Positions 1 through 64,000 are shown, counted from the stretch's first letter. The stretch is 64,000 nt of DNA from an archaeon (GCA_043826135.1 JBDRQT010000040.1:993-64992); one strand, 5' to 3'. Made by a program: numbers and translations. Notes: generated by a model from the letters alone, not told the origin.

Positions 1-1490
1 CGCTCTCATGTAATGTTGACTTGGCAACAACTGATGCGAACGCAAACACTACCACTACAATTAGTGTCAATCGATGGGGATTGGTAGCCTGTAATTATAA
101 TAATTTGACAAAGAATGTATCAATATACATTAACGGAACAGAAGCGGCTTATAGTAATAGACAACAGGGTTCGGGTGCATTAAGTGATGATTCATCCTCT
201 GATATGTATGTTGGTAGCAATAACGGCGTGTTTGCTTATGATGGAACAATAGATGAATTTAGAATTTATAATTATACATTATCACAGAATCAGATTTATC
301 AAGACTATCTTGCAGGATTGGCTAATAGAACTTCAAATATTCTTGTCTTTAACGAAATTACTTTAAACGACCAGTGGCTCTGCTCAGTCACTCCGAATGA
401 TGGTTATGCTGATGGGCAGACAAAGAACTCAACCACTGTCACAATTACTCAAGCAAACAACGCACCCTCGATTTCAGCATTCGCATTAAAACCAACAATT
501 GCAAACACCTCCTCAAACATCCAGTGCAATGCAACAATCAGTGATGCAGAACAATCAACTGTAACAGTTGAATACTGGTGGTACAACAGCAGCGTGTTTG
601 TTCTTGGCGGAAACAAAACAGGTGTTGCTGTCAATTCAAATATAATAATTTCAACTTTAGGAAACGGAAACACAACAAAAGGAGAAACATGGAACTGCAC
701 AATAAGAGCGTTTGATGGTGAGCTTTATTCAAGCTATAATTCAACAGCAATAACCATCCAGAACGCTCCACCTTCGACACCTGCACTTGTTAGCCCGACA
801 AACGGAAACTTGACATATCATGACAGAACACCTGAGTTTAGTTGGACCTCAACAGATGCAGACGGAGACCCAATAAATTATACGATAAACATCACTTTCA
901 GTTCAACATTAAGCTGCGGCCCTGACATATGGAAAAACCTGACAGCGAACAGTTACACTGGTGCATTTGACTACTGTACTGACCAGGTAGTATATTGGCA
1001 GGTGATTGCATCAGACCCATATTCATCAAGCAGCTGGTCTAACTTATCTAATTTCACAATAGAATCCTTCCTTAGCATCAACCTGACAACAAGATCAATT
1101 GATTTCGGAATCCTGCACCTAATGGATGAAAGGAATACCGCTTCGGGATACGCACCGATAGTGATCGAGAATATTGGAAACATCTTCGTTAATATTGCCA
1201 GGATCGGTGCAAATGGTTCTCTATGGCAATCACTAGGCCTGGACACAGAATATTTCCAATTCAAGGCAGACAACCTAAGCACGCATCCTGATTCGTTCAA
1301 TTACACAAATTCAACGACAGAATGGACCAATGTCACTAGCGTCCAGACCGCTAATGCGACTATCCTCCGGGATCTGAATTACAGCGATGACCATAATGCT
1401 GCTGAAATTGACATAAAAGTTGTAGTTCCGCTGGAAGAGCCTCCAGGTTCAAGATCAGTAACCTTGTATATCATGGGTGAGCAGTCATGA
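1..1490 (+). CDS. Secreted surface protein, 5' end cut by the window edge: LamG/concanavalin-like lectin domain followed by beta-sandwich (Ig/FN3-like) repeats
   Basis: The frame of track ORF 21..1490 stays open back to nt 3, so the gene starts upstream of the window. 'WGLVACNYNN..VSIYINGTE...YDGTIDEFRIYNYTLSQNQIYQDYLAG' is a Laminin_G_3-type pattern. There are many N-x-S/T sequons. The stop overlaps the next start (ATGA at 1487-1490). Paralog of 62864..64000(-). Confidence 0.7.
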   Translation, partial: LSCNVDLATTDANANTTTTISVNRWGLVACNYNNLTKNVSIYINGTEAAYSNRQQGSGALSDDSSSDMYVGSNNGVFAYDGTIDEFRIYNYTLSQNQIYQDYLAGLANRTSNILVFNEITLNDQWLCSVTPNDGYADGQTKNSTTVTITQANNAPSISAFALKPTIANTSSNIQCNATISDAEQSTVTVEYWWYNSSVFVLGGNKTGVAVNSNIIISTLGNGNTTKGETWNCTIRAFDGELYSSYNSTAITIQNAPPSTPALVSPTNGNLTYHDRTPEFSWTSTDADGDPINYTINITFSSTLSCGPDIWKNLTANSYTGAFDYCTDQVVYWQVIASDPYSSSSWSNLSNFTIESFLSINLTTRSIDFGILHLMDERNTASGYAPIVIENIGNIFVNIARIGANGSLWQSLGLDTEYFQFKADNLSTHPDSFNYTNSTTEWTNVTSVQTANATILRDLNYSDDHNAAEIDIKVVVPLEEPPGSRSVTLYIMGEQS

Positions 1491-2656
1491 AAAAGCAACT
1501 GATTATCCAATTTTTTTGTATAATCATAATGATCAGTTATGCTTCTGCATTGGGCATCGCTCCAGCAAAAACTATAATAGAATTTACACCTTCACTTACC
1601 AAAGAGGGTATTCTGCATATCGAGTCCGACGCCTCAAGAGTAACTTTGAAAACTGATGGAGAAATAGGACAATATATTGTTTTGGATAAGGAATTGGCAG
1701 AAATCAAGAACGGTGAAGCATGGGTAAAATACAAATTAACCTTGCCTACCGAACTTCCACCAGGTGACCGGGAGGGCGGTATAATTATATCTGAGCTCCT
1801 GGAAGATACCTCTAAGGAGAATATTGTATATTTTGTCCCTGCCGTAAGACATAAGTTCATCGTCCGATCTCCTTATCCTGGAAAATATATAACTGGAAGA
1901 ATCTTCGTGACAAACAGCAATACTGAAGAACCAGCCGCCTTCACACTTGCGCTTGCTAACTGGGGGACTGAAAAAATAGAGAGCACAAAGGCAACTTTAA
2001 CCATAAAAGGACCCACGAACGAAGAGATAACTGTACTCAAAACTGAAGAGATCAGCCTTGATCCAGGAAAAGAGGGCAAACTTATGGGGTCATGGACAGC
2101 GGAAAATCCTGGCACATACTTTGTTGAAGCAATTGTAGAATATGACGGAAAAACATTCCAGCTTTCACAGCCGTTCAATGTGGGTAATCTTGAGATTGAG
2201 ATAGAAAATATCCAGGTAAATAATTTCAAGATTGGCCAGATAGCAAAACTTGACATCTACCTGAGGAATAAATGGAACCAACAGCTGAAGACTGAAGGGA
2301 AAGTTGACATATTCAAAGATGCAAGGCTTATCTCTTCATTCAATACTGTTCCTGTTGAAGTCGGAGCCCTGCAATCCGGAATGATGGAAGCCTACTGGAA
2401 TACCGAAGGTATAGAGATTGGAGAATATGATATCTCAGTCAAGGCATCATATGCAGGGAAGACCTCAGAAAAGACATTCAGTTCAATAGTCTCAATAGAC
2501 CAGATAACGATGAGAGACATGGCTTCTGCAAAAGTGGTTGGAACAGGATTAAAAGGGAATTCATTATTGATAATGCTCATAATTTTCCTAATAATTGGCA
2601 ACATTATCCTATTTTTCTATGTCAGGAAAAGATTGAATGAAAAGAAAAACGATTAA
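1487..2656 (+). CDS. Signal-peptide protein with CARDB-like beta-sandwich modules and a C-terminal TM anchor
   Basis: N-terminal h-region 'IIQFFCIIIMISYASALG'. Beta-rich modules ('FTLALANWGTEKIES...GTYFVEAIVEYDGKTF'). C-terminal TM 'LLIMLIIFLIIGNIILFFYV' plus a basic tail. Paralog of 61494..62867(-). Confidence 0.6.
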   Translation: MKKQLIIQFFCIIIMISYASALGIAPAKTIIEFTPSLTKEGILHIESDASRVTLKTDGEIGQYIVLDKELAEIKNGEAWVKYKLTLPTELPPGDREGGIIISELLEDTSKENIVYFVPAVRHKFIVRSPYPGKYITGRIFVTNSNTEEPAAFTLALANWGTEKIESTKATLTIKGPTNEEITVLKTEEISLDPGKEGKLMGSWTAENPGTYFVEAIVEYDGKTFQLSQPFNVGNLEIEIENIQVNNFKIGQIAKLDIYLRNKWNQQLKTEGKVDIFKDARLISSFNTVPVEVGALQSGMMEAYWNTEGIEIGEYDISVKASYAGKTSEKTFSSIVSIDQITMRDMASAKVVGTGLKGNSLLIMLIIFLIIGNIILFFYVRKRLNEKKND

Positions 2657-3882
2657 ATATTTCCTCTAAGCCTTTCTGCCTCAAGAACTCGCTTGATCGC
2701 AAGAATATAGGCTCCGTTCCTAAGGGAAGTCTTGTTTTTATCTGCTTCAAAGTATACTTCCTTGAAGGACTGCCTCATCTTCTTTTCCAATTTTTCCAGG
2801 ACTTCTTCCTCGCTCCAATAATAGCCTGAGAGATTCTGCCCCCACTCAAAATATGAAACTGTTACTCCTCCAGCATTTGCCAAGATATCAGGAACAATAT
2901 AGACACCTTTTTTCTCCAGGATTGTATCTGCTTCAGGAGTGACTGGACCATTAGCCAGCTCAATTATTAATTTGGCCTCGACTCTGGCAGCATTTTCCTT
3001 TGTTATCTGGTTCTCAATCGCAGCTGGAATTAGAACATCGCATTTAAGTTCAAGCAATTCTTCATTAGTGATCCCGTCAGCAAATCCGATTACAGATCCA
3101 TTTTCATGCTTATGGCTGAGGAGTGCTGGAATATCCAGTCCTTTCTGATTAAATACACCACCATTTATGTCAGAAACTGCGATTATTTTATATCCCATCT
3201 CATGGAGCATCCTGGCAATATTGCTGCCGACATTTCCAAATCCCTGGATAGCTACCGTTGTGCTAACCGGTGACATGTTCTTTAGGTGCATAAGTTCTTT
3301 CAGGATATATATGCCTCCCTGAGAAGTTGCATACTCTCTTGCTTTCGACCCTCCGATAGCAATTGGCTTGCCGGTAATCGCTTCTGGCAGATGCGCATCC
3401 TTTATTTTTTCATATTCATCAAGCATCCACGCAATTATTTTTGGATTTGTATTGACATCAGGTGCAGGAATATCTTTGTGTGGGCCGATATTATCAGAAA
3501 TCGCTCTGATGAAACCTCTGGAAAGCCTTTCAAGCTCAGATTCAGATAGCTTGCTGGGATCAACTTCGACCCCTCCTTTTGAACCCCCATAAGGAATATC
3601 AACTACAGCGCACTTCATGCACATCCAGAAAGCAAGGCTCTTGACTTCTCCTAAATCCACGTTCGGATGAAATCTTATGCCTCCTTTTGCTGGCCCTCTT
3701 GCATCATTATAGATAATTCTATAGCCTTTGAACCTTTTTAGAGTGCCATTATCCATCCTCACCGGAAAACTGACTATGATTGTCTTCTTTGGATTTAATA
3801 AAAGATCTGTTTGAGAATCATTTAATCCATAATATTTTTTGATCTTATCTATCTGCTCTCTCACATTATCAAAAACATCCAT
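2653..3882 (-). CDS. gdhA: Glutamate dehydrogenase (NAD(P)+)
   Basis: 'PAKGGIRFHP', 'DIPYGGSKGGV' (catalytic Lys region), and dinucleotide fold 'IQGFGNVGS'. 409 aa. SD-like AAGGTGA upstream. Confidence 0.95.
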   Translation of the reverse strand: MDVFDNVREQIDKIKKYYGLNDSQTDLLLNPKKTIIVSFPVRMDNGTLKRFKGYRIIYNDARGPAKGGIRFHPNVDLGEVKSLAFWMCMKCAVVDIPYGGSKGGVEVDPSKLSESELERLSRGFIRAISDNIGPHKDIPAPDVNTNPKIIAWMLDEYEKIKDAHLPEAITGKPIAIGGSKAREYATSQGGIYILKELMHLKNMSPVSTTVAIQGFGNVGSNIARMLHEMGYKIIAVSDINGGVFNQKGLDIPALLSHKHENGSVIGFADGITNEELLELKCDVLIPAAIENQITKENAARVEAKLIIELANGPVTPEADTILEKKGVYIVPDILANAGGVTVSYFEWGQNLSGYYWSEEEVLEKLEKKMRQSFKEVYFEADKNKTSLRNGAYILAIKRVLEAERLRGNI

Positions 3883-3911
3883 GAAATCACCTTGATTTAA
3901 GCTAAAATCAG

Positions 3912-5306
3912 TTATTTAAAAACATTGCTTAAGAAAAGCATAAATGCCAGCACAGGAGTGCAAATAAGTGCCATCGCCATTCCGAGCCTGATCATCTCTT
4001 TTCTTTTGACTTTGCCTGTTCCATAAATCATTGCAAATGATGGCATAGCAATAGGTGTCATTGCTGAAATGCCGGTTGCAAATGCCACAGTCATTGCTAC
4101 TATTCTATAATCTATGCCTATTGAATTTGCGAGGTCCAGAAATACAGGTACAAGAATTATTGCTGTAGAAGAATTATTGATAAAATTTGACAGAACTATT
4201 GAAAGAATAATTATTGCAACTAAAATAATATATGGATGCCCTCCGCCAAATATCTGCAATAGTTTGCTTGCAATAAGGGAAGCTGTACCTGTCTTCATAA
4301 GAATTTGCCCAAGGGTCAGGCCTCCTCCTATCAGAAGAAATATCTCCCATGAGATTTTCCTGACGTCGTCCCACTCAAGCACATGAAAACCAAACATGAA
4401 AAGCGCGCAGGAAAGTCCTATTATATCAGGACGTGCCAGCCTTTCTGGCAAGATGAAACTTCCCAGCAGCCATAATAATACAGTAGGAAGAAAAATTGCA
4501 AGCAGCTTTTTCTGGCCATAGGTCATCTTGTCGGATGTTTTTTCAGTCAGGCTTAATTCTTCATCATCCACTTTGTAGATCCATTTTATAACATAATAAC
4601 TGATCCAAAAAATGACAATTGCAATAGGCAATCCAATCTTCATCCAGTCTATAAAAGTGAAACTTCCTCTTTCGCTCAGATATGCCGCAGTTATCGCGTT
4701 TGGATTTGCCCCGACAATTGTTACCATGCCTCCGATGGAAGAAGCAATGCCTGCAGCAAGAAGCAGCATAGGAATATGCTTTTCAAATTTTTTTGAAAGT
4801 GTAAGGATAATCGGGATAAGCATTGCAAGAGTCGCAGTATTGGACATCCACATACCCAGAAGCGCAGTTGCGAGCATTGTAAAAAAAAGCAAGTGCCTGA
4901 TTTTCCCGCCTGAAAAAGAGATTATTTTTTTAGCCACCAGTGCATCCAGACCGTGTTTTCTGAACGCCTGTGCAATCATAAGCCCTGATAGGATAAGATA
5001 AATGACTGGGTTTGAGAAAGCTGAGAAAGGGCTGGAAGTGAGATTAAGGATTATTGCAAGAACCGGAATCATAAGTGAAGTCACAATTATGCTTACAGGT
5101 TCTAAGCTCCACAAAAGCGCAATGCATAAAAAAAGAGCAAGCGCTTTTTTGATATTCTGATCAACAGGCAAAGGCAGCAAAATAAAGATTGCCATGACAA
5201 TAAAAGGGATAAACAATTTAGTGTATTTCTGCAGTTTCTCAGGAAGCCAGTGGAAAAAAAAGTCATCTGGCATCAGAATATTGTGATTCTTGCTGTCCCT
5301 GCTCAT
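3912..5306 (-). CDS. DASS/SLC13-family anion (di/tricarboxylate or sulfate):Na+ symporter
   Basis: 464 aa polytopic membrane protein with the duplicated hairpin signatures 'WMSNTATLAMLIPI' and 'NNSSTAIILVPV'. Confidence 0.8.
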   Translation of the reverse strand: MSRDSKNHNILMPDDFFFHWLPEKLQKYTKLFIPFIVMAIFILLPLPVDQNIKKALALFLCIALLWSLEPVSIIVTSLMIPVLAIILNLTSSPFSAFSNPVIYLILSGLMIAQAFRKHGLDALVAKKIISFSGGKIRHLLFFTMLATALLGMWMSNTATLAMLIPIILTLSKKFEKHIPMLLLAAGIASSIGGMVTIVGANPNAITAAYLSERGSFTFIDWMKIGLPIAIVIFWISYYVIKWIYKVDDEELSLTEKTSDKMTYGQKKLLAIFLPTVLLWLLGSFILPERLARPDIIGLSCALFMFGFHVLEWDDVRKISWEIFLLIGGGLTLGQILMKTGTASLIASKLLQIFGGGHPYIILVAIIILSIVLSNFINNSSTAIILVPVFLDLANSIGIDYRIVAMTVAFATGISAMTPIAMPSFAMIYGTGKVKRKEMIRLGMAMALICTPVLAFMLFLSNVFK

Positions 5307-5348
5307 CCCTAATATAAAAAAATCAAACTAGTATTTCCATGTTTCGAT

Positions 5349-5876
5349 TCAGGTTAATATATAGATAATGGCAGCAATGAGTACAAAAACATGTGAGACT
5401 ACCCACCAGCTAAATTCTGGCATTACCTGTCCTTTTGCTTTTTCGTACTTATGCCAGGGATATAATTTCTCGATGAAAGGAATTCTCAGACTTAAAAGAA
5501 AAGGATTGTCAAAAATTCTGGGATAAAAAAGCACAAGCTTCCTATGACCTGGGATGTCAAGTAGGAGATGACTCATGGCGCCGACTATACATGATATAGA
5601 TACTGCCACAGAGAATTCTCTTGTCCAAAGATATGTAAGTGCGGCACTTGCTGGAACCACGATGAACGCATTGCCAAGAAGAGTGTGGAGGAATCCCTGC
5701 TGAGTGTCCAGATAAGAACCAATCAGTTTCTTTTTTTTGATGAAGGCCTTAATATACATTACAGGTGCTTCCATATCTGCAAGCAGGCTTGATATTACCA
5801 AAGCTGAAAAATTAAAATATGCTGGCCAGAGGTGTGATAGAACAACAACAGAAAGATGCGTCAGGGTTGATGCCAT
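5349..5876 (-). CDS. DUF457/YdjM-like membrane-bound metal-dependent hydrolase
   Basis: N-terminal 'STLTHL' and 'MSHLLLDIPGH' His motifs, 4-5 TM. Clear paralog of 9003..9536 (shared 'LDIP(G/A)H', 'K(L/I)YP(W/Y)..(Y/F)EKA...M(P/A)EF(S/Q)W'). Confidence 0.65.
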   Translation of the reverse strand: MASTLTHLSVVVLSHLWPAYFNFSALVISSLLADMEAPVMYIKAFIKKKKLIGSYLDTQQGFLHTLLGNAFIVVPASAALTYLWTREFSVAVSISCIVGAMSHLLLDIPGHRKLVLFYPRIFDNPFLLSLRIPFIEKLYPWHKYEKAKGQVMPEFSWWVVSHVFVLIAAIIYILT

Positions 5877-6733
5877 TTAAATATCCTTTTTGTCTGTCTG
5901 AACACCGGGCTGTAGATCTTCTCAAATGCCTCAGGAGATACTTTTCTTCTTTCAGAATGGATCTTGCCTGGAAGATTGATTGCTCTGAGTTTTGGAAACA
6001 CTTTTTTGTATCCTTTCATAACAATATCAAAATCTATGAGCGGATCATCCTTTGCCATAATAAGCAGTGCCGGAATCATATAATGGCCTGCAGTTTTGTG
6101 TACCTTTAAGGCATCGTGGATTGACTGCATTGAAACTCTTGCTGAAAATCTTTTGAAGTGCGATACATGATGCTCGAGATTATCTCCTGTCTTTAGATCC
6201 TTTTCCTGCTCAAAAATCTTAACAATTAATCTCATTATCCTTTTAGACCTAAATATCCTATCATTGATGTGGCAAAATGGCCTTCTCCATAATAATGAAG
6301 TTCCGATCCTGAGCCCTGTCTTTGACAGTTTATTCATCTTAAGTGAATTGATGCCGTACATCGGAAAAATAAGAAGAACACCTTTTGCATTTTTTTTGAC
6401 ATAATCACTATCAAAACTATTGGTAAGGATCTGGCCGCCCATTGAAACTGCGCCAATTATGAAATCAGTGATCTTTAATTTTTTTATCCATTTTGCTGTA
6501 AACTTAGCATATTCAACAATAGTGAATTTCTTAATTCCTTCTGTACCTCCTGTTCCAGGAAGATCAAGGGTATGAACTCTGTAATATTTGGAAATCATTT
6601 GAATAGAATCATTCATCCGTTCAAGATCAGATTTCCAGCCTGGAATAAGGACGAGATTCTGGCCCTCACCTTTGATCAAATACCTGGTGCGAACTCCATT
6701 AATGAGTATATAGCTTATCTCGGACATATTCAA
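5861..6733 (-). CDS. Alpha/beta-fold hydrolase
   Basis: 'INGVRTRYLIKGEGQNLVLIPGW' and nucleophile elbow 'GAVSMGG'. Its 3' end overlaps the start of 5349..5876 by 16 nt. Confidence 0.8.
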   Translation of the reverse strand: MNMSEISYILINGVRTRYLIKGEGQNLVLIPGWKSDLERMNDSIQMISKYYRVHTLDLPGTGGTEGIKKFTIVEYAKFTAKWIKKLKITDFIIGAVSMGGQILTNSFDSDYVKKNAKGVLLIFPMYGINSLKMNKLSKTGLRIGTSLLWRRPFCHINDRIFRSKRIMRLIVKIFEQEKDLKTGDNLEHHVSHFKRFSARVSMQSIHDALKVHKTAGHYMIPALLIMAKDDPLIDFDIVMKGYKKVFPKLRAINLPGKIHSERRKVSPEAFEKIYSPVFRQTKRIFKWHQP

Positions 6734-6737
6734 AGAA

Positions 6738-7727
6738 TCAAAACATGATCTTAAGCAGCCCTACTATCCTGCTGCTATAGCCCCATTCATTGTCATACCA
6801 ACCAACGACTTTAAGAAAATTATCGCCGAGCATCATTGTACTTTGTGCATCAAATATGGTGCTATGGGAATTTCCGACAATATCTGAACTCACAAGCGGT
6901 TCCTCAGAATATTCAAGAATGCCTTTCAAATGATATTTGGACACTTCACTAAACAGCCAATTTACCTGCTCTTTTGTTGTCGGCTTTTTCAGGATGCACA
7001 CAAAATCTGTAATGGATCCGCATGGGACAGGAACTCTCATGGCAAGGCCTGTAAGTTTTCCTTTAAGTTCTGGTATCACTTCTCCAACAGCCGCTGCTGC
7101 GCCTGTAGTTGTAGGAACAATATTAGTTGCCGCGCTTCTTGCCCTCCTAAGATCCTTATGAGGAAGGTCTAGTATTCTCTGATCATTTGTATATGCATGG
7201 ACCGTTGTCATAAATCCCTTTTCTATCCCGAAATTATCCTGGAGAACCTTTACCATCGGTGCCAGGCAGTTAGTTGTGCATGATGCATTGGAGATGACAA
7301 TATCATTTTTAGCATCATATGCGGATTCATTCACTCCCATCACCAGCAGTTTCACGCCTTTTGCAGGAGCTGACACAAGCACTTTTCTTGCACCTGCCTT
7401 GATATGCAGGGATGCACCTTCCATCGATGCGAAAAAACCTGTAGATTCAATCACTACGTCAATATTCAGATCTGCCCAAGGGAGTTTAGCAGGGTCTTTC
7501 TCAGATAATATTAGTACTCGCTTGCCATCGACAATAATATTCTTGTCATCGTATGTAACAGTTCCGCTATAGATACCATGAGAAGAATCATACTTGAACA
7601 GATGCGCGAGAGTCTTTACATCAGTTAGATCGTTTACAGCAACAAACTCAAGTTTTGGATCATTTATGCCTATCCTTAGCACCTGCCTTCCTATTCTACC
7701 GAAACCATTGATAGCCACTCTTACCAT
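6738..7727 (-). CDS. gap: Glyceraldehyde-3-phosphate dehydrogenase, class I (bacterial/eukaryal type)
   Basis: 'VAINGFGRIGR', catalytic 'SNASCTTNCLAP', C-terminal 'WYDNEWGYS'. SD AGAGGTG lies 6 nt upstream of the ATG. Confidence 0.95.
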   Translation of the reverse strand: MVRVAINGFGRIGRQVLRIGINDPKLEFVAVNDLTDVKTLAHLFKYDSSHGIYSGTVTYDDKNIIVDGKRVLILSEKDPAKLPWADLNIDVVIESTGFFASMEGASLHIKAGARKVLVSAPAKGVKLLVMGVNESAYDAKNDIVISNASCTTNCLAPMVKVLQDNFGIEKGFMTTVHAYTNDQRILDLPHKDLRRARSAATNIVPTTTGAAAAVGEVIPELKGKLTGLAMRVPVPCGSITDFVCILKKPTTKEQVNWLFSEVSKYHLKGILEYSEEPLVSSDIVGNSHSTIFDAQSTMMLGDNFLKVVGWYDNEWGYSSRIVGLLKIMF

Positions 7728-7828
7728 TTATAACACCTCTTATTATCATTATCAGAAAATAAACCATCAGTGGCTATCAGGGTTCCAAAAATCTTCGATT
7801 TTTCTGAACCGTTTATCGCAACTCTCAT
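7721..7828 (-). CDS. Possible 35-codon upstream ORF (MRVAINGSEKSKIFGTLIATDGLFSDNDNKRCYKW) ending on the gap start codon
   Basis: Not in the track (<60 aa). ATG at 7828 is preceded by AAGGGTGA (SD-like, 5-nt spacer). Its TAA (7723..7721) overlaps the gap ATG region (..AAATGGTAA..). Its first residues mimic the GAPDH N-terminus (M-V-RVAING). Confidence 0.25.
   Translation of the reverse strand: MRVAINGSEKSKIFGTLIATDGLFSDNDNKRCYKW
7781..7810. promoter_or_regulatory. Imperfect 30-nt palindrome/hairpin GGTTCCAAAAATC-TTC-GATTTTTCTGAACC upstream of gap
   Basis: 5 bp + 7 bp stems with a small internal loop and a 3-nt apical loop. Located 54-83 nt upstream of the gap ATG, between two co-directional genes. 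Confidence 0.3.
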
Positions 7829-7866
7829 GAAAATCACCCTTTTTTTACTGAGTTAATCTTTTTCGG

Positions 7867-9006
7867 TTAATAAAGTTTGTCAAATTGCGCCGCTGTATAA
7901 ATGAAAAGACCGCTGCTCCATGCGAAACTTGTTTCAGCAGTGTAAAAATGATCTTTGAACTGATTACCCGTGCTGTCATATATCTCAGACACAGTCTTAT
8001 CTTTTATAATCTTATCAGCTATTTTGAGCATGTCCGCCTTGGCTTCTTCCTTTTTCCCAAGCTTAAGTTTAAGCTGAATATTTAGGCATCCTATCCAAAT
8101 CCAGATAGATTCATTGTGATAGGCTCTAAGTACAACCCAGTTAAGAGGATTAATTTTTCCAAAGGGATATTTTGGCCAGTTTGTTTTTGACGGAAGCGGA
8201 GTATCGATGCCCTTGCTTTGAATAAATTTCAAGATTTTTAGAGATTTTTTCTTATCTGCAATTCCAAATAAGGCAGCCGCAAGGTTTCCGGGTGTTGAGA
8301 ATGTCAGATCAGTATATTTATCGATAGAATCAGCATAGTAGTCGCCAACCCAGAATAATTCATTAATTCTTTTCTTTACTATTCCTGCTCTGTATGTTTC
8401 CTCATGAAATGGCTTTTTCAACAATTTATTTAGGTAGATCATATCATTTAGTGCTTTGTAATACAAAGAATTTGTGAACAACACATATCCTTTTTTTAAA
8501 ATTGATTCATCCCAATTTTCAAGATAATTCTCAAATATCAAACCTTTTTTTTGAGAACTTTCTATATAACCTAGCGCATACACCAATTGCACATAATGTT
8601 TCCTTAAAAATGGAATATCTCCGCTTTTTTCGATGTAATGACGGAAAGCAGTCAAAAATACGATATTCTGGAATTTTGGGGGTGCAAAAAAAGGTATCAA
8701 TGAATAAGATGGTTTTTTGATTTCCGGATGAAAACGTGGAGTGATAAATTTCAAGAGATAAAATGGCAAAGGCGCTGAGATTCGTCTGGGCAATGCACCT
8801 TCTGAATTTTGATATTTCAGGAACGTCTCAAAGGTCAATTTCACTATGGCAAACTCTTTGATTTCAGCCGCACCAAAAGACGCAAAAAATGAATCCCATG
8901 ACCAGTATGTATCTCTTGTTCCTCCAGTTTTTATTCCAAGAGGGCCGTAACTGCTCTTTAGACATTCTATTGAGATTTCAGTTGCCTTATTTATCAATTG
9001 ATTCAT
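7867..9006 (-). CDS. (alpha/alpha)6 glycoside hydrolase, GDE_C / GH63-like (amylo-alpha-1,6-glucosidase-like)
   Basis: 'GGTRDTYWSWDSFFASFGA' and C-terminal 'EIYDS.G.......ETSFAWSSGLFIY' resemble the six-hairpin debranching-enzyme fold. I start it at the internal ATG 9006, which forms an ATGA overlap with the stop of 9003..9536. The track start 9066 would overlap that gene by 64 nt. Confidence 0.55.
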   Translation of the reverse strand: MNQLINKATEISIECLKSSYGPLGIKTGGTRDTYWSWDSFFASFGAAEIKEFAIVKLTFETFLKYQNSEGALPRRISAPLPFYLLKFITPRFHPEIKKPSYSLIPFFAPPKFQNIVFLTAFRHYIEKSGDIPFLRKHYVQLVYALGYIESSQKKGLIFENYLENWDESILKKGYVLFTNSLYYKALNDMIYLNKLLKKPFHEETYRAGIVKKRINELFWVGDYYADSIDKYTDLTFSTPGNLAAALFGIADKKKSLKILKFIQSKGIDTPLPSKTNWPKYPFGKINPLNWVVLRAYHNESIWIWIGCLNIQLKLKLGKKEEAKADMLKIADKIIKDKTVSEIYDSTGNQFKDHFYTAETSFAWSSGLFIYTAAQFDKLY

Positions 9007-9536
9007 GTTAGCACAAAAATAAGAATTACTAGTGCCAGTGGGATAACCATGCTCAGCAAAGTCCATTGGAATTCTGCCATATATTGGTAAGCTGCCTTCT
9101 CAAATCTCCTGTAAGGATATATTTTCTCAAGTCTGGGAGTTGCCCATTTAAGCAGCAATGGATTTTTATTGTAGACCTTAAAAGGCCAAAGCATCATAAG
9201 CGACGGATGCGCCGGAATATCAAGTATCAGATGGCTTGCAAGTCCCAAGATTGCTGAATTCAGTACTAGAACTGGATTATAACCGAGTGAAATGAATCCA
9301 AAATAAAGAATAGGCAGACTTACTACAATGTTTCCAATAATTGAATGCAATACTCCTGTTGTTGCAAGTATATCTACTGAGTTCTTTATGCTTCTTGTTT
9401 TAATCAGGCCAAATATTGCCAAGGGAAGATATTCAATATCAGGAAAATTGGCAGCAACTAATAATACTACGGGATCCAGCCCTTTTATCAGTAGTCCGAG
9501 CAGACCCACCGATGAATGAACAAAAATCGAACCCAT
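9003..9536 (-). CDS. DUF457/YdjM-like membrane-bound metal-dependent hydrolase (second copy)
   Basis: 'ASHLILDIPAHPSLMMLWPF' and 'KIYPYRRFEKAAYQYMAEFQW'. Paralog of 5349..5876. Its start overlaps the upstream hydrolase stop (TAATG). Confidence 0.65.
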   Translation of the reverse strand: MGSIFVHSSVGLLGLLIKGLDPVVLLVAANFPDIEYLPLAIFGLIKTRSIKNSVDILATTGVLHSIIGNIVVSLPILYFGFISLGYNPVLVLNSAILGLASHLILDIPAHPSLMMLWPFKVYNKNPLLLKWATPRLEKIYPYRRFEKAAYQYMAEFQWTLLSMVIPLALVILIFVLT

Positions 9537-10408
9537 TATTTTTCCAATATATTGAGCATTACTTTATTAAAGTTTCTCTCGCAAAAATCCTTAGTTATCT
9601 CTATTCTTGGCGCGTGGAACTTCTGGTGCAGGTAAATCGGTTTTATATTTGGAAATATTCGTTTATAAATTCTTAAAGTTTTATCGAAATCTAGGTAAAT
9701 ATCATGTAGTGAGCCAATCAGGTAGACTTTTTTGTCGGTTATCCTAAATTTCACTTTCCTGGCATCGAATTCCAAAGTGTCGTGGAGAGTTTCCATGCAG
9801 ATCTTGAAGTCAAACCTTTTCCAGCCCTCTGAAAAATAAGTGAGATCTGTTCCTTGCATTACTTCATGGAGTTCCATGACCGACGTCACAAATTTGATAA
9901 TTCTCGGAGTATTAAATATCTTGTTTCCGATATTTTGCAGGCTTTTTGACTTCTCTGCTTTTTCCAGAGTTTTGCTCAGCGCATTCAGAAGTATTGGGCT
10001 GAAGGTCACTGCGCTTTTGCTGGCCCATGGCACAAGGAGATATATCTTTTTTATCTGGCTCCTGTCAATATCTGTCTGGAGCAGGTGCATAGTAATTGGT
10101 GCACCCATAGACGCACAGACGATGTGGAATTTCTTCAGTTTTATTTCTTTTATCCAGTCTTTGATGAACTCAGCTATCTTCTTCAAAGAGTGTCTCCCTT
10201 TAAGTTTCCCTGTTTCTCCATGACCAGGGAAATCAAGGCTGTATGTTGTAAAATGGTCAGAGAAAAAGTCGATTATGCCATAGAATCTCTCGATATCTGA
10301 CCTGAACCCTGATATGAAGATGAGGTTTTCGCCCTTGCCTTGTTTTATATATCTTGTTTTAATGCCGTTGACATTTACATAGGCGCATTTGTCTGTCAAA
10401 TCAATCAT
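9536..10408 (-). CDS. Alpha/beta-fold hydrolase (second copy of the hydrolase + DUF457 pair)
   Basis: 'VNGIKTRYIKQGKGENLIFISGF' aligns with the N-terminus of 5861..6733. Nucleophile elbow 'CASMGA'. I use internal Met54 (10408), because the track start 10567 overlaps the divergent gene at 10461 and adds 53 unmatched residues. Confidence 0.75.
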   Translation of the reverse strand: MIDLTDKCAYVNVNGIKTRYIKQGKGENLIFISGFRSDIERFYGIIDFFSDHFTTYSLDFPGHGETGKLKGRHSLKKIAEFIKDWIKEIKLKKFHIVCASMGAPITMHLLQTDIDRSQIKKIYLLVPWASKSAVTFSPILLNALSKTLEKAEKSKSLQNIGNKIFNTPRIIKFVTSVMELHEVMQGTDLTYFSEGWKRFDFKICMETLHDTLEFDARKVKFRITDKKVYLIGSLHDIYLDFDKTLRIYKRIFPNIKPIYLHQKFHAPRIEITKDFCERNFNKVMLNILEK

Positions 10409-10460
10409 ATCATCAATCAAACCAATAGAGATATAAAAAGCTTGCTCATTATTATTAAAA

Positions 10461-11270
10461 ATGGAACCGCTTTGGTATAAGTATACAAAAGGTGACTCGG
10501 ATAAGCCTGTGCTCTGTTTTTTGCATGGGCTTGCGGGTAGTTCGTCAATATATTCTGAGACTGTCAAATATTTTTCTAAAAAAGGATATAATATTTTGAT
10601 TATTGATTTGTTGGGTCATGGGTTATCAGATAAAGAGAGTGATATTAATTTATATAAATTCACGACACAGTGCAAATACATCAAGAGAATAGTAGATAAG
10701 GAACAAATACCTCATGTCATTCTTATCGGTCATTGTCTCGGAAGTTTGCTTTGTCAGGAATTTTGCAGATTATATGAAAAAAATGTTTTGGGCTTGATAT
10801 TAATTAATAGCCATTATAAAATACGCAGTAATAACATGATTCAATTGAAAATTAATCTAATGAAAGTTCTGGTTAAACTTTTTATTTTATTGGGCTTGTT
10901 TAAACGCGGTATACTAGGTCATGATACATACTCGAAGTATGCTAAGACCGCCGACTTTAGTCCAACTAGATTTTTTCTTTCAGATATTAAGTATACATCT
11001 GCAAAAGTAATGCAGTATTATTATAAATTAACTAGTGAATATGAAAATACTGAATTAGACAAAATAAAATGTCCGGTTCTATTGATCCATGGAAAGAAAG
11101 ACACTTTTTTTGATTATAAAATCAGTTTAGAGATGAGTGAAAAAATACCTAACTCAATGCTGCGACTAATAGAGAATGGAAATCATATCCTATCTATATC
11201 AAACAATGAGAAAATGAATAAATTGATTTTGGAATTTATCAAAACTTTCCAAATTCATAATCATAATTAG
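10461..11270 (+). CDS. Alpha/beta-fold hydrolase with Cys at the nucleophile-elbow position
   Basis: 'VLCFLHGLAGSS' oxyanion loop. The elbow reads 'LIGHCLGS' (G-H-C-L-G) instead of G-x-S-x-G. 'LLIHGKKD' and 'NGNHIL' supply the Asp and His candidates. Confidence 0.75.
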   Translation: MEPLWYKYTKGDSDKPVLCFLHGLAGSSSIYSETVKYFSKKGYNILIIDLLGHGLSDKESDINLYKFTTQCKYIKRIVDKEQIPHVILIGHCLGSLLCQEFCRLYEKNVLGLILINSHYKIRSNNMIQLKINLMKVLVKLFILLGLFKRGILGHDTYSKYAKTADFSPTRFFLSDIKYTSAKVMQYYYKLTSEYENTELDKIKCPVLLIHGKKDTFFDYKISLEMSEKIPNSMLRLIENGNHILSISNNEKMNKLILEFIKTFQIHNHN

Positions 11271-11946
11271 TCTTCTTGAACCCACTATGAAATAGATTAT
11301 ATATGAAAACCCAGACTCCGAAAAAAATGTATTTTATACCCTCTTTTTCAATCCTTCTAGGTGATGTCCATATCTCAACATCTGACAGAATTCGGAATTT
11401 TCCCAATTTAGCCGCCCTTCTGACATAATTTACGTCCTCGCTTACCTTAAGCACTTCATCATATCCACCTATCTTAATATGGATCCACTTATAGCAAGCA
11501 ATAAAGTAACCGCATGCATATGGAAGCGTGGACTGCATTAAATATTCAGCCAAAAACTGCATAATATTGACAAATTTGATAAATGGGTTCTTAGTAATCG
11601 CATAATGCTTGCAAGAACATGAACCAATCTTTCTCTGCAAAAAGTGTCGAATAAATACTTCAAGTTCATTAGCTCTTCTGAATTCTCCATCAGCATCCAA
11701 AAATAACAAAAGATCTCCTTTAGCAACCTTCGCGCCTGCATTCCTTCCCTTTGCAGGGGAGCCGTTATGAATTTTTACAACTCTGCAGCCGAATTTTCTA
11801 GCTATTGCGACTGTTTTATCCTTGGAATCTGAATCTGTCACAATTATCTCATAATCTTTGTAGGTCTGTTTCCCTATGCTCTCAAGAAGGATAGGAAGAT
11901 ATTTCTCTTCATTTAGTGTTGGGATTATGATGCTGAGAAAGACCAT
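11239..11946 (-). CDS. Family-2 glycosyltransferase
   Basis: 'LSIIIPTLNEEKYLPILLESI', 'VTDSDSKD', 'FLDADG' (DxD). Confidence 0.85.
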   Translation of the reverse strand: MVFLSIIIPTLNEEKYLPILLESIGKQTYKDYEIIVTDSDSKDKTVAIARKFGCRVVKIHNGSPAKGRNAGAKVAKGDLLLFLDADGEFRRANELEVFIRHFLQRKIGSCSCKHYAITKNPFIKFVNIMQFLAEYLMQSTLPYACGYFIACYKWIHIKIGGYDEVLKVSEDVNYVRRAAKLGKFRILSDVEIWTSPRRIEKEGIKYIFFGVWVFIYNLFHSGFKKTNYDYEFGKF

Positions 11947-11977
11947 TTAGATAAATAAAAAGAAATAGTATAAAAAA

Positions 11978-14401
11978 TCATCTATGTTTTTTTGCCAGTT
12001 TCTTCTCAGTGTCTATGACATTGAGAATTGTCTTGACAACTGCATCAGGTGTAACGGACAGGCTTTCGATGCCGCATCCTACAAGGAATTCAGCGTATCC
12101 CGGAACTGAACTCGGGGCATCACCGCAGAAACCCATGTGCTTCTTCTTCCTTTTGGCAACCTTTATCACTTCGCTGATGAGTTTTTTTACAGCATCATTT
12201 CTCTCATCATATATGTGCGCCACAAGCTCTGAATCCCTATCCAGCCCAAGCGTTAGTTGAGTAAGATCATTGCTTCCGATTGAAAATCCGTCAAAGATAT
12301 CCAGGAATTCATCAGCAAGCAAAACATTTGCAGGTATTTCGCACATTGCATAGACCCTAAGGCCATTCTTCTTCTGCTTTAGGCCGTTCTCTTCCATGAC
12401 TTTGAGGCATTTCTTACCTTCTTCTACAGTCCTGCAGAATGGGATCATGATAACAACGTTTGTCAGGCCCATATCATCCCTGACTTTCTTCAGTGCCATG
12501 CATTCAAGGTCAAACCCTTTCCTGTATCTCTCGTCGTAGTATCTTGATGCGCCTCTCCATCCAATCATTGGATTATCTTCAACAGGCTCAAAATCTTTTC
12601 CACCTATGAGATTTGCATATTCATTGCTCTTGAAATCAGACAGCCTTACAACCACATCATTTGGATAGAATGCTGCAGCAATAGTTGCGACTCCGTATGC
12701 GAGTTTGTCAACAAAATATTGTGCCTTATCCTTGTATCCGAATGTCAGCTGCCTAATAACCTCTTTGACTTTCTTATTTGTCAGCTTATCATAATTAAGT
12801 AGAGCAAGAGGATGTATCTTTATATAGGAATTAATGATAAATTCCTCTCTTGCAAGACCCACTCCATGGTTAGGCATACTGGCAAGCTCGAATGCCTGCT
12901 CTGGGTTTCCTATGTTCATCATGACTTTGGTCTTTGGCTGAACTAACTTTTTGAGGTCATGCTTGATCACTTCATATTTTAATAAGCCTTCATAAACAAC
13001 GCCTTCAGATCCTCTGGAACAGTCAACAGTAACCTCTTTTCCATCTTTGACTGAGGTTGTGCCTGTAAGGGTTGCAACGATACAAGGTATTCCAAGCTCT
13101 CTTGAGACAATCGCAGCATGGCATGTTCTTCCACCTTTGTCTGTCACAATAGCTGATGCTATCTTCATGATTGGCTCCCAATCGGGATCTGTCATCTCTG
13201 TTACAAGGATTTCTCCTTTCCTGAATTTCTCGATATCCCTGACACTCCTTATAACATGCGCCTTTCCCTGCCCTATCTTTTCACCTACCGATCTTCCTGT
13301 GACAAGAGCCTTTCCCTGCTGCTTGAGTACATATTTTTCCAAGACTTGAGCGTTTCTCTGGCTGTGTACTGTTTCCGGCCTTGCCTGGACAATAAACAGT
13401 TTTCCTGATTCTCCGTCCTTTGCCCATTCCATATCCATGGGCTTATGATATCCTGCTTTCTTTGAATAATGATCCTCAATAATGCAGGCCCATTTGGCAA
13501 GAGTTAGTATCTCCTTATCATTTATGACAAATTTATGCCTTTCAGCATCCGGAACATTGATATTTTTCACAGGCCTGATGCCGCTTGCCTTGGTGTAGAT
13601 CATCTTCACTTTCTTGCTTCCGACAACCTTGGAAATAATTGCATTCTTGCCTTGTTTTAGTGTTGGCTTGAATACATAATATTCATCAGGATTAACTGCG
13701 CCCTGCACAATATTTTCTCCAAGTCCGTATGCGCCGGTAATAAATGCTGCATCCTTGAACCCTGATTCTGTATCAATAGAGAACATCACTCCCGAGCATG
13801 CTTTATCGCTTCTTACCATCTTTTGCACTGCTATGGATAGGCCAATTTTAAAGTGGTCAAAATTTTTGTCAACCCTATAGCTTATCGCCCTATCTGTGAA
13901 GAGCGATGCAAAGCAAGACATGCACGCTTTCTCAAGTGCTCGTTCTCCAACAATATTTAGATAAGTATCCTGTTGGCCGGCAAAACTTGCATCAGGAAGA
14001 TCTTCTGCAGTTGCTGAACTTCTGACAGCAACATCGACATTTTTCTTCTTAAACATCTTTGATAATTTCTTATATTCTGCAAATATTTTTTTCCTGAGAT
14101 CTGCCGGCATCTCAGCTTCCCTGATAAGTTTTCTTATCGCAGAGCCTTTTTTCTGAAGAGCAATCATATCATGTGTGTTCAGGTCTTTTAAAATATCCTT
14201 TATCTTTCGTCTGATCCCGCTTTTATCAATGATATAGAAATAGGCTTTTGCAGTTATTGCAAACCCATTTGGGATATTTACTCCTTTTTTTGTCAGAATC
14301 CTATACATTTCACCAAGTGAAGCATTTTTTCCGCCGACAATAGGGACATCTTCAATGCCAAGCTGGTTAAACCATAGAATATAAGCTGATTTTTTGTTCA
14401 T
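11978..14401 (-). CDS. ppsA: Phosphoenolpyruvate synthase (pyruvate, water dikinase)
   Basis: 807 aa. N-terminal ATP-grasp 'VGGKNASLGEM', phospho-His swivel 'GGRTCHAAIVSRELGIPCIV', C-terminal PEP-utiliser barrel 'GSNDLTQLTLGLDRDS'. SD AAGAGGTG upstream. Confidence 0.95.
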   Translation of the reverse strand: MNKKSAYILWFNQLGIEDVPIVGGKNASLGEMYRILTKKGVNIPNGFAITAKAYFYIIDKSGIRRKIKDILKDLNTHDMIALQKKGSAIRKLIREAEMPADLRKKIFAEYKKLSKMFKKKNVDVAVRSSATAEDLPDASFAGQQDTYLNIVGERALEKACMSCFASLFTDRAISYRVDKNFDHFKIGLSIAVQKMVRSDKACSGVMFSIDTESGFKDAAFITGAYGLGENIVQGAVNPDEYYVFKPTLKQGKNAIISKVVGSKKVKMIYTKASGIRPVKNINVPDAERHKFVINDKEILTLAKWACIIEDHYSKKAGYHKPMDMEWAKDGESGKLFIVQARPETVHSQRNAQVLEKYVLKQQGKALVTGRSVGEKIGQGKAHVIRSVRDIEKFRKGEILVTEMTDPDWEPIMKIASAIVTDKGGRTCHAAIVSRELGIPCIVATLTGTTSVKDGKEVTVDCSRGSEGVVYEGLLKYEVIKHDLKKLVQPKTKVMMNIGNPEQAFELASMPNHGVGLAREEFIINSYIKIHPLALLNYDKLTNKKVKEVIRQLTFGYKDKAQYFVDKLAYGVATIAAAFYPNDVVVRLSDFKSNEYANLIGGKDFEPVEDNPMIGWRGASRYYDERYRKGFDLECMALKKVRDDMGLTNVVIMIPFCRTVEEGKKCLKVMEENGLKQKKNGLRVYAMCEIPANVLLADEFLDIFDGFSIGSNDLTQLTLGLDRDSELVAHIYDERNDAVKKLISEVIKVAKRKKKHMGFCGDAPSSVPGYAEFLVGCGIESLSVTPDAVVKTILNVIDTEKKLAKKHR

Positions 14402-14490
14402 ATCTACACCTCTTTTTTGCTAATGATTATACTCTAATAAATATTAGGTACTGTTTATAAAAGTATCTTTTACAGATAGAATCGTTTAAT

Positions 14491-15111
14491 TTAAATTTTA
14501 CCTAATTTCTCAAGTCTCCAACAACCAACTTCGATTCTTTGAATCCGTTTAGTATGAAAGGACATAGAATTCTTCAATGGAAAATCGAACCTGAAGAAAT
14601 GCGTTATCTTAAAGCCGTTGTCCTTTGAAATGCTCTCGATGAATTTCTGGGATTCCAGTTTATGGAATGAATAGATCACATCTGCAGAGAAGAATGCCTT
14701 CTCTAAAAATTTTCTGTCTGCATGCTCGCTCTTTACGCCAAAAGGAGGATTCTGGAAAATGACATCGACCTTGCCTGAAAAGCTGCTTACGTCCTGGCAT
14801 ATCTCTTCGAATCCTTTAGTGAATCCCATCAGCTGCAGGTTTTCTTTGAGCTTGCTAAGAGGTTTTTCATCCAGGTCAATAAAAAAAACTTTTTTTGGAG
14901 AAAACATAAGTGCACCGATTCCAAGGATTCCTGTACCGCAGCCGAAATCTGCAATAATTTTATTTTCAATATCTCCAAGCTGATGGCCTAGCCACAGTAT
15001 TTCAGCTGCAATTTCCGAATCCGTCGGATATTGCTCAAGTCTTACAGAGGGATTCTCAAAGCTTTGCAGCCTGGAGAGAGCAACTGCAAGCTGTTTTTTC
15101 GAAGATATCAT
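14491..15111 (-). CDS. Class I SAM-dependent methyltransferase, METTL5-like (NPPF-type N-methylase, probable rRNA/RNA target)
   Basis: Motif I 'DFGCGTGILGIG', motif IV 'FQNPPFG'. 206 aa. Confidence 0.8.
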   Translation of the reverse strand: MISSKKQLAVALSRLQSFENPSVRLEQYPTDSEIAAEILWLGHQLGDIENKIIADFGCGTGILGIGALMFSPKKVFFIDLDEKPLSKLKENLQLMGFTKGFEEICQDVSSFSGKVDVIFQNPPFGVKSEHADRKFLEKAFFSADVIYSFHKLESQKFIESISKDNGFKITHFFRFDFPLKNSMSFHTKRIQRIEVGCWRLEKLGKI

Positions 15112-15173
15112 AACTCACCTAAAAACAAGAATCTTTATAAATTTTTAATATTAACCTTCCAAAGGGGTGCACT

Positions 15174-15668
15174 TTGGCAGATATCTTTGGCTATAAAAAA
15201 GAACTGATTAAGATTAAGAACTCTTTCGGTAAGATAAAATCCGAGATGAACGACCATCTTGAATCCATTAATGAGAATACTAATGAGATTGTAGCAATTT
15301 CTGAATATACTGAGCAGCTTGAGGCGATGATACTAAAGCTGGGAGAACGGGTAGATGAGCTTGAACTTGAACTTGCAAAAATCAAAGGCATTAAAAAATC
15401 ATCAATGAGTGATTATGAGAATATTGTTCTGACTCCAAAAGAAACAGAGATATTCAAGGTCTTATATGAGACCAACGGAAACCTTATGGATTATAATAAG
15501 ATAGCAAGGAATCTTGGGCTTACCGAAGAGATTGCCAGAAAAACAGTCGAGAACCTAATCATCAAAGGAATCCCTGTTATAAAAAAATATTTTGAGGGCA
15601 GCATCTATCTGATCTTGGATTCGGATTTCAGGAACCTCCAGGCAAAAGAGAACATCATAAAATTCTAA
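15174..15668 (+). CDS. Coiled-coil protein with C-terminal HTH (LuxR/GerE- or MarR-like)
   Basis: TTG start preceded by AGGGGTG. The N-terminal ~70 aa have heptad character. C-terminus 'LTPKETEIFKVLYETNGNLMDYNKIARNLGLTEEIARKTVENLIIKG'. Confidence 0.4.
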   Translation: MADIFGYKKELIKIKNSFGKIKSEMNDHLESINENTNEIVAISEYTEQLEAMILKLGERVDELELELAKIKGIKKSSMSDYENIVLTPKETEIFKVLYETNGNLMDYNKIARNLGLTEEIARKTVENLIIKGIPVIKKYFEGSIYLILDSDFRNLQAKENIIKF

Positions 15669-15674
15669 TCATAA

Positions 15675-15686
15675 GATTTATATAGG
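15675..15686 (+). promoter_or_regulatory. TATA box (TTTATATA) for leaderless 15708 gene
   Basis: The TTTATATA centre lies ~27 nt upstream of the ATG at 15708, with no SD in between. Confidence 0.5.
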
Positions 15687-15707
15687 ATTTCTGTTATAGT
15701 CTAGTCT

Positions 15708-18149
15708 ATGGGGCTTTTTTCACATTCTAAATCTCGGGGTAGTGATGCAGCAGCGCTGGCCAGGTTAAATGAACTGGAATTCGAGAAAGTCAAGAAATCT
15801 GTAAATGGACTATTTGAGAAGGCATATTGCGCAAAATATAGGTTCACCTACGAAGATTTGAAACTTGAGATAAAAGAAAAAAATCCTGACCTAAAAGATC
15901 TGCAGAAAGTTGAATATATATGTGATGAATTAAATGAGCTGGAATTTGACAAGGCGAAAATAACCACCGAAAAACTAAAAAGAATAATGGATGACTCGAA
16001 TAATCTAGCTTCAGCATTCATTGAATCAAACAAAGATCCGGTTGACAAAATAAAGGAAGACTTCAAGGAGATCGATTCCGATAAAAACATCGCGCCGCCT
16101 GCTATGTTCAAGAATAATGCAACTCCTGTCATTGAAAAAATAGAAATCGATTCCAAAAAAAACATCGCGCCACCCGCTATGTTCAAGAATAATACGGCTC
16201 CCGTCATAGAAAAAATCGATAAAAAAATTAAAGATAATGCTAAAAAAAACGTATTCTCTGGCTTGTTCAAGAAAAAAACAGAACCCATTATCGAGAAGGT
16301 TGATGAAAAAATTGAAATTGATGCACTTGCAGATGATATGTTCGCCCCGCCCGAATCAGTTCTTATGCAATCAAAACCAGCAAGCCCGCAGCTTCCACAA
16401 AGAATAGAAAGTCTGCAGGAAAATCTATCAAAAGAAACGCCAACTTTTAGCGTTCCAGAGACATTAAAGAAAACAGAGCTTGCGGATCTAGTAAAGAATC
16501 TGGAAAGGAACAAGAAAGAGATACGTAGCGAGATAAATCTTATTGAGACTGAGCAGGTAGTGCTCGAAAAAGAAAAAAAAATTGAAGCCTCCGCAAGGAA
16601 ACTTCCAAAATTTAAACTTATAAAGACACAGATAGATGACGATTTGAATGATTTGAAAGAGAAAAAATTGACCCTTCAAAAAAAGGAAGCAGAGATTGAT
16701 GAGCGCATAAAAAAGATTAGCAGCATGGAAACAGAGCTTGAGCAGAAGACAAAACAGCTATCTAATGACAAAGATGTCCTGAATGAAAAAACTATCTATC
16801 TTGAATCAAAAGAAAAGGTGATTGAAGAGATAAAAGAGGACATTGAAAAGACATATCAGAGTGCAGTAAAGGAAATTGACTTGATAAAAAAAGACCTGAA
16901 AACAAAAGAGAATGCTTTTATTGCCATCCAGGAGTTTTTCAACAAGAGAGAAGACAGACTTCATCATGAAGAATCTAACCTTCTGACTGAAAAAAGAAGC
17001 TATGGGAAACTTGTCTCAAACCTGCTTGGTGAACATATAAAAATTGCACAGGCTGATCTCCAAAAAACCACAGAGATAATTGATGTTGAAAAGAAAAAAG
17101 AGGCGGCTTTAGATTCTGAAATTGATAAACTGAGAAAGCAGTTCAAAATTCTAAAAAAGCAAAAAGAACTGTTTGATGCTGAGATAGCAGGAAAGGATAA
17201 TTACTTTGGAAAGACTCACTCTGAATTAAAGGTGAAAGATAAAGATTTCGTGAACCTGAAGAATGATTTGGACAAAAAGCTTGATCTGCTCCTTAGCAAA
17301 GAAAAATCACTTAAGAAGATAGAAGCTGACCTTGACCAGGTGGAAATTGATGCAAGGGAAAGATCAAGGCATCTTGAAGAAAAAGAATTCAATATCGACA
17401 CAGCTCAGAAAGATGCTGAAAGGCTGCATTTCAACTTAAAGAATGATGTGATAAGGCTCCGCCTGAAAGAAAGGCAGCTGGAAAAAAGGCTGTCTTCGTT
17501 CGACCACATAAAAATGGATATAAGAAGAGCAATTGCCAGGGAGAAAAGCGCTGTCACCAGGATTGAGAAAAAACTTCAGAAAAAAGGATATACAATTGGA
17601 AGAGAGCTCCATCAGACTGATAAGCTGGACAAATTCTATGATTCTGAAATAAAATCCGTGCTGGACCTCGCCCACGCTCCACGGGAGAACGATTTGCAGG
17701 TTAAAAATGTTAGTTACCGTGAATATGATGAAGAAATTGGTCATCCGAATGTGCTTGATATACTGAGGCTCCTGAATATTGCAAAAGGATATCTAAGCAA
17801 GGGCGATAAAACTAAGACAAAAGCAAGCTATGAAGAGATTCAGAGACTATTTGGCGAACTTGAGGAAGATGAACGTGAAGAATTGTATCCTGAGATAACA
17901 AGAGTATTTACAGAAAAGGATTTCGTCACCAATGCAGGTTACACTAATGATAATTCAAGCAATAATATTGATTCCATGATTAGGGATTTTGAAGACTCTG
18001 TTCATTCCGGAAACCTTCAGGTATCAGGAGAGATATATGCCCAGATACAGGACAGATACCAGGAGATGCCAAAAGAAGACAAGGGCAAATATTATGGAAA
18101 GATAATGTCTCTTTACAATAAGCTAAGGCCAGTAGCGGCTACGATGTAA
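15708..18149 (+). CDS. 813-aa Lys/Glu-rich coiled-coil protein with an N-terminal tandem-repeat region
   Basis: Long heptad-like K/E/L-rich central region (aa ~250-640), internal 25-aa repeats, no enzymatic motif recognised. Confidence 0.5.
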   Translation: MGLFSHSKSRGSDAAALARLNELEFEKVKKSVNGLFEKAYCAKYRFTYEDLKLEIKEKNPDLKDLQKVEYICDELNELEFDKAKITTEKLKRIMDDSNNLASAFIESNKDPVDKIKEDFKEIDSDKNIAPPAMFKNNATPVIEKIEIDSKKNIAPPAMFKNNTAPVIEKIDKKIKDNAKKNVFSGLFKKKTEPIIEKVDEKIEIDALADDMFAPPESVLMQSKPASPQLPQRIESLQENLSKETPTFSVPETLKKTELADLVKNLERNKKEIRSEINLIETEQVVLEKEKKIEASARKLPKFKLIKTQIDDDLNDLKEKKLTLQKKEAEIDERIKKISSMETELEQKTKQLSNDKDVLNEKTIYLESKEKVIEEIKEDIEKTYQSAVKEIDLIKKDLKTKENAFIAIQEFFNKREDRLHHEESNLLTEKRSYGKLVSNLLGEHIKIAQADLQKTTEIIDVEKKKEAALDSEIDKLRKQFKILKKQKELFDAEIAGKDNYFGKTHSELKVKDKDFVNLKNDLDKKLDLLLSKEKSLKKIEADLDQVEIDARERSRHLEEKEFNIDTAQKDAERLHFNLKNDVIRLRLKERQLEKRLSSFDHIKMDIRRAIAREKSAVTRIEKKLQKKGYTIGRELHQTDKLDKFYDSEIKSVLDLAHAPRENDLQVKNVSYREYDEEIGHPNVLDILRLLNIAKGYLSKGDKTKTKASYEEIQRLFGELEEDEREELYPEITRVFTEKDFVTNAGYTNDNSSNNIDSMIRDFEDSVHSGNLQVSGEIYAQIQDRYQEMPKEDKGKYYGKIMSLYNKLRPVAATM
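16074..16223 (+). repeat. 2 x 75-nt in-frame tandem repeat (DS(D/K)KNIAPPAMFKNN..PVIEKI), with a degenerate third unit following
   Basis: Copy 1 is 16074-16148 and copy 2 is 16149-16223; the copies differ at only a few positions. A related 'DMFAPPES' lies downstream. Confidence 0.8.
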
Positions 18150-18177
18150 TACCTTAATGGAACACTCACTTTGCAGA

Positions 18178-18546
18178 TTATAATTTCTGATTTTTCACAT
18201 CTGCCTTTGGAAGAAATCCCAACCCTTCTAATATAAGTTTTTTTTGTTCTTGATTGTCAACTATTATTATTTCAATCCCTGCATCTTTTTCAGTTACACT
18301 TAAAATTCCCATTGCTTTTTTGAGCACAGGCTCATTATCCAATCTAATAACAAAAAAATACATGCCTTCTAGCTTACCATATTTAAACCCCTGATCCTGC
18401 GAAAGAAACAATCCACCAAACATTGCGCTGCTTTTCCTGCTCTTTATGAAGGTTTCTGCTAATTTTTTGATTTGTTTATCTTCCTTACTCTTGGCCTTGA
18501 ATCTAAATACTAAAAATTTTATCATTAATGTTTTAGTTAACCCCAT
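18178..18546 (-). CDS. Hypothetical 122-aa protein (C-terminus faintly GNAT-like)
   Basis: The ORF abuts the stop of 18547..19986 with zero spacer. 'IIIVDNQEQKKLILEGLGFLP' resembles a GNAT C-terminal motif, but the protein is too short for a full fold. Confidence 0.35.
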   Translation of the reverse strand: MGLTKTLMIKFLVFRFKAKSKEDKQIKKLAETFIKSRKSSAMFGGLFLSQDQGFKYGKLEGMYFFVIRLDNEPVLKKAMGILSVTEKDAGIEIIIVDNQEQKKLILEGLGFLPKADVKNQKL

Positions 18547-19986
18547 TCAAATCACTCTCAACAAATCAACACAAATTGCCACAATATCTGATGGAATATG
18601 TGCCTTATTTATAAGGAAATTTTGCTTTGCATCTTTGATAGACAAATAGTTCTCTTCATTTTCAACTTTTTCATATTTATTTAGATCCTCAATCATCTCT
18701 TCAAACCCCTCGGGGATCTTGTCAGTATGTTTCTTCAGTCTTTTCCTCAAATCATACTGCACTGCATCAAAGCACGCGACCACCAGTTCACCTGATAATT
18801 TTAGGGCTTTTTCTTTTAAATCTGGCTCGGCTACCGCTGGCAAAATAAAATCTTCGTGAGGTTCTGGCAGGTCAGAGATATCATCAGTAGGAACATCCGG
18901 AGGGATATCTGGCGGCAAATCCGGTGTGACTTCAGGCACATTTTTCTCAATCTCCTCTATCTGTTCAAGTGCTCTCAAATCATTATCCATGTCAGAGATA
19001 TCAATAATTTGCGGAGCGCTTGGTTCGTCGACTACCTCAAGTTCAACTCTCTCTTTTTGGTCAGTCTCCATGGATTTCGCCTGAAGAATATAAAGTACTT
19101 TTGATTTCATCGCCCATTCTATGCTTTGGGGTTTTCCAAATGCGGTGTTCACTTTTTTTAGCGCCTGGGCAATCTCTAAAACCTCATTGTCATAAAGGAC
19201 TTCTTTTTTTGAGTTGTCTCCCAGGTCCTGCATCACTGTCTCAAAGGTTTCAATATCTCTTATGAATTCAAACCTTTTATCACTTATATCACGCGTTGTC
19301 ACAATATAATCCTTATCCAAAACATAGACATCTGGAGTAATGCTGTCAGACTGCAGCCCGAAGCCAAGACCAAAACAGCCTTTTACAGTGATTCCATTTT
19401 CATCAGCAAAAGCAGTGCCTGATTTATCTGCATTTATCATCTTGTGGACAATGACAGCCATAGAAAAATCCCCTAACCCCTTACCTTTTGAGACTGATAT
19501 GGCTTCAGCAAGAGTGTCTGCATAATCTTCCAGCAAGGCAGAGAATAGTTTATCTTTTCCTTTCACATTAAGGGTTGTCTTTTGATGAACCAGAGTGTCC
19601 CCTGAGATAACGCTGCCCCTGACTGATACAAACACCTCCTTTGTCTCGAGAAGTGAAGATGCGCTCATTGAAAGATCCACTGAAAGGCTAAGATAAGCTT
19701 CAATAATCTCATCTGCAACATCTTCCTTGAATTCATATGAATGTATCATTTCAGAGAGCTTTTTTTTGCACTCATCCACCTTTTCAGGTGTGCATTTTGT
19801 AAGTTCAGAAATGGCGGCTTTTACATATTTTTCAGAAATGATTAAGTCAAATACATTTTTTGACAGGATGAATCCCGGCGGAACCTTGAATCCTTTTCTG
19901 AAGAGTCTGGCAATCCCGGCTGCCTTTTCTCCGAGCATCGCCGCATCGCTATCAGTGCACTCGCTGAAAAAATAAGTATATTTCAT
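18547..19986 (-). CDS. Stand-alone PEP-utilising-enzyme N-terminal (PPDK_N, ATP-grasp) domain protein with a Pro/Asp-rich linker and helical tail
   Basis: 'MLGEKAAGIARLFRKGFKVPPGFILS', 'VSVRGSVISGDT', 'AVIVHKMINADKSGTAF', 'SIEWAMKSKVLYILQAKSM' parallel the N-domain of ppsA in this window. There is no 'GG.TSHAA' phospho-His motif and no C-terminal barrel. I start it at ATG 19986 (TATA centred 27 nt upstream) rather than at the track's TTG at 20043. Confidence 0.6.
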   Translation of the reverse strand: MKYTYFFSECTDSDAAMLGEKAAGIARLFRKGFKVPPGFILSKNVFDLIISEKYVKAAISELTKCTPEKVDECKKKLSEMIHSYEFKEDVADEIIEAYLSLSVDLSMSASSLLETKEVFVSVRGSVISGDTLVHQKTTLNVKGKDKLFSALLEDYADTLAEAISVSKGKGLGDFSMAVIVHKMINADKSGTAFADENGITVKGCFGLGFGLQSDSITPDVYVLDKDYIVTTRDISDKRFEFIRDIETFETVMQDLGDNSKKEVLYDNEVLEIAQALKKVNTAFGKPQSIEWAMKSKVLYILQAKSMETDQKERVELEVVDEPSAPQIIDISDMDNDLRALEQIEEIEKNVPEVTPDLPPDIPPDVPTDDISDLPEPHEDFILPAVAEPDLKEKALKLSGELVVACFDAVQYDLRKRLKKHTDKIPEGFEEMIEDLNKYEKVENEENYLSIKDAKQNFLINKAHIPSDIVAICVDLLRVI

Positions 19987-20007
19987 ATGTTTGATAAATG
20001 CCTTGAA

Positions 20008-20019
20008 GTTATATAAACT
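20008..20019 (-). promoter_or_regulatory. TATA box (minus-strand TTTATATA) for leaderless 19986 start
   Basis: Centre is ~27 nt upstream of the minus-strand ATG at 19986. Confidence 0.45.
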
Positions 20020-20027
20020 TTTGGTTA

Positions 20028-20040
20028 GATTTAAATATAA
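20028..20040 (+). promoter_or_regulatory. TATA box (TTTAAATATA) for leaderless 20062 start
   Basis: Centre is ~27 nt upstream of the ATG at 20062. Confidence 0.45.
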
Positions 20041-20061
20041 CAAATAGCTCCGTTGCAGAAA

Positions 20062-20835
20062 ATGAAGGGTAATACAATAGACCTAAGCACTGAGACAGTA
20101 CAGTGGATGAAAGAGAGATTCAGTAGCTTGCATTATTACAGAGTTCCAATTGAGAAAACTTATGCACGAATCCTGATTGGACCTACTTTAAATGTGATGT
20201 TGGAAAATGCTTCTCAAAAAAGCCCATTCCATAAAGATCAAGAAGTATTCAGAAATACTATAAGGTCAGTCATTGGATCTGGAACACCAGTACTTGCATA
20301 TCCTTTGGAATGCCTGCTTCTGATTGCATATTTTGAAATACCGACCGATATGAATCAAAATCAATTTTTCAAGTTAGACGGAAATCATCCGATTAAAGGA
20401 TTTTCATCGCTTCAACATTACCGCCCAGTTGCGCATGTTCAGGATGAAATTTATACATATACACTGGCTGACAAAATTTCACCAAATGATGGATGTTTCA
20501 TTACAGAAGATGCTAATCTTTTACTGGATGGAATGATGGAAACAGGGAGCTTTAGTTCTGTTCAAAAATATCTTCATGAGGCTGCAAAGCAAAAAATACT
20601 TTTCTCGATTCAATGCAGCTCACCTGATTCACTATATTATATTGTCTGCAATCCAGCAGAAAGAGATTTGTTTCTGCAAGGTGCCATGGAACTGAAATGG
20701 ATTGCAGCCAAAATGCAGCAAACAGATAAAAGAAGGCCTAATGTGTTCCTGCCTGCAATATCAACTGCATATGGATTCGATTTACTCAACTCTTTATCAA
20801 TGGAGACTCCGTCGGGACTCACCGGAGAATTCTAA
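20062..20835 (+). CDS. Hypothetical protein
   Basis: 257-aa ORF with no motif recognised. The start was moved from TTG 20053 to the in-frame ATG 20062 on promoter geometry. Confidence 0.4.
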   Translation: MKGNTIDLSTETVQWMKERFSSLHYYRVPIEKTYARILIGPTLNVMLENASQKSPFHKDQEVFRNTIRSVIGSGTPVLAYPLECLLLIAYFEIPTDMNQNQFFKLDGNHPIKGFSSLQHYRPVAHVQDEIYTYTLADKISPNDGCFITEDANLLLDGMMETGSFSSVQKYLHEAAKQKILFSIQCSSPDSLYYIVCNPAERDLFLQGAMELKWIAAKMQQTDKRRPNVFLPAISTAYGFDLLNSLSMETPSGLTGEF

Positions 20836-20866
20836 ACATTTTATACTGTATTTATCTTGAGGGGGA

Positions 20867-22258
20867 TTATATCTTCTTTACCACACTACCTTTTCCGCTA
20901 TCATCCACTGCATAACCTAATTTCTTTATTTCATCCCTTAATTCATCAGAGAGTTTCCAGTTCTTCTCCTTCCTTGCAGCGTCCCTTTTATGCACTAGTT
21001 CCATTACACTATCAGGAACTGATTCTTCAACAAATTCCAGCACTCCAAGAACTTTATCAAATTCCATCATGAGATTAAAGCATTTTAAGGCATCATTTCT
21101 TGACAGAGCATCATTTGAAAGCAAGGTATTTACTGCTGTCATGAATTCAAATACAGAAGCAAGGCCTCCTGACATATTAAGGTCATCGTCCATCGCTGCC
21201 TCGAACTTGTTTTTTGTTTCTGCAATCAATTTGTCGATTTCTGGATCATTTTGTTTTGAAGTTGCAGACTTCAGCTTCATTATGAATTCCTTAAGTCTTT
21301 TTATGACAGTCTCTGCGCCGTCAAGTGCTGCGAAGGTGAAATTCAGCTTTTGCCTATAATGCGTGCTCATCAAAAGATATCTAACTGCTTTAGGTGAAAA
21401 TCCTTTTTCCAGGACATCTTTTAGCACATAGAAGTTGCCCTTGCTCTTGGACATCTTCTCTCCATCCACAAGAAGATGTTCGCAGTGAAGCCAGTAATTC
21501 ACAAATTTCTCTGAAAAGCAACCCTCACTCTGTGCAATCTCATTCTCGTGATGAGGAAACTTAAGATCAATTCCACCTGTGTGGATATCAAAATGCTTTC
21601 CAAGAAATTTTGTAGACATTGCGCTGCACTCAATATGCCAGCCAGGCCTTCCCTTTCCTATTTCAGTCTCCCAGAAAACATCGCCGTCAGATTTATCATA
21701 GGCTTTCCACAGGGCAAAATCATTCGCTGACTCTTTTTCATATTCATCCTGCTTGACTCTTGCTCCTTCTTTAAGTCCGGATAAATCAATCTTTGCAAGC
21801 TGTCCATATTTTTTGAATTTCGAGACAGAGAAATATATTGAGCCGTCCTCGCTTCTGTAGGCTATGCCTTTTTTCATGAGCTCTTTTGTTATATCAATCA
21901 TCTCTTTGATAGATTCAGTCGCCTTAGGGAAATACTCGACTTTCTCAATATTTAGTGTCTTCATATCATCAAAGAATATCTCAGTATATTTTTCTGTGAA
22001 TTCTTTGAGCGTTACACCTTCTTTCTGGCTGTCTCTTATAGTCTTGTCATCCACATCGGTGAGGTTCATCACATGGATAACTTCATAACCTTTGAATTTC
22101 AGGTATCTTCTCAGGATATCCGAGAATATGAAGCTTCTCCAGTTCCCTATATGCGCATAATTGTAGACTGTAGGGCCGCAGGAATAAATCTTTGCTGTGC
22201 CTTCTGAAATCTCTTTGAAATCTTCTTTTTGATTTGAGAGTGTGTTATAAAATTTCAT
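20867..22258 (-). CDS. cysS: Cysteine--tRNA ligase
   Basis: 'HIGN' (HIGH), 'KMSKSKGN' (KMSKS), Zn-site residues ('CGPTVY', 'HIECS'), and a full C-terminal anticodon-binding helical domain. SD AAGGTGA upstream. Confidence 0.95.
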   Translation of the reverse strand: MKFYNTLSNQKEDFKEISEGTAKIYSCGPTVYNYAHIGNWRSFIFSDILRRYLKFKGYEVIHVMNLTDVDDKTIRDSQKEGVTLKEFTEKYTEIFFDDMKTLNIEKVEYFPKATESIKEMIDITKELMKKGIAYRSEDGSIYFSVSKFKKYGQLAKIDLSGLKEGARVKQDEYEKESANDFALWKAYDKSDGDVFWETEIGKGRPGWHIECSAMSTKFLGKHFDIHTGGIDLKFPHHENEIAQSEGCFSEKFVNYWLHCEHLLVDGEKMSKSKGNFYVLKDVLEKGFSPKAVRYLLMSTHYRQKLNFTFAALDGAETVIKRLKEFIMKLKSATSKQNDPEIDKLIAETKNKFEAAMDDDLNMSGGLASVFEFMTAVNTLLSNDALSRNDALKCFNLMMEFDKVLGVLEFVEESVPDSVMELVHKRDAARKEKNWKLSDELRDEIKKLGYAVDDSGKGSVVKKI

Positions 22259-22293
22259 ATTATCACCTTTGTTTTAGTATTTCGCTTTTATTT

Positions 22294-22908
22294 TTATATT
22301 GTTTGCATCAAAAACTCCAAGATGCCTCCGAGTGTCAAAAAATATACAATTCTGACCATTGTCGTGAAAAATGAGAGGAACAGTGACATGAAACCAGGTA
22401 TCCCGCCTATCTTATTATTGATAACTATCGCACCTAGATCATGGATGAAGACAACTATCGGACCAAGCACCACCAGTGATACGCTTGGAAAAAACAACAC
22501 TAGTGAATTTATGATGAAGTACCATCCGAAAAAGAAAAAATCAGGGCCATTTACAGACTCTCCTCCTAGGAGCGCAGGAACAATATCGCTGAGGATAAAA
22601 AAAATAATTGTTAAAGGAATACCATAATATCTAGTTATGAATACTCCCAGGAACAGCGCAAGCTTGAAGTCCATCGGAGACCTGTTGAATTTTGAATGAT
22701 AGAAACTAAAGACTGCAGAACCCAGTGTCAGAAGCGAAAAGTAAAAATATTTCCTGTGGAAAAGGAAAAAGAACAGTATGAGCAACACCAGGAGAAGATG
22801 AGTTTTTCTGATTTTGTATAGTTTTTCAAGTATTGGAAGATCAAGTATATGCTTCCTATGCTGATACGGCCTGACTGCCTTTCTCCTGAACTCTTTTCTT
22901 ATGCTCAT
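22294..22908 (-). CDS. Polytopic membrane protein of unknown function
   Basis: Basic N-terminus then ~6 hydrophobic segments. ATGA overlap with the upstream PIG-L gene. Confidence 0.5.
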   Translation of the reverse strand: MSIRKEFRRKAVRPYQHRKHILDLPILEKLYKIRKTHLLLVLLILFFFLFHRKYFYFSLLTLGSAVFSFYHSKFNRSPMDFKLALFLGVFITRYYGIPLTIIFFILSDIVPALLGGESVNGPDFFFFGWYFIINSLVLFFPSVSLVVLGPIVVFIHDLGAIVINNKIGGIPGFMSLFLSFFTTMVRIVYFLTLGGILEFLMQTI

Positions 22909-23765
22909 TTTAATCCGTAATGCTCGATATATCCTTCAAGCTTGTCATTGACTTCTTTTGGGTTAATGCTTGCCCATGTTTCATAGAACATCTTGCTTTT
23001 TTTTGGCAACACTTTCTTTACGATTGGATAAAAGGAACTAAGCAGTTCCCTAAGTACCTCTGCATTTTTTGAGGAATATGGCAATTTTGAATAATCATAT
23101 GATGGAAGTATCCTGTAATTTTCAAACTTGCTTTTCGGGAAATAATCTCTTTGCTGATTTACCTGGCTTTTGAAAATTTCCATGATATTGGTCCATCTTT
23201 TCTGCTCATTATGCGTCGGAATCAGTTTTTCCTCATCGCTGCCCATGGGAACGAATTCCTGAACCTTAAATTCCCCTTCGAAGTTATTGTATGAGCCATA
23301 TTCAATAATCTTGTCTTTGCTAAAGCCAAGATTCCTAAGTGAGATTATTGCAAACAGATGAGCTGCATCATGATCAGGATGAGCGCCCTCCCACGGAGGT
23401 ATAAGGACAAAATCGGGGTTTATTTTTTTTATCAGCATGAAAAGTTTGTCTACAACATACGGATTTGAAACCAAATCCTGGTCAGGCAGCCCAAAATAAT
23501 AAACAGAACTATCCAGAACATGAAACTCTTTCAGAGCTTTCCTTGATTCAGCTTCCCTTAGCTTGGCATACTGCGCTTCTGGAATCCTTTTTCCAGGAGT
23601 TCCGTCCTGGCCGAGTCTTCCATCAGTTAGACATATGACAAAAGAGTTTTTGCCTTTTCTTCTCATAATTAGCCTTCCTGTTGAGAACTCACAGTCATCT
23701 GGATGCGGGCTTATCACCAATATCCTGTTTTTTGTGTCCTGCAGCTCTTTTAACATATGGCTCAC
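22905..23765 (-). CDS. PIG-L/LmbE-family N-acetylglucosaminyl deacetylase
   Basis: 'LVISPHPDDCEFSTG' and 'HPDHDAAH' zinc-deacetylase motifs. GTG 23765 (GTGA overlap with the cysK stop) or ATG 23756 as start. Confidence 0.85.
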   Translation of the reverse strand: MSHMLKELQDTKNRILVISPHPDDCEFSTGRLIMRRKGKNSFVICLTDGRLGQDGTPGKRIPEAQYAKLREAESRKALKEFHVLDSSVYYFGLPDQDLVSNPYVVDKLFMLIKKINPDFVLIPPWEGAHPDHDAAHLFAIISLRNLGFSKDKIIEYGSYNNFEGEFKVQEFVPMGSDEEKLIPTHNEQKRWTNIMEIFKSQVNQQRDYFPKSKFENYRILPSYDYSKLPYSSKNAEVLRELLSSFYPIVKKVLPKKSKMFYETWASINPKEVNDKLEGYIEHYGLK

Positions 23766-24649
23766 TTGAAAAGTACTGTTGATAAATATCTCTCTCCCCT
23801 GTCAGGAAATACAACAACTATCACTCCTTGTTTTAATTTTTTGGCGAGCTCTAGTGCTCCATGCATTGCAGCTCCTGAACTCATGCCGACCAAGATTCCT
23901 TCTTTTAGGGCTAACTGCCTTGCAGTCTCATAAGATTCTTCATTATGAACTATTATAGTCTCGTCAAGCATAGCCCGATTAAAAATCTTTGGTACAATCG
24001 CTTCTTTCATATTCTTCATTCCCTGAAGCTTATGGTTTTCCTGCGGTTCTATCCCTATTATCTTGATATCAGGCCTTTTCTCCTTGAATTTTCTTGATAC
24101 ACCCATTAGTGTCCCGGATGTGCCCATACCTGCAACAAAATGGGTGATTTCAGGAACATCTTTAAGTATCTCCTCTGCAGTAAATTTATAGTGTGCAAGC
24201 GGATTATTAGGGTTATCATGCTGATATGGCATGAAATATTTGTCAGGGTTAGCCTTAAGCATCTCAAATGCCTTGTCAACTGCTCCGTCAGTTCCTTTTT
24301 CCGGTGCAGTTTCAACCAGCTCTGCACCGAATGCCTTGAGTGTTTTCTTCCTCTCTTCGCTCATCCCTGATGACATAGTCAGGACTACTTTATATCCTTT
24401 GACTGCACCGGCCATAGCAACCCCAATTCCTGTGTTTCCGGATGTGGGCTCGAGAATAATTTTATTTTTTGTTAGCTCTCCAGATTTTTCTGCAGCCTCA
24501 ATCATCTCACGCGCTATCCTGTCTTTTACTGAGCCGCCAGGATTTTGGCCTTCCAGCTTTGCATAAATTTTGACATTTTCAGGTGCCATATGATGAATCC
24601 TGACAACCGGAGTGTTTCCTATCATTTCAAGTATGTTTTCATATTTCAT
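23762..24649 (-). CDS. cysK: Cysteine synthase family (O-acetylserine or O-phosphoserine sulfhydrylase)
   Basis: PLP-Lys motif 'NPGGSVKDRIA', 'SGNTGIG', 'GMGTSGTL'. 295 aa. Confidence 0.9.
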   Translation of the reverse strand: MKYENILEMIGNTPVVRIHHMAPENVKIYAKLEGQNPGGSVKDRIAREMIEAAEKSGELTKNKIILEPTSGNTGIGVAMAGAVKGYKVVLTMSSGMSEERKKTLKAFGAELVETAPEKGTDGAVDKAFEMLKANPDKYFMPYQHDNPNNPLAHYKFTAEEILKDVPEITHFVAGMGTSGTLMGVSRKFKEKRPDIKIIGIEPQENHKLQGMKNMKEAIVPKIFNRAMLDETIIVHNEESYETARQLALKEGILVGMSSGAAMHGALELAKKLKQGVIVVVFPDRGERYLSTVLFK

Positions 24650-25041
24650 TTTAGTGCCTCCAAGCTTATTTTCTCTTTTTCAAATCCATGAATATGCCTC
24701 GATGTTTTGGGAGGGAATAAATCCCCTTCTTTTCCCCTTCTTATGACTTCTTTCTTTGTGACTTTGATATCAGGTCTCCAGGATTTAAGTTCAACTTCAG
24801 AATAACTGACTTTATACGCAGGTATTGATGAAAACCCAAGGCTTTTTATGACATTATACCTATGATGCCCGTCAAGAATGACGCGTGATCTTGATTCGAC
24901 AAGGATCGGCTCAATATACTTATTTTTCTTGATTTCTCCTAAAAGATCAGTAAAATGCTCTAGGGAAATCTCCTCATGCTGCCTGAGGTTGTTCACATCC
25001 ATAAGTGTATAGCTTAGTTTGTGGGAAATTTTAATCACCAA
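24646..25041 (-). CDS. Small ParB/sulfiredoxin-fold protein
   Basis: 'RVILDGHHRYNVIKSLG' (DGHHR motif of the ParB/Srx superfamily). 131 aa from TTG 25041 (or 118 aa from ATG 25002). ATGA overlap with the cysK start. Confidence 0.65.
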   Translation of the reverse strand: MVIKISHKLSYTLMDVNNLRQHEEISLEHFTDLLGEIKKNKYIEPILVESRSRVILDGHHRYNVIKSLGFSSIPAYKVSYSEVELKSWRPDIKVTKKEVIRRGKEGDLFPPKTSRHIHGFEKEKISLEALK

Positions 25042-25209
25042 TTAACCTATAAAAAAGAGCCGATGGACTAATCAACAACAACAGAATGAATAACTGATGC
25101 TGATTTCCATTTCCAACTAGTAAAACATAGGAAATATTTAAAGGTTGGGCTTGAATGCTCTTAAAAGACAAGGAATAACAATAAATATTGAGCACTTCTT
25201 TAAGCTTTG

Positions 25210-25731
25210 ATGGGACTTGTAGATTATCAAGGATTTCTTGTTTTTGGGATTAACGCAGATACGTTTAGACAGGGATATCCTCCACTAGCAACAAGATTCG
25301 ATAAGCTGTCCACGCCAATGGCTAACGCAATCAGGCTTAGCACAGCAAAATTATCTGAAAGCATCTATTTGCATTCAATTGTAAATCAAAGAATGCTTTG
25401 TTTTGCGGAGAACGATATTGCATTGATTGAAGGCAGTAGAATACCTGAATCAGGACTGTATACAGCTGCCGGGTACGCTCACTCCTTAGCATCTGATAAA
25501 GGTGGAGATCCTCTAATTATTATCTTGAAATATCCTGAATGCAGAATAGGTGCAGAATATATTCTAGATGAGATTAGTCCTGCAGGAATGTGGATTCACT
25601 TGAGATCGCCTGATGCAATTATTCACAAAATAATGCAGATCACTCATATCACATTTGAAAATAAGGGATTTAATGAATATGATAACCATGTGAGATCTGT
25701 GCAGATGAGAGATATTACTGATTCTTTTTAG
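25210..25731 (+). CDS. Hypothetical protein
   Basis: ORF with an AATAAATATT box ~27 nt upstream of ATG 25210. No motif recognised. Confidence 0.4.
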   Translation: MGLVDYQGFLVFGINADTFRQGYPPLATRFDKLSTPMANAIRLSTAKLSESIYLHSIVNQRMLCFAENDIALIEGSRIPESGLYTAAGYAHSLASDKGGDPLIIILKYPECRIGAEYILDEISPAGMWIHLRSPDAIIHKIMQITHITFENKGFNEYDNHVRSVQMRDITDSF

Positions 25732-25777
25732 GTTGTTGCCGATAAATTTATAATAAGGTTATGAATAACGAGCTAAA

Positions 25778-26368
25778 ATGAAACTATTGTTTTTTTCCGA
25801 TACGCATGGAGACAAAGAAGCCCTTGAAAACATAAAAAAGAAGAGCTCTGAAGTAGATGGGCTTGTCTGTGCCGGAGACATTTCTGTGATGGAGAGAGGC
25901 ATGAAAAGCATACTTCGTGAACTAAATAATTTAGGCAAGAAAACATTGATCATCCACGGAAACCATGAAAATGAAGAAAATCTTAGAGATATGTGCAGAG
26001 ACTTTGAGAATCTGAAATTTATGCATAAAGGTGTCTATCATACAGGAGATTATGTTTTTATGGGCTATGGAGGAGACGGCTTCTCGACAAATGACCCTGA
26101 GTTTGATAAAGTTGCAAAATTTTTCAAGAGCGAATCCCTTGGTAAAAAAAGGATTATTATGATAACCCATGGGCCGCCGCATGGGACAGAGATTGACAAG
26201 CTGCATGGAGACTATCGAGGCAGCAAAAGCTACAGAGCCTTTATGGACGATGTGAAGCCTCATCTTTTCATATCAGGCCATCTTCATGAGAATGCAGGCA
26301 AGCACCAGAAGATAGGCAGGACTCTTCTCATTAACCCTGGTAAGGCCGGCGCTATTGTTGAAATTTAA
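25778..26368 (+). CDS. Calcineurin-like metallophosphoesterase (YfcE/MJ0936-type)
   Basis: 'LLFFSDTHGD', 'AGDIS', 'HGNHE', 'THGPP', 'SGHLHE'. Confidence 0.85.
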   Translation: MKLLFFSDTHGDKEALENIKKKSSEVDGLVCAGDISVMERGMKSILRELNNLGKKTLIIHGNHENEENLRDMCRDFENLKFMHKGVYHTGDYVFMGYGGDGFSTNDPEFDKVAKFFKSESLGKKRIIMITHGPPHGTEIDKLHGDYRGSKSYRAFMDDVKPHLFISGHLHENAGKHQKIGRTLLINPGKAGAIVEI

Positions 26369-26406
26369 TCGTAAATTATTTAAGCTGGATTAAGCAGACT
26401 TGACCT

Positions 26407-27060
26407 ATGACTTTAATCGCCTATCTTTTCAGCCTTTTTGGCATCTGGATTGACACCTTATTCGTCCTTCCGTTCAGGAATATCGATATGCTCTGGCTTC
26501 TTGTTCCTATCTGGATCGCATGGTTTTTCGCTGAATTCTTCCAAGAAAAGATTGGAACTTCCATGGGCAATGCCATAACCAATGCTGTAGTGATACTTTG
26601 GGGAAGCATTGACTGCACGAGGCAGACCTTCAGCCTCATCGCAAAGAAAGCACTCAATTCTACTTTAGACATACTCGGCAGATTCGGGCTTGTCTTCCTG
26701 CTTTTTATCTATGGTGCAATAATTATTCATCTGGGGATTAAGGGAAACAAGATAATCAAATATATTGGCCGTGTCAGGATCGTTACATATGTATTTGCAA
26801 TGTTCGTTCCAATCTTTTATAATGCAATAAGCTTTTCTGTAGAGCATCTCCTTGCAACAATATTATTTTTTCCGCTGTTCTATTTTACAATTGAACTGCT
26901 TGATTTTTTAGTGCCGGATCCGCACGCAATCAGGGTAGATCAGGAAGATACGAACAGCCAAAGGAAAAAAACAGTTCAGGTATCACCTTCCAATCCTCAC
27001 GATATTACAAAACAGGCACTTCTTCATTCCAGAGCCTATCACAATCATAAGCCAAAATAG
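26407..27060 (+). CDS. Polytopic membrane protein, unknown function
   Basis: ~6 hydrophobic segments and a hydrophilic His/Pro-rich tail. Confidence 0.45.
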   Translation: MTLIAYLFSLFGIWIDTLFVLPFRNIDMLWLLVPIWIAWFFAEFFQEKIGTSMGNAITNAVVILWGSIDCTRQTFSLIAKKALNSTLDILGRFGLVFLLFIYGAIIIHLGIKGNKIIKYIGRVRIVTYVFAMFVPIFYNAISFSVEHLLATILFFPLFYFTIELLDFLVPDPHAIRVDQEDTNSQRKKTVQVSPSNPHDITKQALLHSRAYHNHKPK

Positions 27061-27095
27061 TTAATTAGTTAAATGGACAATTAATCATATTTCTA

Positions 27096-27392
27096 ATGGC
27101 AATATCCTATAAGCAGCAGTGCATGAGATGCAAGAAAAATTTTGTCCTGACAAATTATAAAGAGAGATATCCTATCTGTTATGACTGCCAGAAAAGCGAG
27201 CTGGATAAGCCGATAGATAACAAAGAGATGAAGGAATTATTTGACATTCCCGAAGATTTCTACAAAAAAAACGGGTTTCTAAGGAATATTAAGCTTAATT
27301 ATCTGAGATACCATAACCTTACAGAGAAGCAGATTGCTGCGTTTAAAAAAAATGTTGAAACATTGAAAAATGATGCTAATTCAAAACATTAA
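27096..27392 (+). CDS. Small zinc-ribbon protein
   Basis: 'CMRC-x17-CYDC' four-Cys ribbon at the N-terminus. 98 aa. Confidence 0.45.
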   Translation: MAISYKQQCMRCKKNFVLTNYKERYPICYDCQKSELDKPIDNKEMKELFDIPEDFYKKNGFLRNIKLNYLRYHNLTEKQIAAFKKNVETLKNDANSKH

Positions 27393-28341
27393 TAGTTGTA
27401 TCAAATTTCATCACCCTATTTGGCATATCCCCTTTCATCAGAAGGACAACTGAGCTCTCCGGCTTTTCGTCTATATATTTCAGGCCAGCTGCCTTTGCAA
27501 CCTTCTCTGCAAAATCTTTGATCTCATCATGGGTCGGCATGTTCTCTTTCTTTAGTCTCTTCATTGCATAACCCACATGCACATAACCCTTGCATTCTAC
27601 AAAATCAAATGCGCATTTTTTTATTAACTCGCCGTAAAGTTCAGGATTTTTCATATTTAGCCCTTTGGTGAGCGTCAGCCTGATAACTTTCCTGCAATTT
27701 AGTTTCTTCATGAGCTCCAATGATTTATTGAATCTCTCCCATGCATTTTTTGTGAGTGGATTTGTTTCTTCAATGAATAATTTCTCTGTCGGACCTGCCA
27801 TTGTAATATAGAACTGTGTGGGTTCATGACCTATAAGTTTTTCTATCATTTCAGGAAAAGAGCCATTAGTGACAAGGTAGACCGACATGCCTCTTGTCTT
27901 GATCTCATCAATGAGTTCAGGAAGCCGTGGATACATAGTAGGCTCTCCGGTGAGGGATATTGCAAAATGGAGTGGCTGCTGCATTTCCTTAAGCCTTATC
28001 TTATTTGCATTTTTATTGCCTTTAAATCCCATCAGAATCTTGGTATGCTCTCTTATGCAGCCATCAACAATATCTTTCGGGTCATCAATTGGCCCATCCC
28101 ACTCTTTTAAAGCTGTTGAAATGTCTCTCCAACAGTGCCAGCACCTGAAATTGCAGTGCTGCAAAGCCGGCGTCATCTGAACGCATCTCCAGGTCTGGAT
28201 TCCATAGAAAGTGTTTTTATAGCATACTCCCCTGTTTCTTAAACTGTTTTTTGTCCAGCCGCATATCTTTATAGCGGAATGGTTGCCCACAATCCTATAG
28301 CCTTGATTTTCAAGTTCGAGGCGTTTCTTTGGGGTTATCAT
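27376..28341 (-). CDS. taw1: tRNA 4-demethylwyosine synthase (Taw1/TYW1, radical SAM)
   Basis: 'GYRIVGNHSAIKICGWTKNSLRNRGVCYKNTFYGIQTWRCVQMTP' plus radical-SAM 'CNFRCWHC'. 321 aa. Confidence 0.9.
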   Translation of the reverse strand: MITPKKRLELENQGYRIVGNHSAIKICGWTKNSLRNRGVCYKNTFYGIQTWRCVQMTPALQHCNFRCWHCWRDISTALKEWDGPIDDPKDIVDGCIREHTKILMGFKGNKNANKIRLKEMQQPLHFAISLTGEPTMYPRLPELIDEIKTRGMSVYLVTNGSFPEMIEKLIGHEPTQFYITMAGPTEKLFIEETNPLTKNAWERFNKSLELMKKLNCRKVIRLTLTKGLNMKNPELYGELIKKCAFDFVECKGYVHVGYAMKRLKKENMPTHDEIKDFAEKVAKAAGLKYIDEKPESSVVLLMKGDMPNRVMKFDTTINVLN

Positions 28342-28409
28342 AGTGCACTGAAATCCCCATCCATTTAAATAAAATAGGTTTTACGGAATACAAAGTAGGA
28401 TTAACCTCA

Positions 28410-28421
28410 AATTTAAATAAT
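28410..28421 (+). promoter_or_regulatory. TATA box (TTTAAATAA) heading the 28.4-37.3 kb operon
   Basis: Centre is ~27 nt upstream of ATG 28443. No comparable box was seen before 29007, 31587 or the S-component genes. Confidence 0.45.
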
Positions 28422-28442
28422 CCAATAATAATCTTATTGCAA

Positions 28443-29003
28443 ATGGTGGCCCAAGAAGAGACAAAAAAAAAGAGATTTGATTTGAAAAAGATCAGGAACC
28501 TCCTGATAGGGCTTGTGGTTCTGCTTGCAATAATCAAGATTAACAAAACAGTCTTCTTCATTTTGGTTTTCAGTGTATTAACCTATCTTGGGAAGCAAAT
28601 CAGGGGCATGTTTGGGCTGAAGATGGTTGTTTTGGATCCACTTCATTTCTCTGCCATTATGATGGTAAGATACATCGGAGTAAAAGAAGCAATAATTTTA
28701 GTGGCTTTCAATACCTTAATTGTCGATTTTGCGACGGCTATTGCAACTGACGGCACATTTGCAAATTTTTTCCTTTTTAGTAGCTCTGCCATAATATCAG
28801 TAACTTTGCTCGGAGGTGCTGCACCTGTTGTTTTTTGCACTTTTGCAGGCCTTCTTTATTCAATTGGGTATTTCATGTATAGAAGTGTTGTCAGAACCCA
28901 GTCTCAGTTTGAGGTAGTCTCAAAAGTCACAACAAGTTTTATTTTCACCTTTTTGTATGGATCCTTTATCGGGCCCCTGTTGGGGCTACTTATGAGCGTG
29001 TAA
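28443..29003 (+). CDS. Polytopic membrane protein, unknown function (first gene of the ECF-containing operon)
   Basis: Basic N-terminus ('KKKRFDLKKIR') then 5-6 TM. The start was moved to ATG 28443. Confidence 0.5.
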   Translation: MVAQEETKKKRFDLKKIRNLLIGLVVLLAIIKINKTVFFILVFSVLTYLGKQIRGMFGLKMVVLDPLHFSAIMMVRYIGVKEAIILVAFNTLIVDFATAIATDGTFANFFLFSSSAIISVTLLGGAAPVVFCTFAGLLYSIGYFMYRSVVRTQSQFEVVSKVTTSFIFTFLYGSFIGPLLGLLMSV

Positions 29004-29006
29004 ACC

Positions 29007-29591
29007 ATGGGGAAAAAAGAAAGAATTGCAGTTGAAATTGGATTTATTATACTGAATGTCATGCTGGTCGGCATGCTTGGCTATCTCTACATTGAGGGAT
29101 ATATTGCACTAGAAGTGGTGCTTGCATCTCTATTTGCGCTGATACTTTTTGACGCATTTATGTTGTTTAATTATTATATGCATAAAAAATACAAGTCCCT
29201 TGCAAGTGAATTTGGATTTGAATTCCTTACAAGATTCATGGAACAGCCAAGGATGGAAGGAACATATAAAGGAAATTGGTTTCAGCTTCATTTCACAAGC
29301 AGGGATCATGGTGAATATTGGGGAATTCCAAGAACCTACATCAAGCTTCAGTACAAGGATTCAAAAGAATTTAGTCGGGAAAAACTTTCAATTTATACTG
29401 ATTATAAGCATAGCGGATATTTAATAAATTCCATCGAACATGTTCAGAGGACCTACAAAAATTATCTACTGATGAAAATCAGGTATTATGTCACAGATAA
29501 AACCCATTTAACTGAATTGATGGACCTACTGATTAAAATATCCAAAGAATGTGAAGTGAAGAAACACGGGAAGAAATCGAAACTGAAATAA
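29007..29591 (+). CDS. Membrane protein (2 N-terminal TM + cytoplasmic domain), unknown function
   Basis: Starts 3 nt after the previous stop. Two hydrophobic helices, then a soluble ~130-aa domain. Confidence 0.5.
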   Translation: MGKKERIAVEIGFIILNVMLVGMLGYLYIEGYIALEVVLASLFALILFDAFMLFNYYMHKKYKSLASEFGFEFLTRFMEQPRMEGTYKGNWFQLHFTSRDHGEYWGIPRTYIKLQYKDSKEFSREKLSIYTDYKHSGYLINSIEHVQRTYKNYLLMKIRYYVTDKTHLTELMDLLIKISKECEVKKHGKKSKLK

Positions 29592-29641
29592 CCTCCTGAA
29601 AAACGAAAATATTTAATAGCGATGCATTCTAAATACCTGTA

Positions 29642-31597
29642 ATGAGGAATAATAGTGTTGCGATTTTGGTAGTTTCATTTCTAGTTTGCATATTACTTCT
29701 TGAATACGGCCTCATCTATATCAGTATACCTGAGAGTAAAGAGATGACTTCTCATGTGGCAACTGTCAAGTTCTGCAACAATCACCCTCCCTCTCTTTAT
29801 GTTCCGTGCAACATAACTGCTCAAGATCTTACCTTATATACCTGCCAAATTAATGCAAGTGATGCTGACAATACTACATTAATCTTTGATTCTGTCTTTG
29901 TTCAAGGAACAACATTTTTTTGGATCAATTCCACTGGCGCCATAAATTTCACTGCCAACCAAAGTAAAGTTGGTAACTACACGATATGGATAAGCGTAAG
30001 TGATAATACTGGATGCGATAATGCAGTAGCTTCTGAACTCTTTAATCTGGAAGTTATTCATGTGAACCATGCTCCTGTGAAGATAGGTAATATACCTAAC
30101 CAAGAAGGTTATCAGGACCAGTCATTTGGTGGATTATACCTTGGTGACTATTTTTATGACCCTGATGGAGATTCAATTACATTTCAAAAAGTTAACGACA
30201 TGGAACATATAAACACTACCATAACTGGAGCGACTGTGTCATTTTCTCCTATTGGAAACTGGTATGGGACAGAACTTATTACCTTCATGGCCCTTGACCC
30301 TTACCTAGCCAATGTCACAAGCAATAACCTGAGCGTTACCATTAAAAGGAAAGATTCCGGTGCCTCCACAACCTCCAGTGGTGGTGGCGGTGGTGGCGGA
30401 TTTAGCAGCAATCTCCCGTTATGTTTGCCTGACTGGCATTGCATAGAATGGGGACCATGCGAACCTGATAACCTGATGAAAAGAGAATGCAGTGACTTAA
30501 ATAACTGCAGTACAACATACCTTAAACCGAATGTCACAAAAGAGTGTGAATATATCTCCACCTGCTATGACGGATTTAAAGGGAAAGAAGAAGAAGGCAC
30601 TGATTGCGGGGGGGTATGCCCACCATGCGGCAACTGTTATGATAGTATTTGTAATAATAATGAAGAATGTCTAACAAATGCTGCGTCTGCACCTGATTGC
30701 GGCGGACCTTGCCAGGAATGCTCTAAAATCAGGGAAAGCTGCTACGATGGGAAATGCAATAATAATGAGGATTGCATGTATGGACTTACTGATATTCCGG
30801 ATTGCGGCGGATCATGCGGTGTTTGCCCTTCACTTGAACAGACTTTGACTAATGCATTCAATTGGGGATTGTGGATTCTTGTTGGACTAAGCGTTCTTCT
30901 GACAACATATACTGTGAATAAAACCTACCCTCTCTTTATTCTTTTCTTTAAAAAGAGGAAAAAAAAGATCTATGAGGATAGATTATTGCTGGAAACAAAA
31001 ATCACTGAATCTCTTTTAGATAGCCTAGCGAAGATTGAAGCAATGCTGGACAGGGATGAAGATATTCAGAAAATAATAATACTCTTCTCTCAGCTGGTGC
31101 GAAAATACTTCAAAAGCATATTCGAGATGAAATATGAATTCACATATGAGGAGATGATCAAAGAACTTAATTCAAGAAATATCAGCGAGACCTATAAGAA
31201 AGTACTTAAGTATTTCTTCCTACGCTCGACAGAAATGGAATATTCAGGAAACAGCGTTCAGAAAGATGAAGTGCGATCCATGATATCTGAATTCAGGACT
31301 ATACTCTCCTTATCGAGCAAAGAACCTTTGCATATAGAAGATAAAACAGGCTCTCACTCAAAACTGCTTTTGCTGGACATGATGTTTTTGGAGCTGTCAA
31401 AAGCAGAATCTGCTTTGAGAAGCAAGAAGTTAAATGATGCCTTTGCTAATTATCTGTCTTTATACGAAAAATATCAAAAATTAAAAGAAAATGACAAATT
31501 AAAAGTACATGGATTCTTGACTAGACTATATGAAGAGATTAGACTGGCCAGGGAAGAGTATGATTTGGAGATACCTGTGAAAAAAGATGCAAAATAA
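29642..31597 (+). CDS. Surface protein: N-terminal anchor, cadherin/Ig-like repeats, Gly7 hinge, Cys-rich modules, TM, cytoplasmic helical tail
   Basis: 'VNHAPVKIGNIPNQ...FYDPDGDSITF'; 'SSGGGGGGGFSS'; 'CLPDWHCIEWGPCEPDNLMKRECSDLNNC'; three 'CYD(G/S)..N..E....DCGG.C..C' modules; TM 'WGLWILVGLSVLLTTYTV'. The stop overlaps the ecfA start by 11 nt. Confidence 0.6.
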   Translation: MRNNSVAILVVSFLVCILLLEYGLIYISIPESKEMTSHVATVKFCNNHPPSLYVPCNITAQDLTLYTCQINASDADNTTLIFDSVFVQGTTFFWINSTGAINFTANQSKVGNYTIWISVSDNTGCDNAVASELFNLEVIHVNHAPVKIGNIPNQEGYQDQSFGGLYLGDYFYDPDGDSITFQKVNDMEHINTTITGATVSFSPIGNWYGTELITFMALDPYLANVTSNNLSVTIKRKDSGASTTSSGGGGGGGFSSNLPLCLPDWHCIEWGPCEPDNLMKRECSDLNNCSTTYLKPNVTKECEYISTCYDGFKGKEEEGTDCGGVCPPCGNCYDSICNNNEECLTNAASAPDCGGPCQECSKIRESCYDGKCNNNEDCMYGLTDIPDCGGSCGVCPSLEQTLTNAFNWGLWILVGLSVLLTTYTVNKTYPLFILFFKKRKKKIYEDRLLLETKITESLLDSLAKIEAMLDRDEDIQKIIILFSQLVRKYFKSIFEMKYEFTYEEMIKELNSRNISETYKKVLKYFFLRSTEMEYSGNSVQKDEVRSMISEFRTILSLSSKEPLHIEDKTGSHSKLLLLDMMFLELSKAESALRSKKLNDAFANYLSLYEKYQKLKENDKLKVHGFLTRLYEEIRLAREEYDLEIPVKKDAK

Positions 31598-33224
31598 TGC
31601 CGTTGAAATTTCCAAACTCTACTATTCTTACCCAGATGAAAAAAACATATTGCATGATATAAATCTCAAAATTCAAAAAAATTCTTTTAGCGTTATTATC
31701 GGACCTTCTGGATGTGGAAAAACAACTCTTCTTATGTTGATAAGGGGATTTTTTCAGGAATATGGTGGGACATTAAAAGGAAAATTACATGTACTAGGTG
31801 AAGACATAACCAAAGCAGATGTAAGCGAACTCGGAAAAAAGATAGGAATAATATTTCAAGACCCTCAGGTGCAGCTCCATCAGTTAAGAGTAATTGACGA
31901 GGTTGCATCAGCTCCCATGTACCAAGGATTACCTTATGAAGAATGTCAGAAACGGGCAAGAAAATTGATAGACCAGATCCTAGGAAAAGAATTCTATAAT
32001 AAGTCTCCAACTGAACTTAGTGGTGGACAACAACAGAAAGTTGCGCTTGCCGCCGCACTTGCCATGGACTGTGAGATTCTTTTATTGGATGAACCTTTTT
32101 CTTTTTTGGATAGCTCAGCAGCAAAAGAAGTACTAAGTCTCCTAATTGATCTGAAAAAACAGGGAAAAACAATCATTATCGCGACTCATGGTATAGAACA
32201 TATATCCGGAATTGCGGATGAATTAATATTGATGCAAAAAGGAGAGATAATATTGCAAGGATCCCCAACGTATGTGCTCTACAACTCAAAATTTGAGGCA
32301 GTACTTGAACTTCCTCTCTCAATTAAAACTAGCAAACTAATTAATAAAAAAGCTGTGGACTGGCCTGAATTGCTCAAAGAAAAAACATTTTCAAAAATTT
32401 CACGAAAAAATCATGTGCCTTATTCGAATGAAATTATCTTATCAATGGATAAAGTTAATTTCAACTATCCTGAAACAAAAAAGGGTTTGCATAATATTAA
32501 TCTAAAATTACATAAAAACGAAATTCTTGGATTAATTGGAAGCAATGGCTCAGGAAAAACAACTTTGGCGAAATTGATATTGGGACTATTAAAACCCGTT
32601 TCTGGCAAGTTAATTCTGCACGCAAGCGATATCGCTAAATATAATACAAAAGAAAGAGCGAAGTTAATAGGCTATGTCACCCAGGATCCAATTGATATGT
32701 TCTTTGAGGAATCACTGCTAAAAGAGGTTGCATTCGGACCTAGTTGCCTGGGATATGATAATCCTGAGAAAATTGCAGGAATTACACTAGAAAAACTAAA
32801 TCTGTTTAGCTACAAAAATAAACATCCTGATTCGCTATCTGGCGGGCAAAAATCTCTGCTTGGGATAGGAGATATACTTGCAAATAATCCCGAAATATTA
32901 GTATTGGATGAACCTGAGTTTGGACTAGACCCAAGAAATTGGCATAAGATAGTTGGTATTATAAAAGATTTACAAAAACAAGGAAAAACAATAATTGTAA
33001 TAACACAGGACCTTGAAAAATCGATGTTTCTTTGTGATAGAATAGTCTTATTGCATGAATGGGAAATAATAAAGATTGGAAAGCCAAAAGAAATCTTTAC
33101 ACGTAAAGTTATAAGTAAAACTAAGTTACTGCCTTTGCCTGTATTTGAAATATTACCATATTTGCCTGAAGAGGCGCTTGATTCAGAAGATGATTTTGTT
33201 AGAGAGGTTAAAAAGATATGGTGA
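31587..33224 (+). CDS. ecfA: Fused double ABC ATPase of an ECF-type transporter (EcfA1-EcfA2 fusion)
   Basis: Two cassettes. Walker A 'GPSGCGKTT' / 'GSNGSGKTT'; Q-loops 'FQDPQ' / 'TQDPI'; signatures 'LSGGQQQKV' / 'LSGGQKSLL'; Walker B 'LLLDEP' / 'LVLDEP'; H-loop 'ATHG' in cassette 1 but 'ITQD' (Gln) in cassette 2. Confidence 0.9.
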   Translation: MQNNAVEISKLYYSYPDEKNILHDINLKIQKNSFSVIIGPSGCGKTTLLMLIRGFFQEYGGTLKGKLHVLGEDITKADVSELGKKIGIIFQDPQVQLHQLRVIDEVASAPMYQGLPYEECQKRARKLIDQILGKEFYNKSPTELSGGQQQKVALAAALAMDCEILLLDEPFSFLDSSAAKEVLSLLIDLKKQGKTIIIATHGIEHISGIADELILMQKGEIILQGSPTYVLYNSKFEAVLELPLSIKTSKLINKKAVDWPELLKEKTFSKISRKNHVPYSNEIILSMDKVNFNYPETKKGLHNINLKLHKNEILGLIGSNGSGKTTLAKLILGLLKPVSGKLILHASDIAKYNTKERAKLIGYVTQDPIDMFFEESLLKEVAFGPSCLGYDNPEKIAGITLEKLNLFSYKNKHPDSLSGGQKSLLGIGDILANNPEILVLDEPEFGLDPRNWHKIVGIIKDLQKQGKTIIVITQDLEKSMFLCDRIVLLHEWEIIKIGKPKEIFTRKVISKTKLLPLPVFEILPYLPEEALDSEDDFVREVKKIW

Positions 33225-33787
33225 AGAACTGGAATACGACCAAGCTGATTACTGTAGGTTCTTTTGGAGTTCTCAGGGTATTGATATGGCTGCCATTTAC
33301 GCTCCTTGTCTCTACAAAAGCAAATCCTTTTTTACTTTTGTTTTCCTTCCTATTTTTTTCATTTATATCAGTTCTGAGCCTTCTGATAATTAGACAATTT
33401 GGAACAATGACTATACAGACGTTTGTTGAATATTGTATTGAACTACCTTTGCCTTCTTTTGCAATTAAATTACTAGATTTTAGTATGGCATTAATAAGAT
33501 CATTTTTAGTAGATATAATCTTTCACTTCACAAAAAGCAAGGAAAAGTTAACTTCAATTATATCAGGTGGAGCAAACAGCATTATTTTATCTCTTTTTTA
33601 TTATGTTGTTTATTTTATCCTAGGTATCCCTGGAATAGAACAAGTTTCTGCAGAATTTTTCACGCCAATCGTTGTTTTAGGTTTATTGATTACTGTATTT
33701 ATTGTGGGGGCAATCGGAGGATACTTTGGTTATATTGTTTACAATAAGATAAAGAATACTGCTGTTGTGAAGAGGATACAAAGATGA
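33218..33787 (+). CDS. ECF S-component-like membrane protein, paralog 1 of 6 (MptD/Trep_Strep-like)
   Basis: 189 aa, ~6 TM. N-terminus 'MVKNWNTTKLITVGSFGVL', C-terminus 'YNKIKNTAVVKRIQR'. Overlaps the ecfA stop (ATGGTGA). Confidence 0.7.
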   Translation: MVKNWNTTKLITVGSFGVLRVLIWLPFTLLVSTKANPFLLLFSFLFFSFISVLSLLIIRQFGTMTIQTFVEYCIELPLPSFAIKLLDFSMALIRSFLVDIIFHFTKSKEKLTSIISGGANSIILSLFYYVVYFILGIPGIEQVSAEFFTPIVVLGLLITVFIVGAIGGYFGYIVYNKIKNTAVVKRIQR

Positions 33788-34350
33788 AAAAGTGGACAAC
33801 TTCACAGTTAATTACAATTGGCGCAATAGCAATATTACAATTCTTATCAAGATTGTTTCTGTACAGTCCACTACTATTAGCTACTGGAAATGTTTTTACA
33901 GCAATTATAAGTATCATGCTAGGTCCATTTTTTGCAGTACTAATAGCTCTACTAATAAAAAAACGTGGCAGTGTTTTAATTTATATGATGCTATATTATT
34001 TTATTGATTTACCATTACCAAAAATTTATCCCCACGTTGCTAATTTTATTTTATATATAGCTATTGCCATATCAACAGAATTATTTTTTTCAATAATAAA
34101 AAACAAAAAGACATTCAGTATTTTAAGCAGCGGAGTGTATAATGTGTGGGTAGGTATAATTGGATTAGTATTATATTTTTATTTTGGATTTCAGGGTCTC
34201 TTTAAAATACCTGATGAGGTATATACACCTATTGGAATTATTTTATTAACTATTCTGTTATTTTTTGTTGGATCAATATCAGGATTCTTTGCATATGTTG
34301 TATATGAAAAGATTAAAAAAACAAGTGTTGTCAAGAGGATACAAAGATGA
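33784..34350 (+). CDS. ECF S-component-like membrane protein, paralog 2 of 6
   Basis: 188 aa. 'MKKWTTSQLITIGAIAIL' ... 'YEKIKKTSVVKRIQR'. ATGA overlap on both sides. Confidence 0.7.
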   Translation: MKKWTTSQLITIGAIAILQFLSRLFLYSPLLLATGNVFTAIISIMLGPFFAVLIALLIKKRGSVLIYMMLYYFIDLPLPKIYPHVANFILYIAIAISTELFFSIIKNKKTFSILSSGVYNVWVGIIGLVLYFYFGFQGLFKIPDEVYTPIGIILLTILLFFVGSISGFFAYVVYEKIKKTSVVKRIQR

Positions 34351-34907
34351 GCAAGTGGACCTTAACTAAATTCATCGTATCCAGCGCACTTGGAGTGCTG
34401 ACTGTTGTCTTGACGCTTCCTGCCAGTGCTTTGGTAGCATTTACAGGTATACCTTTGATGGGAGGATTCATCAATTTATTCATAGACAGGGTTCTTGACA
34501 CAATAACAGCCTTAAGTGTCAATAAATTTGGCTCAGTAACACTAAAAAGGACAGTTTTAGGTATTGTTGCTATCCCGACATTGCTTTTAGGCCCGCCGGG
34601 TTTTATTGTCAAAGTCATAATATCTGCAAGCAACGGACTGATAATTGATTTTGTGTATTTATTTGTAAAAGAAAAAAAAATAGCTGCAGTCTTAAGCAAC
34701 GGTATAGGAGCTGTTGCACTAGGTTTTACATTTGTTTTTTTGGGAAGGATATTCAGAATGCCTGGTGTTGATGAAACAGCACGTGTATTTTTGTCACCAT
34801 TAATGATTCTCCTCACATTTATTGGCGGAGCAATCAGCGGTTATTTAGGATGGTTTATTTTCCAGAAGATTAAGAATACAAGTGTAATTAAGAGGATACA
34901 AAGATGA
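34347..34907 (+). CDS. ECF S-component-like membrane protein, paralog 3 of 6
   Basis: 186 aa. 'MSKWTLTKFIVSSALGVL' ... 'FQKIKNTSVIKRIQR'. ATGA overlaps. Confidence 0.7.
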   Translation: MSKWTLTKFIVSSALGVLTVVLTLPASALVAFTGIPLMGGFINLFIDRVLDTITALSVNKFGSVTLKRTVLGIVAIPTLLLGPPGFIVKVIISASNGLIIDFVYLFVKEKKIAAVLSNGIGAVALGFTFVFLGRIFRMPGVDETARVFLSPLMILLTFIGGAISGYLGWFIFQKIKNTSVIKRIQR

Positions 34908-35473
34908 AAAACTGGAAGGCAACTACATTCGTAGCAATTAGCGCAATGGCTGCGTTAACTACAATCCTTTCTTTGCCAGGAGCAATACTAGCAGGTCTTA
35001 CTGGAATTGCAATATTCTCCGGCATTGGAAATGTTTTTATGATTGGTATTATGTATCCCTTAATCCCCTTATTATTTAAAAGAGTTGGCGCACTTACTCT
35101 TTGGTCTGTTATTAGTGGAATACTAGCAATTCCCTTTCCTATAATGGGTCCTCCAGGATTATTCATTAAAGTCATATATTCTGCTCTGTGGGGGATATTA
35201 GGAGATATAACTTATTTTGTATTTAAAAAATCAGAAAAGTTATCTGCTATAGCAATAGCAACAATTCAATTGGCTCCAGGAGTTCCTATAGCGGTTTTTT
35301 TCTGGAGCATATTGGGATTGCCAGAGATAGCTGCCCAATATAGTAATTTTGGTAATTTAAGCTGGTTTTTTATTGTGTCTGGCATTATATTTGGGGCATT
35401 ATTAGGCTATTTAAGCTATTTAATTTACAAAAAGATTGAAAAAACAACAATCGTTAGAAGAATTCAAAAATGA
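34904..35473 (+). CDS. ECF S-component-like membrane protein, paralog 4 of 6
   Basis: 189 aa. 'MKNWKATTFVAISAMAAL' ... 'YKKIEKTTIVRRIQK'. ATGA overlaps. Confidence 0.7.
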   Translation: MKNWKATTFVAISAMAALTTILSLPGAILAGLTGIAIFSGIGNVFMIGIMYPLIPLLFKRVGALTLWSVISGILAIPFPIMGPPGLFIKVIYSALWGILGDITYFVFKKSEKLSAIAIATIQLAPGVPIAVFFWSILGLPEIAAQYSNFGNLSWFFIVSGIIFGALLGYLSYLIYKKIEKTTIVRRIQK

Positions 35474-36036
35474 AAAAAAAGAAATGGACAACAACCAAAT
35501 TAATGGCAATCGGAGCTATTGCGGTGCTGGAGATATTAATCGGCCTTTTGGGTGCAGGGATAACAATAACAACAGGATTTGTTGCTGCCGGCGGTTTTAT
35601 TAATGCGCTTACTGGTGCCTTCATGATTGTTTTTACAATATTGGTGATTCAGACTTTTGGGGCAGGGACCATAAAAAGCCTTATCTTGGGAATAATTGTT
35701 CTGCCGCTTCCATTAATTGTTACTCCAGGTTTTTTGCCAAAAGTTCTCATTGCGTTTATTTGCGGACTTGTTGCAGATATTACATATTATGTATTAAGAA
35801 AAAAACAGAAGCTTGCTGTATTTTTTACAGGCAGCTTAACTCAGTTATGCATGGCTCTTGGAATTTTCTATTTTGGTCACCTGTTTAAGATTCCAGGAAT
35901 GGAATTTATGAGTAAATTATTATTTTCACCGCTTGCTCTGGTTTACATTGTATTAACAGGACTTGTTGGGCTATTTGCATTAAAGATATATGAAAAGATA
36001 AAAAATACCTCTGTAATAAAAAGAATACAAAAATGA
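35470..36036 (+). CDS. ECF S-component-like membrane protein, paralog 5 of 6
   Basis: 188 aa. 'MKKKKWTTTKLMAIGAIAVL' ... 'YEKIKNTSVIKRIQK'. ATGA overlaps. Confidence 0.7.
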   Translation: MKKKKWTTTKLMAIGAIAVLEILIGLLGAGITITTGFVAAGGFINALTGAFMIVFTILVIQTFGAGTIKSLILGIIVLPLPLIVTPGFLPKVLIAFICGLVADITYYVLRKKQKLAVFFTGSLTQLCMALGIFYFGHLFKIPGMEFMSKLLFSPLALVYIVLTGLVGLFALKIYEKIKNTSVIKRIQK

Positions 36037-36605
36037 AAAACAAATGGACAAGCACAAAACTTATTGCAATAGGCTCTATAGCGGTTATTAGATTACTGGT
36101 TGATATTATTGTTTATTATTCTGCATTAACAGCAACCAGCAGTGTTTTTGGTAGTTTAACAATTTTTATTTTAGGGCCAATATTTCAAGTTTTTGTTGCT
36201 TTAGTTATCCAAAGATTCGGATCTGTTACTCTTTTTTTGACTTTAAATTTTCTAATGGAATTACCGACCCCAACTGTATTTCCGAAATTAATTCTTCTTT
36301 TCTCGACACTATTACAAGGATTAATGATCGATATAACATGGTTAATATTTAAGAAAAATAACAAATTATTTGGCCTTGTCTCAGGATTCCTGATAAATGC
36401 TTTCTGGGTATTGCTTGCGATATTACTGTATTTTAGCATTGGTTTATATGGCACAGAACACATTCCAAAGATTATGGTTACTCCTTTATGGCTTTTTATA
36501 TTAGGATTGTTCCTTTCATTGATAGGAAGCGCGTGTGGCTATGCTGCTCTTTCAGTATATAATAAAATAAAGAATACATCAGTAATCAAGAGAATCCAAA
36601 GATGA
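36033..36605 (+). CDS. ECF S-component-like membrane protein, paralog 6 of 6
   Basis: 190 aa. 'MKNKWTSTKLIAIGSIAVI' ... 'YNKIKNTSVIKRIQR'. ATGA overlap with ecfT. Confidence 0.7.
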   Translation: MKNKWTSTKLIAIGSIAVIRLLVDIIVYYSALTATSSVFGSLTIFILGPIFQVFVALVIQRFGSVTLFLTLNFLMELPTPTVFPKLILLFSTLLQGLMIDITWLIFKKNNKLFGLVSGFLINAFWVLLAILLYFSIGLYGTEHIPKIMVTPLWLFILGLFLSLIGSACGYAALSVYNKIKNTSVIKRIQR

Positions 36606-37324
36606 ACCTAATCTACATAGAAAAAGCATCTGTTGTCCATTCCCTTAATTTCTGGACTAAATTTGTCTGCTTACTATTAATACTTCCTTTGATTAGTTTT
36701 ATTGCAAAAACAACTGCTCTGCCTTATTTGATATTGTTTTTTGTTTTGATACTGCTCCTTAGCAAGATACCTTTGATAAAATTCTGGAAAACAACAAAAG
36801 GTTATGTAATCCCCATTTTCATCAGTTTAATTGTGCTATCTATATTATTTTCAGAGGGCACGATAAATGAAAAACTTATAAGTGGACTATATCTTGCAAC
36901 AAGATTCGTTTTGCTTATTAGTTATGGGATACTTTTTAGCATGGTCACAAATCCAATAGAGTTTCCCATGGGATTTCTTCAGATAGGGATCCCACATAGA
37001 TTTGGTGTGACTTTAATGGTAGGCTATAGAATGATGCCGCTCCTTTCCAAGAAGATATCAACAATAATTGATGCACAAAAGGCGAGAGGAGCTGATTTTA
37101 AATTTAACATACTTAAGTTTGGAGATTTTTTCCAAAGAATTTTTTCCCTTATTATTCCAATTATACATTCAACACTTGAAACCTCTGTAAAGCTGTCAGA
37201 CACACTATTGTCAAGAGGCTATGACCCTTATGGAAAAATAACCAGGATCCCATTCAAAATCAGAGCTGCTGACATCATTTTAGTGCTTTTTTCAATAGGC
37301 TTCTCAATGCTATTTTTTGGCTAA
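36602..37324 (+). CDS. ecfT: ECF transporter transmembrane (T) component, CbiQ/EcfT family
   Basis: 240 aa, 5 TM. 'GIPHRFGVTLMVGYRMMPLL..IIDAQKARGADF' and 'LLSRGYD' match the Arg-containing coupling-helix motifs. Confidence 0.85.
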   Translation: MNLIYIEKASVVHSLNFWTKFVCLLLILPLISFIAKTTALPYLILFFVLILLLSKIPLIKFWKTTKGYVIPIFISLIVLSILFSEGTINEKLISGLYLATRFVLLISYGILFSMVTNPIEFPMGFLQIGIPHRFGVTLMVGYRMMPLLSKKISTIIDAQKARGADFKFNILKFGDFFQRIFSLIIPIIHSTLETSVKLSDTLLSRGYDPYGKITRIPFKIRAADIILVLFSIGFSMLFFG

Positions 37325-37363
37325 TTACTTTTGGCAGTATTCAGAAAGAAAACTATTTAAACT

Positions 37364-37418
37364 AAATAAGTTATCTAATTTAATTAATTTGATTTAATTA
37401 TTAAAATAAGTTAACTAA
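37364..37418 (+). promoter_or_regulatory. Two 15-nt direct repeats AAATAAGTTA(T/A)CTAA spaced 40 nt apart, upstream of the small RHH gene (candidate operator)
   Basis: Copies at 37364-37378 and 37404-37418 (one mismatch). The second is embedded in a partial palindrome AAGTTAACTAAG..ATAACTAACTT. Confidence 0.35.
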
Positions 37419-37440
37419 GTTTACATAACTAACTTACAAA

Positions 37441-37569
37441 ATGACGAACGTAAACATCGAGATTCCAGGAGAACTTCACAGGAAAGTGAAGATTCAGTGC
37501 GCTATTGAAGAAGTTACGCTCAAAGACTTCATAATAGCTGCTTTGGAAGAAAAAATAAAGAAAAAATAA
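37441..37569 (+). CDS. 42-aa ribbon-helix-helix (CopG/Arc-like) protein
   Basis: Not in the track (<60 aa). MTNVNIEIPGELHRKVKIQCAIEEVTLKDFIIAALEEKIKKK fits the beta-strand ('VNIEIP') - helix ('GELHRKVKIQCAIE') - helix ('TLKDFIIAALEEKI') pattern. Confidence 0.45.
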   Translation: MTNVNIEIPGELHRKVKIQCAIEEVTLKDFIIAALEEKIKKK

Positions 37570-37576
37570 AGAGAAA

Positions 37577-37662
37577 GGTCAGGCATGCATATACTCATAG
37601 AACTGGTCCGGTTCTATTGCTTCTCAAAAGCTGAGTACACCCCCAAGGAAGCGTGCCTGACC
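37577..37662 (+). other. GC-rich nested stem-loop between the RHH gene and the giant surface-protein gene (terminator/attenuator or 5'-leader structure)
   Basis: 12-bp long-range stem GGTCAGGCATGC (37577-37588) with GCGTGCCTGACC (37651-37662; one G-U pair). It encloses a 7-bp hairpin ATAGAAC-TGGTCCG-GTTCTAT (37597-37617). The 3' arm ends 15 nt before ATG 37677. Confidence 0.4.
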
Positions 37663-37676
37663 CTCTTTTACCTAAA

Positions 37677-40600
37677 ATGAAAATCACTAGGAAAAAAATC
37701 GGGATTGGAATTATCTTGATGTTAGCATTGCTTAGCTTGGCATTTCCTAGCGTCGACGTAACAAATGTATTGGTCACCCCAATCAATGCAACAACATTGC
37801 AGGACCTCACTTGCACCTGGACAGTCAGCGGCTACACCCAATATAATATTTCATGGTACAATAACTCTGTACTATTCAATACGACAGTCAATGCATCCAC
37901 AATCACGCTATCTAATGTCTATACTGCAAAAGGGGAAGTCTGGATGTGCAAGGTGGTTGCAGAAAACGTGACAGAAGGGCTATCAGTTGAGGATAATTCA
38001 TCCACAACTATAAAAAATTCAGCGCCGTCGACACCTCTCCTCTTGAATACGACTGGACAAGATATCGGAAATTATGAACAAATTTTAGAAAATTTAACTT
38101 ACACCTTCACGATAGACAGCTCGGATCCAGATAATGTTGATTCCATTACTTACTCTTTGTCAAAAATAAGTGGTAATAATTATTGTGATCTTTCAGGAAA
38201 CATAGTCACCTGCACCCCTTATCTGCAACCGACAGGTACAGCTGATCAATACATGATTACAGCCCATGATGGTTTGATTGGAAGCCTTTCATTTATCAAT
38301 CTCAATGTCAGCCCTATAAATGACGCTCCGAATTTCACATCATATTTGACCAATACATTAATCTATGAAGGTGATCTTCTTTCTTATCCGTTTACTGTCA
38401 CTGATGAAGAGAATGCATCTGCCAATTTCTATTATGTGACCTTTGTGACTTCTCCATCTACGACAAGGCTTGAAAATTATACAACAAACTTTAGGGACTA
38501 TACTATTAGGTTCATTGGCAATGATGCAGCGCTTTACTCTGACGTCGGAAATTATTCCATAAATGTGTCTGTCTGCGATCCGGATGATATCAACCACTGC
38601 ACCATCCGAAGATTCAATCTGGTTGTTAATACCACAAACCACCAGCCTAACATCTCTGCGATACAAAACTACACAGGCAGACAAACCCAGAACTTCAGTT
38701 TTATTGTGAACGCAACTGATATTGATTCTACTGACACATTAGGATTTACAATTAGTACGATATCATGCGCCTTCTCAAATCCCTGGATTATTAATACTAC
38801 AAACAGCAGTGCAAATGCTACAGGTGCAGTAAATATGACTCTAAATAATACGCATATGCTTTGCCCGAATGTAACAATAACTGTTTCTGATAATAGAGGC
38901 GGAAGTTCATCAGTGAAGGTATATTTCAATCTCACAAACGAAGACGATTATCCTGTTATTAGCAATTTCAGCTTTTATGGCATTAATACTCAGAGCAATA
39001 TTGATATCCGTAATTTGACAGCCTACACAAATGCCCAGTTCTATTATCAGATAAACGGATCAGATCCTGATTCGCCAATAGATCCGCTCGAGACCCTAAC
39101 ATATACTGATAATTCAAGCAGCTGTGCCAACTGCCCTGTCCTTGTAATCCAATCTGGTGGCCTGATCAATATGACTTTCACTGATGCAGGAAATTTCAGC
39201 TATGAGATCAATCTGACAGACGCCTCCATGAATTACACTACTGCATGGATGCAGATAACAATAATTAATAATTCTAAACCTGGCTTTAATCAGACACCTG
39301 GAAATATTATCATTAATGAGACCGACAACCTATTATATGTTTTGAACGCGACTGATCCTGAAGGGATACCTGTTAATTTTTCCTCAAACTCCAGTTTGCT
39401 TAACTTTACATCATTAAACAGCCAGGGAACAGCCAATCATACTTATTATTGTGATGATATCGGGAATTATTCTATAAGAATAACTATCACAGATGGCCTT
39501 GGCGCTCAGAATCATTCTGATATCTCTCTGCAGATAAGAAACGAACCTACACAGCCAAATCTTCCTGATTTCGGCAACACAACAATCCTTGAAGAGATCT
39601 TATATTACAGAAACCTTGCAGTAGAAGTAATTGATTCAGATTATGATTGCGCGAAGGCAGGAGATAGTTACACATTTGTTCCTGTGGATATCAATGGCAA
39701 TGCTTTTTTATCCAGCTCTGGATTGATTTCATTTACCCCTGACCAGAATCTGAACGGAGTTTACATATTCAATGTAACAGTCATAGATAGCTATGGACTG
39801 AGTTCATCAAAAGAATGGAACCTGACAATTGCAAATCTGACAAACGCCCCATCAATAATTAATATTACTCCATACGATATTCCACTTAATACAAGCTGGG
39901 TGGCTGTGAGCAGCCTTGGCGTACCATACACAAATGTTAATGCCAGCGAAAACATGACGCTGTATTTTGATCACAATTCCACTGATTCTGATGGAGATCC
40001 ATTGTTCTTCAACTGGACAGTAAATGGCCAAGTTGTCAATTATTCAAGGAACTACACAAGAACTTTTAATTTTACTGATGCCGGAAATTACAACATTACT
40101 TTGGCTGTATCGGATAATGTCTCAGGAACACTTGCGCACAAGACGGTATTCACCTGGAATCTGACAGTTGAAAATAAGAACAGGCAGCCTGATCTTGCAA
40201 ATCCGCTCCTAGATTTCAACCTTAGCACTGTCTACAGATGGTCTACTTATATGACATACAGCCAAGGCATAATCAGATTTTACGATCCTGACGGTGATAC
40301 ACTTACATATAACAATTCTCCAACAACTTTGCTCAGTATTGAATATGATGGCAATGATGCCATTTTCACACCAATTACTCAAGGCACTCAGTACGTTGTG
40401 TTCAGTGCATCAGATGGCAATGAAATCTATTACAGCAATAATGTAACTATCAATATTACAGGTGTTCCAAATACGACGGTGGTCAGTGTGCAGGAGACAG
40501 GAACAACAACAAGAACAAGGACAAGAACAAGCTATGTGCCATATATTATCACTGAAGAGAAGGAAGTTGAAAAAGACATATATTTAGATATTTTAAATCC

Positions 40601-41255
40601 TGAACCTGTTGTGATATACAACAACAATACACTCAGGCAGGTAATTAGCCTCGTTAATAGCGGTAATAAAACACTCAAAGGGATATGGCTGTCAGCAATA
40701 ACCAATTCAAGCACAGCAGACATAAGTTTCTCAAATAATTACCTGAATGAGCTACTCATTGGAGAGACAAAAAAAACCGACCTAATCATTAAAGACTATA
40801 AGATATACAATAATTATGAGATAACGATAACTGCAAATGTAACCTCTCCTGCATACAAGGATAAGGCAGTAATATACATCAATGCGCTTGAAAAGACCAG
40901 AGGTAATCAGTCAGTCAGCGCGACTAAAATAACATTTGCCTCAGATCTGCTTGCAAGTAATCCTGAGTGTATAGAGCTTAATGAATATTTGAAGAAAGCG
41001 CTTCAGCTAATGGAAGAGAAAGATTATGAAGGCGCTGCAAAAATAACAGATTCAGTAATCCAGGGATGCAAATATCTTGTAGGCCAAAGCAGGCTCAAAG
41101 ATGATGCTCCAGGTAAGATCTATATTGATATGCAGAAGATACTTGATATCCCAAACATCAAAATAATTTCTGCAGTTCTGTTGTCATTGATTATAATATT
41201 AACAGTCCTTACAATAAGACAGAAAAGGATGAATGATGTGCTTGAGAATATGTGA
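37677..41255 (+). CDS. Giant (~1190 aa) surface protein: signal/anchor, many Ig/cadherin-like repeats, very dense N-x-S/T sequons, C-terminal TM anchor
   Basis: 'MKITRKKIGIGIILMLALLSLAFPS' signal. Repeats contain 'INDAPNF', 'NHQPNIS', 'DPDGD', 'DSDGDP'. C-terminal TM 'IISAVLLSLIIILTVLTI' plus a basic tail. The track's GTG 37653 was replaced by ATG 37677. Confidence 0.7.
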   Translation: MKITRKKIGIGIILMLALLSLAFPSVDVTNVLVTPINATTLQDLTCTWTVSGYTQYNISWYNNSVLFNTTVNASTITLSNVYTAKGEVWMCKVVAENVTEGLSVEDNSSTTIKNSAPSTPLLLNTTGQDIGNYEQILENLTYTFTIDSSDPDNVDSITYSLSKISGNNYCDLSGNIVTCTPYLQPTGTADQYMITAHDGLIGSLSFINLNVSPINDAPNFTSYLTNTLIYEGDLLSYPFTVTDEENASANFYYVTFVTSPSTTRLENYTTNFRDYTIRFIGNDAALYSDVGNYSINVSVCDPDDINHCTIRRFNLVVNTTNHQPNISAIQNYTGRQTQNFSFIVNATDIDSTDTLGFTISTISCAFSNPWIINTTNSSANATGAVNMTLNNTHMLCPNVTITVSDNRGGSSSVKVYFNLTNEDDYPVISNFSFYGINTQSNIDIRNLTAYTNAQFYYQINGSDPDSPIDPLETLTYTDNSSSCANCPVLVIQSGGLINMTFTDAGNFSYEINLTDASMNYTTAWMQITIINNSKPGFNQTPGNIIINETDNLLYVLNATDPEGIPVNFSSNSSLLNFTSLNSQGTANHTYYCDDIGNYSIRITITDGLGAQNHSDISLQIRNEPTQPNLPDFGNTTILEEILYYRNLAVEVIDSDYDCAKAGDSYTFVPVDINGNAFLSSSGLISFTPDQNLNGVYIFNVTVIDSYGLSSSKEWNLTIANLTNAPSIINITPYDIPLNTSWVAVSSLGVPYTNVNASENMTLYFDHNSTDSDGDPLFFNWTVNGQVVNYSRNYTRTFNFTDAGNYNITLAVSDNVSGTLAHKTVFTWNLTVENKNRQPDLANPLLDFNLSTVYRWSTYMTYSQGIIRFYDPDGDTLTYNNSPTTLLSIEYDGNDAIFTPITQGTQYVVFSASDGNEIYYSNNVTINITGVPNTTVVSVQETGTTTRTRTRTSYVPYIITEEKEVEKDIYLDILNPEPVVIYNNNTLRQVISLVNSGNKTLKGIWLSAITNSSTADISFSNNYLNELLIGETKKTDLIIKDYKIYNNYEITITANVTSPAYKDKAVIYINALEKTRGNQSVSATKITFASDLLASNPECIELNEYLKKALQLMEEKDYEGAAKITDSVIQGCKYLVGQSRLKDDAPGKIYIDMQKILDIPNIKIISAVLLSLIIILTVLTIRQKRMNDVLENM

Positions 41256-42194
41256 TCAGCAGGCTAGTTTAAGTACAATCCTGCTAAGGCTCCTATGTAC
41301 ATAAATCTTGAACATTGATTTTATCTTCCATTTTGAATTTTTGATAATCTTTTTATAGTCAACAAAGTCAGGCATTACAATAACCATATTTTTTGAAATG
41401 TTTGGTGAATTTAGCAAGAATTTACTGTAAAGATCCGAAAGCTTCCCTGCTTTGGAGCTCTTTCCATATGGAAGATCAGTGACGATTGCGTCTGCTTTTG
41501 TCTTTAGCTTTGTTGCATCATCCTCTTTAAGCCTACAGTTTCTCACATTAAAAAAATCAATATTTCTTTTTGCACGCATGATTTGATTTTTATCAATATC
41601 AGTTCCGATTGTTCGTAGTCCCATAAGTCCAGCCTCAATCAGGATGCCCCCTGAACCGCAAAATGGATCAATGATTGTGCCTCCATGTAGTCCTGTCAGA
41701 TTGATGCATACCCGGGCAAGTGCAGGATGCATAGATGTCGGATGCTGCATCGGCCTTTTGTGTGCTTTCCTCATAAGATATGATTTATCTACATCAGATG
41801 ATAATCTGCCTGCTATCACAAGATTCCCGATGAAAAAAAATTCATATTTGGATTTAGGGTTCTTCAGATTGACTTTAGGTGAATTTAATCTATCATAGAT
41901 AATATCTGCAACCTCTTTTTCATCATGATTGCCATGAACCCTTACGCAGAAACTGCCAGAATAGACTTTGTTCCAGTCATAAGTGCTCAGCTTTTTTTTG
42001 AAAACATCAAGCCTGCAGGAGAATAATAAATCATAAATCGAATGAGTATATCCCAGTCTTGACGCAAGATTTTCTGTTGCGTCCAAAACAAGAAGATTAT
42101 CATGCAATCTATATTTTTTATTAGATGTTAATGCCAGAACTTCTGATTTTGCAAGAGGAATATTCTGTTTAGACAACAAAAAAATCTTTTTCAC
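41256..42194 (-). CDS. THUMP-domain tRNA guanine-N2 methyltransferase (archaeal Trm11/TrmG10- or Trm14-like)
   Basis: N-terminal THUMP-like half, motif I 'IIDPFCGSGGILIEAGLMG', catalytic 'TDLPYG'. Confidence 0.8.
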   Translation of the reverse strand: MKKIFLLSKQNIPLAKSEVLALTSNKKYRLHDNLLVLDATENLASRLGYTHSIYDLLFSCRLDVFKKKLSTYDWNKVYSGSFCVRVHGNHDEKEVADIIYDRLNSPKVNLKNPKSKYEFFFIGNLVIAGRLSSDVDKSYLMRKAHKRPMQHPTSMHPALARVCINLTGLHGGTIIDPFCGSGGILIEAGLMGLRTIGTDIDKNQIMRAKRNIDFFNVRNCRLKEDDATKLKTKADAIVTDLPYGKSSKAGKLSDLYSKFLLNSPNISKNMVIVMPDFVDYKKIIKNSKWKIKSMFKIYVHRSLSRIVLKLAC

Positions 42195-42321
42195 ATCACT
42201 TGCAAGACAATATTCATATTTAATGCTATGCCTGATTAATTTTATTAATTACACTGACTGACATGAACATTCAATAATTCTTTTCCATAATGAAAAGATA
42301 TTTAAACAAATATTGTCTAAT

Positions 42322-42639
42322 ATGATTATGGCATCCAGGGGAAGACCTGTCAGCTCGATCATAAGACAGAACATTGTTGAGATACTCGCGCATATTGGGA
42401 AAGGATATGGTTATGATATATATAAGAATTATCTGAAGATTTATCCGAAAGTGACTCTCAGATCAATATATTATCATCTGAAGAAAGGTCTGATTACTGG
42501 AGAATTTGAAATTGAGAAAATAGAAAGGGAAAAAGGTGATTATTCCTGGGGAGAGATGGCTGAAAAGGTTTATTATAGGCTTGGAACCAAGGCAATCCCA
42601 CTACATAGTTCCAGAGTCAAGGACACACTGGAAAAATAA
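42322..42639 (+). CDS. PadR-like winged-helix transcription regulator
   Basis: 'GYGYDIYKNYLKIYPKVTLRSIYYHLKKGLITGEF'. A TATTTAAA box ~27 nt upstream favours ATG 42322/42328 over the track's TTG at 42313. Confidence 0.5.
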   Translation: MIMASRGRPVSSIIRQNIVEILAHIGKGYGYDIYKNYLKIYPKVTLRSIYYHLKKGLITGEFEIEKIEREKGDYSWGEMAEKVYYRLGTKAIPLHSSRVKDTLEK

Positions 42640-42658
42640 TTACAAAAAGTGAAAAAAG

Positions 42659-43354
42659 ATGGTGAATCCAGAGTTAATTAATTATATCAAATCTGTCAGA
42701 GAGAAAGGCTTCTCTGATGACACTATAAAGCAGAACCTCATAAATCATGGATACTTCAAAGAGATTATTGATGAAGCTTTTGATAGCCCAGAACTAAGCA
42801 CCCAATCCGATATATCTGCTAGCCATGTCTCTGCTCCGGGCAACAATCAAACTCCAGCACCAAAAGCCACTCCGACAAAACCAAAGATAAGCATACCTCA
42901 AAAAATTCTCAATCTTCCACTTAAAAAAATATTCATCATAATTGCATTAATAGTCTTGGTTTCTGCTGGAACCTATGGGATATCCCTCCTGATAGAAAAA
43001 ATGCAGCTGGAAGTTTTCTGCGATGGCCTGAGCATGGAAATCCAGAAACTTCAGGATAATGAAGTCTTGTGTGCTTTCCCTGATAATTCGAGATTGCAGG
43101 CATTCCTAACTAACAAGGGTGATATTACAATAAATTTTGTTGAGATCAGGATAAAAGGAACTAAAAGAAATTTCCAAAACAATGTAGAAAACGTGAACCT
43201 TGAAAAGGATAATATTTTTACATTAGTTGTTCCATATGGTGAGAGATATGGAAACATAAAAGAGATATCACTAATTCCTGGAATTGTCGAAGATGGAAAA
43301 AATAAGCTATGCACAAGTAAGAAACTTATTAGAACAAATGTCAAAAGCTGCTAA
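42659..43354 (+). CDS. Single-pass membrane protein with an N-terminal ~37-aa helical module and an extracellular beta-rich domain
   Basis: 'LINYIKSVREKGFSDDTIKQNLINHGYFKEIIDEAFD', Pro/Thr-rich linker, TM 'IFIIIALIVLVSAGTYGISLLI'. Confidence 0.45.
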   Translation: MVNPELINYIKSVREKGFSDDTIKQNLINHGYFKEIIDEAFDSPELSTQSDISASHVSAPGNNQTPAPKATPTKPKISIPQKILNLPLKKIFIIIALIVLVSAGTYGISLLIEKMQLEVFCDGLSMEIQKLQDNEVLCAFPDNSRLQAFLTNKGDITINFVEIRIKGTKRNFQNNVENVNLEKDNIFTLVVPYGERYGNIKEISLIPGIVEDGKNKLCTSKKLIRTNVKSC

Positions 43355-44055
43355 ATATTATCCTTTAGTTTCCTGAGCGCACCTATTATCACAAATGCTT
43401 CCCTCTTTGAAATCATTGACTGTTCCATTAGTTTTTTCCAGGTGATTTTTTGGGTTTGCCTTTTCTGTTCTGTTGCAAAATCTAAGCTATCAAGAATCAA
43501 GTCCATTGTCTGCTCCATTATCTCAATCTCCTTTGGTGATGCTCTTATTATATGATTTGTGATTTTGTTAGTGCCCATTTTTTTATATATTTCATAGAAA
43601 AGAATCGCACCTGCATGGCTGATATTCATGGCCCTATATGTTTTAGATGTCGGAATGGTGACAATCATGCTGCAGCATTTGATCTCATCATTTCTGAGAC
43701 CGTCTGCTTCATTTCCGAAAACCAAGGCTATATTTAACTTAGGGTCAATTTTCTTTGCAAATTCTTCAGGTAAGAGAGGTGTCCTTGGAATATTATAATC
43801 TGTTCCAAGAGCTGCCGTTGTTGCAACGGCGTAATCATAGTCCTTTTTTAGAATTTTAAGGTAGGCATAAGGCTTAACATTGGCTTTTATTATTATATTC
43901 TTTGCATGCATACCAAATTTCAATGCTTCATCATCAAGATGATTGCAAAGCGGGTCAACCAAAACCAGGCTATTCAAATCAAAATTTGCCATGGCTCTTG
44001 CCATAAAGCCGATATTTCCAGGAGACTGAGTCCGAATCATAACAACAGTTAACAT
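43351..44055 (-). CDS. SpoU/TrmH-family RNA 2'-O-methyltransferase (TrmJ-like)
   Basis: 'SPGNIGFMARAMANF', 'ALVFGNEADGL', 'IPTSKTYRAMNISHAGAILFYE'. Start placed at ATG 44055 (Met7 of the track ORF). Confidence 0.85.
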   Translation of the reverse strand: MLTVVMIRTQSPGNIGFMARAMANFDLNSLVLVDPLCNHLDDEALKFGMHAKNIIIKANVKPYAYLKILKKDYDYAVATTAALGTDYNIPRTPLLPEEFAKKIDPKLNIALVFGNEADGLRNDEIKCCSMIVTIPTSKTYRAMNISHAGAILFYEIYKKMGTNKITNHIIRASPKEIEIMEQTMDLILDSLDFATEQKRQTQKITWKKLMEQSMISKREAFVIIGALRKLKDNI

Positions 44056-44085
44056 ATTCGCATGAAAGAACACCTGAATTAAAAA

Positions 44086-44346
44086 TTATATGATTCCTTT
44101 CATAAAATTTTTAATACTGTCGAGAAAACTTTTTTCATACACCGGCTTCATCAGAAAAAAATCCTCTGCTTCCTCTTTCGTAAGGTCCTGAGAAGGGAAC
44201 TCTCCAAGAAGCATTAGGATATTATCAATTTCTGATATTGCTCCTTTTAGATGATTCTTCTTGTCCTCTGAAAGATCCTTAACGCTGAATTGGGAATCCA
44301 GCTTATCTCTTCTCTCAATGAGTTTTTCAATCAAGTCTGTCATCAT
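44086..44346 (-). CDS. Small hypothetical helical protein
   Basis: Start moved to ATG 44346 (Met22), which lies ~27 nt downstream of a minus-strand TTTTTAAAT box. No motif recognised. Confidence 0.35.
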   Translation of the reverse strand: MMTDLIEKLIERRDKLDSQFSVKDLSEDKKNHLKGAISEIDNILMLLGEFPSQDLTKEEAEDFFLMKPVYEKSFLDSIKNFMKGII

Positions 44347-44368
44347 TAATGTGTGGTAATGATATGTT

Positions 44369-44381
44369 GTATTTAAAAATA
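44369..44381 (-). promoter_or_regulatory. TATA-like box for leaderless 44346 start
   Basis: Plus-strand ATTTAAAAA at 44371-44379. Geometry as for the other leaderless genes. Confidence 0.4.
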
Positions 44382-44420
44382 CCGCAACAAATAAATATCG
44401 GAGGGACATAATCCAGTTCG

Positions 44421-45005
44421 ATGGATGAGAATATAATTGCCAGTGCTAAAGATTTCATATCTAAGGCAAGACAATCTGGCCAGAGTGATGTTGAGATTAC
44501 ACTTGCTCTGCAAAATGCAGGATGGCCAGAAGACATTATCAAAATTGCAATGCAAAATTCGATTCCGGTAATCTCGAGTATTCCTGAACAACCTAAAGAA
44601 ATGAGTGCAAACGCCGAAGCTAAACCTGCCTCTGCAAAATCGGTCGCGCCGGCAAATACACGAAATCAAAACGATGATCTTATGCAAAAGGCACCTGTTG
44701 AGATAGCAGGAAATTCACCTCCACCTCTGGTTCCTTCAAAAAAAGGGAGAAAATTCTGCCTCATGGCTCTGATTGCTCTAATGCTCTCTCCTGTCCCCTT
44801 TATAGGGTTAGGATTTGCAATGACATCTCTTGATATGATCAACAAGAAGAACATGTCAGGCACATTTGTTGCAATAATCGCCCTGTTTATCAATATCCTA
44901 ACGATATTATTTGTGCTGTTTTTGATTTATCAGATATTCACACTAGATCCAAGCCAGCTGACAGGATTCTCCAGATATGTGAATGACATGTTCCAGCTTG
45001 TATAA
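44421..45005 (+). CDS. Membrane protein with the same N-terminal helical module as 42659 and a C-terminal 2-TM (DUF4190-like) region
   Basis: 'AKDFISKARQSGQSDVEITLALQNAGWPEDIIKIAMQ', then a Pro/Ala-rich linker, then two TMs. Confidence 0.45.
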   Translation: MDENIIASAKDFISKARQSGQSDVEITLALQNAGWPEDIIKIAMQNSIPVISSIPEQPKEMSANAEAKPASAKSVAPANTRNQNDDLMQKAPVEIAGNSPPPLVPSKKGRKFCLMALIALMLSPVPFIGLGFAMTSLDMINKKNMSGTFVAIIALFINILTILFVLFLIYQIFTLDPSQLTGFSRYVNDMFQLV

Positions 45006-45064
45006 ATGAATTCCTGATGATTTAATTTTGTGATTTTCTTATTCCTTTTTTTACTCAGCTCCTG

Positions 45065-45176
45065 TACACTTACGTTCTGAGATGCGGAACCTGAATCATC
45101 CATGGTTCTGATGATTTTCTATGAGCCAAAAATCAGCAGGGTTCCCGATTGCCATTCGTAAGAGTAGGTGAACGGG
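45065..45176. ncRNA. Candidate structured RNA (or bidirectional terminator structure) in a GC-elevated convergent intergenic region; class and strand unknown
   Basis: Three nested helices: 45065-45074 with 45167-45176 (9 bp, 1 mismatch); 45085-45093 with 45137-45147 (9 bp, 2 bulges); hairpin 45094-45100 with 45110-45116 (7 bp, 9-nt loop). No match to tRNA, 5S or C/D patterns that I can see. Confidence 0.2.
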
Positions 45177-45245
45177 ATTACCCAATAAGAATTGATTAAT
45201 TAAGATAGAAATTAAAACAATTTCAAAAAAAAATATTTAAAAAAT

Positions 45246-46175
45246 CTAAGCTTCGCTTTTTACTTTTTCTATCTCCTGGTTCAGGAAATCAAGGTTTTCG
45301 ATAAGCTCTTTATATGAATTCCTGACAGTTACTTCAGTCACATCGGCAACTTTGGCTATCTCTGCCTGAGTCTTCTTCTCGTTAAAGATCTTTGATGCGA
45401 TGTACAGAGCGCCGGCAGCAATCCCTTTCGGGCTCCTCCCGGAAGTTATCTCTTCTTTTGTCGCTATCTGTACAATATCCAGAGCTTTTGTCTGTGTTCC
45501 AGGCTCTAGCTTAAGTTCTGATGCGAACCTCGCGACATAATTAAGCGGATCTATCGGTAAGGTCCTTATGTTCAGGTTTCTTGAGACATACTTAAAGTTC
45601 TTTGCGACTTTCTTCTTGTCGATCCCTGTGACATCAGACACTTCATTTAATGTTCTTGGAATGTCATACATCCTAAGGACTGCATAAACTACTCCTGCAA
45701 CAACTGCTTCTGTGGAATGTCCTCTGACAAGCCCTCTCTGGACTGCTTCAGTATAGATCCTTGATATCTCTTCTTCGACATAGTTCGGAAGACCAAGAAC
45801 TGAAACAATTCTCTTGACTTCTGATAGTGCAAGCCTTAAATTGCTCTCGATTGCTGTTGAGACTCTTCTTTGCCAAAGCCTAAGTCTATAGAATTTGTCC
45901 TTATCTCTCTTTGACAGCTTATGTAGATCTGCCTTGGTTCCTATGGTTGTACCTAGACCTCTGTCTTCCTGCGTGTAAGTAAGAGGTGCGCCTGTCCTTC
46001 TTCTGGATTCACCATGATCTGAATCGAATTCTCTCCATTCCTGGCCAAAATCAAAGAGTTTATCGTCAAGCACAAGTCCGCATGACTTGCACATCACTTC
46101 TCCCTTTTCCTTATTCCATTGAAGTTTTTCATCCCCGCACTCAGGGCATTTTTTATATTGTAAGTCCTTGATCAT
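45246..46175 (-). CDS. tfb: Transcription initiation factor IIB (TFB)
   Basis: Zn ribbon 'CPECGDEKLQWNKEKGEVMCKSCG', two cyclin-fold repeats ('GRSPKGIAAGALYIA'). Strong SD GGGAGGAG upstream. Confidence 0.95.
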   Translation of the reverse strand: MIKDLQYKKCPECGDEKLQWNKEKGEVMCKSCGLVLDDKLFDFGQEWREFDSDHGESRRRTGAPLTYTQEDRGLGTTIGTKADLHKLSKRDKDKFYRLRLWQRRVSTAIESNLRLALSEVKRIVSVLGLPNYVEEEISRIYTEAVQRGLVRGHSTEAVVAGVVYAVLRMYDIPRTLNEVSDVTGIDKKKVAKNFKYVSRNLNIRTLPIDPLNYVARFASELKLEPGTQTKALDIVQIATKEEITSGRSPKGIAAGALYIASKIFNEKKTQAEIAKVADVTEVTVRNSYKELIENLDFLNQEIEKVKSEA

Positions 46176-46492
46176 TTTTTCTCCTCCCTATAGACAAGTC
46201 AATCTAGGCATCATCACCCCTCTTTACCTAGAAGACTGCGTAATTATGAGTTCAGGGATGTTAAAAACAGGTCATATTTAAATGTTTGCCTTGTTTTCAG
46301 TTTGTTATTGAGAACAGATAGTAAAAAGAGGAGAGGGAAATGTTTATAAAATTTGTTGCTAAAAAGATATTTTAGCATAAGTTTTCTAAGGAATTGATAT
46401 TGAAGACTGAATGACAGTTTTAAAAAAATGAGTTTGATGGGACTCTATGCGCTGCTTAATTTGTATGAAAATGCATGAATAATGACTTTTAC

Positions 46493-47260
46493 TCATTTAT
46501 TAAAAAAATCATTCACTTGACCTGACAAAATGGCTTCTCTTAGTTCAAGTCCTGTATTTAGCCCATCATAAAACCAGTCTATCCATCCTTCAGACTCTCC
46601 TGTGCCATTCATATCATCCCTAACAGCTTTTGTCACAAATTCAAGATCAGCAGGTGAAATAACAGCATATCTGAAGTCCTCGCTTTCATCCCAATGAACA
46701 TTCGGATTAAGCAATGCTTCTCTCACACCTTGGGCAAAAAAATATTCTTCCCTAACATAATAAGCTGGATCGCTGCCGAAAATGTCTAAGTCGATCATAT
46801 AATCAGGAATATCCTGTAAATTAACATTTGTTGGCAACTCAAGATTTAGTAAGCCTGCATACATTGCAGCATAGAGTTTATATTCAATCTTCTCGTTAAA
46901 ATTTCTGCCGCATGAAAGAATTGGTTTGTCTAATTGGTCTTCCAATGTCTTTAATCGTTTAGCTGCCTCATACAAAGCCGGTCTTTTTTGTGCTTCCGTT
47001 TCTAGTCCCTCTCGATCGTCTTGATGCTCAATAATAAAATTCATATCAGGATCTTTTCTGATTTGTTCCAATTGCCTTGATAATAACTCAACTGCATTTT
47101 GGTATTTTTTAGAACATTCACTAAATGTTAAGTTGCAACTAATTGCATATGAATCATCTGAATCCAGTTCTGCATCTGGATCCCAAATATTAGTATAATA
47201 AAATGCTGTTGAATATGCAATCCTTTCCTTTGTCAGCATTTCCACTGTGATTTTATCCAT
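46493..47260 (-). CDS. Acidic hypothetical protein
   Basis: 255-aa ORF, no motif recognised. Confidence 0.4.
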   Translation of the reverse strand: MDKITVEMLTKERIAYSTAFYYTNIWDPDAELDSDDSYAISCNLTFSECSKKYQNAVELLSRQLEQIRKDPDMNFIIEHQDDREGLETEAQKRPALYEAAKRLKTLEDQLDKPILSCGRNFNEKIEYKLYAAMYAGLLNLELPTNVNLQDIPDYMIDLDIFGSDPAYYVREEYFFAQGVREALLNPNVHWDESEDFRYAVISPADLEFVTKAVRDDMNGTGESEGWIDWFYDGLNTGLELREAILSGQVNDFFNK

Positions 47261-47337
47261 ATTGTCTGATTCATATTAAGCAGATTCATACGCATCATTC
47301 GATAGATTACGCCACAGAAAAAAATACGCTTGCTGAA

Positions 47338-48018
47338 TTGACAGCATTTCAAGATGAGATATATCAAATATTAAAATTCATGATCAATGGTGGTTTAGGT
47401 CTTGAAGAAGCATATATAGAAGGATTCTCAGATTTGACTATGCCTTTATTAGAAATCAATGCATTATGGGCCCGCTATATGATGTCTAAAAAGATTGATG
47501 AAGCACTAATTACAAGAGCGGAAAACGCGCTTGGATTGATGGAAAAGGTTGACCAGGTAGAAGAGAAATATTGGAAGGCTGCTATGAAAACATGTAAAGA
47601 ACAGAATATTCCAACAAGAAGAACTAAAGCAGCTGAAAATACCATTAATCCTTATGTGATATGTGAAAGTATCCTCAATGGAGATGCCACTAAATATGAA
47701 AACTGGCCGCCTTATGCATTTGCCAGATTATATGAAGAAGGTAGTTTAGGAATATTACCAAGTGAAGGGATCATAGAATCAGAAATGGCAGATGTTGTTG
47801 ATTTCTCAAAAAGAGAGGAAGATCAACGAATTGATCACATAATTTTTGCCCACCGAGAAAAAAAAGCGCTTGAATTGGCAACAAAACATACTTTTCCTGT
47901 CATTGTATATGGCATAGCGCATGAGTTTCTTGATCAAATTCGGGCATTTAATATAAAAAAGGGTCCAACATATTCACTAATCGAGATATATCCAAACGCC
48001 TTTTTTAACTCTAAATAG
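47338..48018 (+). CDS. Hypothetical protein
   Basis: TTG start in the track (next ATG is 47380); the start is uncertain. The C-terminal 'PVIVYGIAHEFLDQI' is only faintly TraB/GumN-like. Confidence 0.35.
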   Translation: MTAFQDEIYQILKFMINGGLGLEEAYIEGFSDLTMPLLEINALWARYMMSKKIDEALITRAENALGLMEKVDQVEEKYWKAAMKTCKEQNIPTRRTKAAENTINPYVICESILNGDATKYENWPPYAFARLYEEGSLGILPSEGIIESEMADVVDFSKREEDQRIDHIIFAHREKKALELATKHTFPVIVYGIAHEFLDQIRAFNIKKGPTYSLIEIYPNAFFNSK

Positions 48019-48034
48019 TATTATCTCTCCGACA

Positions 48035-48046
48035 ATTTTATATAAC
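48035..48046 (+). promoter_or_regulatory. TATA box (TTTATATA) for leaderless aRF1 gene
   Basis: Centre is ~27 nt upstream of ATG 48067. No SD. Confidence 0.5.
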
Positions 48047-48066
48047 TTCTGGCTTTTCGTAGAGTC

Positions 48067-49164
48067 ATGACAATTAATTCACATCAGCGAAGGCTTCTCA
48101 TCAAATTCATCAAGCAGCTTGAGAACAGAAGAGGCAGGCACACCGAGCTTGTTTCTGTTTATATCCCAGCGGGATATGACCTCAACAAGATAATAAACCA
48201 TCTTGCGCAGGAGCAGGGGACTGCCACCAACATAAAGGACTCCACCACCAGAAAGAACGTGATAGACTCACTGGAAAGAATGATACAGCATCTAAGGCTC
48301 TTCAAGAGAACACCTGAACACGGGCTTGCTGCATTCGCAGGGAACATCGCTGAAAGGGAAGGCCAGCAGGATATCGGAGTCTACAGCATTGAACCTCCTG
48401 AACCGCTAAATTTCAGATTATATAGGTGCGATAAGCTGTTTGTGCTTGACAACCTGAAAGAGATGGCTGAAAAAAAGGATACTTATGGCCTTATAGTTAT
48501 GGACAAAAGAGAAGGCAATATCGCGATTCTGAAAGGAAAATCGATAATACCATTGACTACAACGACTTCTTATGTCCCTGGAAAGACAAGAGCAGGCGGC
48601 CAGAGCAGCGCAAGGTTTGAAAGGATAAGAGAAGGTGCTGCCAAAGAATTCTTTTCAAAGCTCGGTGAATACGTTAAGGAGAATTTTCTTGAAAATAAAG
48701 AACTCAAAGGGATTCTGGTCGGTGGGCCTGGAATGACAAAAAATGAATTTGTTGATGGCAACTATATAACAGATCAGGTAAAAAGAAAAATCATTGCTAT
48801 AAAAGACCTTAGTTACACTGGAGAGTTTGGCCTGCAGGAGCTTGTTGAGAAATGCCAGGATGTCCTGGCAAATGAAGAGATAGCCCAGGAAAAGGAGATA
48901 ATGCAAAAGTTCTTCGGAAGGCTTGCGACAAACCAAAAGGAAGTCGCATATGGAGAAGTGCAGGTCAGAAAAGCTATAGGTCTTGGCGCAGCAGATGTTG
49001 TCCTCTTGTCAGAGGATCTTCCTGAATCAGTTGTCGAGGAATTTGAACTCCAAGCTGAAAAATTCGGGACAAAAGTTGAAGTTATATCGACTGAAACACG
49101 AGAGGGAGTTCAGCTCAGGGAAATGGGAAGGTATGCAGCAATCTTGAGATATGAAGTTCATTAA
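48067..49164 (+). CDS. prf1: Peptide chain release factor aRF1
   Basis: 'TELVSVYIPAGYDL', 'GTATNIKDSTTRKNV' (NIKS position reads NIKD), 'TRAGGQSSARFERIREG' (GGQ). 365 aa. Confidence 0.9.
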   Translation: MTINSHQRRLLIKFIKQLENRRGRHTELVSVYIPAGYDLNKIINHLAQEQGTATNIKDSTTRKNVIDSLERMIQHLRLFKRTPEHGLAAFAGNIAEREGQQDIGVYSIEPPEPLNFRLYRCDKLFVLDNLKEMAEKKDTYGLIVMDKREGNIAILKGKSIIPLTTTTSYVPGKTRAGGQSSARFERIREGAAKEFFSKLGEYVKENFLENKELKGILVGGPGMTKNEFVDGNYITDQVKRKIIAIKDLSYTGEFGLQELVEKCQDVLANEEIAQEKEIMQKFFGRLATNQKEVAYGEVQVRKAIGLGAADVVLLSEDLPESVVEEFELQAEKFGTKVEVISTETREGVQLREMGRYAAILRYEVH

Positions 49165-49185
49165 ATCAGATTTGAGCACTAATAT

Positions 49186-49197
49186 TTTTTATATAAC
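49186..49197 (+). promoter_or_regulatory. TATA box (TTTATATA) for 49216 gene
   Basis: Centre is ~25-27 nt upstream of ATG 49216. Confidence 0.45.
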
Positions 49198-49215
49198 CAT
49201 ATATTACCTGATTCA

Positions 49216-49605
49216 ATGAGAAAAATCCTACTGTGTTCACTCTTATTTCTAATCTCAATTATCTCAGCTTTAGCTCATGACGTTGCTCCATATTATACAA
49301 AATCGTCTTATTATGAAGATAATTATGATGAATACATACTAAATTATCACCCTGAGTACAGGCCTTATGCAATTGCGGGAAACGGCATTGCAAGATTATA
49401 TGTCCGCAGTGAGAATGGCCGCACAATCGCAATTCCTGAAAAATTTCCAAAATCTGATTATGAGAATGAAATAGAACCATCGCATAACTCCGATTCATAT
49501 ATAGCTGCTCCATTTCCAAGAAGACAAAGCAGCCCTTTTGTTGTGCAGTATGTTAATTTACACAAAAACACACCCATAACATTTATTGAAGTTCATATCT
49601 TATAG
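49216..49605 (+). CDS. Small secreted Tyr-rich protein
   Basis: Signal peptide 'MRKILLCSLLFLISIISALA'. 129 aa. Confidence 0.45.
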   Translation: MRKILLCSLLFLISIISALAHDVAPYYTKSSYYEDNYDEYILNYHPEYRPYAIAGNGIARLYVRSENGRTIAIPEKFPKSDYENEIEPSHNSDSYIAAPFPRRQSSPFVVQYVNLHKNTPITFIEVHIL

Positions 49606-49641
49606 AGAAAACATATAAACAGATATTAATACTATTTTTCC

Positions 49642-50295
49642 ATGCATTATCTCATAGAAAAGTCCTTCCGCGAGCTCTATCCTGAAAAAGAGATTCCTGT
49701 TTGCACAATTAAATATTCTAGGGCGTTTAAAGATTTCAACGCAAATGTAAGATATACAAAAACATCACTTTTGTTCAGGCTTTCATATCTGTGGAAAAAT
49801 GTATCCGATGAAATTAAGATCGGGCTGCTCCAGCATCTCTTGAATAAAGTCTATAAAACGCACAACAGAACAATGAATGTTGAATTCTATGAGATATTCC
49901 TGAAGAAACTGCCGAATGTCACGCCAAAAACTCAGAGCGACCCTATCCTGGAAAGTTCGTTTGATAGAATTAACATGGAATACTTCCAAGGGCAGATAAT
50001 GCAGCCGAATCTCATGTGGGGAGACAAGACTTTTCGCACTCTTGGGAGCTACAATCATTTAAATGATACCGTCAAGATAAGTACAGTCCTGAAAAACGAT
50101 CAACACCTTCTGGATTATGTGATGTACCATGAACTCCTGCATAAGAAACTAAAATACTATGAAACTGAGAAAAAAAGGATACATCATTCCCCTGAGTTCA
50201 AGAGGCTCGAGAAAGAATTTAAGGATGAAGATGTTGAAGATAAGCTAAAAGCCTTCTTAAGGAAAGAAAAATTCAAAAGATTCTTCTGGTTCTGA
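49642..50295 (+). CDS. SprT-like / DUF45-like zinc metallopeptidase domain protein
   Basis: 'FDRINMEYFQGQI', 'RTLGSYN....VKIS', HExxH 'MYHELLHKK', downstream 'IHHSPEF'. Confidence 0.55.
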   Translation: MHYLIEKSFRELYPEKEIPVCTIKYSRAFKDFNANVRYTKTSLLFRLSYLWKNVSDEIKIGLLQHLLNKVYKTHNRTMNVEFYEIFLKKLPNVTPKTQSDPILESSFDRINMEYFQGQIMQPNLMWGDKTFRTLGSYNHLNDTVKISTVLKNDQHLLDYVMYHELLHKKLKYYETEKKRIHHSPEFKRLEKEFKDEDVEDKLKAFLRKEKFKRFFWF

Positions 50296-50336
50296 ACTCG
50301 AAATTTGCTAACATGTACTCCCAGAATAAATCCCAA

Positions 50337-51263
50337 TCATGATTTTGAAATTTCCGAGTTATAAATTGCAACAAAAACTTCAAAAAACATTGGTAGTTTT
50401 TCCTGCGCTCTCAAAGATTTATTTTCTGCAGTATCATGAAATATTGTTTCCAAACCTTGTGTTGAATGGAAAAGTGCATTTATTATGTTGTATAGTTTAG
50501 CTTCATCAGCATGAAGTGCACTTAAAATATCAATGGATTGTCTGAAACCATTATTTGTTTCCCTGTTCTCAACAATAGTCCAGAACCACTGATAATCTTC
50601 CATGAGAAATTGCTCAAATTGCGTTCTCATAAACCTCTTATATCTTGGATGAGATTCCATAATATCAAAATCATAAAATACGGATGAAGTTCCAAAATCA
50701 GTAATAAGAAGCTCGGGATTTTTAGTACTTGAATAATGAAATTCATCAAACCAATGATCATGATTATAGCCCACACCTAAAGTTGCTAGCCTTGCATGTG
50801 CCTGAGCTCCAATTTTAATTGCTTCATCCAAACTTAAATTAAATTTTCCTCTGCGTTCAGCTTTAGTGCTTAGCGCCAGTTTATCAAGTGATTCATGTGA
50901 AATAGGAATTAAGGTTTCTGCATAAAAGTCATCACCGTAATGATATACTCTTGGCGCAATCACACCTGAAACCCTTTCCAAAACCTCTATCTCTGATTTA
51001 GGATTATCCTTATCATATTTTTTTAGAACAAATCTGATGTTTGGTGAATCAACTATAACAGGTAATCTCTCTCCACCGTAAATAGGAACCCCCATATGAT
51101 TCCTTAAGAAGTCAACTTTAGCTTCAGATATTGACATTGCATCTAAGCTTCGCTCGATAAAACCTCTGATTGATTCCAATGAATATAGGGGTTGTTTATA
51201 CACATACCTAACAAAATTTATCTGGGATAAATCTGATTCCTCAAACTTAAAGGTTATTACCAT
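50337..51263 (-). CDS. Atypical protein-kinase-like-fold protein
   Basis: Order of elements resembles an ePK/RIO-like core: 'IRFVLKKYD' (beta3 Lys), 'EIEVLERV' (alphaC Glu), 'GYNHDHWFDEF' (degenerate catalytic loop), 'LITDFGTS' (DFG). Confidence 0.35.
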   Translation of the reverse strand: MVITFKFEESDLSQINFVRYVYKQPLYSLESIRGFIERSLDAMSISEAKVDFLRNHMGVPIYGGERLPVIVDSPNIRFVLKKYDKDNPKSEIEVLERVSGVIAPRVYHYGDDFYAETLIPISHESLDKLALSTKAERRGKFNLSLDEAIKIGAQAHARLATLGVGYNHDHWFDEFHYSSTKNPELLITDFGTSSVFYDFDIMESHPRYKRFMRTQFEQFLMEDYQWFWTIVENRETNNGFRQSIDILSALHADEAKLYNIINALFHSTQGLETIFHDTAENKSLRAQEKLPMFFEVFVAIYNSEISKS

Positions 51264-51338
51264 TCAAAAACCGATTGCAGAATCTTATATATAAAAACAT
51301 GGTTACCTGCCTCATAAATCAACAAAGAATATGCTGTA

Positions 51339-51770
51339 TTAGATATTGGAAAGCAAAGGTATAAATTCTGAAAGTACCATCTGCTCCATCAAACCCGGTA
51401 ATTCCTGCCTTGGGGAGGCCTGCAACAGAGAACTAGTGGTTATATGTGTACTTAGTACCATGTAAGGACCGCCTTTGCTGGGTACCAGACAAAGATAATG
51501 TGTATGTGCATAAGTGTTGTCCTGCCCTGCTCCGTTGGTATGATCAAGTTCAGAATGAGAATGTACAAGACACATTCGAGAATACTTTGATAAAAAAGTC
51601 TGTGCATCCTCATTAGTCGTGCTATGAATCAAATCCAACGCAGATTGCGGCAATGGATACCTTGGACCAAAATCACCTGCCTTCATCCTTACAAGCGGTA
51701 TTGTTTCTTGAGGATATTCAACTAACATCTCAGGCAATGTTGGAAGTCCGAGCGCATTCATCTTATGCAA
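51339..51770 (-). CDS. Hypothetical protein
   Basis: TTG start in the track (ATG at 51761). His-rich 'CLVHSHSELDHTNG'. No confident family. Confidence 0.35.
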   Translation of the reverse strand: MHKMNALGLPTLPEMLVEYPQETIPLVRMKAGDFGPRYPLPQSALDLIHSTTNEDAQTFLSKYSRMCLVHSHSELDHTNGAGQDNTYAHTHYLCLVPSKGGPYMVLSTHITTSSLLQASPRQELPGLMEQMVLSEFIPLLSNI

Positions 51771-51875
51771 GAAAATAAATTAATATAAAAATCAATATGA
51801 AACAGCCTATTCGCAAAACATATATATACCCGTTACCTTTATAAATCCTAAGAAAATTCTGAAAGGTGAAGAAAT

Positions 51876-52274
51876 ATGGTTGGAACTAAGCTTGCCGGGG
51901 TTGGCTCACTTAAGAAAGGTAACTATGTTGTACTGGAAGGGGTTGCATGCGTTGTGCACGATACCCAGACATCAAGGCCAGGAAAGCATGGACACGCAAA
52001 GACAAGAATCGTCGCAGTCGGTATACTTGACGACAAAAAAAGGGATGTAGTCATGCCTGGACACGATAATGTTGAAGTTCCTATAATCGACAAGCTTACT
52101 GCACAGATATTATCAATATCAGATAAGACAGCAAATGTCATGGATATGGAATCGTTTATGACTTTTGATTTGAAGATACCTGAAGAGCTCCAGGGCACTC
52201 TTAAAGAAGGGATGTCCATCCTGTACTGGGATATTTTGGGAGAGAAAGTAATGAAGCAGGTAAAAGGAGAATAA
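51876..52274 (+). CDS. eif5a: Translation initiation factor 5A (aIF5A)
   Basis: Hypusine loop 'TSRPGKHGHAKTRIVAVGI'. SD AGGTGA upstream. Confidence 0.95.
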   Translation: MVGTKLAGVGSLKKGNYVVLEGVACVVHDTQTSRPGKHGHAKTRIVAVGILDDKKRDVVMPGHDNVEVPIIDKLTAQILSISDKTANVMDMESFMTFDLKIPEELQGTLKEGMSILYWDILGEKVMKQVKGE

Positions 52275-52276
52275 AA

Positions 52277-52438
52277 ATGGTCAAATTCCCAGAAGCAGAT
52301 GCAAGGATGTTTCAAAGAGTTTTTGTTTGCAGAAGATGCAAGTCTAAAACAAAAACAAATAACCTTAAAGTATTGGCTGGCAAAGTCACATGCTCAAAAT
52401 GCGGCTGCCATGCATTCAGGCCTTTAAGGAAAAAATGA
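52277..52438 (+). CDS. rpl40e: 50S ribosomal protein L40e
   Basis: Not in the track (<60 aa). MVKFPEADARMFQRVFVCRRCKSKTKTNNLKVLAGKVTCSKCGCHAFRPLRKK fits the L40e pattern ('FPEA.AR.F.....C.RC....N.......C.KCG....RP.RK') with a CxxC...CxxC ribbon. It starts 2 nt after the aIF5A stop, and its TGA overlaps the next ATG (ATGA). Confidence 0.75.
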   Translation: MVKFPEADARMFQRVFVCRRCKSKTKTNNLKVLAGKVTCSKCGCHAFRPLRKK

Positions 52439-53649
52439 GTTTTCTAAGTAGCCTTTTTGATTACAGATGGACTATTTTATTCTATAGTGCCATACTTCTT
52501 GCTGTATATGTTTTTAGGAAAAAACTGGAACGCCAAGGCTCGTTTATGTATATAATCAGGACAAAGATAGGTCTCCAGTTCATGGATAAGATAAGCTCTG
52601 CTGCAAGAAAACCAATAATCTGGTTAGGCTATGCTGGAATTGTTATTGCTTACATAGGTTTCTTCTTCATCAGCTATGTTCTGCTTCAAGGCACATATGA
52701 TCTGTTAATTGATAAACCCGGTGCAGTCGGCGGTGGTCCTGTAATTCCCGGGCTTCCTATAGGCGGGACTGGAATAGTTTTTCCACTAGTTATCGGTTGG
52801 ATTAGCCTTCTGATAATTATGGTTGTTCATGAGGGTGCCCATGGCATCCTTGCAAGAGCGCATAATATTAAGGTAAAAAGTTCAGGCCTTGCATTTCTTG
52901 GGCCAATACTTGGCGCTTTTGTTGAACCTGATGAAAAGGATATGCAGAAAAAAAAGCATAGAGTGCAGCATTCAGTCCTTGCAGCGGGTCCGGTATCAAA
53001 CCTAGTATTATGGATTGTCTGTATGATACTAATTGTCTATGTGCTCAGCCCCGCTGTTAGTGGTCTTGCTATTTCTGCTGGAATCTATGCCAGTCCCATC
53101 AAAAATGACAGCTTGCCTGCTATGAAAGCAGGATTTACAGAAAAAACAGTGATTGTTGGCATCAATAATGCCAAGATAAATGATTCAGTATCATTTTTTA
53201 GCAGCCTTGAAAACCTGACACCTGGGCAGAAACTTAGGATAGACACACTATCAGGAGAACATTATGATCTTACAACAATAAAAAATCCTGAAAACAAATC
53301 AAAAGGTTATATCGGAATCACAAAATTTGAACAATACTATGCTCCTAAAATTGAAGGTCCGCTCGGAAACATTCTACTCAGCGTGCTTCTTTGGTTTATT
53401 GAACTTCTTGAATGGACAGCATTTATAAGTTTCAATATTGGTCTCATCAATCTGTTCCCTATTTTCATAACAGATGGAGCGCAGATGCTCAAACTAAATT
53501 TCCTGCATTTGATCCATGATAAGAAAAAAGCGCTGAATTATTGGAAAAGTGTGAATATTGTTGCACTGATGATGGTTTTCATTATGCTATTTTTGCCTCT
53601 CCTAAGGACATTGTTTAAATTTGCGATAAGTTTTGTATTGTCAATCTGA
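52435..53649 (+). CDS. Site-2 protease (M50 family) with a PDZ-like insert
   Basis: HExxH 'VVHEGAHGILAR' and 'NLFPIFITDG' (NxxPxxxxDG). Start set to ATG 52435 (Met16 of the track ORF), because the first 45 nt of the track ORF lie inside the L40e gene. Confidence 0.85.
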   Translation: MSFLSSLFDYRWTILFYSAILLAVYVFRKKLERQGSFMYIIRTKIGLQFMDKISSAARKPIIWLGYAGIVIAYIGFFFISYVLLQGTYDLLIDKPGAVGGGPVIPGLPIGGTGIVFPLVIGWISLLIIMVVHEGAHGILARAHNIKVKSSGLAFLGPILGAFVEPDEKDMQKKKHRVQHSVLAAGPVSNLVLWIVCMILIVYVLSPAVSGLAISAGIYASPIKNDSLPAMKAGFTEKTVIVGINNAKINDSVSFFSSLENLTPGQKLRIDTLSGEHYDLTTIKNPENKSKGYIGITKFEQYYAPKIEGPLGNILLSVLLWFIELLEWTAFISFNIGLINLFPIFITDGAQMLKLNFLHLIHDKKKALNYWKSVNIVALMMVFIMLFLPLLRTLFKFAISFVLSI

Positions 53650-53734
53650 CGGCGTGTGAAATTAAGTCTATTTTAATCACTTCTACAATAAATATATAAA
53701 CAAAAACTGAGTTTCCTATTCCTGGTGATATAAT

Positions 53735-54052
53735 ATGCCAATCGAAGTTAATGATGAAAATTTTGAAGCTGTTGTGCTCAAGGCAGATATGCCAGTAATA
53801 GTCGATTTCTGGGCAGAATGGTGCGGTCCCTGCAAAATGCTTGGCCCCAGATTTGCAGAACTCTCCGAGGAGATGAAAGACATCAAATTCTGTAAGCTCA
53901 ATGTTGATGAGAACCAGGAAACTGCTGGAAAATATGGGATCAGGAGCATACCATCGATGCTTATGTTAAAAAATGGAAAGCTTGTCGGGAATATCGTCGG
54001 AGCGCTCCCTAAGGACAGTCTGAAGCAGAAAATATTGCAGACCCTTGGCTGA
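53735..54052 (+). CDS. trxA: Thioredoxin
   Basis: 'DFWAEWCGPCKML', 'GIRSIPSMLMLKNG'. 105 aa. Confidence 0.9.
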   Translation: MPIEVNDENFEAVVLKADMPVIVDFWAEWCGPCKMLGPRFAELSEEMKDIKFCKLNVDENQETAGKYGIRSIPSMLMLKNGKLVGNIVGALPKDSLKQKILQTLG

Positions 54053-54054
54053 GA

Positions 54055-54573
54055 ATGGATATTCTGAAACTGCAGAATTATGCAATCAGATTAAAAACCT
54101 TAAAAAGAAAGGGTTGGCTTCTCAAAGGTATTCAGAATTGCGAAAGTGTAGCTGACCATAGTTATGGAACAGTATTGTTTTCATTTTCTTTAGCATCAAA
54201 ACTTAAACTAAATATTGAAAAATGCATATCTCTAGCATCAATTCATGATCTCGCCGAATCAATTGTCTCAGATATAACACCACATGACGGCATCTCTGAA
54301 TCAAAAAAGTTGGAAGATGAAATGTTTGCTTTCCAGAAAATATCTGAAGAATCAGGATTCCCTCGTCTATTGGAGCTTGCCTATGAATATACTAAGAATA
54401 AAACAGAAGAAGCGATGCTAGTGCATGATGCTGATAAGCTCGAGATGGTTATGCAGGCAATAATTTATCAAAAAGAGACTGGAAAAGATATGAGTGAATT
54501 TATTGAATACACCAAGAATAAACTTCACAACCCGGAATCAAAAAAAATATTTGAAGAGCTTATTTCTTCCTAG
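54055..54573 (+). CDS. HD-domain 5'-nucleotidase-like hydrolase (YfbR/HDDC2 family)
   Basis: 'RKGWLLKGIQNCESVADHSYG', 'IHDLAESIVSDITPHD', 'VHDADKLE'. Confidence 0.85.
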   Translation: MDILKLQNYAIRLKTLKRKGWLLKGIQNCESVADHSYGTVLFSFSLASKLKLNIEKCISLASIHDLAESIVSDITPHDGISESKKLEDEMFAFQKISEESGFPRLLELAYEYTKNKTEEAMLVHDADKLEMVMQAIIYQKETGKDMSEFIEYTKNKLHNPESKKIFEELISS

Positions 54574-54805
54574 TCCTTGAGGATTTCTTTGGAGCGGCTT
54601 TTGTCTCAGATTTTTTCTCAGTAACATGGTTTGTATTAATGCCGAACGGAACATACATACAGCACATCCCTGTTGCTGCAGTTAAAAGCAGCACTCCTGC
54701 AAATATATACAATACCCACATATTATTCAGGTAGCCCACGGCCACCAGAACCATGCTGGCAAGTACTCTAACAAGTTTATCAATCCCGCCAATGTTTTGC
54801 TTCAT
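54560..54805 (-). CDS. DUF2892 (YgaP-like) small membrane protein
   Basis: 'NIGGIDKLVRVLASMVLVAVGY' followed by a second TM and 'CCMY'. Start placed at Met33 (54805) of the track ORF. Confidence 0.5.
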   Translation of the reverse strand: MKQNIGGIDKLVRVLASMVLVAVGYLNNMWVLYIFAGVLLLTAATGMCCMYVPFGINTNHVTEKKSETKAAPKKSSRTRKK

Positions 54806-54890
54806 TTTATGGCACCTCAAAGCATCTTTGTGCATAAGAATATATAAATTTTTAGAAAATAATAAATAAAGGGCAGCATTAACTCTGCGG

Positions 54891-56048
54891 ATGAATAACA
54901 TAACTAAGCTTTATTTTTTCAATTTTTTTAGGCATCTTCATTTCATGTCAGCCGTCCTTGTCCCGTTTTTTCTGACCTGGGGCGGCATCACTTATCTCCA
55001 GATGATGTTTTTGCAGTCCTGGTTTGTCATTTGGATCACAATTTTGGAAGTCCCGACTGGAACAATTGCTGATCATTTTGGAAGAAAGACATCAATTATT
55101 TTGGGTGTTTTCATTAATGCGTTTGCTGCATTCATTTATGCACTGTTCCCAAGTTATTATCTTTTCCTGCTAGCTGAATTCCTATGGGCAGTATCATTCA
55201 CGCTTGTCTCAGGTGCTGACGAGGCACTCCTTTATGACTCACTAAAGGAGATGAAAAAAGAAAAAGAATCAAAGAAAATACTGGGAAGATATGGCAGCAG
55301 CGCTCTGCTTGGAATAGTTATTGCGGCACCGATAGGAAGCTTCATTGCCAGATATGGCCTCCAGTATCCCACTATGGCAATCGTGATTCCGATGTTTATA
55401 GCAGGACTAATTGGCCTCACCATCAGAGAACCAAAATTTAAACGCGAACAGGAAAACTATTTTGACACGCTTTTCAAAGGCATAAATTACTTTCTCAGGC
55501 ATAAAGAGCTTAAGATATTGGCGTTTGATTCAATATCTATATCAGTGATATCGTTCATGATTATCTGGACTTACCAGCCCAAACTTCTTGAGCTTGGATT
55601 TGCACTGACAATGCTTGGATTTGTCGCATCTGCCAGCACCATATTTGAGATAATTTTCCAGAACAACTTTGAGAATCTGGAAAAGTTGTTTGGCTCAAGA
55701 AAAAATTATCTGTTTTTTTCAGCCATATCTCTTGGAATTGCTTTTATTGGACTTGCCCTGACCAGGCAGATATGGATCGCAGTAATCTTGATAGTGATGA
55801 TCTTTGCAGTAGGTTTCACAAGAAGGAATCTTATATCTAATTACATGCACAAATATATCGAGTCAAAAAACAGGGCAACTGTCATCTCAAGTGTATCGAT
55901 GTTAGACGGCCTTGGCAGAGCGATAGTATATCCTTTGGTCGGTATATTAGCAGGAATCTCCCTGCAGCTATGCCTATTAGTACTAGGGAGCATCGCAATA
56001 ATCTTCTCGATATTCTCAAGGGTTGAAGAAGGGCATTTGATTGACTGA
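54891..56048 (+). CDS. MFS transporter
   Basis: ~11-12 TM. Motif A-like 'GTIADHFGRKTSIILG'. Confidence 0.7.
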   Translation: MNNITKLYFFNFFRHLHFMSAVLVPFFLTWGGITYLQMMFLQSWFVIWITILEVPTGTIADHFGRKTSIILGVFINAFAAFIYALFPSYYLFLLAEFLWAVSFTLVSGADEALLYDSLKEMKKEKESKKILGRYGSSALLGIVIAAPIGSFIARYGLQYPTMAIVIPMFIAGLIGLTIREPKFKREQENYFDTLFKGINYFLRHKELKILAFDSISISVISFMIIWTYQPKLLELGFALTMLGFVASASTIFEIIFQNNFENLEKLFGSRKNYLFFSAISLGIAFIGLALTRQIWIAVILIVMIFAVGFTRRNLISNYMHKYIESKNRATVISSVSMLDGLGRAIVYPLVGILAGISLQLCLLVLGSIAIIFSIFSRVEEGHLID

Positions 56049-56166
56049 ATCTTTATTCAGATACGTCAGATTCCCATAATGAACATTGGTGAAATAATTT
56101 TGCATGAATCCTTGATTAAGAAAGGGATAAAACTATTGAATATGCTTTGAAATCACCGCAGGGACT

Positions 56167-57195
56167 CTAGAATATTCCTGCTATCTTATTTGAACAGAAT
56201 TTGCATTTCCCTTTATTGATATTGTCTACCTTTATAAGATATCCCTCCCTCTCAATTAACAGTTTTTCACACTTAGGACAATATGTATTCTCATAATCAC
56301 TAGCGACATTTCCCACATATACAAAATTCAGACCTGCCTTCTTTCCGATTTTGTATGCCATCTCCAAGGTCTCAATGGGTGTTGCATTCAACCTTGTCAT
56401 CTTATAATCAGGATGGAATCTGGAGATATGCCAAGGGATGTTCTTGTCTACCGAAGCGATAAAGCCGGCAATCCTTTTTAGTTCTTCCTCAGAATCATTC
56501 TGTCCCGGGATGACTAAAGTAGTTATCTCAACCCATACACCTTGCTTATGATATTCCTTTATTGCATTAAGTACGGGTTCAAGCTTTCCTCCGCAGACTC
56601 GTTTGTAGAAATCTTCTGAATATGATTTTAGATCTATGTTTATGGCATCAAGCACTTTTGAGATTTTATTAATAGGCGCCTTATTTATGAATCCATTAGA
56701 TACAAATACAGTCTTAATATCATGTTTTTTTGCCTCAATGCAAGTATCATAAGCATATTCAAAAAATATTGTAGGTTCGTTGTATGTCATTGCAATAGAC
56801 TTGCAGCCAGACAAAACTGCATGCCTTGCTATTTCTTTTGGGCTGAATTCCTCTCCTATTATCTGTCCTGATTTTCCTTTTGAAATCTGGCTTATATCCC
56901 AGTTCTGGCAGAAATCGCACTTGAAATTGCACCCAGCTGTCGCAAAACTAAAAATTTTTTCTCCTGGAAAAAAATGGAACAATGGTTTTTTTTCAATTGG
57001 ATCAATATGATAGGCTATTGATTTTCCATACACCTCTGAATAGAGTTTGCCTCCGCAGTTTTTTCTGACAGCGCAGATACCAGACTTCCCATCAGGTATT
57101 CTGCAATTGTGCGGACACAGCGTGCATTTGACAAGCTCTTCCTCCTTAGTGTAAAACATTGCTTCGTGCATGATAGTTGAGAAGACCTTTAACAA
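56167..57195 (-). CDS. AmmeMemoRadiSam-system radical SAM enzyme (PFL-activase-like)
   Basis: N-terminal 'CTLCPHNCRIPDGKSGICAVR', radical-SAM 'CNFKCDFCQNW', C-terminal 'CPKC...CKFC'. The track start is TTG 57195; ATG 57171 is an alternative. Confidence 0.85.
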   Translation of the reverse strand: MLKVFSTIMHEAMFYTKEEELVKCTLCPHNCRIPDGKSGICAVRKNCGGKLYSEVYGKSIAYHIDPIEKKPLFHFFPGEKIFSFATAGCNFKCDFCQNWDISQISKGKSGQIIGEEFSPKEIARHAVLSGCKSIAMTYNEPTIFFEYAYDTCIEAKKHDIKTVFVSNGFINKAPINKISKVLDAINIDLKSYSEDFYKRVCGGKLEPVLNAIKEYHKQGVWVEITTLVIPGQNDSEEELKRIAGFIASVDKNIPWHISRFHPDYKMTRLNATPIETLEMAYKIGKKAGLNFVYVGNVASDYENTYCPKCEKLLIEREGYLIKVDNINKGKCKFCSNKIAGIF

Positions 57196-57311
57196 TATAA
57201 ATCTGTCCTTGCCAAAAAGGGAATTTTATAGCTCACTCTGCAAAATTCGACAGCTTAGATAAAATTTAAAAACCCAGACAGCATATCTGGATAAATAAGG
57301 GGTGAATCAAT

Positions 57312-58487
57312 GTGTTCTCAAAGCTGAAAGATTATAATTACAAAGATAAGAAGGTTCTCATAAGAGTCGATTTCAATGTTCCAATACAGCAAGGAATTAT
57401 CGCTGATGACACCAGAATAAGGAAGGCACTGCCAACTATAGACTATATCTTGAAGAAAAAACCTGCTCAATTAATAATCATATCACATCTTGGAAGACCT
57501 GATGGAGAATATAAACCTGAATTTTCACTTAAACCTGTCTGCGTAAGGCTCCAAGAGATTCTAGGACAAGAAGTGTATTTTGAACCGAATCCTAGAATTA
57601 TCAGCATCAATTCGCTCCCCCAAAACAAGATTTTGATGCTCGAGAACCTAAGGTTTGACAAAGCAGAGGAATCGGGTGATGATGACTTTGCAAAAAAATT
57701 GTCTGAGTTTTGTGATATATTCGTGCTCGATGCATTTGGTGCTTGCCACAGACCCCATGCATCAATTTCTGTAATTCAAAAATATGTCACTAGCTGCGCT
57801 GGTTTTCTCATGGAAAAAGAGATTAAATTCCTAAGAGATAGCATCAAACGTCCAAAACGGCCATTTGTAGCAATTATTGGCGGAGCCAAGGCTGACAAGA
57901 TAGATGTAATTGATAAGCTCATACAAAAGGTTGATGCCCTGATTATTGGAGGCGTTCTTGCCAACACATTTCTGAAGGCGAAAAATATCAGTATAGGAAA
58001 TTCAAAAGTCTCGGATGAAACCCTTGAGTATGCCAAGAATTTGCTCGAGAAATATCCGGAAAAGATTCATCTTCCTGTTGATTATATTTTGGCAGATAGG
58101 TTTGCAGCTGATGCCAGGACACGATGTGCAGGCCTTCCTGATAATATTGATGGCTGGATGATAATGGACATAGGCCCATATACAATAAGCGGATATAACG
58201 AACTACTGAGCAAATCAAATACAATACTTTGGGCCGGCCCAATCGGAGTGTTTGAATGGGAATCTTTTAGAAGAGGAACATGGGATATTGCATCACATCT
58301 AGCGGAGATTAGTGCCACAAAAATAATATGCGGAGGAGATAGTGGAGAGGCTATTGAAAAATTTCATCTCGCCGAAAGAATGACTCATGTCTCAACAGGT
58401 GGAGGCGCTTCGCTTGAGCTACTAGCAGGTAACGATCTTCCTGGCATATCTGCACTAGAAGCAAACCATAACAAATTCAAGAAATAG
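57312..58487 (+). CDS. pgk: Phosphoglycerate kinase
   Basis: 'IRVDFNVPI', 'ISHLGRPDG', 'IIGGAKADKI', 'STGGGASLELL'. GTG start 6 nt after the GGGGTGA SD. Confidence 0.95.
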   Translation: MFSKLKDYNYKDKKVLIRVDFNVPIQQGIIADDTRIRKALPTIDYILKKKPAQLIIISHLGRPDGEYKPEFSLKPVCVRLQEILGQEVYFEPNPRIISINSLPQNKILMLENLRFDKAEESGDDDFAKKLSEFCDIFVLDAFGACHRPHASISVIQKYVTSCAGFLMEKEIKFLRDSIKRPKRPFVAIIGGAKADKIDVIDKLIQKVDALIIGGVLANTFLKAKNISIGNSKVSDETLEYAKNLLEKYPEKIHLPVDYILADRFAADARTRCAGLPDNIDGWMIMDIGPYTISGYNELLSKSNTILWAGPIGVFEWESFRRGTWDIASHLAEISATKIICGGDSGEAIEKFHLAERMTHVSTGGGASLELLAGNDLPGISALEANHNKFKK

Positions 58488-58634
58488 TATTTTCATTTGC
58501 AATTAATTAGATGTATGATTGGCATCATTTATTATTATTGGCACTACGCGCATAAATTACTAAATAATAGAAGTACTCCAAAAAATTATTATATTTCTGT
58601 CTTTAATTATTAGAGAGGTAAAGCAATTTTTTCT

Positions 58635-58760
58635 CTATGCCTTAGCTTTTTTTGAGTGCCCTGAAATGGACTTGATAAACACGTACTTAAGGTACACAAT
58701 GATACATATTGCTAAAACGTATGTGAATACAGTTCCTGATTGCAAGAAAGCCATTGACAT
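58635..58760 (-). CDS. Possible 41-aa single-TM micro-protein (MSMAFLQSGTVFTYVLAICIIVYLKYVFIKSISGHSKKAKA)
   Basis: Not in the track. The ATG at 58760 lies ~27 nt downstream of a palindromic ATATATTTAAAT box (58785-58796). It has a hydrophobic core plus a basic tail. There is no homology evidence. Confidence 0.25.
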   Translation of the reverse strand: MSMAFLQSGTVFTYVLAICIIVYLKYVFIKSISGHSKKAKA

Positions 58761-58765
58761 CACCC

Positions 58766-58783
58766 TACGTAGAATACGTAGAA
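58766..58783. repeat. Perfect tandem 9-mer TACGTAGAA x2, each containing the palindrome TACGTA (candidate operator)
   Basis: 58766-58774 and 58775-58783, located between a shared TATA-like box and the flanking starts at 58760(-) and 58830(+). Confidence 0.35.
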
Positions 58784-58829
58784 CATATATTTAAATGTTG
58801 CTTCTTACTAGTCCAATTTTTGTCATCGC

Positions 58830-59510
58830 ATGATGAGCAATTTGGTAAAATTTATTAGTGCAATCATTTTATCTAATTTCATGAAAATAAAACACTGGAT
58901 AATTTTCTTGATTATTCTATCAAGTATTCTTAGTATGGTATCATTTAAATATCTGCCTGACAGAATCGCTACTCACTGGAATATTGATGGAATTGTAAAT
59001 GGGTACGGTGATAGGTTATCAAATGCAATTATGTTTCCTCTGATGATGCTTTTTGTAGTTGTTTTATTATATGTTGTTCCGCTGATTGATCCTCTGAGAA
59101 AAAATGTTGAATCATTCAGAAAACATTATGAGCAGTTCATATTGTTTTTCTGCATCTTTTTCCTTTATGTTCAAGTGCTAACCCTCGTCTGGAATTTGGG
59201 TTATAGGTATAACCTATCCAAAATGATGTTTCCTGGCCTAGGCCTCATGATGTATTTTGTTGGAGACTTCTTAAAACACACTAAAAGAAACTGGTTTGCT
59301 GGCATAAGGACTCCATGGACACTGCATTCTGATATCATATGGAAGAAGACTCATGATCTTGGATCAAAACTATTTAAAGCTTCAGGAATAATAATGATTT
59401 TTGGTATCTTTTTTGAAAATAACCTAATAGTATTTATCCCCTTATTTGCTGCCGTCATGATTACAATTGGATACAGTTATATGTTGTATAGAAAGACTAA
59501 ATCTCCTTGA
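58830..59510 (+). CDS. SdpI/YhfL-family membrane protein (DUF1648 + SdpI)
   Basis: 'LPDRIATHWNIDGIVNGYG' and 'RNWFAGIRTPWTL'. Confidence 0.7.
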   Translation: MMSNLVKFISAIILSNFMKIKHWIIFLIILSSILSMVSFKYLPDRIATHWNIDGIVNGYGDRLSNAIMFPLMMLFVVVLLYVVPLIDPLRKNVESFRKHYEQFILFFCIFFLYVQVLTLVWNLGYRYNLSKMMFPGLGLMMYFVGDFLKHTKRNWFAGIRTPWTLHSDIIWKKTHDLGSKLFKASGIIMIFGIFFENNLIVFIPLFAAVMITIGYSYMLYRKTKSP

Positions 59511-60087
59511 ATAATCTGCACCATTCTTCGAATTTAAGAACTTTATCTTTGCCATGCTTAATCAAATCTTTTTTGATCTCAGGAATACTTTTTTCCTTAT
59601 CTGATTTGCTTGGAATCTTTGTATAGAATTTATCTGCAAAACAGATTATTTTCTCTTCTATTGTAATAGGAACAAGGTTTCTCTTCGGCAAAGGGAGATT
59701 TTGCTCTCTTATTTCCTTTAGAGTTATGCCGACTCCAGTATGGCGCTCGCAAACAAGAGCATGCTTTTTTAGGCCCTCTTTTTCCAAAAGCCTTCTTCCA
59801 AGATAACCATGCGCCAGATAGGGATAGGTTCCTGTGCAACCTAGTATCTTTGCATCTGTAAATATGATTCCGATATCATGAAGCATGCCTGCTTCTTCAA
59901 TGAAAGTTAGGTCTGGTCTTAGTTCAGGAACTCTTTTGGCTACTTGAATTGCCTTTTTTGTTACCTGCCTGGAATGCTTCAGAAGCAATCTATACGATAG
60001 TGATCCCCTTGAATAATATTTGTTAATTATCTGAAGAGCATTCATTGGTGAAAATAACCATCTCCAATTTATAACTTTTTTCATCAT
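59497..60087 (-). CDS. HD/HDIG-domain phosphohydrolase
   Basis: 'HSRQV', 'MLHDIGI', 'CERHTGVGIT'. Confidence 0.75.
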   Translation of the reverse strand: MMKKVINWRWLFSPMNALQIINKYYSRGSLSYRLLLKHSRQVTKKAIQVAKRVPELRPDLTFIEEAGMLHDIGIIFTDAKILGCTGTYPYLAHGYLGRRLLEKEGLKKHALVCERHTGVGITLKEIREQNLPLPKRNLVPITIEEKIICFADKFYTKIPSKSDKEKSIPEIKKDLIKHGKDKVLKFEEWCRLFKEI

Positions 60088-60099
60088 GGTCTACAAAAA

Positions 60100-60110
60100 C
60101 CTTTATAACT
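60100..60110 (+). promoter_or_regulatory. TATA box (TTTATAA) for leaderless 60132 gene
   Basis: Centre is ~27 nt upstream of ATG 60132. Confidence 0.5.
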
Positions 60111-60131
60111 CATTAATCAATCCACTTCTTT

Positions 60132-61331
60132 ATGTTCATAGGTCTGGTTGGAAAACCATCTGCAGGCAAAAGCACCTTTTTCAAGGCCACAACATTGATG
60201 AATGTTGATATTGCAAACTATCCTTTCACCACAATAAAACCGAACTCAGGGGTTGGGTTTGTAAAGATTGACTGTGCTGACACTTACTTTGGAGTGCAGT
60301 GTAACCCTAGAGAAGGCTACTGCAAAAATCATAAAAGATTTGTCCCTGTACAGATTTTGGACGTGGCGGGCCTGGTTCCTGGCGCTCATGAAGGGAAAGG
60401 ACTTGGACTTGAATTCCTGAATGATCTAAGCCAGGCAGATGCACTCATCCATGTGGTTGATATGTCAGGCAGCCTCAATGAGAAAGGCGAACCAGTAGAC
60501 AGCGGTACATATGATCCTGCAAACGATATAAGATTCTTGGAGCATGAACTTGATATGTGGTATTTCCAGATATTCCAGAGGACCTGGAAAAAATTCTCCA
60601 ACACCATCAATCAGACAAAAGAAAATGTTGTAAAGGCAATCGCAAAACAATTTTCAGGTCTGAAAGTAAATGAAGATATGGTCAAGGAAAAACTAAGAAA
60701 ACTTGGCCTCCTTGAAAAAGTCATCATTGAATGGACTGAAAAAGACCTCATGAATCTCACTACTGAACTGAGAAAAGAGACCAAGCCCATAATCGTTGCT
60801 GCAAACAAGATGGATGTTTCAAAAGCATCTGAAAATCTTAATAGGCTAAGAAAAGAGTTTCCGGATTATCTCCTAATCCCATGCTCTGCAGAGTCTGAAC
60901 TGGCTCTCAAGGAAGCTGACAAGCATGGCCTGATTGAATATATACCTGGTGATGAAAATTTTAAGATTTTGGATGAGTCAAAAATGAACGCAAAACAATC
61001 CCAGGCATTGTCATTCATCCAAAAAAATATTCTGGACAAATTCGGTTCTACTGGTGTTCAGGATGTTCTGAACAAAGCTGTCTTTGAGCTGCTAAAAAGT
61101 GTTGCGATATTTCCCGGAGGAGTAAACAAGTTAGCTGATAGTGATGGTAGAATAATGCCTGACTGCTTTATACTTCCACAGAATACCACTGCAATTGATT
61201 TTGCATACCATCTGCATACAGATCTGGGTGATGGTTTCATCAGGGCAATTAATGTGAGGACAAAGATGCCGATGAGAAAAGAAGAACTTTTGAAGCATTG
61301 TGATGTTGTGGAGATAGTGTCAAACAAATAG
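60132..61331 (+). CDS. ychF: Obg-like GTPase/ATPase of the YchF/OLA1 family with a C-terminal TGS-like domain
   Basis: P-loop 'GLVGKPSAGKSTFF', 'NYPFTTIKPN', 'DVAGLVPGA', 'AANKMD', C-terminal 'HCDVVEIV'. Confidence 0.85.
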   Translation: MFIGLVGKPSAGKSTFFKATTLMNVDIANYPFTTIKPNSGVGFVKIDCADTYFGVQCNPREGYCKNHKRFVPVQILDVAGLVPGAHEGKGLGLEFLNDLSQADALIHVVDMSGSLNEKGEPVDSGTYDPANDIRFLEHELDMWYFQIFQRTWKKFSNTINQTKENVVKAIAKQFSGLKVNEDMVKEKLRKLGLLEKVIIEWTEKDLMNLTTELRKETKPIIVAANKMDVSKASENLNRLRKEFPDYLLIPCSAESELALKEADKHGLIEYIPGDENFKILDESKMNAKQSQALSFIQKNILDKFGSTGVQDVLNKAVFELLKSVAIFPGGVNKLADSDGRIMPDCFILPQNTTAIDFAYHLHTDLGDGFIRAINVRTKMPMRKEELLKHCDVVEIVSNK

Positions 61332-61493
61332 AGTAATTTGAAAAAACATTAGTAAATAATTTCTAAAAGAACAATTTTTTCTGATATGGGCATACGATTC
61401 ATCAAAGAAGATGTTGCGACATCAAGAAGATTATTTTCAATCATCTAGCATATATTAATTTTGATATCCAAAACCTAATATAGTTCCTATTTA

Positions 61494-62867
61494 TTACCTG
61501 CCAAGATTTACTTCATCTTCAGCATCCAGCATTTCCTCATCAATTATTTTTTGGCTCCAACCTTTTTTCATGAGGCTTTCCCGTAATACTTGCTTTGAGT
61601 AACCTTCTTTTAGCTTTGTTTTTAAAAATTCATGCAGTACAATGTTTTTTTCGCGCATATGCTCTTTGCCATCAGGCTCAGATCTCAACTTTAGTACAAA
61701 ATTGAATATCATCTTCAAAAGAACAAGGATTGCAATGCATCCTACAATGAACAAAGCGATTGGATTCTCAAGCTTGAATCCTGACTTTGCATTCAGGACC
61801 TGTCCTGTCATCAAAGGATCTTTTATCTCGATTGAGTTTTCCTTTACTTTCATCTCATATATTTTTTCATTCACCCTTCCAAGATAATTTGCCTTTACAG
61901 ATATCAGATAATCATCAGGATTTGCATCCTTTGTGTCCCAATATGCATTTAGTTCAGATTTGCCTGATGAAGGTATATTTTGGGAACTTGTCTTATATGT
62001 GTCTATCAATGTACCGCTCGTTGTTGTAATATCAGTCACTGCAAATACATCAGGCATTGGCTGATTCCACTTATTCGCAACAGTAATATCCAATTTTGCT
62101 ATTGTCCCTAGCTTAAAAGAATCTACTCTTACGCCTTCCAGTTCAACAAGAGGCTCTCCCAAATCAAAATCCTTTTCAAGAATGAATATCTTGCCGTTAT
62201 CATATTCTGTCAGTGCCATGACATGATATGTGCCAGGGTTTGCATTTGCAGTCCATTCTGCGGCAATCTTTGATCTCGAATGCGATGCCAGTGAAATCCT
62301 ATTGGTTTGAACAGTAGCAATTCCCTCACCATCAGGCCCAGTTATCACCATCTTCCCAGTGATAGAGGTGATATCTTTCTCTCCTACATTTGAGAGAGAC
62401 AATGTAAAAGCTACCTGGCCTCCGGGTTTTGCATCACTTACAAAAAGGATTCCTTCGATATATTGGTCAGGATATGGAACCATCACGCTAAGTTTGTGCG
62501 TGACACCAATGCTCGCAACAAGTATGCTATCCGAGGGTTCTGAACTTTCAACTGCAATAATATCCAGGCTATGTTCTCCGGGCCTAAGCTTTGGGATATT
62601 TATCCTATATTTGATAATCTTTTCTCCTTCTTCTGCAGAAATTTTCAAAGTATCCTGCTCAAAAGTGACATAGTCTGCAAGCTCTCCTCTTGCAATCAAT
62701 GTTACAGCAAGATCCCTATGCTCATTATTCAGAATCATGAAACTCTCTTCCCTGATAATATTAGGCTCGTAGAATAATTCCTTCTTTGAGGGAGTGACTC
62801 CGATACTGAGCGCACCTGAGGTAAGCAAAATCATTGCAAATACCCAAATCATTAGTTTTTGTTTCAT
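61494..62867 (-). CDS. Signal-peptide protein with CARDB-like beta-sandwich modules, a TM anchor and an extra cytoplasmic helical module (paralog of 1487..2656)
   Basis: 'MKQKLMIWVFAMILLTSGALSIG', 'FTLSLSNVGEKDITS...GTYHVMALTEYDNGKIF', TM 'IALFIVGCIAILVLLKMIF', tail 'LHEFLKTKLKEGYSKQVLRESLMKKGWSQKIIDEEML'. Confidence 0.6.
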   Translation of the reverse strand: MKQKLMIWVFAMILLTSGALSIGVTPSKKELFYEPNIIREESFMILNNEHRDLAVTLIARGELADYVTFEQDTLKISAEEGEKIIKYRINIPKLRPGEHSLDIIAVESSEPSDSILVASIGVTHKLSVMVPYPDQYIEGILFVSDAKPGGQVAFTLSLSNVGEKDITSITGKMVITGPDGEGIATVQTNRISLASHSRSKIAAEWTANANPGTYHVMALTEYDNGKIFILEKDFDLGEPLVELEGVRVDSFKLGTIAKLDITVANKWNQPMPDVFAVTDITTTSGTLIDTYKTSSQNIPSSGKSELNAYWDTKDANPDDYLISVKANYLGRVNEKIYEMKVKENSIEIKDPLMTGQVLNAKSGFKLENPIALFIVGCIAILVLLKMIFNFVLKLRSEPDGKEHMREKNIVLHEFLKTKLKEGYSKQVLRESLMKKGWSQKIIDEEMLDAEDEVNLGR

Positions 62868-64000
62868 ACTTGCTGACCTATTATATAGAGGCTTATCTTT
62901 TTTGGGCCTACTGGCTCACTACTGGGAACTCTGACTCTGATATCAATTTGTGCTTCATCCTTTGTATCAATATAATTCAGATTTGAGATGATTGTCTTAT
63001 TCTGGCTTGAAATGATTGACAGGTTAGTCCAACTGGTAGTTGAGCCTGAATAATTAAATGAACCAGATTCTGTTGTCATGTTGTCTGCCTTAAACTGCAG
63101 ATATTCTGTGTCTGCGCCGACAGTCTCCCACATAGATGCATTGATGCTCACCCAGGTGATGTTTGCAACAATGTTTCCGTCGTTCCTTACCACAAGCGGC
63201 CCTCCTAAGGTGTCAGTATCTGCTGTTGCATTGAGGCCAAGAGTTCCGAAGTTAACCGAGTTATTTACCATTGTTAGGATCAGGGCTGTGTTCAGAGTAA
63301 AATTCCAGGTATCTGACCACTCCCCATAATCTATCCCGTCAAAGGCTCTTACTTTCCAGTAATATATGCAGTCAAGCGGAAGTTCAGCTCCAGGAGTGAA
63401 ATTTAGGATTGTGATATTACTGAATTCACCTATATCCGGGCAAGCTGCTGAAGTTATGTTTATCGAATAATTTAGCGGATACCCTTCAGGGTCAGTTGAT
63501 GCCTGCCAGTACATTGACGGAGGATTCTGATAGATTGACAGGTTGCCGTTGCTTGGTGATAGGAGAGTCACTTTCGAAGGTGCGTTGTTTGCAATTGTAA
63601 CTGCGCTTGAATTCTTAGTCTCTCCGTCTGAATAGCCGTCGTTTGGGGTTACTGAGCAGAGCCAGTCGTCGTTAGTTGATGTTTCGTTCCTAACTAGGAT
63701 ACTAGTGGATTTTCCTGATAAACCTGCCTGGTAGTCTGCCAAGATTTGTTCTTGAGATAATGAAGAATTATAGATTTTTACTTCGTCTATTGAGCCATTG
63801 AAATTATTATTACCAGCTGTAATACTTCCTGATCCAATTACCAGATTACCACTCCATACCCTTGAATTATTTAGTTGTCCGTTCACATATACTTTATGTT
63901 GTCCGGTGTTGTTATCGTATGTTGCAGTGATATGGTACCAGATTCCTAAGGTTAAATTATTACTATTTGTTAATGCTAGGTAGCTTTGACCTGATGTTGT
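62864..64000 (-). CDS. Secreted LamG + beta-sandwich surface protein, 5' end cut by the window edge (paralog of 1..1490)
   Basis: The frame is open from the track start (GTG 63886) up to nt 64000; translated upstream it reads '..GIWYHITATYDNNTGQHKVYVNGQL', a LamG core. 'GSIDEVKIYNSSLSQEQILADYQAG' and 'DDWLCSVTPNDGYSDGETKNSSAVTI' match 1..1490. ATGA overlap with 61494..62867. Confidence 0.7.
   Translation of the reverse strand, partial: TTSGQSYLALTNSNNLTLGIWYHITATYDNNTGQHKVYVNGQLNNSRVWSGNLVIGSGSITAGNNNFNGSIDEVKIYNSSLSQEQILADYQAGLSGKSTSILVRNETSTNDDWLCSVTPNDGYSDGETKNSSAVTIANNAPSKVTLLSPSNGNLSIYQNPPSMYWQASTDPEGYPLNYSINITSAACPDIGEFSNITILNFTPGAELPLDCIYYWKVRAFDGIDYGEWSDTWNFTLNTALILTMVNNSVNFGTLGLNATADTDTLGGPLVVRNDGNIVANITWVSINASMWETVGADTEYLQFKADNMTTESGSFNYSGSTTSWTNLSIISSQNKTIISNLNYIDTKDEAQIDIRVRVPSSEPVGPKKISLYIIGQQV

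Follow-up and report, generated by a model that had tools for sequence, protein, structure and literature searches.

What does an operon with a single ATPase gene and a single T-component gene do with six tandem genes for proteins that resemble S components? ECF systems come in two organisational groups: in group I, one dedicated S component is encoded in the operon, and group II systems share one module among S components with scattered genes. At positions 31587-37324 of the window (the whole 64-kb stretch analysed here, DNA of an uncultured archaeon), a fused two-cassette EcfA-type ATPase gene is followed by six tandem genes for paralogs of 186-190 aa and by a CbiQ/EcfT gene. Our best reading of this organisation is a hybrid of groups I and II. 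The locus probably encodes an ECF (type III) importer of the YkoEDC/HtsTUV/MptDEF kind, in which a single A-A'-T module is common to six alternative S components. The archaeal origin assumed in the earlier note on this DNA is supported by its NCBI label, by the presence of a Taw1/TYW1 gene and by relatives that are labelled Woesearchaeota.

Operon layout and the energising module

All eight genes lie on the + strand. The fused EcfA-EcfA' ATPase with its two ABC cassettes (31587..33224, 545 aa) is followed by S1 (33218..33787, 189 aa, ELPLP loop subtype), S2 (33784..34350, 188 aa, DLPLP), S3 (34347..34907, 186 aa, GPPGF), S4 (34904..35473, 189 aa, GPPGL), S5 (35470..36036, 188 aa, TPGF), S6 (36033..36605, 190 aa, ELPTP) and the EcfT/CbiQ-type T component (36602..37324, 240 aa). 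Coordinates, lengths, and start and stop codons are exactly as the earlier note had them, and the overlap-coupled A-S(6)-T order that it described is borne out by the junctions: the ATPase and S1 genes overlap by 7 nt (ATGGTGA), and S1/S2, S2/S3, S3/S4, S4/S5, S5/S6 and S6/T each by the 4 nt ATGA, found on both sides of S6. The locus is no assembly artefact, since an independent Logan assembly, that of SRR26275510, contains the identical A-S1-S2-S3-S4-S5 order and overlaps. Nor is the paralogy due to chance: over the 64-kb window, a family HMM matched exactly the six S ORFs and nothing else, with E-values of 1e-47 to 1e-62 (S1, 1e-54; S2, 1.7e-47; S3 and S5, 1.5e-62; S4, 2.2e-53).

From the gene overlaps we infer that the eight genes would share one transcript, on which the ATGA stop/start overlaps would couple translation; the six S components may be expressed stoichiometrically. 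The overlap chain is one gene longer than noted earlier, because an upstream gene for a Cys-rich Ig/cadherin-like surface protein (29642..31597, + strand, 651 aa) ends in an 11-nt overlap with the start of the ATPase gene. This gene may be co-transcribed with the ATPase operon. We place it outside the conserved module, as no homologue adjoins the operon in any related locus. The divergent intergenic region at 28342..28436 contains two TTTAAATA TATA-like boxes and may be the archaeal promoter of the co-directional genes at 28437-37324. An Rfam search of the locus returned neither a riboswitch nor any other ligand clue, and no SBP-type gene was found in the operon.

The first and last genes are the two ABC cassettes and the CbiQ/EcfT-type protein previously proposed, with all matched models above their cutoffs. 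The ATPase contains two ABC_tran stretches (PF00005, 200 bits) and matches two NCBIfam ECF ATPase equivalogs, TIGR04521 (371.5, cutoff 330) and TIGR04520 (361.3, cutoff 315), while the T component is CbiQ (PF02361, 72 bits versus a cutoff of 25). When the motifs are aligned with those of 11 homologues, each half of the ATPase shows Walker A, Walker B, the Q-loop and the signature; NBD1 is canonical, and in NBD2 the switch His is replaced by Gln (ITQDLE), a substitution that might lower ATPase activity. The T component has both coupling-helix Arg motifs, QKARGAD and LLSRGYD, of which ARG and SRG are kept in six clade homologues.

The six paralogs as S components

The six S paralogs align over their full length with pairwise identities of 22-36%, and by this measure they are ancient. 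The alignment displays the features for which they had first been singled out, namely hydrophobic nature, a length of 186-190 aa, common termini and two loop subtypes. The N-terminal motif is (K)KW(T)T.KL and the C-terminal one KIKNTSV(I/V)KRIQ(R/K); the (E/D)LP(L/T)P loop is found in S1, S2 and S6, and the IP/LP....GPPG/TPG(F/L)..KV loop in S3, S4 and S5. A conserved patch of small residues, G/S-[AS]-x-[AG], is present on helix 1, but not the canonical small-xxx-Ala motif. All six carry a basic C-terminal KIKNTSVIKRIQR motif, and the C-terminal helix is the most uniform one, with a majority fraction of 0.82 compared to about 0.45 in other helices. Where residues are identical, codon identity amounts to 54% in the C-terminal motif versus 40% elsewhere in the paralogs, which indicates conservation of the motif as protein sequence, without recent gene conversion.

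Structure prediction gives six long helices and a short C-terminal helix. For the AF2 models of S1 (pLDDT 82) and S6 (pLDDT 94.7, pTM 0.90; built from an 88-sequence alignment), the top PDB match is the group-I S component YkoE (5EDL), with a probability of 1.00 and TM-scores of 0.60-0.65 (0.65 for S1), and only ECF S components are matched at TM above 0.5. The S6 model superimposes on YkoE, ThiT, FolT and the 4HUQ S chain with TM-scores of 0.51-0.67; its non-ECF PDB matches are all at 0.32 or below. The S-component-like identity suggested from sequence is thus supported by the fold.

The family assignment is more intricate. The earlier note had connected the paralogs with TIGR02185, the 'Trep_Strep / MptD family putative ECF transporter S component'. 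Direct searches with the six S proteins yielded no sequence-level PDB match, no match to Pfam or NCBIfam models and no score reaching a curated S-component cutoff; PF09605 and TIGR02185, whose cutoffs are 28.7 bits (Pfam) and 76.45 bits (NCBIfam), gave no match at E-values up to 0.1. Trep_Strep/MptD models did not match the clade relatives L001_14123 and L003_8001 either, and the S protein of locus L017 scored 17 bits, below the cutoff. Profile comparison, on the other hand, aligned the six S proteins end to end with 24 PF09605-annotated proteins, the Trep_Strep/MptD-annotated proteins of Woesearchaeota (hhalign, 99.6%, E-value 2e-24, 184 columns). The six-paralog profile also matched 289 cluster representatives. 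Among 88 sampled family members, 20 match Trep_Strep individually and two, P0122 and P0141, exceed the Pfam cutoff; P0122, found by the six-paralog profile at 4e-17, scores 34.0 against PF09605 (cutoff 28.7). In NCBI, the relatives from Woesearchaeota go under the name 'MptD family putative ECF transporter S component'. By comparison, PF09819 (ABC_cobalt, the YkoE family) matches none of the six and only weakly 3 of the 88. The proposed link therefore stands as homology and as a family name, but not as membership by any curated cutoff. The six S proteins form a separate archaeal clade, a branch of the Trep_Strep/MptD superfamily. For Treponema denticola, the TIGRFAM description gives 12 paralogs. 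No substrate is on record for Trep_Strep/MptD/HtsT proteins.

One module, several S components

The operon is not peculiar to the window. The earlier note knew of no description of this organisation, and our literature searches found none, but A-S(n)-T operons with 4-nt overlaps recur in about 15 metagenomic loci. Where both locus ends are present, the S copy number is 1 (L017), 3 plus a fragment (L003), 6 (L018 and the window) or 10 (L001); six further contigs lacking a locus end have at least 4-5 S genes each. Wherever a related locus extends far enough, its S genes adjoin an A-A ATPase, either fused or split, and a CbiQ/T gene, so the linkage of S arrays to EcfA/EcfT holds beyond the window. 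The S gene set itself varies among related genomes. L003 is the closest relative (ATPase 72% and T component 75% identical), yet only one of its S genes is orthologous to one of ours, S3, and this gene content shows turnover of the S repertoire.

These data bear on whether the six S proteins could form one obligate hetero-oligomeric membrane unit, for example of cross-subtype pairs, working with A and T. The 3+3 split between loop subtypes and the presumably tightly coupled expression would suit such a unit. However, L017 is a complete overlap-coupled A-S-T operon with a single S, copy numbers range from 1 to 10, and the closest relative has a largely non-orthologous S set; moreover, solved ECF complexes (4HUQ, 4RFS) contain one S per module. 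We therefore regard an obligate hetero-oligomer as highly improbable.

A different question is whether the six S components serve different substrates. S3 has an ortholog in L003 that is 81% identical, with a dN/dS of about 0.07, on par with A and T (0.08); by this estimate it is under strong purifying selection. S1 and the first S of L001 share 57% identity. The nearest relatives of S2 and S5 are L001_8564 (42%) and L001_14123 (46%), the counterpart of S6 elsewhere falls within 42-46%, and S4, the most divergent, does not exceed 37% identity with any other sequence found. Low identity between paralogs combined with counterparts in other genomes (S3, S1) points to long-maintained distinct subtypes. 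This, the selection on S3, and the fact that paralogous S components of group II differ in substrate make it unlikely that the six are isoforms for one substrate or a narrow substrate class, differing in affinity, preferred conditions or regulation. Such isoforms would nevertheless account for the equal lengths and terminal motifs of all paralogs and for the fact that no substrate clue separates them, and other ABC importers do have multiple binding proteins of overlapping specificity (PMC4245157). In addition, the most conserved extracellular element, LP.P..GPPGF.PK of loop 3, is common to many paralogs, so the substrates could be related rather than diverse.

Genomic neighbours raise the possibility that the system is not a nutrient importer at all, but acts in export, in flipping or trafficking of envelope precursors or cofactors, or in signalling. 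Glycosyltransferase genes (GT2, GT4) immediately precede the ATPase gene in L001, L013, L015 and L018 and are overlap-coupled to it, and in the window two large surface proteins, probably glycosylated, flank the operon. Sensor kinases, too, can contain the S-component fold (PMC11109136), and a Listeria ECF system with distinct subunits is described as enabling flavin acquisition and extracytosolic trafficking (PMC9973259). Yet the neighbours differ between the window and the other loci, none of these proteins is fused to a signalling domain, and all characterised ECF A-T-S systems of like architecture import their substrates (PMC4245157, PMC5037267). We thus give a non-import function little credence, less than isoforms.

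With six S genes, one A and one T, an importer with a common module would imply that several S components share and compete for that module. Each S would be embedded in the membrane so that its basic N-terminus and its C-terminal helix, which is basic and amphipathic and corresponds to H7 of YkoE, are on the cytoplasmic side, and would bind its own small-molecule substrate. The six would dock in turn on the single A-A'-T module via common elements: the N-terminal W/T motif, the helix 1 small-residue patch and the KIKNTSVIKRIQR helix at the C-terminus. ATP hydrolysis, perhaps with one site fully active and the other degenerate, would topple the docked S and free the substrate inside the cell. 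Such an arrangement would deliver group-II-style module sharing from a group-I-style operon and give a small archaeon, perhaps an auxotrophic symbiont, multi-substrate scavenging through S components that may carry different substrates, with a repertoire that could grow or shrink by tandem duplication and loss.

More tentatively, DPANN-type archaea might possess a third organisational class of ECF systems, in which a dedicated fused ATPase and one T would work with 1-10 exchangeable S components, a rapidly evolving library encoded in the operon, as the main hub for scavenging multiple metabolites. The ATPase of such a class may have one degenerate ATP site, given the His-to-Gln change at the NBD2 switch. 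If the class is real, the size and content of the library would follow what the organism must obtain from its host or community, and Trep_Strep/MptD would be a radiation of S components with broad specificity rather than a single-substrate family.

Relation to known ECF systems

By carrying as many as ten S genes within the operon of the module itself, the window and its relatives blur the division between groups I and II. The locus type offers a compact natural system for S-component competition over one module, it involves Trep_Strep/MptD/HtsT, a family without a known substrate, and an expandable S array would provide a concrete, testable handle on the metabolites imported by small-genome archaea thought to be partner-dependent. 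As in group I, the S genes are in one operon with A and T, here as overlapping genes; instead of one dedicated S per module there are six, and 1-10 in relatives. In group II, S genes are scattered away from ecfAA'T, whereas here the six lie between A and T, with no further member in the 64-kb window.

A close characterised parallel is YkoEDC, a group-I thiamine or thiamine-precursor ECF system of Bacillus subtilis. There too the ATPase (YkoD) is a fused two-domain protein, the T component (YkoC) is of the CbiQ type, and a single operon encodes S, A and T; YkoE, like the window S models, has six helices and an extra basic C-terminal helix. In YkoE this extra helix is H7, which contacts lipid headgroups; YkoE pairs with the fused YkoD and has no small-xxx-Ala motif on helix 1 (PMC5037267). 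The differences are a single S gene, the order S-A-T rather than A-S6-T, a THI-box riboswitch where the window has no Rfam match, and the membership of YkoE in PF09819, which the window S proteins do not match. Group II systems (ThiT, RibU, FolT, BioY, PanT) have the S fold in common with the S6 model and use several S components per energising module, as gene content suggests for the window. Their S genes are scattered around the genome, A is not fused to A', and the small-xxx-Ala docking motif sits on helix 1 (PMC4245157, PMC5037267); the window has S genes between A and T, a fused ATPase and only a small-residue patch.

In family terms, Trep_Strep/MptD/HtsT proteins (PF09605, TIGR02185; members include HtsTUV, TCDB 3.A.1.31, and MptDEF of M. 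avium subsp. paratuberculosis) resemble the window S proteins in their length of ~190 aa, hydrophobicity, strongly basic C-terminal motif and multiple copies, and their genes likewise adjoin an A-A ATPase and a T. The window S proteins differ in lying below every curated cutoff and in forming an overlap-coupled tandem array inside an A...T operon. Woesearchaeota-type MptD loci (L006, L008, L010) have the same three types of parts, with 2-4 S genes beside the module and often a TrmB or HTH_10 regulator. Unlike in the window, their T and A-A genes flank the S genes on the opposite strand, their S proteins pass the PF09605 cutoff, and their NBD2 keeps the switch His that is Gln in the window.

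Fold and family of the six paralogs

The six tandem paralogs (S1–S6) share only 22–36% pairwise identity and can be aligned end to end. As the earlier note had read them, the N-terminal (K)KW(T)T.KL and C-terminal KIKNTSV(I/V)KRIQ(R/K) motifs are common to all six, the latter being by far the best-conserved element (majority fraction of 0.82 versus about 0.45 in the other helices). The proposed division into two loop subtypes, (E/D)LP(L/T)P in S1, S2 and S6 and GPPG/TPG in S3, S4 and S5, was also borne out by the alignment. From the loop consensus of the wider family, LP.P..GPPGF.PK, GPPGF is seen to be the usual form, which S1, S2 and S6 no longer have. We considered recent gene conversion as the source of the conserved gene ends and rejected it, because codon identity at paralog-identical residues is 54% in the last 14 codons versus 40% elsewhere; the ends are thus kept by selection at the protein level. 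A Shine-Dalgarno-like AGAGGA within the KRIQ codons was likewise rejected as the reason for the C-terminal motif, since only three junctions carry it.

None of the six proteins matched Pfam or NCBIfam at E-values up to 0.1, PF09605/TIGR02185 (Trep_Strep/MptD), ECF_trnsprt, BioY and ABC_cobalt included, and searching PDB at the sequence level with two family profiles gave no meaningful match, the first search ending with a COP9 subunit at E 0.43 and the second empty. It was structure prediction that settled the fold. S1, modeled from an alignment of the six paralogs only, reached a pLDDT of 82, and S6, modeled from the 88-sequence family alignment, a pLDDT of 94.7 and a pTM of 0.90, with six long helices followed by a short C-terminal helix. 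For both models the top Foldseek match in PDB was 5EDL (probability 1.00, TM-score 0.60–0.65), the structure of YkoE, a group-I ECF S component. The only further matches of the S6 model above a TM-score of 0.5 were ThiT (4MUU, 4TKR), the S chain of 4HUQ and FolT (9KYM_D); all remaining PDB matches scored 0.32 or less. The reading of these proteins as S components, made earlier from sequence, is thereby matched by fold similarity, and S1–S6 are predicted to have the ECF S-component fold. Their basic N- and C-termini are consistent with an N-in, C-in topology, as S components have.

Family placement required exhaustive profile searching, as word-indexed searches with S6 or the 88-sequence alignment returned only self or 8 matches. 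The exhaustive search with the six paralogs yielded 289 cluster representatives, nearly all 180–197 residues long, and 71 scored below 1e-30. When 88 sampled members were compared individually with Pfam, 20 matched Trep_Strep, three ABC_cobalt and one ECF_trnsprt. Two distant members cleared the Trep_Strep gathering threshold of 28.7, P0122 with a score of 34.0 and P0141 with 33.7. In precomputed annotation all relatives of P0122 carry PF09605, and several are named by NCBI 'MptD family putative ECF transporter S component [Candidatus Woesearchaeota archaeon]'. Profile–profile comparison of the six paralogs with 24 of these relatives gave 99.6% probability and an E-value of 2e-24; the match spans 184 of 188 columns and takes in the C-terminal motif. 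TIGR02185, named in the earlier note, is indeed the NCBIfam 'Trep_Strep, MptD family putative ECF transporter S component'. Against this model (cutoff 76.45), Woesearchaeota proteins themselves score no more than 31–42 bits, and the tested members of the window's own clade do not match it at all. S1–S6 are thus homologs of Trep_Strep/MptD proteins and form part of a divergent archaeal clade outside the reach of the curated models. In Treponema denticola there are 12 Trep_Strep paralogs; one Trep_Strep protein, used as a tblastn query against plasmids, gave no hits.

Gene chain and energising module

The ORF map of 28–41 kb reproduces the previously noted coordinates of 31587–37324 exactly. On the plus strand, the fused ATPase gene A (31587–33224, 545 residues) is followed by S1–S6 (starts 33218, 33784, 34347, 34904, 35470 and 36033; 189, 188, 186, 189, 188 and 190 residues) and by the CbiQ/EcfT-type gene T (36602–37324, 240 residues). 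Direct reading confirmed the 4-nt ATGA overlap at six junctions and showed a 7-nt ATGGTGA overlap at the A/S1 junction. An 11-nt overlap joins the A start to the 651-residue gene upstream (29642–31597, +). In an independent Logan assembly of sequencing run SRR26275510, the A-S1-S2-S3-S4-S5 order recurs together with its overlaps, which excludes an assembly artefact of the MAG.

The A protein has two ABC_tran domains and passes the NCBIfam ECF-ATPase equivalogs TIGR04521 (371.5 bits, cutoff 330) and TIGR04520 (361.3 bits, cutoff 315). T belongs to the CbiQ family (PF02361, 72 bits versus 25) and falls far under the cutoff of the cobalt-specific TIGR02454 (38 versus 111.8). In alignment with homologs from related loci, T carries both X-Arg-X motifs (QKARGAD and LLSRGYD), and the Walker A, Q-loop, signature, Walker B and H-loop of the first A cassette are all canonical. 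In the second cassette, Gln replaces the switch (H-loop) His, within ITQDLE near the C-terminus. This substitution runs through the second domain of the whole co-directional clade (the window and loci L001, L003, L004 and L013–L018), whereas the Woesearchaeota-type loci L008 and L010, and also L005, keep the His. The first-domain signature is LSSGE rather than LSGGQ in most relatives, and these two features hint that one ATP site may be degenerate.

Two TATA-like TTTAAATA boxes are confined to the 95-nt gap 28342–28436, which separates a divergent Taw1/TYW1 gene (27376–28341, −; Radical_SAM and Wyosine_form domains) from eleven co-directional genes (28437–37324). Judging from these boxes, the gap may serve as an archaeal promoter region in both directions. 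Given the boxes here and an AT-rich element upstream of 29642, transcription may begin upstream of the ATPase gene. A sigma-70 promoter and terminator scan stayed at background (35 sites versus 36.6 expected), the sigma-70 model being inapplicable to archaea; neither Rfam families nor tRNAs were found in the window.

The operon lies between two large surface proteins of 651 (29642–31597, +) and 1200 residues (37653–41255, +), whose features include Big_9, PKD and cadherin-like domains, repeats rich in Cys and numerous N-x-S/T sequons; neither is conserved beside the operon in the related loci compared. A 42-residue ORF (37441–37569, +), 117 nt 3′ of the T gene, has weak ribbon-helix-helix/antitoxin-like matches, all under cutoffs (HicB 0.0069, ParD 0.028, RHH_10 0.036), and could be a small DNA-binding protein. 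Elsewhere, the window encodes a full-length PEP synthase/pyruvate phosphate dikinase-type protein of 807 residues (11978–14401, −) and its partial paralog of 498 residues with the PPDK_N ATP-binding domain only (18547–20043, −).

Related loci and turnover of the S repertoire

Related loci were obtained by scanning genome and metagenome collections with the six-paralog alignment, the 88-sequence alignment being too divergent for this purpose, and were annotated with the family HMM, the A and T proteins of the window and Pfam. The arrays proved to be linked to EcfA/EcfT-type genes there too. In the collections scanned, the window's clade follows one rule: a fused A, then a variable number of S genes, then T, with 4-nt overlaps between them. 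Where both ends of the array are present, the number of S genes is one (L017), three plus a fragment (L003), six (the window and L018) or ten (L001); six truncated contigs have at least 4–5. In L004 the fused ATPase and T genes are intact, but the S region separating them (3415–4341) consists of three fragments of 100, 91 and 123 residues, all matching the family HMM; it looks like either a decaying array or sequencing frameshifts. Since no gene outside A-S(n)-T is common to the window and any related locus, this block represents the conserved unit.

Five loci have a TrmB-family regulator inside the S array on the opposite strand: L001 (11388–12215, −), L018 (11650–12453, −), L003 (8798–9571, −), L008 (9562–10296, −) and L014, with two (1849–2619 and 3353–4156, −). 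In L006 an HTH_10 protein occupies the TrmB position. The window has no TrmB homolog, its array being the uninterrupted form. On Woesearchaeota-type contigs these parts are laid out differently: T (−), two to four S genes (+) accompanied by a gene for TrmB or HTH_10, and an A-A (−) that is either fused or split. One sub-clade has glycosyltransferase genes immediately upstream of the fused ATPase and joined to it by overlaps (L001, 3135–6374, where Pfam assigns the two nearest to families 2 and 4; L013, 4538–7790, L015, 5131–8374, and L018, 4755–8325, have ORFs that correspond in length and position). A connection with envelope glycosylation is one hint from this arrangement; it may also just reflect a long operon. 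L003 has a 226-residue ORF without a Pfam match between its last S gene and T (10196–10876, +), with no counterpart in the window.

A neighbor-joining tree, read with the identity matrix, places all but one of the six window paralogs nearer to genes of other genomes than to each other. S3 is 81% identical to L003_8001, S1 is 57% identical to the first S gene of L001, and S5, S6 and S2 are 42–46% identical to L001 genes. The S duplications are therefore older than these lineages. The nearest relative is L003, with A and T at 72% and 75% identity; its remaining S genes are not orthologs of those in the window. The dN/dS of S3 against its ortholog, about 0.07, equals that of A and T (0.08 for both), all values being approximate with dS near saturation. 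Across these comparisons the A/T module is stable, and it is the S repertoire that turns over.

As to the host, NCBI entries for window proteins are labeled 'archaeon' (locus tags ABIJ34_05055 and ABIJ34_05070), taxon-labeled relatives are Woesearchaeota or 'archaeon', and the Taw1/TYW1 gene is an archaeal/eukaryotic marker. DPANN affiliation is likely. L001 and L002 (CAYFXA010000019.1 and CAYFQP010000013.1) are titled 'uncultured Gammaproteobacteria bacterium', and their operon is of the type seen in archaeon-labeled contigs, with an embedded TrmB in L001; the label is probably wrong.

Place among ECF systems

The locus is best interpreted as encoding an ECF importer like YkoEDC or HtsTUV, with one A-A′-T module that would be served by six alternative S components. 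The operon genes would be expressed on one transcript, with coupled translation of the overlapping genes, and the six S components, presumably differing in substrate, would use the single module in common. All parts are of known types, and the proteins are already present in public databases, some under MptD-family names. Our full-text literature search found no paper on S-component genes arrayed in tandem, on ECF operons of DPANN archaea or on this clade. What is unusual is that the S library is encoded in the operon and varies in size.

The likeness to YkoEDC extends to both the ATPase and the S component. YkoD is a fused double ATPase (PMC5037267), as is A. YkoE lacks the group-II helix-1 motif; at its C-terminus it carries an additional basic helix, H7, which affects how the protein is oriented in the membrane through electrostatic contacts with lipid headgroups (PMC5037267); S1–S6 have a basic C-terminus as well. 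On one hand, group I is characterized by one S component per dedicated module, encoded in one operon, and on the other hand, group II combines several scattered S genes with a common module (PMC4245157, PMC5037267). The window locus resembles group I in being an operon, but differs from it in having more than a single S gene, and it departs from group II in that its S genes are not scattered.
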